A DNA stretch of 64,000 nt, taken from assembly GCA_043228905.1 (NCBI GenBank), contig JBHGNT010000003.1:8866001-8930000 (forward strand), read 5' to 3'. The notes under the pieces are model-generated. The model was given only the letters and a program-made list of their open reading frames with translations, was not told where the DNA came from and searched no databases. This stretch comes from Azolla caroliniana (Eukaryota > Plantae > Polypodiophyta). Positions 1 to 64,000 of the stretch are shown piece by piece. The position numbers were made by a program, and so were the translations under genes. Positions within the stretch are counted from its first letter, which is position 1. Each line of letters begins with the position of its first letter.

Positions 1-632
1 GTCCTTCAAATATAGAGGTTCCTAATGAAGGGAATGGTAAGGAAGGACTTGGGAGAGATGTTGGTGTTTGAGATATGGTGGTTGTTATGGATGAAGGAAC
101 ATCATCTAGAGCAGGTTATAAAGAGGTTTCACTTCAAGGTTTGGACCCTAAAAATAAGGGAACACAATCTATGGATATGGAAAAAAAAGTTTGGTGGTTA
201 TAGATAAGGGGAAAAAACTGTTGGATAGAACTAGTAGTGATGTTGTTGTTGAAAAGGATTGCCATCAAGTTAAGGGCAAGTCGAAGGGGAGATTAATGAA
301 TATGCAACGTAATAGTTTGCCCACTAATCGTGAGACTACTTGGAAAAGTAATTCAGGAACTAGGGAGGGTTCTCGAAAAGTTCCTTGGCAAAGACAATTT
401 AGGGATAAGGGATTACCCCTTCACCTTCAATTTGATTCATTGTGACGGGTTGTAAATTCATCAAATTCTCGAGGTTTTTGTTAAGTGGGAGAACCTAAAC
501 ACAATATTTTGATAGACAACCCTAAGAATGTGGTACATGAAAATCCATATGCAGCATTGGAACATGCTTTGACTAGTTTCATGACATCGGTTGCTCTAAA
601 GGAGCAAGTGCACCCATAACATTGTTGATTGA

Positions 633-3600
633 ATGAAAGTGGTAACATGGAATGTGAGAGGGGCATGTTCTCCTCATAAGAAATATATATTATGGAAAAC
701 TTTGTTAAGTAAAGAAATAGATGTATTATGTGCAGTTGGGCATAAGTGTCATGAGTTAGCAGGATCCATAGTTCATTTGCGTGGATATTCATCATTCTAT
801 GCAGGACATCTTAATAATCATTATTCAGGTGTGGTATTAATCGTGCGAGATAAATATTATCCTCAGGTGGTGCATAATGATCCTTATGGTTGGTTTTTGG
901 TTCTACAAATCATTTTTTTGGCGAGGTTGTGTGGGTGGTTGGGATTTATGCCCCTAACCAAGCCTAATGGGGTTGTCCAAGATTACTTATGGGTGATTTT
1001 AACATGTGTGTTGATGCATCTCAATCTACGTCTGAACATTCGATCCTGGATGATCCTGAGCAACTTGCTTGGGATTCATTGGCTATGGAGGTTTTGAAGT
1101 TGCATGGGAAGGATCTATGTTTTACTTTCCAATCCGCTCAACATAGACAAACATGGAGTCGGTTAGATAGAATGTATGTGATGCACAATGATTCTTTTTT
1201 ACCGACATCACTTCGTATGATAGTTTTACAAGATGTAGGAACTTCAGATCACTTTCCTATTTGTTTGGAGGTTTGTGTTCATGCAATTGACATGTATAAA
1301 TCCTTACTTGGAAAGCCTCCATTACGCTTTAACTCTTCACTTTTGCTTCAACCTCACTTTGATTCTCTCATGGAGCAAATTTTGGTAAATTTTTCACAAG
1401 AAGTGAATCTTAAAGGAGTTAAAGCATGGGATATCACATTACGAAACATTAAGATCATTCATCGTATTTATGGAGTAACTAATGCTCAACGAAGAAGAGA
1501 TAATCAATGTCAATCTCATTTGTTTTGCCAAGAGTTACATCCTACTTATACTCGATCGAATGTGGTACATGTAAAACAAGGGGATGAATGGATAGTGAAT
1601 CCTACTACAATAATTGACATATGTGTTCATTACTTTAAGGAGTTGATTGGCCCACAATTGTCAATGACAAATGAGGTGAGTAGAGCACATCATGAGTCTT
1701 ATTATGTGGTTGGATGTATTGTGCATGACCTCATTAGTCATGAATTGGACGCGGATTTCATTAAGGATGAGGTGGACACCGTTTTAAGGCATCTTCCTAG
1801 TGGTAAGAACCCTGGTTGGGATGGCGTGACAAATGAAGTTTTTAAGCAATATTCAAATATTTTAAAGGGTCCCTTAACTTTGATGTTTCAACATTCTTGG
1901 GATTCTAGTCGTGTGCCGCAAGCTTGGAAGGTTGGTCTAATTAAATTAGTTCCAAAGGTGGCATCCCCAAAGTCATTTCATCAATGGAGACCTATTTCTT
2001 TGATGGGGGGTTGTATAAGATATTTACAAAGGTCTTGGCAAATAGATTACAAAAGTATTTGCCAAAGTTGATACATCCCACCCAATATGGTTTTATTGCA
2101 GGTAGGAATATATTGCATAATGTGTTGAATGTTCAAATGGCCATGGATTATGCTCGAAACACTCATCAAGAATTGATTATGGTGCAATTAGATTTGGAGA
2201 AAGCTTATGATCATGCTAATTGGTCCTTTGTTTCTGGGTTAATGCATACAATGGGCTTTGGACCTCGTATGTCTCGCCTCATAATTTGATTAGGACAAGA
2301 TGCGGTGTCTCGAGTCATGCTTAATGGGGGAGTTACATCATATATTTCCCTCACAATATCAGTTCGTCAAGGATGCCCTATTAGCCCATTGTTGTTTGCT
2401 ATTGTTACTCATCCCTTATTAGTGATGCTATCCAGGCTTGCAACAAATGGTGATATTGTGGGTCTACACCTTCCAGCTGGAGAGCAACTAGTAGCACAAG
2501 CTTTGGCCGTTGATTCTTTCATGTTTCTACAAGCCTCACGAGAGAATCTTGAGAAGGGGATGCTTGTATGGTACCAATTTGCATTGGCTTCTGGATTACA
2601 TATTAATTGGAGGACATCTAGTCTCATATCATGTACTGAAAGGGATTTGGAATGTTTAGGATGGCAAGGATCCGTGGTGAAGAAAGGCTCTATTTTTCGA
2701 CACTTGGGCTATCCATTAGGAATGAATGTTACAAATGGTCAATTGATTGAATGGATGTCTAGTAAGAAGCACTCTTGTTATGTGTATGGAAACCATCACC
2801 TAGTAGAGAGCATTGTAATTCTTTGCAAAAAGAGTTACTTGTGTCTTCTCGGTTATTATATTGGCCAAGAAAGGAGAGATTGCGCTCTCAATTTAATCAT
2901 TTGTTTCATTTGGGGGTCAAAGAGGTGGGAGATATAGTTGAGGCTTCATCCCAAAGAATTTTGGAGTTTGTTAAAGCGCGACAATTATTACACATTCCGC
3001 CTAATTATGGGATTATTTGGCAACAACTACAAAATATTCCATTAATGCAAGGTCCCTTACCTCTACAAACAGGAGAACAACTGTGGATTGATTGGTGTTT
3101 AAATGGTCAAACATCGTTGTTACAAGTGACTACTAATCTTTTGTATCATTGCTCTGTTGAGTCCCTTGGATGGTTATCATCTAAGGCTGAAGAAGAATGG
3201 AGATTAAACAAATCTAATCATGGGTGGTGGCAGATCTTACAACGTATTGGCATTCTAAATTGCCACTTGTAGCAAAGGTCTTCATTTGGAGAGTTTTGAT
3301 TGGAGGATTACCTTTGGGATTAGCTCTAAAGTGTCGTGGACTAGCAATGGGTAGTTGCTTTTTTTGCACTGTTCAAATGGAAGATAATACTCATCGATTT
3401 ATACAATGTCTGATTGCTTGTCAAATTTGGAGTTACATTTATAAAATTTGGCAAGTTTTGTCACGGTGTTATTTGACTCCTAGACAGTGGGTGTTTGCAC
3501 AATTTACATAGGTTGACCCAAAGTCAGAGATGGAGATTGTTTTTCTATTTTTGAGATATTGGGGATTGTGTCATAATTGGAATATGCACAACGATTTTGT

Positions 3601-3830
3601 ATTCGATGGTAGACATGGAGTGAAAGCATATCTATGAAAGTTGAAGGGAGTACTAATGTGGCAATTTTCTTTATTAGAGCAAGTGGAGATTCTTTCCTCT
3701 ATGGAGTGTTCGCCTTGCCTATTGGCAATTCAACATGTTCCACTACCCATGTACTGTAGTTAGTGGGTGACCATACTTTATTGCCACAACCATTGTAAGT
3801 AGTGTTTTTTACACACATTTATTAATATAA
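633..3830 (+). mobile_element. Degenerate L1-clade LINE ORF2 (APE endonuclease, RT, zf-RVT); 1-630 is probably the ORF1 C-terminus
   Basis: Consecutive frameshifted ORFs give MKVVTWNVRG, GDFN, RLDRMY and SDHFP (APE); PGWDG, QYGF, DLEKAYD and RQGCPISP (RT); and CFFC..ED..HRF..C (zf-RVT). Confidence 0.92.
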
Positions 3831-3843
3831 TTGTGTGTTTTCA

Positions 3844-3847
<4 letters not shown>

Positions 3848-3877
<30 letters not shown>

Positions 3878-4180
3878 AGAACAATAAACTCAATTTCAAA
3901 ATACTCTATAAACTCTGTACATACAAATGGGCTTTAGAGCACTTTTTATACAAGTCCTTAAAAGGACTGATAGAAGTATTGACAAGTACTTCAATGCTCG
4001 TATTGAGCTATGACACTAACTCCTAGAACCATAACTACCTAGTAGACTAGGAACATAGGCCTCCAACGGCCCACCAGGTCGCACATGGGTCCGGCTCTCC
4101 AATCCAGCTCACCTTACTGGACATTGATCCGGTTCTTCGTTCCGAACACTAATGCGGACACCGATTCGGCTCTTGGCTTC
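3848..4180 (-). mobile_element. Partial copia LTR, same family as the LTRs at 15594, 33576, 39513 and 45071
   Basis: A (GA)n tract followed by ttatacaagtcc..ggactga.agaagta..tacttcaatgctc..ctacctagtag, colinear with the 39513-39939 LTR. Confidence 0.75.
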
Positions 4181-4183
4181 TTC

Positions 4184-6600
4184 TTCTAGCAAGAGAAATT
4201 CATGTTTTCCAAGGCGAAGCTTATCTCTTGTCTCTTTAGTGAATGTATTTCTGATCCCTCTTGGATCCCATGCAACTTCCTTCATTCTTTGCCAACTATC
4301 CTTAGGTAGTGGAATAGCAATAGGTTTTATTTTCTTGTCCACCGTTTTGTATTTTTTGTTAACTTCGACCATCTTGGCCATGATACTTCGTTTATACCTG
4401 TCAATGGAGTTTATCTAAATTATTTGCTGGTTACGAGGGCTCAAGTCCACAACATTCTCCATTTCGCCAATGTTGTCATTAAATGAGGCTTCCTCCGTAA
4501 CCCATTTGATGCTTTTGTCTTCCATTATTTGTTCTTCTCTTAAAGCTTCCTCGAAGCTTTGCATCCGAGACTAAATTAGGGGCTACATATAACCCTCCTT
4601 CCACAAAATCACGAACTTTCTTCATTCTCGGGGGCATATGCTTGTTTGGACTATTCACACCCTGCTCGCAAGCTCGACCTAAAAATATGCATCTTCTCCA
4701 AGTCTATCTTGATTCCTTTCGTGGTTGGCACGTATAGTCAAGAACTGTACGGCCTTCTTCCCATCAAGACTCCTTACTCGAGCAAATGTCGCACCATTGT
4801 CGAACACTTTGGTTTCTTCCGAGACGATGTTATGTACGGTTGCTCTAGAAAGATAGGATGGGATGCCGAGTCTTGAACAAAAAAGTGTTGATCTATCTCG
4901 AAATCGCCAATTGTGATGGGGAATATTAGGACATGCATCATACAAGTCTTCAATAGCTTTCGTTGCTGCATGGATCTTCTACCCATGATTTATGGGCCAT
5001 CTTCCCTTTTTGTAAACCTCAGTTGACATAAGGTTGATCTCGGATCCATGTCTATTAAAGCTACAACTATTTCTTTTCTTTCTCCCAACTTTACTTGTGT
5101 ATCCTTCGTCGCTCGTGCCCAATGAGGCTGAGTATAGTGACTGTCCACCATATCTTCATTGACTTCGTCCCTTGCCATCGTTCTGGCATTTGTTTTTGCT
5201 TTTTGTGGTTTCTCTTCTTCCTCGCCTAACTGTTTCCGTTTTCTCTTAATGAGGTCCACAATCGTATCATGGAACTACTTTTCTATAATGTCAAGCAATT
5301 CCCTCAAGGACAAGGTCACATGGCTATCAAGAGCACTTTCTTCGAGAATCTTCTTCAAATTTGACATCTGTTCTATGTCCGACCTTAGCTTATAGGTAGG
5401 CATAGTTCTCCCCTTCCTAGCAGGGTCTCCGACATCAACCCCCATGGGTTGAGCTATTTCTTCAACTCTTTTGCTCGCTTCTCCTTTCTAGCTTGAGTCC
5501 CTAACCTCCATTCATAAATCTTGACTTGCTTTCACATCTTCTTTCTTTTTCATGTTCCTTGTTTCATGTCTTTTTGATGGGTTGTCTTGCCCTTCCATTC
5601 TTTTTCTCTTTTTGATGGGTTGCTCGACTTTCGGGGGTATGGTATTGTCATCTACCGGATCTGACCATCCGGTCATACTTTGCACACTTCAGTTTGGAAG
5701 CTCTACCTCGTCCGAAGTAACTTTCACCTTCTTCTCATACTCAAGAATAGTAAACCAGAACCTTGTTCCTATTCTGGGAGCTTCATTTTTATCTTTCTCG
5801 ACCCTTATATTGGCTGATGTAGCATAGTGCATCACATCCATATGAGTCGCCTCAGCATCTTCCATAGCTTTCTTCATTCCCCGTATTCCGAAATTCACCC
5901 TCAAGGGTCTTCTAGTTTCACTCGAGCAGATCATGTTGCCATCCATGTATATGATATTTTGTCGGATGGCCTCTCAAAGGCTTGCACAATCCCTTCTCAT
6001 GTGATCCACACTATCGCAACACACAAATCTCAAGGGATTTTTTCCCTTCAACCCTCGACGATTCATGTTCACTAGTGTGACCATCTCGATGAGCTTCTTC
6101 ACTAATTCTTCAATGATGTCATCATCAATCTTCTTTTCATCCAGGTTTCTTTCTTTAGGCGGCTCGGTCACTTTGGGTGGTCTCACTTTTTCTACACATG
6201 ACTGTGCCAAGTTAGTGTCATCGAGCCATTGCATGCTTGCTTCACTGTAGTCTAGTCTGTCACAAGCTCGTTCATTTGGGCATCAATTTCAAGGAGAGTC
6301 CACAATTCTCATCTATCCTCCACATCCACAACTTTTAGGAAATACAATGTCGTGTCCTCCTCAAGCAACGCTTAGTCCGTGGCGGGGAGATGACTAAACA
6401 TCTGGTCGACCTCGTCGTATACCGTCGGAGTGCTCATCTTCTTATTTTTCTTCTTTATCCACTTCATCAAGACATGTCGAGTCATCCTCAACAAATCCGT
6501 TGTCACGAACTTTGCTAATATTGCTTTCTTGAACGCAGACCACATTGCCTTCCCTTCTTGAAGTTTGATGACCCGCCTTGGACGTTGTTTGTGACCCGCC
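4184..6600 (-). mobile_element. Degenerate Ty3/gypsy gag-protease region
   Basis: Fragments contain a zinc-knuckle-like CxxCDSVDHMRRDC, a frameshifted aspartic protease motif (VVALID-hGSEI), the flap region FFVQDSASHPIFLEQPY and KYKTVDKKIKP. Confidence 0.65.
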
Positions 6601-7586
6601 TTGCAGAATTATTCAGTGATGAATTGATCACCTCTTCCCCCGCAGGATTCTTGGTTGGATGTGGAAGTCTTGTGTGGTTGATTTGTTGGTCTCATTTGAA
6701 TTCAAGAATGTCCTAAGTTTTGTGAATTTCCTTAACCTATAAAATCCTAAAAATGGTTAGAATTTTGTTATAAGATAAAGAGACAATAGTAAAATGATAT
6801 AACTTGTAAATTGAACTTACCTTTAGAAATGGTTGGGATTTTATATTTGTTGAATATTTATTTCCTTTGTATGTGGTTATTTTTTGGCTCATAATTCGTA
6901 GGTGATTGCCCATTATCTTTCATCTACAAAACGAAAATAATGTGAATTAGAATTACTTCTCATTTTATGTTTTCAAAAAATCAAACTCTAGAAACAAATT
7001 TAGACTCGTGAAATGGGCAACCTTAGAACACCAATGAACCCCACTTGCATATAGTTAAAACAATTTGGAATTTGAGTTTGTTGAGATGTAAGATATGCAT
7101 GGATGTTAAAGGGAAGACGATGTAATTATTCCTGAAGTATTGTTGATATTGAACTCATGCTTGATTCAATCCTATCAACAACTTATTTGAGATGAGAAAA
7201 AGAAAAGAAAAGAAAATCAGCTTTATAGAGTGCTCATAAAATTATTCAAGAAGCAAATTCTGCCCTTATTTTTAAGCGTATACCTAAATGTAGGCAAATG
7301 ACCTTACATGAGTATGGTATGATATAGAGAATAACCAAGAAATTTTATTTTTGTTGATTATATTATTGTTTTTAATGTTTAGAATATAATTTTAATTTGG
7401 TTTGATATAATTTTGTCATGAAACAATGTAAATTTTTTGATGTAGAATTTGGCCTCCATAAAAAGCGCACCTAATACAATGGCACACTTAAGAGGACACA
7501 CACTTAATGGAATAGTTATTCTAAAGCGATAAAGATTAGAGCTTGGATGGAGAGGCATGTGTGTTTTCTGAAGTATCACATTGCAT

Positions 7587-7587
7587 A

Positions 7588-7662
<75 letters not shown>

Positions 7663-7665
7663 GTG
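7587..7665. repeat. (TGTGTA)n microsatellite
   Basis: Read directly; it explains the poly-HT ORF. Confidence 0.95.
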
Positions 7666-9573
7666 GAGATGGATGCATATGTGTGTGATTGTTAATTAGT
7701 GTGTATTTGGATGTGATTCCTAATTTTTGAGTGTTTTAATGGTTAATTAACCCTAATACTAACCTTAAATCTAACAATGTGTGTGACCATTTGTCAAATT
7801 TGTATGCATGTATGCTCATTTATGTGAATGTAATTTCTATGTGTGTAGAAAATGCATAACCCTAAACGTACTTGTGGATGGATGAGGTGAGGTGTTCATC
7901 ATTGCTCTACTACTTGAACAAGGGCTAGTGAAGAGATTGGAGAAGGTCATTGCCTTTCAAAATAAAATGACTACTCAAGTACAAACAAGGAACATACTAT
8001 AGATCGATGGAGTAAAAACAACCAAAAGCTTTGAATATTAGGACATAAGAATTGGAATGGGATATAGATGTAATAGTATGAGGGGGCGAAGGGTAACTAT
8101 ATGCAAGAAGATATAGAGAGAACAAGAATGAGGTAATTATCAACGGAACAAACAATGCAATAGGAAGAGTTGAACAGAAAATGAATTCTTTGTGATACAA
8201 AAATGCTAGAGAAACATTAAGACAAATAGAATATGGACTAAGGATTCAAACATGGTCACAAACATGGAGAGATTCTAACATTAATTGACCTCAGAATTGT
8301 AAAAAAACCGAGATTTATTCTTTAGCAATCACAATCTTTCAGGGTTTATATCTAATTCTCTACTGCTCCGATTTGAGTGAAATAAAGTTCTATAAATTTG
8401 TCTCGCTAAAACGAATCTTTAAGCACACTTAAATGCAGAAAACTGACTTTGTACATCTCCAGTAGAGTCTTCTGAAGTTTTTTATTAATATATGTCATTC
8501 TCGATTAACCATTACTTACATAGGCCAAGTATTCCCCTATTTTTGTTGTGGGAGAACCTTCATATACCTTCCTCTGTTCTTATCATGGTGTCTCACATAC
8601 ATTTTGCTTTTCCTTTTTCTTCTTTACGTATCCCATGTTTACCTTCTTTAGTGCCCACTGCTAATTACAAATATGGCCTAAGCCATTATGCCAAGTACTT
8701 AAACCCCACACATCCACACCTATTGTGTCATTATTTTAAAAATCTAAAAACGACACACTACATAGCATGGCTCTAATGCTCTGATTCAATGGTGAGAGGA
8801 AGGGTCGATATTTGAAAAGGAGGATTATGAATCCTCTTTTCCTTAGGTTTTACGAAAAAAATTGAAAAATGTTAAACTATGTGACACCTTTGTTTTCATA
8901 TTTCATCACAATAAATATGGAGCGTATGTTTGAGGAATTCCCCTCAACCATCCCAACACATGAGATGGTGTTGGGGTAAACAAACGAGGACATGACATCA
9001 CCCATTTGTAAATGTCGGCCACCTACAACTAAGTTTATCTCGTATGCCAAATTATCGACACCAACCAGGACAACAACTCAAGTAGAACCACTAGCACCAG
9101 AACCATCACCATCACGAAGAGCACAAGAACACCTAGTATAGGCGTGGTCACATTTACCCTGCAATACCCTAACACTTGTGACCATGACAACATGATTGTC
9201 CTTGATCCCAGTCCATAAATTCCAAAAGTTGATGGATTATGATTTCTGGTACGCCCCTGCTTGCACATCTTAACCAAAGAAAACAAGATATAAAACCAAG
9301 AAATTAGTGTGAACTACAATGCAATACGAGTTTCCCGAAATATAAACCTTTCACCACCCTCATCCTCTCAAGTTGGTTTGGTGGAATCTTTAACTAAAGC
9401 TCTATTATATTTCACGTCACGGCAAACACCATTTTCTATTCCAAATTAAGAACTCATGTTAAAGATAGAATGCAATAAACAATGCAATTACATGTGTTGG
9501 TTCTCTCGGAATCAAATGTAAACTTGATGAGAACATTTACGTGATTCGCCTAGGTGGTGGGGTTGTGCTAAAA

Positions 9574-10220
9574 AAGAAGTTGGATGACCTATTGGAGTCA
9601 TATCTCCCTCAAATGCATGCATATGTTTGTGACTTGTGATTGGTGTTACTTATGGGAGACATGTCCTTGTTTCCTTTTGTAGAGATAGCGAAAAATGCAT
9701 GCATATGTTTGTGACCAGTGATTGGTGTTAGGTATTGGAGACATGTCCTCGTCTCCTTTTGTAGAGATAGTGACAAAAATCATTAGAAGTGCGTTACTTA
9801 CTATCGAGAGTGCTCCTATACAACTTTCGTCAATCTAATGAATTGACTCGATTGAGTGAGAGATACCCCGCAAGACCCTAACACTTGTGACCACGACATC
9901 TTGGGGTTGGTTGGCAATGATCCCAGTCCATACATTCTAGGTAGGTGCATTGTTGATTGCATTCTATGTTTACAATGAGTTCTTAATTTTGGACGGCAAA
10001 AAAGGACAAAAAGAAGAAGTTGGATGACCTGGTGGAGTCATATGTCCCTCGAATGCATGCATATATCAATATGTTTGTGACTTAATTGACGTTAGGTATT
10101 GGAGACATGTCCTTGTTTCCTTTTGTAGAGATAGTGACAAAAATCATTGGCCGTGAGTTCCTATCAATGAGTCTTCCTATACAACTTTCGTCAATCTAAT
10201 TAAAATGACTCAATTGAATC
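9574..10220. repeat. Local duplications upstream of FAR: a ~83-bp unit in three copies within a larger duplicated block
   Basis: atgcatgcat(..)atgtttgtgac...ggagacatgtcct.gt.tccttttgtagagatag occurs at ~9612, ~9695 and ~10052; aagaagttggatgacct occurs at 9574 and 10014. Confidence 0.85.
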
Positions 10221-10390
10221 ATGTTGGATTTATACATATCTACATAATACGATTAATTGAGCTACTAATTTCCTGCACGCTCAGAAGAAATACCTACGTG
10301 TCTATTTCTGGGCCATTCATTGAGTGCCGTAATGAGCAAACCCTTCCATTTATTTAGTTAGAGAGCCCTTTGTCTCCTTCCCCAATTTAG

Positions 10391-10403
10391 TATATATATA
10401 AAG
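10391..10403 (+). promoter_or_regulatory. Candidate TATA box of the FAR gene
   Basis: TATATATATAAAG about 45-55 bp upstream of the ATG at 10447. Confidence 0.55.
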
Positions 10404-10446
10404 GGGTTACTTAACGAACATTTCTTCTCTGTGCTTTCACTTAGCC

Positions 10447-13400
10447 ATGAATATTTCCTTCTTCCACGGCTTGGGGTCGCCTTGCAAAGCTTATTATAAC
10501 TTATATGCCCAATTTAGCTCCCCACCTACTAAAATCAAGGCCAGTCCTCCAAGCAATACTACAAGTCATGCGAGACATAGGAAGCAATCTATGAATGCAT
10601 TGCTTAAAAATGGTCATTATATCAATGGAGGAGAAGGTACTAGTGTGGATTCATTCGTAGCTACTACGAAGGATTGGTCGCCAAATGGTAGCCCCATTAT
10701 GCAAGTCTTGGAGCCGAACTCGGAATCTCTCCATGGTGACCAATGTGCAGGAAGAAACGTGGACGTAGGTCCCCCTGGCCTGGACATTGTCCCTCTCCTC
10801 AAGGACAAGGCCATCTTCATAACCGGAGCCACTGGCTTCCTCGCCAAAGGTAATTATGAAAGTGGCCTAAATAGTTTTTTAACTACAACTAAATGCGATA
10901 CCCATATACCATTCCTAGCCAAAACTCGTGTTCTTCGGTTTACATGATATGATGTTCATAGACATATAACCTACTCTTATGTAGTCCAAAATGCACACCC
11001 CCCATTAAATATTTAACCGTCCACAATAGAATATCTTGACCATTGCATATCTAATAATATTGGACTTGTTGTTGTCCTTCGATTCGATGTGCAAGAGTTG
11101 TCTACATGATGTACTTAAAACACAGAAAAAGGGTTTGTGTGTAATCCTAAATATCTCGCTAAGATAATTAGTTATCACTTTGCTTATGTATCCATACCAC
11201 CTCCCAACTTTTCTGTAGTTTAGAACACTACTAACTTAATATACTTGAAGGTGGCAAAGTTCGGAACAAAATCACTAATTATATATATTAATGCTCTAGT
11301 ACAATATCATCGTTGTGCATTATGTTTGAAACTAGACCTTGAATTCCAATGTTTTCAATTAATATATTGAACACCTAATATTATCATTACAAATAAGTAG
11401 ATGGTCATGAGTAGATGTTCAATTCTCCTAATATTAATTACATGAGAATATCCTACAATGTAGTGCTTGTGGAGAAGATATTGCGGGTGCAACCAGATGT
11501 GAGGCATTTGTACTTACTAATCAAAGCACCAAATGCAAGTTGCGCAAAACTTAGACTAAAGGAGGAGATCTTATGTAGTAATTTGTTCAAATGCTTGCAA
11601 TCTCGCCATGGCGAAGAATATGAAGCATTCATGGAGCAAAAGATAACTCCCGTGGTGGGTGACATGACGAAGGAAATGTTGGGCATGGATCCCTTGACAT
11701 TTACCTTCCTTGCTACCAGAATCGATATAATCGTCAATTGTGCTGCTACAACGGGCTTCGATGAACGGTATGACCATGCACTAAATATGAACACGGGAAG
11801 CACTCGAAGAATTATGGAATTTGCTAAATGCTGTCAACATCTACAACTTTTAATGCATGTGTCAACAGGTGATGTTAACGTGGACCTTCGATTAATCCAT
11901 CAAACCTTTATTTACATTATTAGACCTGTATGTGTCGTATGCTAAGTTTTTTAATTTCTGTTGTTTTGTAGCCTTTGCCCATGGGAAACGAAAAGGCCTT
12001 CTGTACGAACAAACCTTCAATTATGGATACAACATTTCTAATGCGACCATAACCATGGACCCAAGTTTGCATCCTAGCACATTTGTCGATTTCGAATTCA
12101 AACTTATCAAAGAGAAATTGAGTGCCTTTAATGAGATTGCATCTACAAAAAATCATGATAGAGAAAACAACATTACTAACAACATGAAGGAGCTAGGATT
12201 GGAAAGGTAAGATAAAGAGTGTTGAATAAAGCTTAATCTTTAGCAATGTGAAGATATTCATTATTAAATTGATTGCGGGTTACTCTCCAATTGAGTAACA
12301 TTTATCGGCACCGGAATTGCTTTCAACCTTCTGGGTTGAGCGTAGAATGCGAATTCATATATTTTCTTGTAATGTCCTAAGTTTCTTGTGTGATATGTAA
12401 GGTCAATGGTTTCTCGTATGATGTATGCATAATGTGGTTTAGTGTGTAATCTCTTGGTATAAGTGCCTACTAGAAATTGAGAGAGACGATAATTGATCAT
12501 TTGATGTTAGAGCGAATCACTTTGGTTGGCAAGACACTTATGTCTTTACAAAGGCAATGGGAGAGATGGTTATTGATAGTATGAGAGATGATCTACCGAC
12601 GGTGATTGTGAGACCAAGTATAGTGGAGAGTTCATTAAAAGAGCCATTTCCAGGCTGGATAGAAGGCAACAGGTAATGGTGCTCAATGACATTTTTAACA
12701 CCATCTTTGGACTAATATCGTGACCATAACACATTACTTGAGCATAATATGTGTTAATGTTTTCTTATACACAAGGATGATGGACCCCATCATCATATCA
12801 TACGGAAAGGGTAAACTCTCTGGCTTCCCCATGGATCCAAAGTGTCTTCTTGATGTGGTTTGTATCTTCTCAATTTGTTCTTTGCTTTAGATTTTATTTG
12901 CAATCATTCTACTGTTTGGATTTACTTGGTTTATTAGTTCGTTTTCTTCATTTCCAACTCCTTTGACCACTATTTCATTCATTTTATTTAAGCCCCTTGG
13001 TATAAGTCTCTTCTCTTGAAACCTTGGTGCTCCAAAATTGCTTTTTATTTTTATTTTTACTATTGAGCATTTTCAACCATGGCTATTAAAATGATTACTA
13101 ACCCAAGTGCATTTTCAACCATTTTGATATTTCACTAAACCATGTGCACACTTCCATAATGGTGATTCTTGCATGTGTGTAAACCATATTTACCACACTA
13201 TGATTGGGAACACGATGTAGGTACCAGTGGATATGGTGGCAAATGCAATGCTTGCTGCCATGGCAAAACATGCTTGTAAGCCAGGATTAAAAATTTACCA
13301 CATTGCATCATCAATGGTGAACCCTTGCTCCTTGTCAAACAACATGAGATTCTTAGAAGAGCATTTTCAAGAGGAGCCTCTCATAGACAACACCGGAAAA

Positions 13401-14623
13401 CCTATAAGAAACATGAAGTTTCAAACTTACCGAGATATGGAGAGCTATACAGAGGCATTATCTCAAGTTGATTTGGAATCTAAGGTATCTTAAAATTTTA
13501 CTCTATGCAATATTTTACACACCAGTTTTTAAGGTAGACAACAAGATGGTTTATAACTACGTCATCTTCTTCTTCAATTTTTTGAATTTTTATCAAGTCA
13601 CTTCTTGAATCTATAAGTATTACTTAGAGGGGATGCTTCACGTCTCCATTCATATCATGCAAATGTAGACATTGTGCTTAATGATTAGTTTCTCTACTTT
13701 GGCTTGACATCCCCTATACATGCCCTATAAAGCCTTTAAAATATACCTTCGGTTTATTATCCTATTCCAAATGCATATATGTTTCAGTCATGTAAGTTGA
13801 TTTGGGTGTATCTTTTCAAAGGTATATTTTTCTAGCTAATGTGCACACATATCAATGTAACTAACCATTCTCCTTTACGATATCTAGGAATCAAGTCCAA
13901 AGTCCTTTAAACAGTACCAACAAATGGCTCTCACAATAAAAGAGCGTGCAATCAACCTAGCCAAAATCTATTATCATTACACATTCTATCAAGGAAGGTA
14001 GGTTCCTCTTAACACATTTGGTTACAAATAGTGAATATAGTGGGGTCTATACACGATGGCATCTTTCCAATTCTTATTGTTTAGAGAAGGGAACTCCAAA
14101 GTTTCAAGCTATTTTGCATGTTGAAGTAAATATATTCCTATGTTATTTAAAAGTGCATATATATTTGCTAATGTTGCATGTGGAAAAATGGGTTGTGCAT
14201 TTGTATGTTTGAGCATTCATGAACATTGCACAATATGGCATATAAGATATTATTAAAGAGACAAACAACAATACATTAATAGATTCTATGGTCTCCACTA
14301 TGTAGGCATGTTTCTCTTTCGTGTTTTACCTTCTCTCATGTATGCATAATACATGACATAGTTATATGTTGGTAAACTAACCTCAAATCAATTTATTTAA
14401 CAAAATGCACAACCAAACAATGCTCTACTTCATTTCAACATTTTCCAATGTTTATAGATTTGACACTTCCAATACACAACAACTCTATGAAAATCTATCA
14501 AGCGAAGAAAAACTATTATTTGGCTTCAATTTCAATGACATTGATTGGGAGACCTACATAAAAAAGATACATATTCCAGGCTTAAGGAAGCATGTATTAA
14601 AGGGTTTTCGCTCCAAACTTTGA
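10447..14623 (+). CDS. FAR: Alcohol-forming fatty acyl-CoA reductase (FAR, MS2/FAR2-like), 608 aa, 8 exons: 10447-10849, 11464-11868, 11972-12206, 12511-12672, 12776-12857, 13221-13484, 13888-13997, 14458-14623
   Basis: All introns are GT-AG, the phases are consistent (1827 nt) and there are no stops. Motifs: Rossmann [22 protein letters not shown], catalytic [14 protein letters not shown] (YxxxK), [31 protein letters not shown], and the sterile-domain end [11 protein letters not shown]. There is a ~110-aa N-terminal extension. Confidence 0.95.
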
Positions 14624-15117
14624 AGGAATCTGAAGAAAGTATGTCATTTCTTGGTTCTCCTTACTCATTATTTGTATCAACTTATTCATTGTTTTCCAAC
14701 ATTTCATGCAACTCACATTTGCATACAATATTGATGTATCATATCATATTAAACATTCATGTGGAAAAACCCAAACAATATGCTAAATATTAACACTATG
14801 TGTTTATCATGATTTTCGAACGTTATGTTTTTTCCGTGACTTGTCAATGTAAAAACATGCTATGCATGATTTGATTATAAGAGAATACTGAACCATAACT
14901 TGTTTTGACTTGGGTTTTCAAATCATAAATCTAGGAATTGGCAACGATTCAGTTTGTAAAAAAATCATGACATAATTATTTGTATATCTCTTTTCAACCA
15001 TTAGGTTTAAAGATTTCATGGTAGCTTTGGTTAGGTAGAAAGGAGATATTGATATGATTAAGTTGGAGTACAATGAGAACATTTAAAGGGGAGATATTGA
15101 TTAACAATTGGATAGAC

Positions 15118-15300
15118 GACACGTTCGTGTTCACAAGTGGAAGGATCACGCATTCCACTTTTAGATTCCTTTTGTAGTAGTACAAATTTAGGCTATTGTG
15201 AAATAATGGGTGCACCAGTATCACATGATCAACCACCTATATAGAATTTGCTAAATTATTAATATATAACAAGTCTCTAAATAGAGAACATGTAGTTTTC
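15118..15300 (+). mobile_element. Diverged, orphan left terminus of the same TIR transposon family as 16153-25985
   Basis: GACACGTTCGTGTTCACAAGTGGAAGGATCACGCATTCCACTT matches the 16153 TIR, and patchy similarity continues ~180 bp (tgcac.agtatcacatg, agaatttgc). I saw no matching right TIR. Confidence 0.8.
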
Positions 15301-16530
15301 AGGAGAATATTTAAAGTCGATGATCTCCACTTCCGCAATGTATTTAAATTTAAGAATATCACAATGGTAGTCTCATCTGACACAAGTTAATGATTTGGAA
15401 CAATATTATTAAACTGGAAATTCTACTTTGTAAGCTGGAGTGTGAAAGTTCTTATGTTAGTTTATCTATCCTGTAGAGTTGTATATGCTAGAGGAGGAAG
15501 TGATATCTACATATTAGTGATTACAGTTGATTCAAAATGATCCTTAATGGATCTTGCAGGATATAATAGCAAAGACATATGTTTGTCAGAACCTATTGAG
15601 CAGACAAGCTCAACCTGATCCGGATTGGCTGAGTAAGCCAGAGTCGGATCGGTATCTGGAACTGAGAACCAGATTCGTGTCCGGAGAGGGGAGTTGCAAT
15701 GGAGAGCTTGATCGGTGTCTGAATCAGAGTGTAATAGGTAGGCCATTAGAGGCCTACGGTCCTAGCCTAGTATGTAGGCATATTTCTTGGAGTTAGCGTT
15801 AGACGCTCGGTACAAGTATTGAAGTAGATGTCAATACTTCTGTTAGTCCTTTCAAGGAATTGTATAAAAGTGTTCACTACGAACATTGTATGTAAAGAGT
15901 GTTTTATTAAGTTTTTGAATTTAGTTTTACTGTTCTACTCTCTCTCTATCTCTCATGCATACTCTCAGTGTTTCGTAAAGCCTCCATTAAAACTTGCAAA
16001 TACTTTCTATTCATAACCGGTGAACAACAAGAGGCCAGAAGTTGTAGCTCCGACAAGAGCTCAATAACATCCGAAAATGGGAAATGTCGGTTACCGACTA
16101 TACCACCAAAATAAAGGAGATCTACGACATATTGGGGTCCATCAACGTGACGAACACGTTCGCGTTCACAAGTGGAAGGATTGCGCATTCCACTTGTAGA
16201 ATCTTCTTAAAACGAAGCAAATACACCCTCTCTACAAAAATTGGATGCACTAGTATCACATGTTCCTCAACTTGATGAGAATTTGCAAATATAAAAATAC
16301 ATGATAGGTCTACGAGTGGAGATCATTAGAAATCATGCAAGTTTGGACGTGTTGATAAGTTAATGTAGGCATAATAAAGTTCAACAATGGCTCAATATGT
16401 CACTACTGCGACAAGGGAAACACTAACTTAAAGACTTATATTAATTAGGTAAGTTTTACAAAAATATGAGGTGTACTTGTATCCATACTAATAAAATGAG
16501 TTATAATTTATACTTTGACCCATACGTGCA

Positions 16531-16800
16531 TGTATATAATTGTGGACAATGTAGGATAGTGCACATTAGGATAATGTGATTGGAATAACTAACTTATTAA
16601 AGTATTCAATACTTGTATTTAAAGTTGATCTAATCTATTCCTCAGTTTGTTCATATGGGATCAAACCATATGTATATAATTGTGGACAATGTAAGGCAGT
16701 GAACTTTAGGATAATGTCATGGAAATAACAAACCTATTAAGGCTTTCATACCTGTATTTAAAATTGATCTACTCTATTGCTTAGGTGATTCACACAGGAT
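16531..16800. repeat. Two-copy ~140-bp tandem duplication in the left subterminal region of the transposon
   Basis: tgtatataattgtggacaatgta...ttaggataatgt...tgtatttaaa.ttgatcta occurs at 16531 and 16671. Confidence 0.85.
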
Positions 16801-17195
16801 TAAACTCCGAACGATAACGCAAGTGGAACCATTATCAACACACTACACAATCTAAGCAGCAATGGAATAGAAACATAATAGTTTTAACAATAGAAGACAA
16901 AGATCCATAATAATATGGACAGTCATGGCAACAATTGTAGGGCCATGTTATGTTAAGGTTAGCTTGGACCAAAATCAGCCTCAATTTAAACTAATTCATG
17001 TTTCTCCATAAATTTGGTAGTCAGTTATGCACGTGGTGCAACCAATGTCATAAATCTACTAACCAAGTATATAAAAATAAAATTGAAACATATAGAAGAT
17101 TATAAAGAATAGAATCCACTAAGTAAAACCCAAAATTTGTATTAATAATGTGAAATCCAAACAAATCGTCAGTGTCATTTTCTTCATAGAGTCTA

Positions 17196-20100
17196 TTACA
17201 TAGCAATCAATTCATCAATATCATTTTCTTCATCATCTTGTGTAGAACTCTCTTCGGCTATACATGCATTGGCTTCCCCTGTTAGCCGAGCCAACGAAAT
17301 ATCTTCTATAAGCTCATCATCAAGCTCTATTAGCTCCCCCGGTTCGCCGGCTAACGGAGGAATAGGCTCTCACGAGGCAGGTTGAAACCTTTCTGTATTA
17401 GCGAGGTTCTTTGCACCGACCTCCTCATCCTGGTCTGGGCACTCCCACAAAGCCTTAATCCTCATATTTATAAATATAACCTGCTCCTCGTCCTTCTCCA
17501 ATGCAACTGTATTTCTAAAGAGCTTCAATGCACATGCAGACGTCGTCCCTATGAAGTAAGTAACAAGAATAATTAGTTGTCAAACAAAAAAGATTCGGTA
17601 TTGGTTATCTCAAGATCGTTACCCTAGTTCGAGGAATACCTTTGCCAGAAAAGAGATCTAATATCTAGTCTCCTTCGATAGAAAACATCTCAATCAAGCA
17701 CATCATAAGTCGTTGAGGTTTTTGATATGGGTTGACAAGTCCCCGTTCTGTCGTGGTGACATGTCGCAATTTCCATGTCACTGCTGGATATACCAACATA
17801 TTTGAACCCCCCACTTCATTAGAATGCTCCTTGATTCTTTGTTTCTTAATTTCTTCGAAGTAGCCAACTGTGATGTATTCAATGGCATTAACGAACCGAA
17901 AAGTTGGCCCTCTATTTACATTGGTTTTTATCCTATAAAAAATAATACATCGAGTTAAGAATAGATTGAACAACCTTAAGAAATGCAATATAGTGAATGA
18001 CACCTATAAATAATCCTTACCATGCAAGGTTCTCGATGCCATGGCAACGAGATCTCAAAGCTTGAGCTACCGAGTACTCTTGGTCCATACTATGAAAGAC
18101 AACTATTCGCCACAAGGATGCAGTTAGCTCAGCGAAATCCTTGACCATCTTCTCCAATTGTTTAAACCTAAACGGTTCATCGTCATATGATGACCCAACC
18201 ATTCGAAATCCGTAAGGAATATCCGCAATCATTAGCGTATATTCCTTCTTTGGCACTTTTTGGATCAAGTCGACGACATCGTCGCAAACTACATTGTAGT
18301 AAAGATCTCTCGTAATATCTTTTTTGTGGCTAAATTTTTTAAAGGAGCCATCTTCCTCCATTTCGTACGCCTTGACTAAGCGACGATCCTTTGCTTTTCT
18401 GGCTCGCTCGAGATGTGCAAGGAAGGATGTAGGGAAATCGTGTATATCCTTAACTTCTCCTTGTTTCTTGCCACGACATGGTTTCTAATAGAAGAAATGG
18501 AACATCAGGTATTGTTATACAAGCTCTACATATGATGAAAGCGTAATGAAAAACCACCAATACTAACCCAATCCTTGAATGCAATAAAATACTTTGATAA
18601 CGCCTTATATGAAGACGTTAGAGGATAATCCTAGGTCACTTGTTCCCAAGTTATACATCCAAGTTGTTTCATCATAACTTCTTGGATCTTCATGTACACC
18701 TTATGACTGTAAAATTAGAAATCAAGATTAGAACTTTGAATTACACCATATAGACTTTAATATCAATATTTGAAAGACTTACTTATTGAACTCAGTGACC
18801 ATTTCTTCAAGGCTTAAATCTTTCGCCACAACCCTTGACAAAACAGACACAAGAAGTTGCTCGTCCTTAATACCTTGCATCGCTCTCCACAGAGACAACT
18901 TCATGTCGTCAGCCGCTTCTTCAATTGTCAAGTCAATTTTCTTGGCAGCTTGTGACTTTAACTCTAGTTGAGGGTCAACCTTACATTTCTTTTGTCGTTG
19001 ACCCTTTACCTCCTTATTCTCCCACATTGAGAAGATTTGATCTTGTAGGTCCCATACTTCTCCATCTCTAAAGGCCATTTGAAACCAAGACTCATATTTT
19101 CAAAGACCATCGGACTTAACATTATCATCTACCACAATGCCGACTTCATGCAGACATTGACGTCGTAGACCTGGATGTAGCTTCACACCAAACTTTTGTT
19201 TCACGTCCAAATACTCGTGGTGGAAGAACCGTATACGCTCAATTGACGACATTTTCTGCCTATAGTCATTATCATTATTATGGTCCCATGCCAACAGCTT
19301 AGCCTCTTCCATTGTGAGCCCAACATAAATTTTGCACTCGGCATACTTGAAGAAGAAAGTCGTTGGATGTTCTCTCACAAGTTGCCGACGTGCCTCCGCT
19401 GAATGCGATCCACCAATGACAAAGTAATTATATTGATCATGCTTTCTAATATCAAAATCTTCAATGGTTTCACATTCTTCAGGATCTACCATAACAATAA
19501 AAGGCACCACAGTGGCATGAGGATTTATTTTCATTTTTTTCTTGAGATTTTGAACATGCATGCGGTGTGGCTCTCTAATCTCAAGTGGTCTTCGACCTGT
19601 TTTTTCATCAATAGGGGGCCGATGGATGTGTGTTATAGGCAAATTAAACACTTGCCCTTTCTTGACCAGTTTACGCTGCATTAACTCTCTCCTTATCTTA
19701 TTCTGCTCGAATGACAAAACACCCGATGCCATCTCAGCTCTTGGCGTCCCCTTAGTGTCCTCCTCTTCGTTTTCACTTGTTGAATCAGAGTCCGACATTT
19801 TGGTTGTCTTCTTCTTTGGTGGTCTTGATTGTACTTTGGATACCCTTTTTGTGGCCTTCAATGGGGAGGGCACTACATCTCTTAGAGTTACATGGCCTTG
19901 TATATAAGGCCTCAAGGTAACAATAAGGTTTTGTGAGCTTTCAAGATCTTTTTTGAACGCTTCTGGCCCACAAGATTCCTTTAATAGAAGATCTTCTAAA
20001 AGGAACACTTTACGTACCCCCTTGGAGCACTCTATCATTACCAGTATGTTGGCCGAATCTGCATCTTTATAGTCAAATCGTAGAATACGACCATACATAA

Positions 20101-21348
20101 ATGGGGTTTCCTTTCCAAGCTGCCCCTCCCCCTTCTTCTTTGTTGTATACAATACAACTTTTTTCTTTGAGTCGACGTATTGCATACACCATTCCTTGTC
20201 CGTTAGATCATGGTCAGGAAGGTCTTCACCTCCAGTAGCTGCTACAAGTTTCTTTTGGCTAATGTCAATGTGTGGTTGAGATTTTGCCTCCTCGTTGAAG
20301 AGAAGCTTTTTTCCTCTCTTCATGGACTCAGGAGCTACCTTGGTCTGTGCTTCGATTGGAGAACCCTGTATGTGAAGCTTTATTTTCTTCACGGGTCGGT
20401 CCGACAGGTTCTCAAACGACCTATTTAAGAAAGTACATGCAAAAACATAAGTTAGGTGGTCACGTAGATTAAGGTTGTATATTAAAATATAAATAAGTAC
20501 ATGAAGAAAGGTTCTCACTAGCAGGCGATTAGTGGTGAACTATAAATATCAATCATGCATTCAGAGTACATGGTAGTCCTATATTCAAAAATCTATTCTA
20601 GTAAGGGCTATTCAACTTAGAAAATATATATCGTAATAAGTATACAGGGTTATATATTCTCTTGAAGGGGAGGTATCACTTATATTGATTCCATAATTAT
20701 ATTGAGGATAATTTGCTATTGTAAAGGTAATTTGTGGGTTATTTTCTACTATTTAAAGCTATAGTAGGTCATAAAACACCTATAATTAAGGCCCGCTTTT
20801 TTAAAAAAGTAAGGGAAGTCGACATAAAAAATACTGATTTTGACAGACAGTTTGATATCTTTTCCACACAATAATTAATTGTTGCCCCAAAACACACAAT
20901 ATTTCTCTTTCAGGGTCTTCTTTTATACAGGAACTCGATACGGCGTATCGAGTTCCTGTTTAAAAAGCAAACATAATCCAGGAACTCGACACACCTTATT
21001 GAGTTCCTGTTTTAAACACAAATATTGCATAGGAACTCGATATTCGATACGTCGTATCGAGTTCCTGTTCGATACGGCGTATCGAGTTCTTGTTTAAAAC
21101 CTAAACTTTAAACAGGAACTTGATATGCCGTATCGAGTTCCTGATATGCCGTATCGAGTTCCTGTTTAAAAAGCAAAGAAAAAATAGGAACTCGATACAC
21201 CGTATCGAGTTCATGTATAAAGTTTGTATTTTATACAGGAACTCGATACGATGTATCGAATTCTTGAGTGACAAAACATATTTACAAAAATGTCCACAGT
21301 GTCAGAGGCCTACCTGGAGTCCTCACGCTCGATTCTCTTTGAAGACAT
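17196..21348 (-). pseudogene. ParB/Srx-like domain plus beta-class N6A/N4C DNA methyltransferase, ~973 codons, 6 exons: 21348-21314, 20420-18783, 18706-18568, 18484-18021, 17932-17640, 17548-17196
   Basis: GT-AG introns give a phase-consistent 2922-nt frame. ParB-like: FNLPITHIHRPP..HVQNLKKKM..PFIVMVD..YFVIGGSHSAEARRQL..LAWDHN. MTase: VVCDDVVDLIQKV..LMIADIPYG (motif IV), W-IK, EY, NPYQKPQRLMMCLIEMFS.EGD.ILDLFSGKGTTSACALKLFRNTVALEKD (motifs X, I, II). Four in-frame stops at 19100, 18630, 17665 and 17369. Confidence 0.9.
20927..21264. repeat. Array of palindromes ACAGGAACTCGATAC-nnn-GTATCGAGTTCCTGT in intron 1 of the ParB-MTase gene
   Basis: A perfect inverted repeat with 15-bp arms at 20927-20959, and further copies at ~20979, ~21032 (compound), ~21114 (compound), 21186 and 21235. 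Confidence 0.92.
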
Positions 21349-21474
21349 GGTTGATCATGTGGCAGTGGAGGTGGAGATCACGCTTTCGTGCTTCATGCTC
21401 TATGTGCTTTGTGTGCTTTGTGTGCTCTTGTATGCTCTTGTGTGCTCTTGTGAGTGAAATATGACGAGGTCTTT

Positions 21475-22185
21475 CTATTTATAGGGATTGACCACAGTGG
21501 TTAAAGTAACCATAGTCACCTTAACCAAGGTTGGTAAGTTTGAGGATAGTTAGTTCGTAACCATAGTCACATTAACTAGAGTAACTTATGATTGCATTAA
21601 TGATTACAAAGTCAAACTAACATATTGATCAATCTTTTATAGTCATAACAACCTGCAATGACTTCAAAGGTCATGAAGGAGACAATGATAGAGGTTCATG
21701 AATGTACCAATGATTGATTACTAAAAGCAACAATTTTTATGACTCTCAAATGCTGTGTATTAAAGATGTGGGCATGAATTAACCAATGATTGATAAGTCT
21801 AATATTTACAATGGTGAGCATTAAAGAACCAATGAGTGAGAGGTTCTATATCAAATATGGGTGCCATTAATTAGCCAATGATTTTAACATTAATCCAACA
21901 TATTTATTGCTTGGTAATGATTAGATTTATATTATACTTGATTTAACTTCATATAGACCTAGTTTAAATAATTATTGATATTTTAAATACAATTACTATA
22001 TTAAAAATAATATTTTTATGTATTGTATTAATATAATATTAAATAATATAGACATTCTATTGAGGGAGCTTTTGTTTAGAGAGAAGTTTATGTTTAGAGA
22101 GGAATATATGTTTAGAGAGGAGCTTATTAGTTTTTTGCCTTACCCTAAGCACATAACTTACAGAGCCCTATCTAGACCTTAAGCC
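21475..22185. promoter_or_regulatory. Candidate bidirectional promoter between the MTase and transposase genes
   Basis: TATAAATAG on the - strand at ~21475-21483, about 130 bp upstream of the MTase ATG. Repeated CCAATGA boxes at ~21707, 21783, 21829 and 21875, an AT-rich core, and three copies of tgtttagagag near 22073-22119. Confidence 0.55.
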
Positions 22186-22189
22186 ATGA

Positions 22190-22346
22190 GTGAAGATTCA
22201 CCGTTCTCGATTGAAGAATATTGTTTGTCATCAGACTCATCGTTTTCTACTGAAGAGTATTGTTTGTCGACAGACTCACCATATTCTATTGAAGAATATT
22301 GTCTGTCGACAGACTCACCATATTCTATCGAAGAATATTGTCTCAA
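22190..22346 (+). repeat. 39-bp in-frame tandem repeat (SIEEYCLSTDSPY, about four copies) at the transposase N-terminus
   Basis: Visible in both the DNA and the 22186 ORF. Confidence 0.9.
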
Positions 22347-24794
22347 CTCATCTTCACCTACAGGGAATGTAAATAATGACACATGTGAAGAGTTCTCTAT
22401 TGAAGAATACGATATTAATAAAGATATGGAGAATGAAGGTAGTGCCAAGGAAACATTGAATAACATTGGTGATGGTCACAACAAAGAATTAGATTGTAAC
22501 AAGGTTACACCAACCTCTATGCAGGAAGAGAAATCTGGAAGCCCTATGCATATTAGAAGAATCCCATGAAGAATTTGTCTGGCTAGATTTAGCTTGGTGA
22601 CATCAAATAAACATATTGGATTTGATGTCAAAAAAATATGTTGTGCCCGTGGTTGTATGTCTATGATTGGAAAATCAAAGTTGCGAGAATTAAGGCGATA
22701 CTATTTTTCGATGACCGGTGATGAGCAAGACACTTACCTCGGGTTACATATGCAACTAGTATCTGATAAATGTATGGGGATCAAAGTATCATTCGAGTAT
22801 TATATCTTCCATGCGCAACAGATATGTAGAGTTGCATTCCAAATTGCGTTATGTGTTAGTAACATGCGGCTACATAGAGTACAACAACGTCTACTTAGCG
22901 GGGATCAGATGCTCAATTGTAAAGAGGTTCCAAGTATGAAAGGTGCAATTGGAAGAAATGCTATTGGTTGGATGAAAACTTACTTTCAGTTAAATTGTGA
23001 AGTAATGCCCACTATAGGTAGGATGCACCTTTCTGATAAGTATACACGTCGGGAAGTTTATGATGTTTATCGATCTGATATGTTGGGCTCACGTAATAAG
23101 TCTATCACCTATAGCCAATTCACAAGACTATGGAGAGCTCGGTTTTCAAATGTTATCATTCCACGTAAAGTACGCATGGGGTATTGCTCCATTTGTGCAA
23201 ATCTTAAAAGTTTGGCTAAAGGTGCAAAGACATCAATGGAAAAGGATATGAGTAAGAAGTTACTACAAGAGCATCATGAGGCACAATCGTTAGAACGAAA
23301 GAAGGCGATGCATCATAGAGAGAAGTGTTTGAAGGGGCCCGAACAATACATGTGCTTAATGATAGATGGCATGGACCAGAAGAAGACGTGCTTGCCGCAT
23401 ATGCGGAGGCTCCCCAAAGATGTCAATGAGGAGTGCCTTGTTCAAATGCACTTGGTGGGATGCTTGGCTTATAATAGGTCTGTTGGACCTCACGTCTTCA
23501 TTACATACCCCAATGTTCACAATGACCCTAACCTAACAGTTACAGTCATTCACCGAGTTTTGATGTCTTGGGGCCAACCTTTCCCCCCTGTTCTATACAT
23601 TCAATTGGACAATACTGCTAGAGAGAACAAAAATTCAACTGTGTTTGGCTATCTAAGTATGTTGGTCAACCAAGAATTGTTTAGGAAAGTGAAAGTCAAT
23701 TTTCTTATGGTTGGCCACACAAATGACCATATAGATCAGATGTTTAGCACATTCTCCAGACAGTTGTCTTGGCATGATGCTTTCACTTTACCTAAACTAT
23801 TTGATGTCATTTGTGATGCATATACACCACGCCCAAAAGTGTTACACTTGAAGGAGGTATATGACTTTAAGAGATATATATTAGATGGGGGTGGTGGGAA
23901 TGTTAAAGTGCTTGCTCAGTTAAACAATATAAGTTTCAATCACATTTTTATGATAAAGAAAAATGGAATAAGTGGTTCTACACTTTTGTATGCTAAACAA
24001 TATTCATCTTCTACAACATGGGAACCTTAAGGTGGTTGCCAGTTATTACTTTGTATGCCGAGTACAATTGTCCATGGAGCTAAGCAAATGCCAATTCAGA
24101 AGAAAGGACAGTTGAAGAGTGACTTGGTATTAGAACAAAAACGGTCATGGCTCCAAGCCTTAGAAGAAAAAAGAAAGCATATTGAGGCCGCCAAGAAATA
24201 TGTTGCACAACAAGACACGTCATGGTGGGATGTATTTTATAGTGATAAGAAAGGAATTATAGACAATTGTGTATCTGGTGATAATTGGAATTTGGAAACG
24301 CCATTCACATGGTCGCTGCAACATGATCGTGTAAATAGAACTCCGGAGCAACTAGCAAATGGGATTAATGACAGCTTGGTCCATCCACAACAAAGAGACA
24401 TTTATGTGGGACCAAGGATGACCAAAGCAACCGAAGCTAGATGGCAAGGCAATTTGCAAGAGCTCACCACGGGGATGTTGATTGCAACGCCGGCTGATGA
24501 GAACTCACATGGCCACCAATTTTGGGTTGGTAAAATTGTAGAAGTGCTAATGCATGAAATAGAAAACATGATCAAGTCTATAAATGTTCATTGGTACAAC
24601 ACTAGAAGTGAAAATGCTTTTACAGGTAAGTATACATTGGAGATGATTGAATGCCCAACAAGAAGGGGAGGTAGGAAGAGGAAACGAAACATTCGTAACA
24701 CCTCGACCCTTGATATCTCTGATGTGGATATCATCGTGTACGACTTCACACTTACAAAAGTCGGATGATTAAGGAAATCAACAATAGATATAAA

Positions 24795-25434
24795 TGTGAA
24801 AGTGTTTTTAGAATTCAAGGTATTGAAGCCTACAAAAATATAAGGTATGGAGCATTCACACCCGAAGGCCAAGAACACGAGCTAAGGTTTCAAGTATAAG
24901 TCAAACTAAAAGCAAGAAAGATGGAGAAAAGTAAAAGAAGGAAAAAGCAGACCACCAAAAAGCAGTCAGAAACAAACGCTCATAACTCTCTCGTTTGACA
25001 CCCAAATATCACGTGTAAATATGGATTAGAAAGCTTATGCCGAGAGCTATCCGTAGCTTTTTAAAACTCTAAATTTGGAGCATGGATGAGGGAGATATGA
25101 TGATTAGAAGATCGTTGTGTCATAGCTAAGAATAGGAGATGGAAAAGCTCTAAAAAAAGCGTGGAAAAGAAAGCAAGCGAAACTTATCTACTAGAGGAGA
25201 ACTTCATATAAAGCAAGAAGAGTGAGGTGGTGAGGAGAGCTTTTTTCTTGTGGTGTTTTTTCTTGCCTATTCATGTAGTGCGTTTTTCTAGTGATCAATT
25301 CATCCTTGTAGGCTTGAGTTTATGTATCTTCTTTCTCTTGTTTCTATGATCATCACTCCTTATTAATATATCTTTGTAGATTTGGGTTTCTATATCTTCC
25401 TTCTCTCTCTTTTCTATCATCATCTCTCTTTTCA
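24795..25434. mobile_element. Solo LTR (640 bp) inserted in the 3' part of the transposase
   Basis: TGTGA...TTTCA ends, flanked by ATAAA/ATAAT (5-bp TSD with one mismatch). Removing it rejoins the transposase frame. Confidence 0.75.
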
Positions 25435-27624
25435 ATAATAAAAGAAAAATTACCAGGTCTACAAGGTGGCTCGAGTCAAAGGCAAACGAGATTTGCTACA
25501 TATAATCTAGAGTCAAACCATTTGGTTTATGACGAAGATAATGCACTGATTGGTACATCCGAGGATGACAAGGAAGAATCGTTATTGTATATTAGTTATA
25601 GTAGTGATTCTCCATAAAGGAGTGATCATGAATGTATATTTGGCTATTAAGTGTAACTACATTCCGCTTGTAACAAATCGAGTAGTATAAAAGCATGTGT
25701 TTTGAATTCTTATGATTTCTAAAAAATCGTTTCTTATAAAATAACATTGGTTGTAAAGTTTGTGATATAAATTGAGAATGTAACTTTTTGAAATTCGTCT
25801 TTTTTTAGTTACTTCTAAATCACGAAAATAGTGGATTTTTAACCTTTTTCATAGTATGTTTGAACATGCATGATACTGGTATCAATGTGTTTTGTAAAAT
25901 CATTGAAAAAGCCCTAAAATCAACCAAAATTTCCCTTATCCTTCCATTTATGCGCGATCCTTCCACTTGTGAATGCGAACGTGTTGACGGTGGACGAAGA
26001 CGAGATGGTCCAAATCTGCCTCTATGGTTTAGCGCAAAGGTACGGACCTATCTGGACGGCAATTTGCCCCCGGGAGAATCCACCGTCCTTCTTTGACTTG
26101 CAATCGATGTTGATGGTCGAAGAAAACCACATGAGTGGGTCGAGGACCACTCAATCAGATAGCCAGATGTTGTGCACGAAGGCGGATCGGCCTTGTGGGC
26201 GTGGAGGACGAGGTGGGCCAGCACGCAATAGCAGCAGCCGGGAAGAGCAGAATCAGAGGCACAGAGAGAGTGTCGGCAATAGTTTCGAACCCTCCACAAG
26301 AAGGGGAGTCAAGGTGGCGCTTGAAACCAACAATCCAAAATCGATACAGAATGCTAGTAATGTGACAAGAAAGACCATCGAGAACGCAAGTGCTAGAAGT
26401 AGCACGCTGATTTGGATAAATCTAGATCCAGCAAGGCTAGACAAGGGAATCGGCAGGGCTCGCACTACGCAAGAGGATTAGAAGGATCCAGAACCGGAAA
26501 GACTGGAAAAGAGCCAGCCTTAGTGATGAAGCACGAGGCGAAATCGATGAAGAAGACCACTTCCAAATCGAAGGAAGTGTGGTATGTTGATTTTGGAGTG
26601 GCAAACCATATGATGAGCCACAAAGAGTGGTTCTCGTATCTGGAAAAAACAGAGCAATCGGGAGTTGTCGAAACCAGAGACGACACCCCTCACCCAATCG
26701 AACATGTTGGAGAAATCCCCTTAAGTCATGTCGGACAAAAAGTGAAGTTGATGAACGTATTACATGTTCCGACAATTACGAAGAATGTGATGCCGGTCGA
26801 AGGTCAAGTCGGATATCGACTTGTGGCATAAGCAGATCGGCCACGTAAATTATCAAAGGCTTCAGGACTTGCAGTCAAAACAGGTTGTGTTCGGACTGCC
26901 CAAATTCAATGGCCGGAAGGCTCGAATTTGTGAAGCCTGCCAGCTTGGGAAGCAACATCGGCTTCCATTCCCTAATGAGCAAAACTAGAGCCAAAACAAG
27001 CTCGATTTAATACATTCGGATGTATGGGAACCGGCACAAAATGTTAGTCTTGGCTGGAGTCGATATTTTGTCTCCTTCATCGACAACTACAGTTGACACA
27101 CATGGATCTACTTGATCGAAAAGAAAAGCGAAGTTTTCGATTGTTTCTAGAACTTACAGAGTTTAGTTGGATGGGAAATAGAAAGGAAGATCAAGTGCAT
27201 ACGGTCGGATGGCGGAAAAGAATACTTTTCAGGCCAATTCAACAACTATCTGCAGTAGAAGGGAATTCGAAGAGAATTCAGTTGCAGATATACACCTGGG
27301 TAAAATGACGTAGCCGAGAGGAAGAATTGGTCGATTGTGGAAGCGGCACGGGCAATGTTGAAAGAAAAGAGCATGTTGAAGTTCTACTCGGTCGAAGTAG
27401 TTCAGACTGCGGTGTACATCTAAAACCGGATGGGGAGAAGGTGTCAGCACATGAGCTGTATTTTGGACGGAAGCCGAATTTATGACACCTAAGGGTATTC
27501 GGCAGCATAGCGTATGTGCATGTGCCCGATGAGAAGAGCAAGAAGTTTGACCCGAAGTTGGAGAAGTGCATCATGGTCGGCTACTCACATGAATAGAAGG
27601 GGTAAACAAACAAACAAGTTCGAG

Positions 27625-30600
27625 TGTCATGATATGGCATGGTATGACTCCAAAATTATTTGAACCCATGACCTTGTGTTACAAAGGTTGAACCCTTACC
27701 ATTAAACCATGCATTGTAATACAAAAAATATTATTTTCATTTACTATTTCACTATAGGAAATTCATGTATATTCTAGATTACTCTGGAACATTCTAGAAA
27801 CTTCAGGAGTATTCCTGACATTACTATAAATAGAGGCACATGACATTATTAAGAACCAATTCAGTTCAACGCCAGTCTTAAGCCTCCTAGCTGTTCTTGT
27901 ATCTTTCTTCATATAATATAATATACTTCTTGTTGTCATCATTCTCTCTCTCTCTGTCTTCCCCTCTCGTGATTCTCACACACTCTTTCCCTTCTTAGTA
28001 CTAATCCTCAATCTTCTTCTCTATCTTTAGTGTTAATTCTCCTTGCCTCTAGTACTATCCCTCACAGTTTGAACCGAATTCCTCATCTTCTTAACCCCCC
28101 TTCCCTTCATACTAATCCTCTTGTCCTTCCTTCCTCCAATACTATGGAAACTGTTAGAGCTCAAGAATACCAATCTATCTTCTCGAAGCTACCGTGCTTG
28201 AAAGAAAAGTTTGTAATGCTAGAACAAGAAAATCAACGGTTATTGGGGGATCTTCAACAAATCTCTCTAGAGAAGCAGCAAATGCAACAACAACACGGAG
28301 AGTTGGCATTACATGTGCAACAACTTGAAGCAACCATTGTGTCATTGCAACAACAGGAACCAAGTACTCAAGGAATTCATAAAGAATCCAAGATCGGTCT
28401 TCCTACAAAATTCGATGGAACACGATCACAATTCATAAGATTCCATAATCAGGTACATCTCGTGATTCAAATGCATCCTTCCCGATATCCCACCGCTGCA
28501 TCACGAGTAGGACAAGTAGGCACGTTGCTTAGCGACACAAATTTAGCATGGTTTGCTCCTTTGTTAGAACAAAGATCTCTATTGTTAAATAATTTTGAGG
28601 AATTTATCAGCAAGTTTAAAGCCTGTTTCAGGGACACACACCGATAGTGTTAAGACGGCAATCAATAAAATCCGAAGATTGCATCAAGGTGATCGTCCAG
28701 CCTCTCAGCTTAGGCTGCGGATTTTTGTCTACTCGCCGTCGATATTCCCTCAGATGACCTAGCATTGATGGAGCAGTTTCGATATGGACTCCAAAATGAT
28801 GTCAAAGATTTACTCTTGACTTTCCTTTAGGAACCAAAGTCTCTCACAGAGGCAATCAGTCGAGCGGTAACAATTAGTACTAAAAGTAACCCTCTAGTAC
28901 ATGTCTTAGCACTCCTAGATTCCGGAGCAAATTCTTGCTTCATGGATAAGAATCTTGTCGAAGCTCATCAGATATCCCTAAGAAAACTCCATTGCCTAGC
29001 TTTTGTAGTAGTCATTGATGGTTGTCCCATTGCTTTCGGAAATATCGTAGAAGAGTCAGAGCCAATTAGTGTTGTCCTAATTAATGGCACAAAGTTTTTC
29101 ACAAAAATTGACTTACGAGGAGCATATAACCTCATACAGATTCGACCGGGACATGAATGGAAGACAACTTTGAGTATACAGTTATGCCATTTGGCCTCAC
29201 CAATGTGTCAATAGTCTTCCAGCACATGGAAAATGATATATTCTGAGATCATTTGGACATCTGTTTGATCATGTACTAGGATTATCTACTAGTTTATTCA
29301 AAGACATAGGAGGAGCATGATTCTATTGTACTATTAGTACTAAGACGACTACGAGAATATGGTCTTTATGCAAAGCTGGAAAAGTGTAGTTTTGATTGTA
29401 ACCAGGTGGAATTTCTAGGCTATGTCATCTCCTCGGAAGGCATATCTATGGATCCAGCTAAAGTCCAAACCGTGTTAGAGTGGCAAACTCTGCATTCATT
29501 GCGAGATGTGCAATGCTTTTTAGGATTTTCAAATTTCTATCGCAAGTTTATACATGACTACTCAAAGCTTATTTTACCGCTCACACAACTTACAAAGAAG
29601 GGACAATCGTTTGTTTGGTCTAAGGAAGCGGACACGACTTTTGAAGTTCTTAAGAAAGCAATTACATCAGCTCCTGTTCTAGCTCATGTTGATCCGCAAA
29701 AACCATTTATCATTGATGCAGACACGTCAGATTTCGCCCTTGATAGTATTTTGTCACAACAAGGTGATGATGAGAAACTACCTCCCGTGGCTTTCCACTT
29801 GCACAAATTTGACACCGCCGAAATCAACTACGAGATACATGACAATGAGTTGTTAGCAATAGTGGATTCTTTTGCATAATGGAGGCATTTTTTAGAAGGA
29901 TCTCCGCATCAAGTCACTGTATTTAGTGATCACAAGAATCTTGCCTACTTCCAGAATGCTTGTGTGTTAAATAGACAACAAGCTCAGTGGGCTCAATTCC
30001 TCACTCATTTCGACTTTAAGATTATATATCATCCGGGCAAGCAACAAGGGAAGGCAAATGCATTTTCACGACTCTCATATCTAACTCCTTCCCTTCGACA
30101 ATCAAAAGCAAGTAATCTTGGGTCCTGCACGACTTCAAGCAACATGGGTTTTTGACACTCCATTGGATTCCCGCATTATCGATACCATACATGAAGATTT
30201 GAAGACAATGTTTTTGCTCAAGCTATTCTAGATCAAATCGATCCCTCTCGAGCATCTTGTACACGGTCACAACAACCAGGTACCGATTATCGACAATTCA
30301 AATGTCATGATGGTTTACACTTCTTTAAGAAAATTTTGTATGTCCCCAATGGTTCTTGTCGCCTTCGAATAGTACAAAATTGTCATGACACATACACATC
30401 CGAACATTTTGGTAGTACTAAAGTTGGATTTAGTACAACGATCATTTTGGTGGCCCATATGCGAAGATTTGTCGAAGACTATGTTCGGACATGTGATACA
30501 TGTTGCATAGTGAAGATGCCTCGACATCATCCATATGGTTTGTTGGAGCCATTACCGATCCCAAGCAAACTGTGTCAATCTATTTCTCTGGATTTTATCA

Positions 30601-30640
30601 CAAATCTTCCGGATTCGAAGGGTTTCAATGCGATCTTAAC
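27625..30640 (+). mobile_element. Degenerate Ty3/gypsy chromovirus (Tcn1/Tf1-sushi-like): 5' LTR 27625-28066, gag, protease, partly deleted RT, RNase H and start of integrase
   Basis: The LTR (TGTCA...TCACA) resembles 49097-49525. Motifs: gag [44 protein letters not shown], and the integrase zinc finger H..GH..CDTC. Confidence 0.88.
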
Positions 30641-30795
30641 TAGTGTAGAAACCAGAACACCAGGTCATTTAGAATAGGTAATATGTCTCATTCCTTTATT
30701 GATAAATACATGAGATGTCAAGAATTACAACTTTTTAACAATTTTTCAAGAATGTATCACGCTGTTGGCTGTGACGTGCTTTGGTTGCTTGGGGG

Positions 30796-33062
30796 TGTCA
30801 CTGACACACGAACCGCGGACTTGGATGGAACACGAATGACAAGGATAACAAGGAACTTAAGATGCTAGGAACAACATGAGAGAATAAAGACAAAGATGGA
30901 ATGAAAGAAGAATACTAGATTGATGTGTCAATGACTGGTGTTGAATCCCTTGAAAGGGACCAAGGAGGTTACAAGTATTTATACTGTGAGTCGAAGTACA
31001 TGCATTAGAATATTCGAGAGAATATCCTAGAACCCTTTAGAACCTTCTAGTTCTAGAACTTTCTAAAAATTCCTAGAACTTGAAATAGATAATCTACTAA
31101 TAATCTACTAAGATGTACATAACATGACCATGTATTTGGATGTGTTGGTTATAACACAACACTTGACTATATATAAGAGGTCAAGAGTTCAAATCTTGTC
31201 GTCATGTCTGTGACATTATCCTCCCCTTTAAGGCCACCTTTTCGAAAGTGTGGTGTAGGGGTGAGCTGAAAGAGAAAACCAAAGTGCGTTGAGGTGTGAG
31301 TGACCATGAGCAATCCTCACCAGAAATAGGAACGCGGGCAACCATGTGTGGTCCTCACCGGAGACTAGACACCAATGTGAGCGTGAGCAACCATGTTCGG
31401 TCCTCACCGGAGACTAGAACACCAACACCAACATGAGCATGAGCGACCATGTACGGTCCTCACCAAAGACTGGAACACCAACATGAGCATGAGCGACCAT
31501 GTGCGGTCCTCACCAGAGATTGGAACACCAACATGAGTGAATGACCATGTGCGGTCCTCACCGGAGACAGGAACACCAATGGACGTGAGCGACCATGTGC
31601 GGTCCTCATCGGGAACTGGAACACCAACGGGCATGAACGACCATGTGCGGTCCTCACCGCAGACTGGAACACCAACGTGCGTGAGCGACCATGTGCGGTC
31701 CTCACCGCAGACACGAACACCAACGGGCGTGAGCGACCATGTGCGGTCCTCACCAGAGACACGAACACCAACGGAAGTGAGTGACCATGTGCGGTCCTCA
31801 CCAGGAACTGGAACACCAACGAATGTGAGGGGACCATGTGCGGTCCTCACCGGGAACTGGATCACCAACGGACGTGAGCGACCATGTGCGGTCCTCACCG
31901 GAGACTGGAACACCAACGATCGTGAGAGACATTGTACAGTACTCACCGGAGACGTGAGCGACCATGTGCGGTCCTCACTAGAGACAGGAACACCAATGGG
32001 CGTGAGTGACCTTGCACGGTCCTCACCGGGAACTGGAACACTTGACGACAATGACAGCTAGGCAAAGTAGTGTTGATGACGACACGAAGAGGTGTTGAAG
32101 ATGATGATGTCGAAGAAGAAGCAATGAAGACAATGATGTTGAGGAAGTGTCTTTGGAAGCAATGATTGTGACTATGGCAATGATGGAAACTGAGAAATAG
32201 ATGAAGAGGGTAAGAAACACATAGATCAAGAAGTTGAGGATAAAAAGAAACACACAGACGAAGATATAGAGGATGATAGAATACACAATGACAGGGACGA
32301 AGATGATAAGAAACACATAGATAGGGATGATGATGATAAGAAACACATATATAGAGATGAAAATGGTAGGAAACACAGGGAGAAGGATGACAATGACAAA
32401 AAATGCAGAGATAGGGATGTGGAAGATGATAAGAACCACAAAGATAGGGATGATGATGATAAGAAACTAAAAGATAGAGACAACGATGAGAATAAACTAG
32501 GAGATAAAGATGGCGAGGAAAATAGGAAACGGAGGGATGCTGATGACGATAACTCTAGAAGCAAGGACGGTGACGATGGTAACTCTAGAAGCAAGGGCGA
32601 TGACGAAGACAAGTGATGCTTCTAGTTGGAAGGGATTCAAACTGTCACGGACACACGAACTGCGGACTTGGATGGAACACGAATGACAAGGCTAACAAGG
32701 AACTTAAGATGCTGGGAACGACATAAGAGAATAAAGCCAAAGATGGAATGAAAGAAGAATACTAGATTGATGTGTCAATGACTGGTGTTGAATCCCTTGA
32801 AATGGACCAAGGAGGTTACAAGTATTTATATTGTGAGTCGAAGTACATGTATTAGAATATTCTCCCGAATATTCTAGAACCCTTTAGAACCTTCTAGTTC
32901 TAGAACTTTCTAAAAATTCCTAGAACTTGAAATAAATAATCTACTAATAATCTACTAAGATGTACATAACATGACCATGTATTTGGATGTGTTGGTTAGA
33001 ACACAACACTTGATTATATACAAGAGGTCAAGAGTTCAAATCTTGTCTTCATGTCTATGATA
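30796..33062 (-). mobile_element. Complete non-autonomous LTR element (TRIM-like): 420-bp LTRs at 30796-31215 and 32643-33062, with a repeat-filled interior
   Basis: Near-identical LTRs, TSD GGGGG, PPT (AAAGGGGAGGATAA on -) at 31216-31229, self-priming-type PBS at 32630-32640, and no retroelement protein motifs. Confidence 0.92.
31298..32042. repeat. ~48-bp minisatellite, about 15 units (GTGAGCGACCATGTGCGGTCCTCACCGGAGACTGGAACACCAACGGGC)
   Basis: Read directly; it produces repetitive ORFs on both strands. Confidence 0.95.
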
Positions 33063-33575
33063 GGGGGCTCATGTGGCCCACTCAACCTGGTTGAGACTGG
33101 ACTCTATTCTTATGTGAGCCTTAGTCGGTTGTCCTCCTCCGAGTCTATATTGAAATAGGTTTCAATTGGATTATTGAATGGAGCCGAGTCGACCGAGTAC
33201 CAGGATGTTGATTCGTCGAATACGACATCCCTACTCACTCGTACCTTTTTGGTAGATGGGTTGAAGCACTTGTACCCCTTCTGTTTAACTGAGTACCCCA
33301 CAAGGATACACTTCTCTGATTTTGGATCGAGCTTTTGCCGCTTTTCATCGAGAATATGTACGAATGTGATCGAGCCGAATATCCTAACATGGGAAAAGTT
33401 CGACGTCTTTCCATAGAATGTTTCATGGGGGGTGATATCGTGCACTCCGGATGTTGTGCACCGGTTCATTAGATATATATCCGTGTTCATCGCTTCAGCC
33501 CAATATGATTTTGGTAGGTTCTTTTCATTCATCATTGCCCTTGCCACCTCTATTATATGTTGATTCTTACGTTCA
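33063..33575 (-). mobile_element. Copia integrase / SH3 fragment
   Basis: ERKNQHIIEVARAMM..YWAEA..KLDPKSEKCILVGYS..GYKCFNP..VSRDVVFDE. Confidence 0.88.
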
Positions 33576-35413
33576 TGTTGAGTGGACAAGATCAACCGGA
33601 TCTGGATCAGTGTCCAGATAGATTGGTATCCGGAATCTAGAGTCAGACCGGAGAACCAGATCTGGACAAATTGGTAAGCCGTTAGACGCCTACAAATCTA
33701 GCCTAGTACGTAGCCATATTTTTGGGAGTCAGTGTCAGTCGCTCATATGAGCATTGAAGTACATGTCAGTACTTTTGTCAATCCTTTCATGGACTCGTAT
33801 AAAAGTGCTCACTGAGCACATTGTATGTACAAAGTGTTATTATTTTGAATTTAGTTCATGCTATTCTACTCTCTCTGTCTTTCCCACTCTTTGTCTGCGT
33901 TTTGTAAGGTTTCCATTAAACCTGTGTCTATATTCTTTTGCTATCCGGTGTAACCGGTTTGTCAAATCTTCCGCATATGTTAACCTTGACATGGTATCAG
34001 AGCGCGAGGGTTGAGAATCCTCTATTGCCGACGAGTGACACTCACAGACAAACCCTAACACCCGGTACAGAATAGGAAGGAAGGTATGGACAGAAGCATG
34101 GCGAGCTCACTTCCAACAGAAAGGCTCGACTGGAGAAACTATGCGTCCTGGTCGTATAAAATGCACCAGTACTTGCTAGGGTATGGATATGGAGCTACGT
34201 GGAAGGAGTGAATAAAGCAGCGCTGGATTCGGCACACAAGGACTTCCCGATATGGGAGCAAGGAGCGAGCAAGGTGGTGTACTACCTCGCGTCCTATGTG
34301 CACAACCAAATGCTTGGTTATATCAGAGATGCAAAATCACCCAAGGAGGCTTGGGAAAATCTCCATAAGATTTTCGCCACAAGTACCACGGCTCGGAAGT
34401 TGCAGCTCCGGCAAGAGCTCAACAATATCCAGCAACAGGATATGTCGGTCATCGACTACACCACCAAGATCTAGGAGATTTGTGATGCGCTCAGGTCCAT
34501 CAACGTGATGGTGGACAAGGACGAGATGGTCCAAATCTACCTCGGTGGTCTAGCACAACGGTACGGGCCAATCCGGACGGCAATTTGCACCCGAGAGAAG
34601 CCATTGTTCTTCTTCGACCTGCAATCGATGCTCATGGTCGAAGAACACCACGCGAGTGGGTCAAGGACCACTCAATCGGACAATGAGATGTTGTACACGG
34701 AGGCGGATCGGCCCCACAGGCATGGAGGATGAGGTGGGTCAGCACGCAATGCAGGTGGCTTACAAGAGCAAAATCGGAGGCACAGAGATAGTGCCAACAA
34801 CCGTTCCGGACCCTCCACGAGCAGGGGGAGTCAAAGCGGCGCCAGAAACCGGCAATCAAAGACCGAAACGGAATGTTGGTATTGTGGCAAGAAGGGCCAT
34901 CGAGAGAACGAGTGTTGGAAGAAGCGCACCGATTCGGATAAATCCGGATCCGACAGGGCTGAACAAGGGAATCGGCAAAGCTCACACTACGACGAGGGAT
35001 CAAAAGGATCCGGAACTGGTAAGACCGAAAAAGGGCCAGCCTTTGTGATGAAACAAAAGGCGAACCCAATAAAGAAGACCACTTCTGGATCGGAGGAAGT
35101 GTGGTACGTTGACTCCAGAGTGTCTAACCACATGACAAGTCACGAAGAGCAACCGGGCGTTGTCGAGACCGGAGACGACACTCCTCACCCTATCGTGCAT
35201 GTCGGAGAAGTTCCCCTGAGTCATGCCAGACAAAAGGGGAAGCTTATGAATGTGTGTCACGTCCCAACAATCGCAAAGAACCTGGTGTCGGTCGGACAGG
35301 CCGTTAACCAGGGGATGCAAGTGCGGTTTATGCACCTTGGGTGCTTCATCGAGGAAGAAGGTCGGATAATTGCGCAAGGGCGTCGGGACGGGAGGATGTT
35401 TATCCTCGACACC
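33576..35413 (+). mobile_element. 5' part of a Ty1/copia: LTR 33576-33991, PBS(Met) 33992-34003, gag, zinc knuckle and protease; truncated by a gypsy insertion
   Basis: TG..CA LTR, TGGTATCAGAGC, ARKLQLRQELNN, CWYCGKKGH and WYVDS. Confidence 0.9.
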
Positions 35414-38400
35414 TGTTATGGGCATGACCATATAATATCCCGTGGTGAGAATTTACCGTAGTATTCTATACACGTGGATAAGTGTGAGGGTTAAACGAGA
35501 GTGCAAAGAAGGGGAGGATTACTTTTAATCCTCGGGATTGAGACAACCCATTAGGCCAAGTGTGAACTTGCCTAGGGGCCTTGGGTATCGCTATAAATAA
35601 GAGGCCTAGCTACCCTCATTTCATCATCTTTTGACTACGTCGATACTCTGTTTCGTGGTGGTTCAACTGTTGTAGCAAGCGCGCCAGCACCAGGTACGGC
35701 TCGACGCCACGGTGGTGGTATGGGACGTCGATCGAGGCTTGATTCCGTCAAGTGATCCCTTCGCTCGGGGGTGGTCGGGTGGATCGGCACCCTTCTTTCT
35801 CTCTCTCTATTTTCTATCTATCTATCTTTTATCCTTATCATATACTTACTTTAGATCATATCTCTAATAGTTGGTATCAGAGCGCATGTTCTAATGTTTC
35901 TTTTGTTGTCTTTTCTCTTCTTGATTGATGGTGATCGATTGATGTGGGGTCGGCCTTGATCCAGACAACGATCAACAAAGGAACTTCTGTAATCTTTCTT
36001 GATTTTGTTTTCTATTTTTTTCTTCTCCCTTCTAATCACGTATATGGTCATATCTAATTTCTTTTTCATTAATTCAATGATGTTGTAGTGGTAATTAATC
36101 GGTTATATAAAACGTTTACATATGTGTAGGAGGTCAATACCTCATTTGACATATATTTAATATGTGATTAGTGTCGTATGCGTACGAGGTTAATACCTCA
36201 ATTATGTATTGCGTTCACAAATATATATTACGTTTGTGTATGAGGTCATTACCTTGATTTCTATGTAAATGATATGCGTTTGGTGTCGTATGCGTAAGAG
36301 ATCAATACCTCAATTGCGTATTACGATTAACCCTTAATTTTGGATGTTTCGTGTGCGTAGAGGCTATATGCCTCGATTACTTGTCTAGATTACATCATTT
36401 TTGGCTATGTTATATTACGTTTTCTTTTATATATGCATATGTGGTCACGTGTATACGTATTTGATCGTATATATGTGATAATATACATATGTGTATATAA
36501 GTTATTACGTGATTTCAATATCGAATGTTTTCCTTTTGGGGGAAGGATCTTGGTGGCCGTCCTCACATTTTTGTGAGAATGGCGTTGTCACCATCCCTTT
36601 TTCAACAAATTTTGATTGTTGACATCCCCGTTGGTGACTTTGATTTTGTTACGTAATGAAACAATCTTAGCCACAATGGTGTTGAGAACGTAGGGCTTGA
36701 CCCACTTGATGTGAGGTAGCTCTTATGACACACATATCCAACATCTCTCCCTCATTACGTGGATAGGATGCCACCATGAGATCATTCTTACGAAAGGCAT
36801 TCGTAATGACGTAACCATGTGATGGACCACGTGGGCCTACTACGAAAGGAGGGCTCATTTGGCTTGGCCATTAGGTTGCACTTTGGCGTATGCCATCGTA
36901 ATTACGAGACTTGAGGTTAGGTAACGTACCAACAAAGTTTGTGGTAAACGAGGGGGAAATAAGGACTCTTGACATATATGTTTCTTTCAAAACAACATAT
37001 ATGGGCAAATGCCTCACATATCTCTTATACGCATTTAATATTAAACATTCAAGAAGAACAACCTACTTGGTTCGCTCAAGTATGACCAAGACCATACAAT
37101 ATCGTTGATATATATGACTATAACACATGTTTAGACTTGAGGTCTAAGTGCACTTCGAGGTTCTCGTAATAGGACTTAAAGGGCCAAAACCACATATGTG
37201 GGCACCGAAACATAGTTTATTGTTAACATTTTTTTCGTGTATAAATTATTCATGACACGAACATACATGGTTGAGCCTCGGGGAGCCGCCATGAAAAAAT
37301 CGATATAGAGATCAGGGAAAGACATTAATTTGTCACCCCCATGGTTTTTAAAACATCTTGGTGTTACCATAGTAACCTGATCTTGAACTTTATCTCATAC
37401 ATCTAGAGGGGTATTGACGTGAGATCATGATATTGATTAATGTTTGCCCATGATATGTTTACATCACAACATGATGTTATGACTATTTGTCTAACCTTAT
37501 CCTATTTCTTTGCCAAAAATAATCATTCAATGGCTTTGACCCAATGTCATCCGCTCAAGCGGAAGGAACTCAAGGAAATCCTCCTGGACAAATGTCCATT
37601 GAGATGTATTTTTCACAAATAAGCCAATACCTTAGTTTCACCGCTCAACAAATGACCAAACTTTGGCAATCTCAAAGTGCTCTCGAGGCACGTGTCATTA
37701 GTTTACAACGTGAAACTAATAGACCTTATGAGCGACAGGGTGAACCATCGTTTGTCGTTAAGCCATTTATTGGAGAAAAAAAGGAAAGAACCGAAGAAGT
37801 AATCTGCACGTGGTTGGGCCGATGGGAGTCTCATTTAGAGCTCTATCCCACGCCAGATAGTACGAAGGTTGCATATGTCGGCTGAGAACTAGGGGGTAAG
37901 GTTGTCGCCTGGTTGTGTGGGCTCCGAACTTTGGGGAAATTGCCCGATACCTGGACAAATTTTGTCACAGTTTTTAACGGCCAATTTCTGCAACCTCCCT
38001 CTCGAACCGAGGCAGCACAAGCTTTAATGAACCTCTCTAGCATGAAGTTTTCCTCGCTAGAAGACTATGTTCACCATGCTAGAACTCAAATCCAAAAATC
38101 GGGTTTAGAAGGGGACAACTGGTTAATATCTTGTTTTGTCAATGGCATCCCCAATTCGGACTATCACTGGATAATGCACGATAAGGATCCAAAATCCTTT
38201 GAAGAGGCCATTGAAATAGTTCTTCGCTATCAACGCAATTCGAAGAAGAACCACAACAAACCCAACGAAGCACCCAGGACTAAGCAGTCGCAATTTGCTA
38301 GGAAACGCAAGACACCCAACGAATTCATGGATCGCGATTGTACGCGACAACATCCTTTTTGCGTATTCTGCAAAAAGAAGGGCCACACAAAAGAGCAATG

Positions 38401-39512
38401 TCGAAAGCTCCAACGAAAAGAGCACGATAGCAAAGCTAAAGCTGCAGACCATAAAGGTCAGATTCCTAATGTCCTTCAGGTCTATACACATCATTTAAGC
38501 AATTGTCAATGTTCTTTCCCTCACTATGTATTGGGTCCCAATGATTTACTACGTGCAAATGGGTATATCAATGGATCTCCCGTATAATTTTTGTTTGATT
38601 CGGGAAGCTCACACAACTTTGTGAATGATCGTTCGGTTCAGATATGGGGAATCCAACCCACCATAAGTGATCACACCTATGCGGTGCACTTGGCTCATGG
38701 AAGAGTACAATACATCAACGGGGCGATTCATTCATTAGGAATTTCTATTCATACTTATAAAGAGGAAGTAGAATTCCATGTAATGAATTTTTGTACCACT
38801 GATGTAATATTAGGTTATCCCTGGTTTTATAATAAAAACTCTTCTTTATCTATTGATTGGGTTCATCATTCAATTACATTTGTACTGAACGATTGTACTC
38901 ATTTTATTCAATGTGTTAAAAAACAATCTCTTTCGATTGTTTCCTCTCCATCAATATCCGAGTTGTCTTGTTCTACTTTATTTTATTGTGTACTTGATCC
39001 GGACATACACGTTTACAATATCGATAATGTCTCGGTTCAATTAACATATTCTGAACAACAACTTGATGAAATCTTAAATGTTTTTCGTGATGTTTTTCCA
39101 AGTGAACTACCAGATGGGTTACCTCCTAAACGTAATATAGACCATCGTATAGATATTGTACCTGGCATTGCACCAATAAGTATACCTCCTTATCGCTTAA
39201 GTCGATCCGAAGAGGATGAGGTATCTAAGAAACTCAAGGACTATTTACGAATGGGTTATATACGTTATAGTAAATATCCATGGGGTGCACCAGTTCTCTT
39301 GGTTAAAAAGAAAGAGGGCACATGGCGTATGTGTATTAATTTACGACGCTTGAATAAAGTGACGATCAAGAATTCCTATCCATTGCCCCGGGCTAACAAT
39401 CTAATTGACCATCTCCAGGGAGCTCGGTATTTTACGAAACTTGATCTCCGTACTAGCTACCATCAAATTGGTATAAGTGAGGATGATGTTCCTAAAAATG
39501 GCATTTCGTACG

Positions 39513-39556
39513 TGTAAACGTAAGTGTTTGCGGAAGCGTAAAACAGAGAACAACAA

Positions 39557-39591
<35 letters not shown>

Positions 39592-42500
39592 GAGAGAGAG
39601 ACAGAGAGAGCAGAACGCTATTTCAAAATTATATCAAGACTTTGTACACACACTGTGCTAAGTAGCACTATTTATACAAGTCCTCTTGGGACTGACAGAA
39701 GTACCATGTACTTCAATGCTCACACGAGCATCTGACACTTACTACGAGACTATAGCTACCTAGTAGTCTATCCTATACTAGGCTTCCGATTGGACTGCCG
39801 GTTACGGATTGCACCCGGCCTCCACTGCTTGCCGGTTCGGTTGCTCACCGTCATACCGATCCGTTTCGCCCGATCCGTCTCGCTCACCGGCTCCAGCTTA
39901 TTCAGCCGATCCGGCTCCGGTTGAGCTTGCCGCTCAACACTCCCCCTCAAGCTCAACCTGAGGTGGGGTCGTAGTGTCGACCTCTGTGGCAGTCGGTTCT
40001 TCCAACCGACTTCTCCTGGCGTCACTCCGCCTTGCTCGCGCTCCTCGTCCGGTCCGGTCCCGTTTGCCGCGACCCCTTTGGTTCTGCGCGCCTCGACCCT
40101 CTCGGTCGGCATGTCTGCTCAATAGGCCCATCTCAGCACTCACGTTGTTGTGACTCCGGTGCTTGCCGATCCGTCGGTTCTCCCACGATGGCATCGACTT
40201 CCGTTGTGTCCGTGTCCCCTTGGCCTTCAGTCGATCCGACTCATCCGGATCCATCTGTTGGTCCGAGTCAGTTGTCTCCGACTCGTTCCAGCTCTTGTCC
40301 GAATCGGTACACTCCGATTCGACCTCCGGCTTCAGGCCTCTCACCACATTGGACCACATCCGAGTCTTGGCCTTCTCCATGCTTCCCTCGACTTCTTCAG
40401 CCGGTGAACCGAAATCGAATTCTTCATTTGACTCTGTATCATGGTCAGTACCGTCATGATGACCTCTGCACAGCATGCGCTTCTCTTCCTGAGTGCACAA
40501 CTCTTCTTCACAGCCGCTTGCTCCGACCTGTTTGGATGTGTCGACTTCCTTCATCGACTCGGCTTCCTTCAGCTTCTTGTCTCCTCTTCTTCTGGCTCTC
40601 CTCTTACCGACGGGTTCAACAGGTTTTTGGCCTTTGCCCGTTTCGGTGGAGACTTTGCCCTTGCTTCTCCCCCTCAAGTGTGGCACGTCGAGATGCTGAA
40701 TACCAAGCATGTCGGTAAAGTGCTGCAACTTGTCCGATCCGAGCGGCTTGGTGAAGATGTCGGCAACTTGCCGATCCGTATGAACATACCGTAGGTCAAC
40801 TTCACCGTTCAGGACCCGCTCACGCACGAAGTGGTAGTGCACCTCGATGTGCTTTGTGCGAGCATGGAACACAGGGTTCCTGGCGAGCTGCAGGCTGCTC
40901 ATGTTATCACAGTGAATCGGGATCAGGGTCGGTACCTCGATCCGCATGTCTCGCAGCAGTCGCCAAAGCCAAATGGCTTCAAAGGTGGCAACAGTAGCGG
41001 CCCGGTACTCAGCCTCAGTGCTTGACAAAGCCACTGTGGGCTGCTTCTTGCTGCTCCACGCAACGGTCGCGCTACCTATGGAGAACATGTATCCGGAAGT
41101 GGAGCGGCGATCAGATGCATCGTCGGCCCAGTCAGCATCTGTGTAACTGACAAGCTCTTCGGGTATACCTCGCCGGTATAGCAATCCCCGGTTCTTAGTG
41201 CCGCTGACATACCGTAATATTCGTTGCGCGCACTGAAGGTGCTCCATGGTCGGCTTCTGCATGAACTGGCTTACCATGCCGACCAGATAGCTGATGTCGG
41301 GTTGGGTGATGGTTAAGTAGATCAAGCTTCCGACAACCTGTCGGAACCGTTTCTCATTGCAGGCCGGTCCGGAGTTGGGACGGAGCTTCTGGTTCCGGTC
41401 CAGGGGTGTGGAGACAGGTCGGCAATCTGTCATGCCGAACTTATACAGCATATTCAACACGTAATGTCGTTGTGAGAGCAATATGCCGTCGGGGGTCCGG
41501 ATCACTTCGATCCCAAGAAAATAATGAAGGTCCCCCAGGTCCTTCATTTCGAATGCGTCCGGCAACTGGGACTTGACGCGGTTGATTTCGGGAAGACCCG
41601 GTCCGGTGATGACTAAATCATCCACATACAAGAGTATACATACCGGACCGTCAGAGCCTTGCCGGATGAACAACGAAGAGTCCGATTTAGAGACAGCAAA
41701 CCCCAGCTTACGCAACCGGTGCATGATCTTCGCGTTCCAGGCTCGGGGGGCTTGCTTCAAGCCGTAAAGCGACTTCTTCAGTCGGCATACCGCCGACTCG
41801 TTCATCTCCGATTGAAATCCGGGGGGCTGAGTCATAAAGACTTCTTCTTCAAGCTCTCCTTGAAGGAAGGCATTCTTCACATCCATCTGGTGAAGATGCC
41901 ACCCCCTTGCCGCAACAACCACCAGTACCACACGAACCGTCGTCATCTTCGCCACAGGAGCGAAGGTCTCGTCGTAGTCAATTCCGTGGGTCTGCGCGTA
42001 TCCCTTCGCCACTAACTGGGCTTTGTACCGGTTAACAGAACCGTCGGCGTTGTACTTGACCTTGTACACCCACTTGCATCCGATCAGTTTACAGTGATGG
42101 GGAGGATCAACTAGGTCCCAGGTTTCGTTGGCATCGAGTGCCCGCATTTCTTTGTCCATAGCGGCACGCCAATTTGCGTCCTTTGCCGCTTCTGCGTAGC
42201 TCTCCGGATCACGCACTTCTGTTACCTTAGTCATGTACGCATAATGATGCGCCATGTATTCATTGTACCCGTACCGCATGACGGGATCCTTCTGACGGGT
42301 TGATCGGCGCAACGCACCGTCACCTGATTTGAGGCCCTTCTTGGCCAGTTTGGTCTTCGTTGCCGAAGATCTACCTTTCTCCTTTCCAGAGTCGGATATG
42401 CACCGATCCAACTCATCGTTGCCGGTTTCGAATTCCGGCATCTTCCTCTTCCCCTTCTCTTTGCGCGTGAACCGTTTCCTCGGTGCCTTGCGCGGGGAGA

Positions 42501-45491
42501 GCACGGCAGAGTCTCCACCACTTGCCGTCTCTTCATCCGACTGGTCCAACCGACTCAGTCGCTCGTTCGGTCCACTCAACCGTAACGATTCCGCACTCTC
42601 ATCTTGAGTCCCGGCTTCATCATCCTCTGCCAGGGCTGATTCAGGCTCACTAGCCTGATCTTCCGGCATTGGGTCGGGACCGGAAGTCGGAGTCGGTACG
42701 AAGTACCAAGATGCCGATTCATCGAACTCGACATCCCGGCTAACTCGGACTTCCTTCATCCGGCGGTTATAGCACTTATACCCCTTTTGCTCTTGAGCAT
42801 AGCCGACTAGGATGCATTTTTCCGATTTTGCATCCAGCTTTCTCCGCTTCTGATCCAGCACATGCACATACGCTATGCTGCCGAATATCCGAAGGTGTCT
42901 TAAGTTCAGCTTGCGCCCGAAATACAGCTCATGAGCTGACACCTTGTCACCAATGCGGTTTTGTATGTAGACGGCCGTCTGGACCGCCTCCGCCCAGTAG
43001 AACCGGGGCATGCTCTTCTCCTCCAGCATTGCCCTTGCCGCTTCGACGAGTGTCCGGTTCTTCCTTTCGGCCACACCGTTTTGCTCCAGTGTGTATCTGC
43101 AACTGAACTCTCGTCGAATTCCCTTCTACTGCAGATAACTAGTGAATTGGCCGGAAAATTATTCCTTTCCGCCATCCGACCGAAGGCATTTGATCTTCCT
43201 CTCTGATTCCCGTTCCACCATCTTCTGGAGGCTCCGGAAACAGTCGAAGACTTCGCTCTTCCGCTCAATGAGGTAGATCCAAGTATGTCGAGTATAGTCG
43301 TCGATGAAGGAGACGAAGTATCGGCTCCCGCCAAGGCTTACACTTTGTGCCGGTCCCCACACATCTGAATGGATGAGATCGAGCTTGTTACGGCTCCGGT
43401 TCCGTTCGGTGGGGAATGGAAGCCGGTGTTGCTTCCCAAGTTGGCAGGCTTCACAAATTTCGGCTCTCCGGCCGCTGAACTTCGGCAAACCGAAAACGAC
43501 TTGTTTCGTTTGCAGGTCTTGAAGCCTCTGGTAGTTGACGTGGCCTATCCGCTTGTGCCACAGGTCGATGTCCGACTCGACCTTCTGTCGTTCCGCGAAT
43601 AGAGCGGTGCCAAAGTCATTGGTGTTGAGGATAAACATCCTCCCGTCTCTGCGCCCTTGCGCAATGACTTCGCCCTCATCCTCAATGAAGCACCCGAGGT
43701 GCGTAAACCGCACCTGCATCCCCTGGTCGACAATCTGACCGACGGACACCAGGTTCTTCGTGATTGTCGGAACGTGTAATACGTTCATCAGCTTCCCTTT
43801 CTGTCCGACGTGGCTTAGAGGGACTTCTCCGACGTGCACGATTGGGTGAGGAGTGTCGTCTCTGGTTTCGACTACTCCTGGTTGATCCGGTTTCTCCAGA
43901 AAGGAGAACCACTCTTTGTGGCTCGTCATGTGGTTCGACGCGCCGGAATCAACATACCACACTTCCTCCGTTTTGGAAGTGGTCTTCTTCATTGAGTTTG
44001 CCTTGTGATTCATCACCAAGGTTGGCCCCTTACCGGCCTTTCCAGTTCTGGATCCTCTTGATCCGTTTGCGTAGTGCGAGTTTTGCCGGCCATCCTTACC
44101 GGTCTTGCCGGATCCGGATTTGTCCGAATCGGCACGCTTTCTCCAGCACTCGCTTTCCCTGTGGCCTTTTTTGCCACAGTACCAGCATTCCGTAGCGGAT
44201 TTGTCTTGCCGGCCTCCGGCACCGCCTTGACTCCCCCTGCTTGTGGAAGTCCCGGAACTGTTGTCGGCACGCTCATAGTGCCTCCGTTCCTGCTCTTGCC
44301 GGCCGCCTCTATTGCGTGCCGACCCACCTCTTCCACCACGCCCATGGAGCCGATCCGTACCCGTGTACAGCATTCGGCTGTCCGGAGATGCACTGGTAGA
44401 TGCACCGGCGTGGTTCTCCTCTACAAGGAGCATCGACTATAAGTCGAAGAATGAGGGGGTATTCTCCCTTGTACACACCGCAGTCCGGAACGCTCCGAAC
44501 TTGGACGCCAGGCCTCCGAGACATACCTGCACCATCTCGTCTTCCTCTACGGTAACATTGATAGAGGCGAGTGAGTCGCAGATCTCCTTTATCCGGCCCG
44601 TGTAGTCTGCCACGGACATGTTCTTCTGTCGAACATTGCTCAACTCCTGTCTGAGTTGCAGCTTCCGAGCAGTGGTGCTTGCGGCGAAAACCTTTTTCAG
44701 GTTCCCCCAAGCATCCTTCGGTGTCTTGGCATCACGGATGTGGCTGAGCAGCTGATCGCCGACACTGGACGCGAAGCAGTACATCACCCTGCTTGCCGCC
44801 TGTTCCCATACCGGGAAGTCCTTGCATGCCGAGTCTGGCGCCGCATCATTCGCTCCTTCGACATAACTCCAGTACCCGTGTCCAAGTAGGTACTGGTGCA
44901 TCTTGTAAGACCGGGATGCGTAGTTGCTCCTGTCGAGCTTCTCCACCGGGAGCGACGTGGCCATGCCTCTATCCATGTCTTCTACTGTGTCTATTTTCGA
45001 TAAGTTAGGGTTTTCTTCTCAAGAGTAAATGTCTACAGCAGAGGTTCTCAACCCTCGCGCTCTGATACCATGTAAACGTAAGTGTTTGCGGAAGCGTAAA
45101 ACAGAGAACAACACAGAGAGAGAGAGAGAGAGAGAGAGTGAGAGCGAGAGAGACAGAGAGAGCAGAACGCTATTTCAAAATTATATCAAGACTTTGTACA
45201 CACACTATGCTAAGTAGCACTATTTATACAAGTCCTCTTGGGACTGACAGAAGTACCATGTACTTCAATGCTCACATGAGCATCTGACACTTACTACGAG
45301 ACTATAGCTACCTAGTAGTCTATCCTGTACTAGGCTTCCAATTGGACTGTCGGTTACGGATTGCACCCGGCCTCCACTGCTTGCCGGTTCGGTTGATCAC
45401 CGTCATACCGATCCGTTTCGCCCGATCCGTCTCGCTCACCGGCTCCGGCTTATTCAGCCGATCCGGCTCCGGTTGAGCTTGCCGCTCAACA
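39513..45491 (-). mobile_element. Full-length, young Ty1/copia: LTRs 45071-45491 and 39513-39939, PBS(Met) 45059-45070, TSD GTACG
   Basis: Highly similar LTRs, TSD at 39508-39512 and 45492-45496, PPT at 39940-39951. Confidence 0.97.
39934..44976 (-). pseudogene. Copia gag-pol polyprotein in a single frame with two nonsense codons (44437, 43159)
   Basis: Gag, CWYCGKKGHRESEC, WYVDSGASNHM, HSDVWGP, RSDGGKE, LYVDD, YTDADWA and ADIFTKPL, followed by a ~240-aa C-terminal tail. Confidence 0.93.
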
Positions 45492-45965
45492 GTACGCACT
45501 ATGGCCATTATGAGTTTTTGGTTATGCCTTTTGGTTTGATCAATGCTCCGGCTACATTTCAAGAAGAAATGAATGACATTTTCCGGGAACAACTTGGAAA
45601 ATTTGTCGTTATTTTCTTGGATGATATTTTAGTTTATAGTCGTACATTACAAGAACATGTTAAACATGTCCGCTTTGTTTTACAAACATTGCGTGACAAA
45701 CAGTTTTATGCAAATATCTCAAAATGTGAGTTCTTCAAGAAATCAATTACTTATCTTGGACATCTCATAACCGAACGAGGAGTTGAAATTGATCCTTCTC
45801 ACATCGAGAAAATCAAGTTTTGGCCCACTCTTCGAAATATTCGAGAAGTTCGATCATTCCTTGGTTTTGTCAGGTTTTTGCGAAAATCCCTTCGTAATTA
45901 CTCCCAATTGACGACGTTGTTTACTGATCTTCTAAAAGGTCAAACGCGTAAGTCTACACAACCTA

Positions 45966-48900
45966 TTGTCTCGAAACCAATCAGCATGAGACGTCATAGA
46001 TTGGAGAACAAGAGAAATCCAGTATCGACAAGCCCGAGGATCTACTCATAAGATTGCAACCATTTCGCTACATCAGTTGCGGGAAGAAGGACGCAAGGAA
46101 GAAATGTTTCTCTTCACAATATTAGTAAAACCCTCTGACACCACCAAAGAGGAGTCCACCGTTCAACTTCCAAACAAGTATCATCATAATGCCGATGTGT
46201 TCGATAAAGTACAAGCCAATATGCTTCCTCTCCATCGACCGCATGATTGCCCCATCGATTTACAACCGGGAAAAGAGCCACCATGGGGACTGATCTACAA
46301 TTTGTCACCAACTGAACTAGAATTCCTTCAAGCCTATATAGAGGAGAATTTGGAAAATGGTTTCATTCAGCATTCGAAATCTCCAGCCAGCGCACCCATT
46401 TTCTTCATCAAGAAAAAGGATGGATCACTTCGTCTCATTGTAGATTACCGTGGCTTGAATAAGGTCACCATCAGAAATAGGTATGCACTTCCCCTTATCT
46501 GAAGTATTTTAGAACGGATCAATGGTGCAAGATTCTTCACGAAGATTGACTTACGGGGAGCATATAACGTCGTACGGATCCGACCAGGAGATGAATGGAA
46601 GACCGCGTTTCGCACCAAATGTGGGCACTTCGAGTATACGGTCATGTTGTTCGGCCTCACTAATGCACTAGCAGTCTTCCAGCACATGGCAAATGATATA
46701 TTCCAAGATCTCTTGGATGTTTGTTTGATCATCTATTTGGATGATCTACTGGTTTATTCGAAGACCCAAGAAGAGCATGATTCTCATGTAATGTTAGTAC
46801 TAAAATGACTTCGAGAACATGGTCTTTATGCAAAACTAGAAAAATGTAGTTTCGGGTGCAACCAGGTGGAATTTCTGGGCTATGTCATCTCCTCGAAAGG
46901 CATCTCCATGGATCCAACTAAGGTCAAAACGGTGGTAGAGTGGCAAACTCCGCATTCATTGCGAGATGTGCAATGCTTTTTAGACTTTGCTAATTTCTAC
47001 CGCAAGTTTATACAGGATTACTCAAAGCTTGTTTTGCCTCTCACACAACTTACTAAGAAGGGACAATCGTTTGTTTGGTCTGAAGAAGCGGACATGGCTT
47101 TTGAGAATCTTAAGAAGGCATTTACATCGGCTCCTATTCTAGCTCACGTTGATCCGGAAAAACCATTCATCATGGAAGTAGACGCGTCGGATTTCGCATT
47201 GGGTAGCATTATGTCACAACAAGGTAATGATGAAAAGCTAAATCCTTTGGATTTCCACTCACGCAAGTTTGACGCCGCTGAAATCAACTATGAAATTCAT
47301 GATAAGGAGCTATTAGCAATAGTGGACTCTTTTATGCAATGGAGGCATTTTCTAGAGGGATCCTCTCATTGAGTCACCGTATTCAGTGATCACAAAAACC
47401 TTGCCTACTTTCAGAGTGCTCATGTGTTAAATCAACGTCAAGCTCGGTGGGCCCAATTCCTCACGCGTTTTGACTTCAAATTTACATATTGTCCGAGGAA
47501 GCACCAAGGGAAGGCAGATGCATTATCACGGCGTTCGTATCTAGCACCGCGTCCCGGCGAGCCAGCTTTTGATAACCAAAAGCAATTAGTCTTGGGACCG
47601 GCATGACTACAACCAACACATGTCTTCGACATGCCCTTGGATTCCCACATTATCAGTACCATACGTGAGGACTTGAATATAGATGCTTTCGCCCAAGCCA
47701 TTCTAGCACAAATTGATCCCTCTCGAGCATCTTGTTCACAGTCGCAACAACCAGGTACGAACTATCGACAATTAGAATGTCATGATGGATTACTATTCTT
47801 TAAGAAACTCTTGTATGTTCCTAATGGTTCTTGCCGCCTTCGAGTAGTCCAAAACTGTCATGACACATATACAACTGGGCATTTTGGTAGTACTAAGACA
47901 TTAGATTTAGTACAACGATTTGTCGAAGATTTTGTTCGGACTTGTGATACATGTTGTAGAGCAAAAATGCCAAGGCATCATCCATATGGTTTGTTAGAAC
48001 CATTACCAATTCCAAGCAAGTTGTGGCAATCCATTGCTCTAGATTTCATCACAGATCTTCCAGTCTCTAAGGGATTCAATGTGATTTTAACAGTAGTAGA
48101 TCGATATACGAAGATGGCTCATTTCCTACCATGTACTAAGGAAATCACTTGTGAAGAAACCGCCGAAATTGTCATGCGTGAATTATGTCGGCATCATGGC
48201 CTTCCTGATAATATCATCAGCGACCGTGGACCCTAGTTCGTCTCGAAATTCTGGAAGCACCTTTTTTAAATGCTCAAGGTCACTTGTAACCTCTTCTCCG
48301 GCTACCACCCACAAACAGACAGCCAAGAAGAACAAACAAATTAAACGCTAGAGCAATATCTTCGGTGCTTTCTAAGCTATCATCGGGATGACTAGGTGGA
48401 TATTCTCCACTTTGCCAAATTTACCTATAATAACACTCTCCACTCATCAACTAAAGTTACGCCATTTTATGCTTATACGGGTTGTCACCCCCGGTGGTGT
48501 GTATTTGAAACCTTGGAGTTATCCACAAATCCTTGCGCAGAGGATCGTTTGGAGCGGTTACGTAAGTTACAAGCAGATTTATTTACTCATCTACAGCAAG
48601 CTCAACAAACACACAAGGTTTACGCGGATCGTCATTGGCTTCCATACAGTTTTAACATTGGAGATCAGGTATGACTACTACGACGACACATCAAGACTAC
48701 TCGCCCATGCGAGAAGTTGGATTATCGATGATTAGGTCCTTTCCGTATTATTGGAAAGATTAATGATGTCGCTTTTCGTCTCGATCTACCCCGCAACTTT
48801 GCATACATCCGGTGTTTCATAGTTCTCTCCTCTTCCACAACCTCCACCCCCGATCGAACTTGAAGATAGACCTAAGTACGAGGTTGCCACCATCCTCGAT

Positions 48901-49525
48901 TCCAAGATTGTTCGCAACAAGCTCTACTATTTAGTCGATTGGCTAGGATATAGTCCCAGCAAGCGTACTTGGGAACCAATAGAGAATGTGACCAATGCTC
49001 GTGCTCTTCTTGATGACTTCCATCGTCAATATCTAGATAAACCGGGTCCTCAATCCAAAACGACTCGTGACACTCGTTGTTTTAAAAGGGGGATAGTGTC
49101 ATGATATGGCAAGACTCAAACCCATGACCTTATGTTACATGAGTCGATCTCTTGACCATTACACTATCTATAGCAATACATAGGATTTTATTTTTATTTA
49201 TGTTTTACTATAGAAAATTAATGTATATTCCAGATTTCTCTAGAACATTCTAGAAGCTTCAGGACTACTCCTGAGAACACTGTAAAAGGAGGCACAATGT
49301 ATTATTTCGAACCAAATCGGTTCAACGCCAGTCTTAAGCCTCCTAGCCTTCCTTGTATATTCTTCTCACATAATATATCGTTGTCATCATCATTTTCTCT
49401 CCCTCGATCTCTCTCTCTCTCTCTCTCTCTCCTTCTCTTGAGTGTTCTACACACTCTATTCCTCTTAGTACTAATATTCCTCTCTTAGTACTAATTTCTT
49501 CTCTGTCTTAGTACTATTCTTGACA
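45966..49525 (+). mobile_element. 3' part of a Tcn1-like chromovirus: RT, RNase H, integrase, chromodomain (~48875-49030), PPT 49084-49096, 3' LTR 49097-49525
   Basis: [35 protein letters not shown], and the chromodomain YEVATILDSKIVRNKLYYLVDWLGYSPSKRTWEP. The LTR is TGTCA...TGACA. Confidence 0.92.
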
Positions 49526-50481
49526 GCATATCTGCACCATTTCATCATCATCAATGTTAACATTGATCAACTTGAGGGCGTCACACAGCTCCTTGATCTT
49601 CAAGGTGTAACTACTTATTGACATACCCCTCTATTGAATATTGTTCAACTTTTGACAGAGTTGAAGCTTGAGAGTAGCCGTATTGGCCAAAAAGATTTTC
49701 TTGAGGTTCCCCCACGCCTCCTTCGGCATTTTTTCCTCTCGAATGTAGCCGAGCATGTGATCATGTACGCATGATGCAAGGCAATACAGCATACGGCTCG
49801 CAGCCTACTTCCAGGCTGGGTAGTCAGTGTGCGTCAGGTTGGGTTGTGTTTCTTGTGCGCTTTCGATGTAGTCCCAAATAACCTCGGCCGACAAGGTATT
49901 GGTGCATCTTGTATTCCCAAGATGCAAAATTGTTTTTGTCGAGTTTCTTAGTAGGAAGAGTGCTTCCCATCTGAGTATTCATCTTGAGTCTTCTTCTTCT
50001 TCTCTGTGATACACACTATGCAAGTTGTTGCTACAATGATTAGTCGGTTCTTCGTGAACGTAGGCTTAGACACAACAACACATGCGAATAAGCTTGGTTC
50101 AAACTACCAATCACTCTGATACCATGTAAATAAACAAGAGTGATAATGTGCAGTAGAAGTGATATGTGTGTGTGAGAGAAGGAGAGAAATAGAGAGAGCT
50201 CAAGGTATATAGAAAACCCAAGTAAAAACTGTATTAACAAGGAGCAAAATACAAGAATAACCAACAACAACAACAATTACAAGGGAGGTGAGAGAGCACT
50301 TATATAGTCACCTTCCCACTATTCTCTTTCTACAACCATCACTTAACTAAAGAGAGGTGGAGTCTTAACTACACATAGAACTATAAGATTCTATGACACA
50401 CTAGTTACTATAGTAGGTGGTGGGGTGTTCACACATTAGGGTGTGTTCCCACACTAGGGAAGTTGAGTTTGATTCTCAACA
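49526..50481 (-). mobile_element. 5' end of a Ty1/copia: LTR 50125-50481, PBS 50113-50124, degenerate gag
   Basis: TGGTATCAGAG on the - strand next to a TG..CA LTR. The gag resembles that of the 39513 element (EAWGNLKKI, KLQL.Q.LNN). Confidence 0.85.
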
Positions 50482-51166
50482 AAAAGCAACATGAACCCAA
50501 AACACCAACTTGCCTCAATTTTAACCAACTCAAGGAATGAGCATTTCCCCAAGACTATGCTAACAAAATAAATGTCGAAGAGAAAATCCTAGGCACTGAG
50601 GACCTATAATACACTAAGACACCCCCCTAAAGAGCTGAATGTTGCACTTTGACAATAAATCTCTCTTAGGAAGTGTACAAATCAATTGGGAACTTGGAGG
50701 CACAAAACCATAATTTTAACAATATACTAATATTGGTCGTCGATGGATCTTGGATCTATACATCGAAGTGCTTGGTGCTAGCAATGCATGTGAAGAATAG
50801 AATGTGGAATGAGGAATATCAAGATACATGTAGATGTTTAAGAGGTTCGCGAGGAAGGAGGAGGGATTTGTGATGATATCTGGTCAAGTTTGAAAGGAGA
50901 GGTGCATAGGTTGGTCATAGGAACATACAAGTGGTTTGTGGGTGGGGGGAACCCCCTTGCATGTTGGATAACTAGATTCAGGTCGGGCTTTGGCATGAAT
51001 ATGAGAAGGCACTCAATGTATAAGCAACACACATGAAGACACCCATGTTGTTTCACTTCATTAGAGTTAAGTTATGCAATTGATTGGTATGAGCGCTTGA
51101 CGCATGCTTGTGATAGACACAGTCGGTGTAGCAACTTCTGCTTACACACACACAGGGCTGACTAGA

Positions 51167-51221
51167 TGTATGTATGTATGTATGTATGTATGTATGTATG
51201 TATGTATGTATGTATGTATGT
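51167..51221. repeat. (ATGT)n microsatellite
   Basis: Read directly. Confidence 0.95.
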
Positions 51222-51789
51222 GCCCCCCACAACTTAACAAGTTCCACAAGGCACATACATACACACCATTCTACTTGATCGATTTTCTTGAAGATGCAAT
51301 GGGTTTAATGTCCCACATATAAAGGCATTCATAAAACTGAAGCTTTTATATAAGCCATGAGTAGAGGTGTCCTATCACGACTATACTTGAACAGGATCTG
51401 TTCTATAGTTCGTACCTCTTGTGTGAGCAATTCTCTGCTCAGACAATGCCTGCACTACTCGGAAGATGAAGTATGTGCTCCATCTGCCAGAGCGCGAATA
51501 CACTCAAATCTCTCCTTCCTCTCACCAGAGGAAGAAGAGGCTGTTGATGACCGTCCTGCAGCGTGAATAATTCCCACCTGCAGTGAAGGCGGATGAGCGA
51601 TCTGACGAGTTCCTTTTTTGTTTTCGTTTAATTTTAATGATTCCTTCTTCTTTTGCAAAATTGCACCAATCGAAATGGAGAAGGTAAAGGGTGGATGAGC
51701 GACCTCACGAGATATCTTTCTGTGATATCAATTCACTGTATGTGCTAGTAAAAAGAAATGGAACAAAGATACTACTACTTTCCTGGGAT

Positions 51790-52740
51790 GGCCCCTCCTT
51801 CCATGGCCTGAGCCTTGGAATACTACTGGCAGGCTCTTGTAATGTATGTTGTACTGGAATGTATGGGAAAACCAAGGAAACCTGCTACCTCTCTCTTTGG
51901 CGTATGTGCTAGGAATGAGAAGGAACAGAACAGGATCCCATATTCCTTTAATTGCCTTTCCTTGGCTTTTGGAATTCTGGCATACTCTTGTAATTTATGT
52001 TGTATTGGAATGTATGGGAAACCAAGGGAAACCTGATACCACTCTCTTGGTGTATGGGCAAGGAAAGAAAAGGAACAGGATACCACTTTACTGCGATTGC
52101 CTTTGCTTGGCCTGGAATTCTGGTATGCTCTTGTAATGTCTGTTCTACTGCCATATATGGGTTTGCTAGGACATCAAGGGAATGTGATACCACTCTCTAT
52201 GGTGTAAACAAAAATTCCCCAGCCTTGACTGTTGGGCATGCGATATAGCAAGCAACAGAATTAGCATCATCCATTGTGTGTGTACTAGGCACACATGATG
52301 CTACACCTGTACGAAAACACAACTTTGGAGTTGTGGATGGATCTCCAAATTCGGATCAAGATCCAATGCATGAACGAAATTCTGGTACATTTCTTGTAAT
52401 GTATGTTGGTAATGGCATTGATGGGTTAGGGAAGAAAGAGAACTCAATACTACTCTCCTATCATGTGCTGTTCCCAACCTCAGATTGTTGTGTGCCCTCA
52501 GAATGTATGCTTGTACTATCATGTCTGGGTTATGAAACAAAGGGAACATGAGACTGCTCCCCTCATACAACCTTTTCTCAAACCGAAACACTGGCCCGTT
52601 CTTATAATGTATCTTGATATTGTTCCTGTATGGTTTATTCTGAAACAAAGGGAACACGATGCTATTGTAATGGTTCTTTATGCCACAGTTGATGGGTTAG
52701 GAAGCCTACAGAACATGCTACTACCATACTCCCCTAGTAT
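51790..52740. repeat. Degenerate ~150-bp tandem repeat
   Basis: Recurrent ctcttgtaat.tatgttgta.tggaatgtatggga..ccaagg.aacctg.tacc at ~51834 and ~51984, with weaker copies at ~52128 and ~52392. Confidence 0.7.
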
Positions 52741-53329
52741 GCCCTTTTCTGTCTCCAAAATCCTAGCATGTCCTCTGCTGCCTATTTCAAGCAGAAATAA
52801 AAGCCTGTATATGTGGCAGATGACCTTTGGTTACCCTACTAGCTGCCCACTAAATTTGGATCAGCGATTCAACCGATTCGCCCATGCTTACACTAAAATT
52901 GGTGTTTTGGCAGTGTTTCAAATCAAAAGGTACGCACGCATAATAGTCCACCATTTCTTGCTCTACTTGTGATGGAGAGTATCATCGGCATGTTGACAGA
53001 TCGAAGTGTAAACCAAATAGAGGAAACCACACCACAAGGTTACTTAGAAAATGTACCATGAGCTGTAATACTATACCAAGTCAGTAAATTCCAATAAATT
53101 GAGTAAGCTGTATTTGTCAGTGCTTCGTATTGGTTATCAATGTAGTAGGATAAGGATAAGGACAAAGAGAAGGCCAATGTGGCCTCTTGTGTCATCATTT
53201 GAGGAGCCTTTAGATGCAGAAGATATTCTTTGTGTTACTATGGCAACAGATCATCGTGAAGTTAATGGTGCATCTGTTTTTATTCATGCACAGGATATGT
53301 AGATTACAAAGACTGATCTAATTGACACC

Positions 53330-56300
53330 TTGCTTACTCTGAATGATGGGCAGTCACAAACATTGATTGTGGATTCAGGTGCATCATTTCATGTTACTCC
53401 CATTAAGGAGTGTTTTACTGCATTTCATGCAAGCAATCATGGACATGTATATCGTGTAAACAACCATGCTTTGTCTATTGAAGGTATTGGCACAATGCAT
53501 CTCACATTGAGTGGTATAATGAGTTGGTTTTGCATTATGTAAGATATGTACCAAGCATCAATAAAAGTGTATTGTCTGTTGAACAAATGGATATGCATGG
53601 ATATATTACTCTCCTTAAGAAATGGTCATGAAAGCGTATCAAAGGCTCTAGGCTAATTGTTAAAGGTATGAAGAAAAGGGACTCTGTATTGCTTGCATGG
53701 TAAAGCTTTGATGGGCAAGTTTATTGCTTTGGCTGAAATCCATTCACATAAGGAATTATGGCATAAAAAGCTTGGTCACATGAGCCAAAAAGACCTTGAT
53801 AAACTATATAACATGGACCAGTTTGATGCTAAAGGCTCAAAACGTGATTTTTGTAATGAATGTCAATATGGTAAGCAAGTAAAGAATTCCTACTACTCTG
53901 GTGTCTCATGTAAGCCTAATTTGCTTGATCTAGTTCATTTTGATGTTTGCAACATGCCCACCAAATCTATGGGGGTTGCTCTTTATATTTTTTTGTTTTG
54001 TTCATGACTAATCTAAGAAGCTTTGGGTATATTTGTTAAAATCTAAGGATAAAGCTTTTGTTGCATCCAAGAATTTTCTTGCATTTGTGACCACTCAAAC
54101 AAGTAGAAAGCTGAAATGCTTACACACAGATAATTGGGCGAGTTTACAAGTGCTGAATTTAATAGATTGGGAAAATCTTGGTATTAAGAGGGAGCTAATA
54201 GTCCCATACAACCCTCTTCCAATGGTGTGGTTGAAAGGTATAACAGGACTTTATGTGAGAGGGTGAGATGCATGTTGTCCACAGTTAATCTCCTGCATGG
54301 AGTTTGAGGAGAGGTGTTAAAAATTGTGGTTCATGTTTGCAATAGATCCCCTCATATGTGCTGAAAAGTGGCATTCCTAATGAGGTTTGGTTTGGCAAGG
54401 CAACTTCATATGGCCACCATGCATCTTTAGTTGTGATGGTTTGCGCATATAAGGCCTGAGTTGAGAAGCAAGTTAGATGCAAAGTTCATGAAAGGAATCT
54501 TTATGGGTTATGGAGATGAAGGTGAAATGGGCTACACAATTTGGCTACCACAACTCAAGAAGGTAATACGTAGACGAGATGTATTTAATGAGGCAAGTTT
54601 GGTAAAAAAATGATTGTGTCTGTAAGTGTGAGCATAAAAGAGTCAAATTTCAGAATGTGCAACCAAAAGTTAAATATGATATGAACCCTCGGGATGCACC
54701 AAGTTTGGCTGGAAATAATAATGAGCCAATGGTTATATAGCCAGATGATGTTGGATAACAAAATGATGCTTCTGATGGGCATATGCAACTACCTATTCAT
54801 GATGAAACAAGGTTGGAAATGATGTACAACAACCCATTAACGATGAAGATGTCAATGTACCGCGTGATGTAGATCCATTACCGAATAATGGGGATTATCG
54901 GGTAAAAAGATCTACACGGCTTAGGAGGCAAGTGAATAGATATGACCCCTTTATACATTACATTATGTTTTCAGATGAAGGTGAGCCTCTTACTTGTAAA
55001 CAAGCAAAACTATGTCAACAGAAGAAGAAGTGGGAGTTAGCCATGCAGGAAGAGATAACGCCTTGCATGAAAATGATACTTGGGATTTGGTCAAGTTGCT
55101 CAAAGGTTGGAAGGCCATTCTAAACAAGTGGGTATACAAAATCAAAACTGTTGATGGCAAACCCAAGTATAAGGCAAGGTTGGTTGCTAAGGGATATGCC
55201 TAAAACCCCTCTTTCCAAGATGTTTTCTCTCTAGTGGTTAAAATGATTACACAATGTGTTTGGTTGCGCTCACAACCGCCTTGGATTTGGATTTATTCCA
55301 AATGGATATTAATATTAAAACAACCTTTTTGCATGGTGATTTAGACAAAGAGTTGTATATGAAACAACTAGAAGGATATGTTATTCCTGGAAAAGAGAAT
55401 CTGGTATGCAAGTTGAAAAGGAGCTTATATGGGCTAAAACAGGCCCTCAAGCAATGGTATAAGAAGTTTGATGCATTATGCTCAAACATGGGTTCAAAAG
55501 AAGTCATGCAAACCACTGTTTGTACACCAAAAAGGATGAAGATGGCAACCCAATTATTCTTGTATTGTATGTAGATGATATGTTGCTCGTTAGGAAGAAA
55601 AAGAGCGTACTTAATGGTCGAAAACAATAGTTGACTTTGCATTCTTAATGAAAGACCTTGAGGAACCTGAGCATATTCTTGGTATGCTAATAAAAAGGGA
55701 TATGTAGCAATATACTTTGCATTTATCCCAAGAAAAGTACATTGAAAAAGTGTTGGATAGATTTAATGTGGCTGATGTTAAGTCTCTTGTGAGTACCACT
55801 ACAACCACATGTTCAGTTTTCCAAGGATGAATGTCCCAAAGATGATGGTGCAGCCAATTACATGAAGAATGTTCCATATGCATCAACTTCTAGTTCACTT
55901 ATGTATGTTATGGTTGCCACTCAACAATAAATTGTTCATGCAGTCGAAGTTGTTAGCAGGTTCATGGCTAATCTTGGTAGAGCTCATTGGGAGGCAATCA
56001 AGTCTATCTTGAGATATTTGAAAGGGACCAAAGGTAAATTGTTATGTTATGGAAAGGGTCCATTAGAGTTAAACGGATTTTGTGATTCAGGCAAGGAAAG
56101 TGAGGTGGATACACGCAAGTCCACAAGTGGCTATGCATACCCCCTTGCAGGTGGAGCTATTTCATGGTGCTCTATACTTCAAAGGATAGTTGCATTATCT
56201 ACTATAGAGGTTGAATATATCGACCACTGAGGCTTCCAAAGAAGCCATTTGGTTAGCCCGCTTGTTTAGTGAGTTCAGGATGCTTGAAAAAGACACTTGT

Positions 56301-56895
56301 TCTTGGATGTGATAGCTAGAGTGCCATATGTTTGGCAAAGAATGCAATGTTTCATGCTCACACAAAGCATATTGATGTGAGATAGCACTTCACCAGAGAA
56401 GCGCTAGAGGATGACCTAATCACTTTGATCAAGGTCAATACTTAACGGATTTCTACAAATGGTCTCACAAAGTTTCTACCCAAGGCACAATATCAGCTAT
56501 GTATACAGATGGTGGGAGTTACTTAGCTTAAAGGATCCTCCTTGGTCCTTTAAGTGGGAGGTTGTTGGTGATGAAGGCCCTAACGACTCTCCTTTTTTGT
56601 ATATTTTGACCTTTCCATGTGAAAGCTCCCTCAGAGAGCTTTCTAGACACATCTTTCCTATCATTTTGGCCCCAATTTGGGGGTTATAGGCAATAACGAG
56701 AAGTTGTCTTATATTTTATCGTGCACTCAATGTGTGGTTTTACTTGATTGAAGTTAACCTATTTTGGCCTTAACATGGTAGATTAAAGACCTCTTCTTAA
56801 TTTATCTTTTTGATCCCTTAAACTCACATTGTCTCCATTCCCACATAAAGGCTCAATGCTTGTTTTGCAAAGTGTGCAACACACACGCCTCAACA
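53330..56895 (+). mobile_element. Heavily degenerate Ty1/copia pol with PPT (~56551) and 3' LTR (~56563-56895)
   Basis: IVDSGASFHVT, LWHKKLGHMS, KWVYKIK..YKARLVAKGY, LKRSLYGLKQ, YVDD and RKSTSGY. Confidence 0.88.
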
Positions 56896-57198
56896 ATGCT
56901 ATATTTGATAGCCCTAACTTTTGTACATAGCTAGCTTACACCCATCCTTTGTTTGCACCAACCCCACATTTGTTCCACTCTCATGCCAATGGCCTTGGGC
57001 CGAGATTATCTCAAGTCAAAGGATGCATTTGAGCCTCTTTTTCAATTGGTCAAATTTCCCTTTTTCCTCCCACAGTTCCATAGAGATGATTCAATTGAAA
57101 AATGAGAAGGCACATTTGTTCAATAATATACATTGGTATGTCACAATAGGAGGGAGAAAATACAAAGATTGCTCATATTTACATGAGGAGAAAGTTCC

Positions 57199-57718
57199 TC
57201 TTTATAAAGGCCAAGATCTGGCCGTTGGGTTAACTAGCTATTGGAGCTAACTAGCCGTTGGGCTAGCCGCTATAACTTTTAATCATTCAACACTCCCTCT
57301 CAAGATGGGCGAAAAATATCCACTAAGCCCATCTTGTCACACAATCTAGTAAGACTTACTTGCTCAAGTCCCTTTATAAAGGCCAAGATCTGGCCGTTGG
57401 GTTAACTAGCTATTGGAGCTAACTAGCCGTTGGGCTAGCCGCTATAACTTTTAATCATTCAACACTCCCTCTCAAGATGGGCGAAAAATATCCACTAAGC
57501 CCATCTTGTCACACAATCTAGTAAGACTTACTTGCTCAAGTCCCTTTATAAAGGCCAAGATCTGGCCGTTGGGTTAACTAGCTATTGGAGCTAACTAGCC
57601 GTTGGGCTAGCCGCTATAACTTTTAATCATTCAACACTCCCTCTCAAGATGGACGAAAAATATCCACTAAGCCCATCTTGTCACACAATCTAGTAAGACT
57701 TACTTGCTCAAGTCCCTT
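57199..57718. repeat. Three-copy 172-bp tandem repeat covering the RNase H end, PPT and U3 of the 3' LTR
   Basis: ctttataaaggccaagatctgg...ttgctcaagtcc repeats at ~57200, 57372 and 57544. Confidence 0.95.
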
Positions 57719-60700
57719 TGTAAGACAATCTGCTACTTGATGTTCAGTAGAAACATGACTCAATTTTAATATTCCATTATCAAGCTTCTCCTTGATAAAG
57801 AATCTGTCAATTTCGATGTACTTGGTCCTATCATGTTGTACCGGATTGTTGGCAATGTTGATTGCTAACTTATTGTCACACCACAACATCATCTGATTTT
57901 TTTGATTCACCTTTAGTTCTACTAAGAGAGTTCTCATCCATAACATCTCCGCAACTCCTACAACAATAGCTCTATACTCTGTGTCGTTTGTTGACCTTGC
58001 TACTACTGATTGTTTCTTGCTCTTCCAAGAGATCAGATTTCCCCCAACAAACATGCAGTATCTTGATGTGGATTTCCTATCATCAGCACAACTAGCCCAA
58101 TTTGAATCACAATAGCCCTCAATGTTAGAATGACCATGTTTTCTAAAGATCAATCCCTTCCCCAAGGCACCTTTGAGATATCTCAAAATATGGTACACTG
58201 CATCCATATGACCTTTCCTCGAATCATGCATGTAGCGACTTACCACACTTACTGCAAATGAAATAGTTGGATGGGTGTGAGTAAAATAAATCAGCCAACC
58301 CACCAATCTTTGATACCTTTCACGATCAACTTTCTCTCCTACAAGTTCAGTTAACTTGATCTTTTGGTCAATTGGAGAAGCTACGGGCCTACAACCCAAC
58401 ATTCCAGTTTTTGTGAGAAGGTCTAATACATATTTTCATTGAGATAGAACAACTTCTTCTGCTCCACGAGCTACCTCAATTCCAAGAAAGGATCGTAGCA
58501 ATCCTAAATCCTTCACATCAAACTCTTTACCCAATTTCATCTTCAGTTGCGCAATTTCTCCTTCATCGTTACCCGTGATAATTATATCATCCACATACAC
58601 AACAAGTAATGTAGTATGCTCCTTGTGTTGTTGAAAGAACACTGTATGGTCTGCATTCGTCTGTTGGTATCCCATACCCACCATAGCCCTTCTTAACCTA
58701 TCAAACCAGGCTCGAGGAGATTGCTTTAGTCCATAAAGCGGCTTCCTTAGTCTGTAAACCTTACCTACTGTTTGAATTGTACCAAAACCTGGGGGGACAT
58801 CCATGTACACTTCCTCCATCAACTCTCCATGAAGGAATGCATTTTTTACATCTAATTGATGTAATTTCCAATCCTTATTCACTGTTAAGGAAATAAGCAT
58901 TCTAACAATGCTCATCTTCGCTACAGGTGCAAAAGTCTCATCGTAGGCAATGCCATATATCTGACTATATCCTTTACCCACCAATCGTGCCTTGTATCGA
59001 TCTATTTTTCCCTTTGGGGTTTGTTTTATTGTAAATACCCATTTGTACCCAACAGCCTTCTTTCCTTGTGGTAGTGACACGATCTCCCAAGTTTTGTTCT
59101 TCTCAAGAGCTCTGAGTTCTTCTTGCATGGCTGCTTTCCATTTTGGATCTTCTTTAGCAGCTTGCCAACACTTGGGTAAAGTGACAGAGTTTAATGATGC
59201 AAATGAATGCTCTATGTGTAGGTGATATGTTAGAACAAGAGATAAACTGAGCAATATCATGAAGAAAACCATAACAATCAGGAGGAACTCCTGCATTACT
59301 GCGAGAGGTCCTCCTAAGTCCTAACCTCTATTGGAGAAGGAGAGGAAATCATATTACCTGTGATTTCTGGGTTTGGGAGTTCTATAGGTATTTCAGAAGT
59401 TGAGGTAGGTCGGGATATGGAACTTGATGGTACAAGTGGCATTGAAGACATGTTCATATTTCCTTCTTTCTGCCTCCTCTTCCTTGTATACACCTTTAGC
59501 TCCCCCTCAGCTTGAGTCCCAACACATATAAGTTCCACGTCTTCTTTTCCTTCTTCTTCCTTATCTCCTATGCTCACTTGTTTCTCAGTTGATGTAGGGA
59601 TCAACAAGGGAATTGATCCTATTTTTAGCAACCTCTCACCATTATCTCCTTCCCCCATATTTTCAGTCTCAATTAAGTCATCAAAGGGTGAAGTTACCTC
59701 TTGTTTATAATATGGCTCTGACTCTCTGAAATGAACATCCATGCTCACAAATAATCTCTTCTCTACTGGACTCTAGCAAATATAGCCTTTTTGTGTGACA
59801 GAGTATCCCACAAATACACATTTCACAGCTCTAGGATCAAGTTTTCTTATAGATGGTCTATTTTCCTTTATAAAACACACACATCCAAACACCTTCAAAT
59901 GAAGGATTCCAAAGTTATTGCCTTGCAACAACTCACATGGAGACTTCCACTCCAATACTCTAGAGGGCATCAATTGATCAATGTGGCAACCGTCAAAACT
60001 GCCTATCCCCACAACTGCTTTGGGACATTCATAGAAAACATCATGCTTCTTGTTACCTCTAGAAGATGTCTATTCTTCCTCTTTCCTACTCCATTTTGTT
60101 TTGGTGTATATGGGCATGTAGTTTGATGTTGTATTCCTTGATTTGAGAGGTATGCCCTAAATGTGATGTTTGCATACTCTGTTCCATTATCAAACATAAA
60201 CACTTTTACTATTGCACCATATTGACTTTGAACTACTCTATGAAAATCTTTAAAACAAGCAAATACTTCATTCTTTTTCCTCATCAAATATAACCAAGTC
60301 ACACGAGAGAAGAGAGACAAAATATTGATATCCATTAATAGAACTTGTGGAACATGGTCCCCAAACATCTGAGTGTATGACATCAAATGCATGGGAACTC
60401 CTATGACCTGAACTAGCATATGAGCTTTTAATAAGCTTACCAAATTCACATGCATCACAAACAAGTTTTGCTTTATTAGCCTTTTCAAAAAGGTGTAGAT
60501 ACACCCGACTCAAAACACCATAAGAGGTATGTCCCATACGTTGGTGGTAAAGTATCAACAACTCCTCATAACTCATTTTAGATCCCCTTACATATGTTCC
60601 CTCTACCATAAATGATAATGTTGAATCCAACCCTTCACGATCCAAATACCATAGTCCACTATGCCATGTGCCATATGCCATGTGCCATGTCTCCGACCTG

Positions 60701-61142
60701 TCCCTTTCTCCTGGAATATCACCTTGGGAATATCAAAAGAAACAACACATTTAGTTGGTGTATGATAGAACTTATGGATAATAGGTTTACTAGGAAAGAA
60801 GGAGCATGCAACGTATTAGACAAAGTCACAGAGTCGGTACATTTTACTGTACCTATACCCACTACAAGTTGTGTTGTAGTGTCAACAATTTGAATGCTCT
60901 CTGGCATTGCTAGGTGAGTATACATGGTGAGCATTACCCGTCACATGCCTAGATGCACTAGAATCAATTATCCATTCTGGTGCATAGGAGTATTTGCGTT
61001 GCTAGTACTTGTGGCCGAATAAGCATAGGTAGCAATGTTACCTCTTGACATGAATGAAGTATCATTTGCGGCTTTTTGCTTCCTCCTAAGCATATCTAAG
61101 AGAGCTTGATCCTCTTTATTGAACACCACCTTAGTTCCTTCC

Positions 61143-61575
61143 TGTTAACTCTTCGGGCCGGACAATGGCCTAACACAGGGTGTCTACGTGAGACACTTCA
61201 CCAAAGGGTGTTACGGCAACCGGATTAGACTTCAACGCTTAATCCGACTTAGTTAAGTTACTTATTAGGATCGTCTTCATAACGCGCATAAGATATAACA
61301 ATTAAGATAGAACGACAATTGACACAGAGATATAACAACGCTTAAGCTTTCATTAATTAACCGCTAACTATTACATTGTATCCGGGCCTTTAAATAGGTT
61401 TCTGGTTTGTATTACAAAACGGTGCCATCCGCACCTGTTCGGGATCGGTCCGGATCCGGAACGGCATACCGATTCCGGTCCGTCCGTCCACACTCATAGC
61501 TTAATTACAACCACATTCCTACTACTTAATTAGCTCTCCGTTTCCCACTCTGGACTCCTTTGCCGGCCGGTAACA
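61143..61575. mobile_element. Solo LTR (433 bp) inserted in the copia gag-protease region
   Basis: TGTTA...TAACA termini with TSD CTTCC at 61138-61142 and 61576-61580. Confidence 0.9.
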
Positions 61576-64000
61576 CTTCCTCTTCTTTTGCTCTCATCAA
61601 GTTTGCTTAGTGACCTCCTCTTCCACCTCTTCAGCCCCCTCCCACGTCCTCCATATTCTCTCTCCTTAGATGGTTTAGGGCAAACATTCTTTAAATGACC
61701 AGCTTCACCACAATTGTAGCATTTTCAATTTTCACTTCCGCTTGAATTTGACACCATTAGTGCCGATCGTACCCCTGGAAGTCCAATAATGTCAGAGAGC
61801 AGCTTCATTCTACTCTCCTCTTGTATCATAGTCGTAATTGCCTCATCAAGTGTGGGAATTTCAGCCTTGGCTAGAAGAACTGCTCTTCTTTGATCAAACG
61901 ACATGTTGAGATGTTTCAAAAATTGCATGGTTCTTCTTTCAACAGAAATTTCCTTGCTCTTACATTGAGGATCATTGCACACTATCACAAGCGAGAAATG
62001 ATCATATTCTACCCATAGACACTCCACCTCTATGGCATATTCCTGAATCATCCTATCTCCATGCTAGACGACATCTATCTCCTACTCGATTTGAAATACT
62101 CTCATGTTATTTCCCCTCCCCGCATTTGTCTTTTGCAATTTCTCCCAAATCTCCTTCACACTTAAAATTTCATCAACAGTTGTGGCGATTGATGGAACCA
62201 TGGAGTTGAGAAGCCACATGTACAAAGACATGTGGGTGGCTCTCCATGCTTTCCATTCATTGCTCGTTTTGACAGGAGGTTCTTTATCTTCTCCCATTAG
62301 GTACCCGTCAAGGCTTCCCCCTACCAAGGCACCTATAATCCGACACGACCACCTCAAGTATGTGGTTGGTCCATCGAGTTTGAACTCAATTGGGAGGAGT
62401 TCAAGTCGAGATGGTGGTTGTGTTCCTGTCACACCTCTAGATGCTACAATCTCAACCCACTTCATATATTTCACCAATGTTTTCACCTCATCCTCGTTCA
62501 ATTTTGAGAACACCTCATCCATCTTCTCAACTTAGCCTATCTCTGCTCTCCTCTTCCGACTTCTTTTCTCAAGTCGCCTCTCAATCACATAGAATGTCAT
62601 CCCTAAAGGGAAAAATCCCCCTTTCTTCTCTTGGATGCTAGGACACTGCTATTCCAATCACCGTCATACTAGCATAAGGGTGGACCTAGGGTTTTACAAA
62701 GGGCTGATCTAGGGTTTTGTAGAGGGGCAGATCTATGCTCTGATACCAAATTGAAAAATGAGAAGGCACATTTATTCAATAATATACATTGGTATGTCAC
62801 AATAGGAGGGAGAAAATACAAAGATCACTCATATTTACATGAGGAGAAAGTTTCTCTTTATAAAGGCCAAGATCTGGCCGTTGGGCTAGCCGTTATAACT
62901 TTCAATCATTCAACAGATTCTGCTCAAGAGTCATGGTTTTCTTTGGCCTGATCACACGTCCCTCTTTGTGACATTTGAGCGATCATTTGCATCCGTTCGA
63001 CTACTCCGAATCGTCTTTGGAAATCCCTACATTCAACATAGTTTGTTACTACACTTATGACCATCCTCGCCAAAGGTTTCCCTTGAAATCAAATCACGGA
63101 ACCAAATAACATCAACTCGTCGCCGGTTTACGGTTTCGTGAGCAAAGTCTCCAGCCAATGTCCTATTTCCGCAGCTCCGAAACCACGATTCATAATGGTT
63201 TTGTCCGCCCATACGGCCAAATTGGGCCAAATCCGTATTTGCTCTCACTTCCCGAATGACGGCGATTCCCAAGGCTTGAGTGAGTGTTAAATAATGCGAG
63301 TCCTTGAAGTTTCTCACAAACAACAAGACATATCCTCCTTGTGCCAAACCCAAGTGTGAACATTGTTTTAGGGTTAGGGTTTCTAGTGCTCTTTTTCTTC
63401 TTTTCTGTTTCTCTCTCCAAACATTATGCATATATTTGTGGCATACACTCCCTGTTGGAGTGAACCTAACGAAGCCTTCAATCGACTCCTCTACATCTAC
63501 GCGGTATCTTGTGTCTGTCTTCCCAATTGTTATTTCTGTTTCTGATCTCCTTCTCTGTCATTAATCCAGAAAGCTTAGCGTTTGTGTTTTCTAGATGGAC
63601 GTGGTGGCTTAGTTTAACAGGCTTACTATGTTGGCTATTTACCGTCAGAATGCATTTGTTTCTCGTGGTACTGGTCTGTTGATCTTCATATTTAGTATGT
63701 AATTTGCAATCTCTTGGTACTGGTCTTTGAAATCGGTGCAAATGATGATTTGAACTGACGATCCAACGCCTATGCACAGTGAGGATTTTACAAAAGAGCT
63801 TTTTAAATCTGATGCCCGTTTTCATTGTTGGAATTCCATCTAATTCTCCTCAATTTCTTACGAAATTAATGAATTTAGAGCCAAGCAAAAGTTCGAAAGA
63901 TTAGGCGAGGAATTGGTGTGTTTGGCAACGTCTGTTTTACTGTAGGTGCAGTATGGCTGCAGTGTTCATTTCTGATTTGTTGTGCGTGATTGTTTTACAT

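Follow-up and report, generated by a model that had tools for sequence, protein, structure and literature searches.

A decayed DUF7869-family transposon of Azolla with a palindrome array and a predicted ParB-fold methyltransferase gene

A stretch of 64,000 nucleotides from the fern Azolla caroliniana, referred to here as the window, contains at positions 16153-25985 a transposon with two divergent genes. It belongs, as a decayed copy, to a high-copy DUF7869 family with terminal inverted repeats (TIRs). Our main reading, to which we give a probability of about 0.55, is that active copies of this family encode a palindrome-targeted ParB-methyltransferase (ParB-MTase) that writes a DNA mark benefiting the element.

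Results

Boundaries and insertion site

The element is flanked by identical GACG target site duplications (TSDs) at 16149-16152 and 25986-25989. Its left TIR (16153-16188) begins AACACGTTCG and pairs with the right TIR at 25950-25985. The TIRs reported in the preliminary description are real, but they span 36 nt with 34 of 36 positions complementary (94%), not 35 bp. Two genes lie between them: a DUF7869 transposase gene on the plus strand and, on the minus strand, a spliced gene for a ParB/Srx-fold plus beta-class N6_N4 methyltransferase, with a palindrome array separating the two. The head-to-head arrangement within TIRs and TSDs was thus seen as described. The left terminus recurs in the relatives L001, L007 and L010, and the AACAC start of the TIR is common to the Riccia element L013 and the metagenome contig L011.

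Insertion into a copia-type gag could also be confirmed. Removing the element and one GACG in silico yielded a single gag-like reading frame across the junction, where ...GSINVT meets VDEDEMVQ.... A Pol_BBD domain, which is typical of copia-type polyproteins, was identified downstream at 26412-26828. The gag halves split by the element each gave no Pfam match alone.

The transposase gene

The main part of the transposase gene occupies 22186-24791 (+) and contains in-frame stops at 22567, 24028 and 24766. A 643-bp insertion in the C-terminal region (24792-25434) separates it from the last 60 codons at 25435-25617 (+). This insertion is absent from relative L010, and the intact relatives P0145 and P0150 align uninterrupted across its site. 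The window transposase is 94% identical to P0150, a protein of 926 aa, and its omega against L010 is 0.14-0.20. The ORF at 22594-24030 (+) matched PF25273 (DUF7869) with an E value of 1.4e-50 and 172 bits (cut-off 26), and P0145 and the ORF of L004, both intact, scored 176-178 bits.

Residues D258, D339 and D381 (numbered on the ORF 22594-24030) show little or no variation across 29 sequences. The best fold matches of the transposase model were all RNase-H-fold transposases or integrases (Mos1, IstA, PFV integrase), at E values of 3.5e-3 or worse. These matches, coherent but weak, suggest that the enzyme, which would make the 4-bp TSDs, has an RNase-H-like core.

The Sola superfamily of eukaryotic DNA transposons, with its groups Sola1-3, was reportedly introduced by Bao and colleagues in 2009. 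Sola elements are known from bivalves and cnidarians, and homologues of the present transposase were found in both. Long transposases, long elements and candidates for an acidic D/D/D triad are further points of likeness, the assignment here being by Pfam DUF7869 membership only. A 4-bp TSD is common to both as well (GACG in the window, TAGA in Riccia L013), such a length being given for Sola2 (PMC3627910). Our literature search found no paper mentioning DUF7869.

Exons and lesions of the ParB-MTase gene

The ParB-MTase gene runs on the minus strand, and its exons were analyzed separately, each as its own sequence. For its start we infer a putative promoter, 10-nt repeats and a putative first exon at 21314-21483, including a promoter-like motif TATAAATA noticed on inspection near 21483-21476, a candidate ATG at 21348 and a candidate donor GT at 21313-21312; the limits of exon 1 and intron 1 are likewise predicted. 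The large exon (19103-20434), for which 38 homologues were collected, encodes according to the AF2 model a PH/SANTA-like beta-barrel (ORF residues ~100-210), a Ser/Lys/acidic linker, a ParB/Srx-fold domain (residues ~281-417) and a helical extension. It is followed by a conserved middle domain at 18779-19099 (AFRDGEVWDLQD...), which in relatives is continuous with the ParB exon.

The catalytic motif IV, I-A-D-I-P-Y-G-F, is located in the exon at 18021-18484, with a donor GT at 18020-18019 and an approximate upstream limit. Its junction to the next exon is supported by the uninterrupted ORF of L011, in which the tblastn matches of the two exons abut (7910/7911). The exon at 17640-17932 (W-IKTN..., NPYQKPQ, GD-x-ILDLFSGKG) gave a weak PF01555 match, and the exon at 17373-17548 completes motif I (G-T-T-S-A-C) and encodes the helices that follow, with an acceptor AG at 17550-17549 and the frame closing at 17370-17372. 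The latter exon is colinear with the Ginkgo proteins P0037 and P0038.

Contrary to the preliminary description, the MTase gene is not complete, as it carries two in-frame nonsense codons private to this copy. A TAG at 17665-17667 stands where the family has TGG (Trp), and a TGA at 19100-19102 replaces the family CGA (Arg). Aligned contigs show 17666 T>C in 19 cases and 19102 A>G in 21, and in almost every family contig the two codons specify Trp and Arg, respectively. Together with the state of the transposase gene, the reading frames indicate that the window copy is decayed and inactivated in both genes. In two presumed RNA runs no contig matched the ParB-MTase gene, and in run X15 only unspliced, DNA-like pieces did.

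A predicted ParB/Srx fold

The claim of a ParB fusion held at the level of fold but not at that of sequence motifs. A Foldseek search with the AF2 model returned only ParB, Noc, PadC, Srx and KorB structures among its best 40 matches (best E 2.4e-4), and VIA over residues 281-417 gave Z scores of 10.1 for PadC, 9.6 for KorB, 8.2 for pNOB8 ParB and 8.2 for Srx. By this model, the large exon has the fold of a ParB/Srx N-terminal domain. Pfam ParB_N, however, matched neither the window exon nor the scanned relatives, three of which showed DUF6551 at E 0.03, and at the position of the canonical ParB box GERRxR stands G-G-S-H-S-A-E-A-R-R. Pfam and NCBIfam searches of the window ParB and MTase exons gave no match or sub-threshold scores, and phmmer against PDB sequences gave no match. 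Compared as profiles, the ParB region and prokaryotic ParB-MTase fusions showed no significant similarity, hhalign to the fusion P0303 giving E 0.015 and a probability of 3%.

A beta-class amino-methyltransferase

The assignment to the beta-class amino-MTases was borne out by the order of motifs and by the relatives. Motif IV (18021-18484) lies upstream of motif I, L-D-L-F-S-G-K-G/T-T (17640/17548). Motifs IV, NPYQKP and I are kept in all copies; motif IV has the form D-[IAVL]-P-Y-G-F throughout the family, and the catalytic D-x-P-Y-G-F is kept together with the AdoMet motif F/C-x-G-x-G-T (F-S-G-x-G-T-T) from Chara to ferns. Since the window exon reached only 14.5 bits against PF01555 (cut-off 26.7), membership rests on intact relatives, which scored 68.9 (Ginkgo), 48 (L009), 47.6 (Adiantum), 39.9 (L011) and 38 (L004) bits. 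Only generic 'DNA methyltransferase' families matched in PHROGs, and the Ginkgo MTase region, used as query in a word-indexed search under a length filter, recovered only Ginkgo paralogues and two weak matches. SET and 2OG domains were found in none of the family proteins scanned.

The family MTase has an Asp in motif IV, and the nearest solved enzymes (M.RsrI, CcrM, MboIIA, DpnA-type) are all N6-adenine MTases. From these two indirect hints, N6-adenine is favored over N4-cytosine as the predicted target, within a group of N6_N4 enzymes that has switched repeatedly between 6mA and 4mC (PMC8885841). Omega of the MTase exon against L007 is ~0.02. Across the pairs compared, dN is 0.05-0.5 and dS is mostly saturated, which leaves no more than two or three usable values of omega. 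These values support the view that the MTase motifs have been kept under purifying selection.

Spread and age of the family

The head-to-head unit of transposase and ParB-MTase recurs in independent assemblies (L001, L003, L004-6, L007, L008/9), with protein identities of 49-86%. In Riccia sorocarpa (L013) it is bounded by TIRs starting AACAC... and flanked by a TAGA duplication. The metagenome contig L011 is TIR-bounded and carries the ParB-MTase as one intronless ORF of 789 aa, its flanks showing no clean TSD (ambiguous). Within the close fern subfamily the window element is the only complete one recovered, L001, L007 and L010 each showing one end, so the comparison of TSDs rests on Riccia; with TAGA there and GACG in the window, the predicted co-occurrence of both genes inside TIRs with different 4-bp duplications was found. 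From the shared arrangement and TIR start, the three-part unit is evidently old, being present in ferns, in the liverwort Riccia and in the metagenome organism.

ParB-MTase homologues also occur in Chara, Adiantum, Ceratopteris and Ginkgo, and the proteins of these plants and of Riccia are named 'hypothetical' or 'DNA methylase N-4/N-6 domain-containing'. Thousands of distinct contigs from one DNA run match the ParB-MTase gene at a level of at least 85%. The family is high-copy, and at least one plant genome has it in great abundance. The transposase and ParB-MTase gene trees are compatible.

With the Ginkgo MTase domain as query, prokaryotic ParB-MTase fusions (P0197, P0303) were among the significant matches. 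A ParB domain was lacking in ten of the best prokaryote-type MTase matches and present in two others. Descent of the ParB-MTase from a prokaryotic fusion is plausible.

The palindrome array

Between the two genes, at 20921-21266, lies an array of about seven copies of a 31-nt palindrome, CAGGAACTCGATACG-N-CGTATCGAGTTCCTG. All 13 half-sites of the element are within this array and none is near the TIRs, with 0.77 expected by chance. Arrays occupy the same position in L001, L003, L004, L008, L010, L011 and L013, and their sequence is lineage-specific. In Riccia L013 copies of the palindrome occur throughout the element, and a neighboring Riccia DUF7869 element that lacks an MTase carries palindromes of its own on either flank. 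For these two reasons the repeats may serve the transposase or a promoter.

Discussion

ParB recognizes parS, and the ParB-like part of active copies would similarly bind the palindromes of its own element. Binding would concentrate the fused methyltransferase on the element, whose DNA would then be methylated, at N6-adenine more probably than at N4-cytosine. The mark could benefit the element by countering 5mC-based silencing of the host, or by coupling expression or binding of the transposase to replication. For the latter there is a bacterial precedent, as Dam couples transposition functions of IS10 and Tn5 to replication.

The same components allow for other readings. The enzyme could be active while the palindromes belong to the transposase or to a bidirectional promoter, in which case the MTase would act genome-wide, on target sites or on replication intermediates. 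The flanking palindromes of the MTase-less Riccia element fit this idea, as does the position of the array between two putative divergent promoters; yet the half-site of the window is confined to that central array, away from the TIRs, and ParB-like proteins beside inverted-repeat arrays recur independently in red-algal transposons, and we regard this explanation as unlikely. We would put still less weight on the accessory protein being a structural or DNA-binding transposition factor with a non-methylating MTase domain, which would aid synapsis, nuclear targeting or segregation of copies. A ParB/Srx fold joined to a PH/SANTA-like barrel does suggest binding of DNA or chromatin, PF01555 scores of the family are modest, and the MTase-like domain of DIRS1 is considered inactive (PMC4738411). 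Against such a role stand the conservation of both D-x-P-Y-G-F and F/C-x-G-x-G-T from Chara to ferns and the very low dN/dS of the MTase exon.

We consider it very improbable that the ParB-MTase belongs to the host, or was captured once as a fragment, and merely lies within the window copy. Ceratopteris and Chara do have ParB-MTase loci without a transposase within 10 kb, but a stop codon interrupts the Ceratopteris copy, TIRs enclose the unit in three deeply divergent lineages, and the number of distinct contigs and the compatible gene trees also speak against it. The refutations foreseen in the preliminary description, a one-off capture or a single-copy host gene, are at odds with an MTase found in the units of independent assemblies and inside the TIRs of Riccia and L011. 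These comparisons support the view that the ParB-MTase belongs integrally to the transposon lineage and has long been conserved in it.

A broader form of our main reading is more speculative, and we offer it tentatively. The DUF7869/Sola-like lineage might extend through the streptophytes, from Chara to ferns and Ginkgo, with a ParB-loaded writer of 6mA (or 4mC) acting in cis. Fern-scale genomes might then hold large transposon-written tracts of DNA methylation other than 5mC, protecting or regulating the element.

The closest parallel was published in 2025. In red algae, Plavaka, Zisupton and Mutator DNA transposons were reported to encode both a PF01555 methylase and a ParB-like protein next to arrays of inverted repeats, and the Plavaka accessory genes PAG2/PAG3, described in a preprint on Bostrychia moritziana, were also reported on Fanzor elements (10.1101/2025.02.11.637652). 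Shared with the present family are a eukaryotic DDE/D transposon, the PF01555 methylase, the ParB-like domain and tandem inverted-repeat arrays adjoining the gene for that domain. For the PAG2/PAG3 cassette, binding to and modification of the element itself have been proposed (10.1101/2025.02.11.637652). In that cassette, however, SET is the fusion partner of the MTase, and a separate 2OG oxygenase protein contains the ParB-like domain, whereas here ParB and MTase form one polypeptide. Compared by description, the red-algal cassette also goes with a CACTA/Plavaka transposase, in contrast to DUF7869, 4-bp TSDs and streptophyte hosts here. The claim of novelty is therefore tempered: the streptophyte DUF7869/ParB-MTase transposon family was not found described in the literature, but cargo of PF01555 and ParB-like type had already been reported from red-algal Plavaka.

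Prokaryotic and phage ParB_N-N6_N4 fusions have the same order, with a ParB-type N-terminus and a beta-class amino-MTase C-terminus, but the plant proteins differ from them by introns, the PH/SANTA-like barrel, the middle domain and a divergent ParB motif. The retrotransposons DIRS and DAM-LTR carry Dam-type MTases (10.64898/2026.05.21.726589). They too are transposable elements with a prokaryote-derived adenine MTase, proposed to exploit or alter the epigenetic landscape of the host, but they are retrotransposons, their MTase belongs to the D12/Dam class and they are reported absent from Streptophyta (10.64898/2026.05.21.726589). The 4mC writers MpDN4MT1a/b of Marchantia and N4CMT of bdelloids are likewise beta-class N6_N4-type amino-MTases in eukaryotic nuclei, but are host genes. 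Marchantia, like Riccia, is a marchantialean liverwort. Its MpDN4MT1 is set apart by motif, having TSPPY, of the N4C type, as motif IV and being a single or tandem host gene, while the window family has D-I-P-Y and is multi-copy and transposon-borne. N4CMT carries a chromodomain and not ParB (PMC8885841).

If active copies of the family work as proposed, 6mA or 4mC written by transposons would be predicted in ferns, liverworts and gymnosperms. To our knowledge, land-plant DNA methylation has been treated as 5mC only, with 4mC in Marchantia sperm as the sole exception. An active family would also be a second independent case, after the red-algal Plavaka, of a transposon with a DNA-modifying toolkit and cognate repeat arrays, and would provide a testable pair of protein and site for studying how transposons manipulate epigenetic silencing by their host. 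The family may write an unusual DNA mark in plants.

A transposase and a ParB-methyltransferase gene within one bounded element

The element at 16153-25985 is delimited by terminal inverted repeats (TIRs) of 36 nt (16153-16188 and 25950-25985), complementary at 34 of 36 positions and flanked on both sides by the target site duplication (TSD) GACG (16149-16152 and 25986-25989). Deletion of the element together with one GACG leaves a single, gag-like open frame over the junction (...GSINVT/VDEDEMVQ...), downstream of which lies a Pol_BBD domain (26412-26828), as is usual in copia-type polyproteins. The preliminary description of a TIR- and TSD-bounded element inserted cleanly into a copia gag is confirmed by these features. 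The TIR pattern was matched three times in the window and never in shuffled sequences, which is far above chance. The third match represents a solo left end of a related copy 1 kb upstream (15118-15225), with two mismatches across the 29-nt search pattern and a patchy likeness to the left end of the element over ~100 bp; a search of the window gave no right end to pair with it. Downstream of the copia-type gag and Pol_BBD come sequences of Gypsy type (Ty3 capsid-like, RT_RNaseH_2 and Integrase_H2C2; 28030-30677), which makes this part of the window a nest of retrotransposons. The left subterminal region, past the 3' end of the methyltransferase (MTase) gene, contains a direct repeat of ~110 bp (85%; 16530-16639 and 16670-16778).

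On the plus strand, the transposase open reading frame (22594-24030) matches Pfam DUF7869 with an E-value of 1.4e-50. Over 22186-24791 plus 25435-25617 the gene is 94% identical to P0150, an intact relative of 926 amino acids. Across 29 aligned homologues (ferns, Riccia, amphioxus, bivalves and a cnidarian), D258, D339-N340 and G-H-T-H...D381 show no or almost no variation. Fold matches of the AF2 model (pLDDT 82) were weak, and all were to RNase-H-fold transposases or integrases (Mos1, IstA, PFV integrase, TnsB). The 4-bp TSD and three conserved Asp residues fit a Sola assignment, which we regard as a candidate. The transposase N-terminus includes an acidic repeat of 13 residues rich in Ser and Glu (S-I-E-E-Y-C-L-S...), encoded by a 39-nt tandem repeat (22210-22341; 3.4 copies, 88%).

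The minus strand carries a ParB-like open reading frame of 472 codons (19100-20518) with 38 homologues. Residues 281-417 adopt a ParB/Srx fold in the structure model: the top 40 Foldseek matches were all ParB, Noc, PadC, sulfiredoxin, KorB or SbnI (best E-value 2.4e-4), and VIA-align gave Z-scores of 10.1 for PadC, 9.6 for KorB and 8.2 for both pNOB8 ParB and Arabidopsis Srx. Residues 99-221 (19883-20221) form a beta-barrel that most closely resembles the SANTA domain of M18BP1 (Z-score 6.2, in the ambiguous range) and, after that, PH-like domains; this likeness is suggestive of a possible role in targeting chromatin. The downstream exons encode beta-class amino-MTase motifs in permuted order, with motif IV (I-A-D-I-P-Y-G-F) first, followed by W-I-K-T-N..., N-P-Y-Q-K-P-Q and G-D-x-I-L-D-L-F-S-G-K-G, a GT...AG intron and then motif I T-T-S-A-C-A-L. 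The exons were handled separately in every search and fold. The tblastn matches of the two MTase exons abut exactly (7910/7911) in the intronless gene of the metagenome contig L011, which supports the inferred splice junction. The arrangement previously described, a transposase and a ParB-MTase gene lying head to head, is borne out by the domains on either strand. About five copies of the 10-nt repeat TGTGCTCTTG (21395-21452) lie within the putative 5' leader of the ParB-MTase gene, immediately 3' of a TATAAATA box on the minus strand.

The window copy is inactivated

In contrast to intact relatives, the transposase reading frame is broken by stops at 22567, 24028 and 24766 (+). Its C-terminal region is interrupted by a 643-bp insertion (24792-25434) in which no obvious TIR was seen; the insertion is absent from the related locus L010, and the alignment of the intact transposases P0145 and P0150 runs on uninterrupted over its site. 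The ParB-MTase gene contains two nonsense codons (-), a TGA at 19100-19102, where relatives have Arg, and a TAG at 17665-17667, where the fern-type copies examined have Trp, except in Ceratopteris richardii (L002; MU262555.1, ~12850), where this codon is also a stop (D-D-*-V-L-D-L-F-S-G-T-G). The window copy is inactivated by these lesions, so that the element described earlier stands in its observed structure and structural interpretation but requires this correction.

Contigs of one DNA run with the same organism label were compared over 17000-22600. At both ParB-MTase stops and at the 22567 stop, a sense codon is read in nearly all of them (19102 A>G, n = 21; 17666 T>C, n = 19; 22567 T>C, n = 26), and the three stops are therefore private to the window copy with respect to that run. 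Distinct short contigs of the same run that match this 5.6-kb stretch at 85% or more number 9,277; the transposon family is therefore highly repeated. Each of the three stops is a C>T or G>A transition (CGA>TGA in two, TGG>TAG in one), the pattern expected when methylated cytosines are deaminated in a silenced copy.

The ParB-MTase cargo is family-wide and old

Head-to-head DUF7869 genes and ParB-like frames with PF01555 exons occur on the independent assembly contigs L001, L003, L004/5/6, L007 and L008/9, with 49-69% identity to the window in the ParB region; L001, L007 and L010 each end in the TIR of the window element. In the liverwort Riccia sorocarpa (L013), R1sor_010795 (DUF7869) and R1sor_010796 (ParB-MTase) are likewise head to head, enclosed by TIRs starting AACAC (2883-13813) with TAGA on the flanks, so that both genes lie inside TIRs with a 4-bp TSD different from the GACG of the window. 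L011, a JGI contig, combines 28-nt TIRs (96%), also starting AACAC, with a DUF7869 gene and a single ParB-MTase frame of 789 amino acids. Further ParB-MTase homologues, annotated as hypothetical proteins, are found in Chara braunii, Adiantum nelumboides, Ceratopteris richardii and Ginkgo biloba. The MTase motifs D-[IAVL]-P-Y-G-F, (N/C)PYQKP and G-x-G of motif I are kept throughout, and relatives exceed the Pfam PF01555 threshold. No transposase was found within 10 kb of the ParB-MTase at the Ceratopteris (L002) and Chara loci, and at the former the gene is broken by a stop codon.

Divergence at synonymous sites has reached saturation for most copies (dN 0.05-0.5); the omega values that could be computed are 0.14-0.20 (transposase) and ~0.02-0.1 (MTase and middle-domain pieces). 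The transposase and ParB-MTase trees of seven elements are compatible, with the same order of distance from the window. A one-off capture of the MTase gene is contradicted by the recurrence of the head-to-head unit on independent contigs and within the Riccia and L011 TIRs, and by the compatible trees. A single-copy host gene is also contradicted, as the ParB-MTase recurs within TIRs and the 5.6-kb stretch that holds it has 9,277 contig matches in one run. Adjoining the MTase-bearing element of Riccia is a second, compact DUF7869 element (L013, CM100795.1; 18064-22101) without a ParB-MTase gene, in which a different palindrome, GTCCATGAGACTCATGGAC, is repeated at both flanks and inside.

Precedents and a possible role of the palindrome array

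The accessory genes PAG2 and PAG3, with inverted-repeat arrays, are cargo of Plavaka as well as of Zisupton, Mutator and Fanzor elements (10.1101/2025.02.11.637652). In red algae, PAG2 joins a PF01555 MTase to SET, and PAG3 a ParB-like part to a 2OG oxygenase; this Bostrychia cassette is the closest precedent. Dam-class MTase retrotransposons have been described and reported absent from streptophytes (10.64898/2026.05.21.726589), and a paper of 2013 mentions MTases in viral Mariner elements (PMC3627910). Prokaryotic ParB_N-N6_N4 fusions are among the matches of the plant MTase domain, but direct homology of their ParB part to that of the plant protein is not significant by sequence. MpDN4MT1 has TSPPY as motif IV, unlike the ParB-MTase family. 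Our literature search, which did not extend to Repbase/Dfam, found no paper describing the streptophyte family. MTase and ParB-like cargo of the Plavaka type is already known, and the streptophyte DUF7869/ParB-MTase transposon is a variant new to the literature found.

All 13 half-sites of GGAACTCGATACG in the window (up to two mismatches; 0.77 expected by chance) fall at 20930-21250, making up about seven palindromes of 31 nt; the half-site is absent from the element ends. Relatives have arrays at the same position with lineage-specific sequence: ferns share a TCGAT(A/G)C core, and the palindromes of Riccia and L011 differ from those of ferns.

The Asp in motif IV points to 6mA as the target base, as do the nearest solved enzymes, all N6A MTases (M.RsrI, CcrM, MboIIA, DpnA-type), a prediction tempered by the ready switching of specificity among N6_N4 enzymes (PMC8885841). 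Of the self-marking two-gene system proposed earlier, the structural part holds, and for its function we infer the following by analogy. As for ParB-parS, and in line with the proposal for PAG3 of red algae, the palindromes may be bound by the ParB-like part, which would thereby concentrate the fused MTase on the element. The resulting mark might counteract silencing by 5mC or set the timing of transposition.
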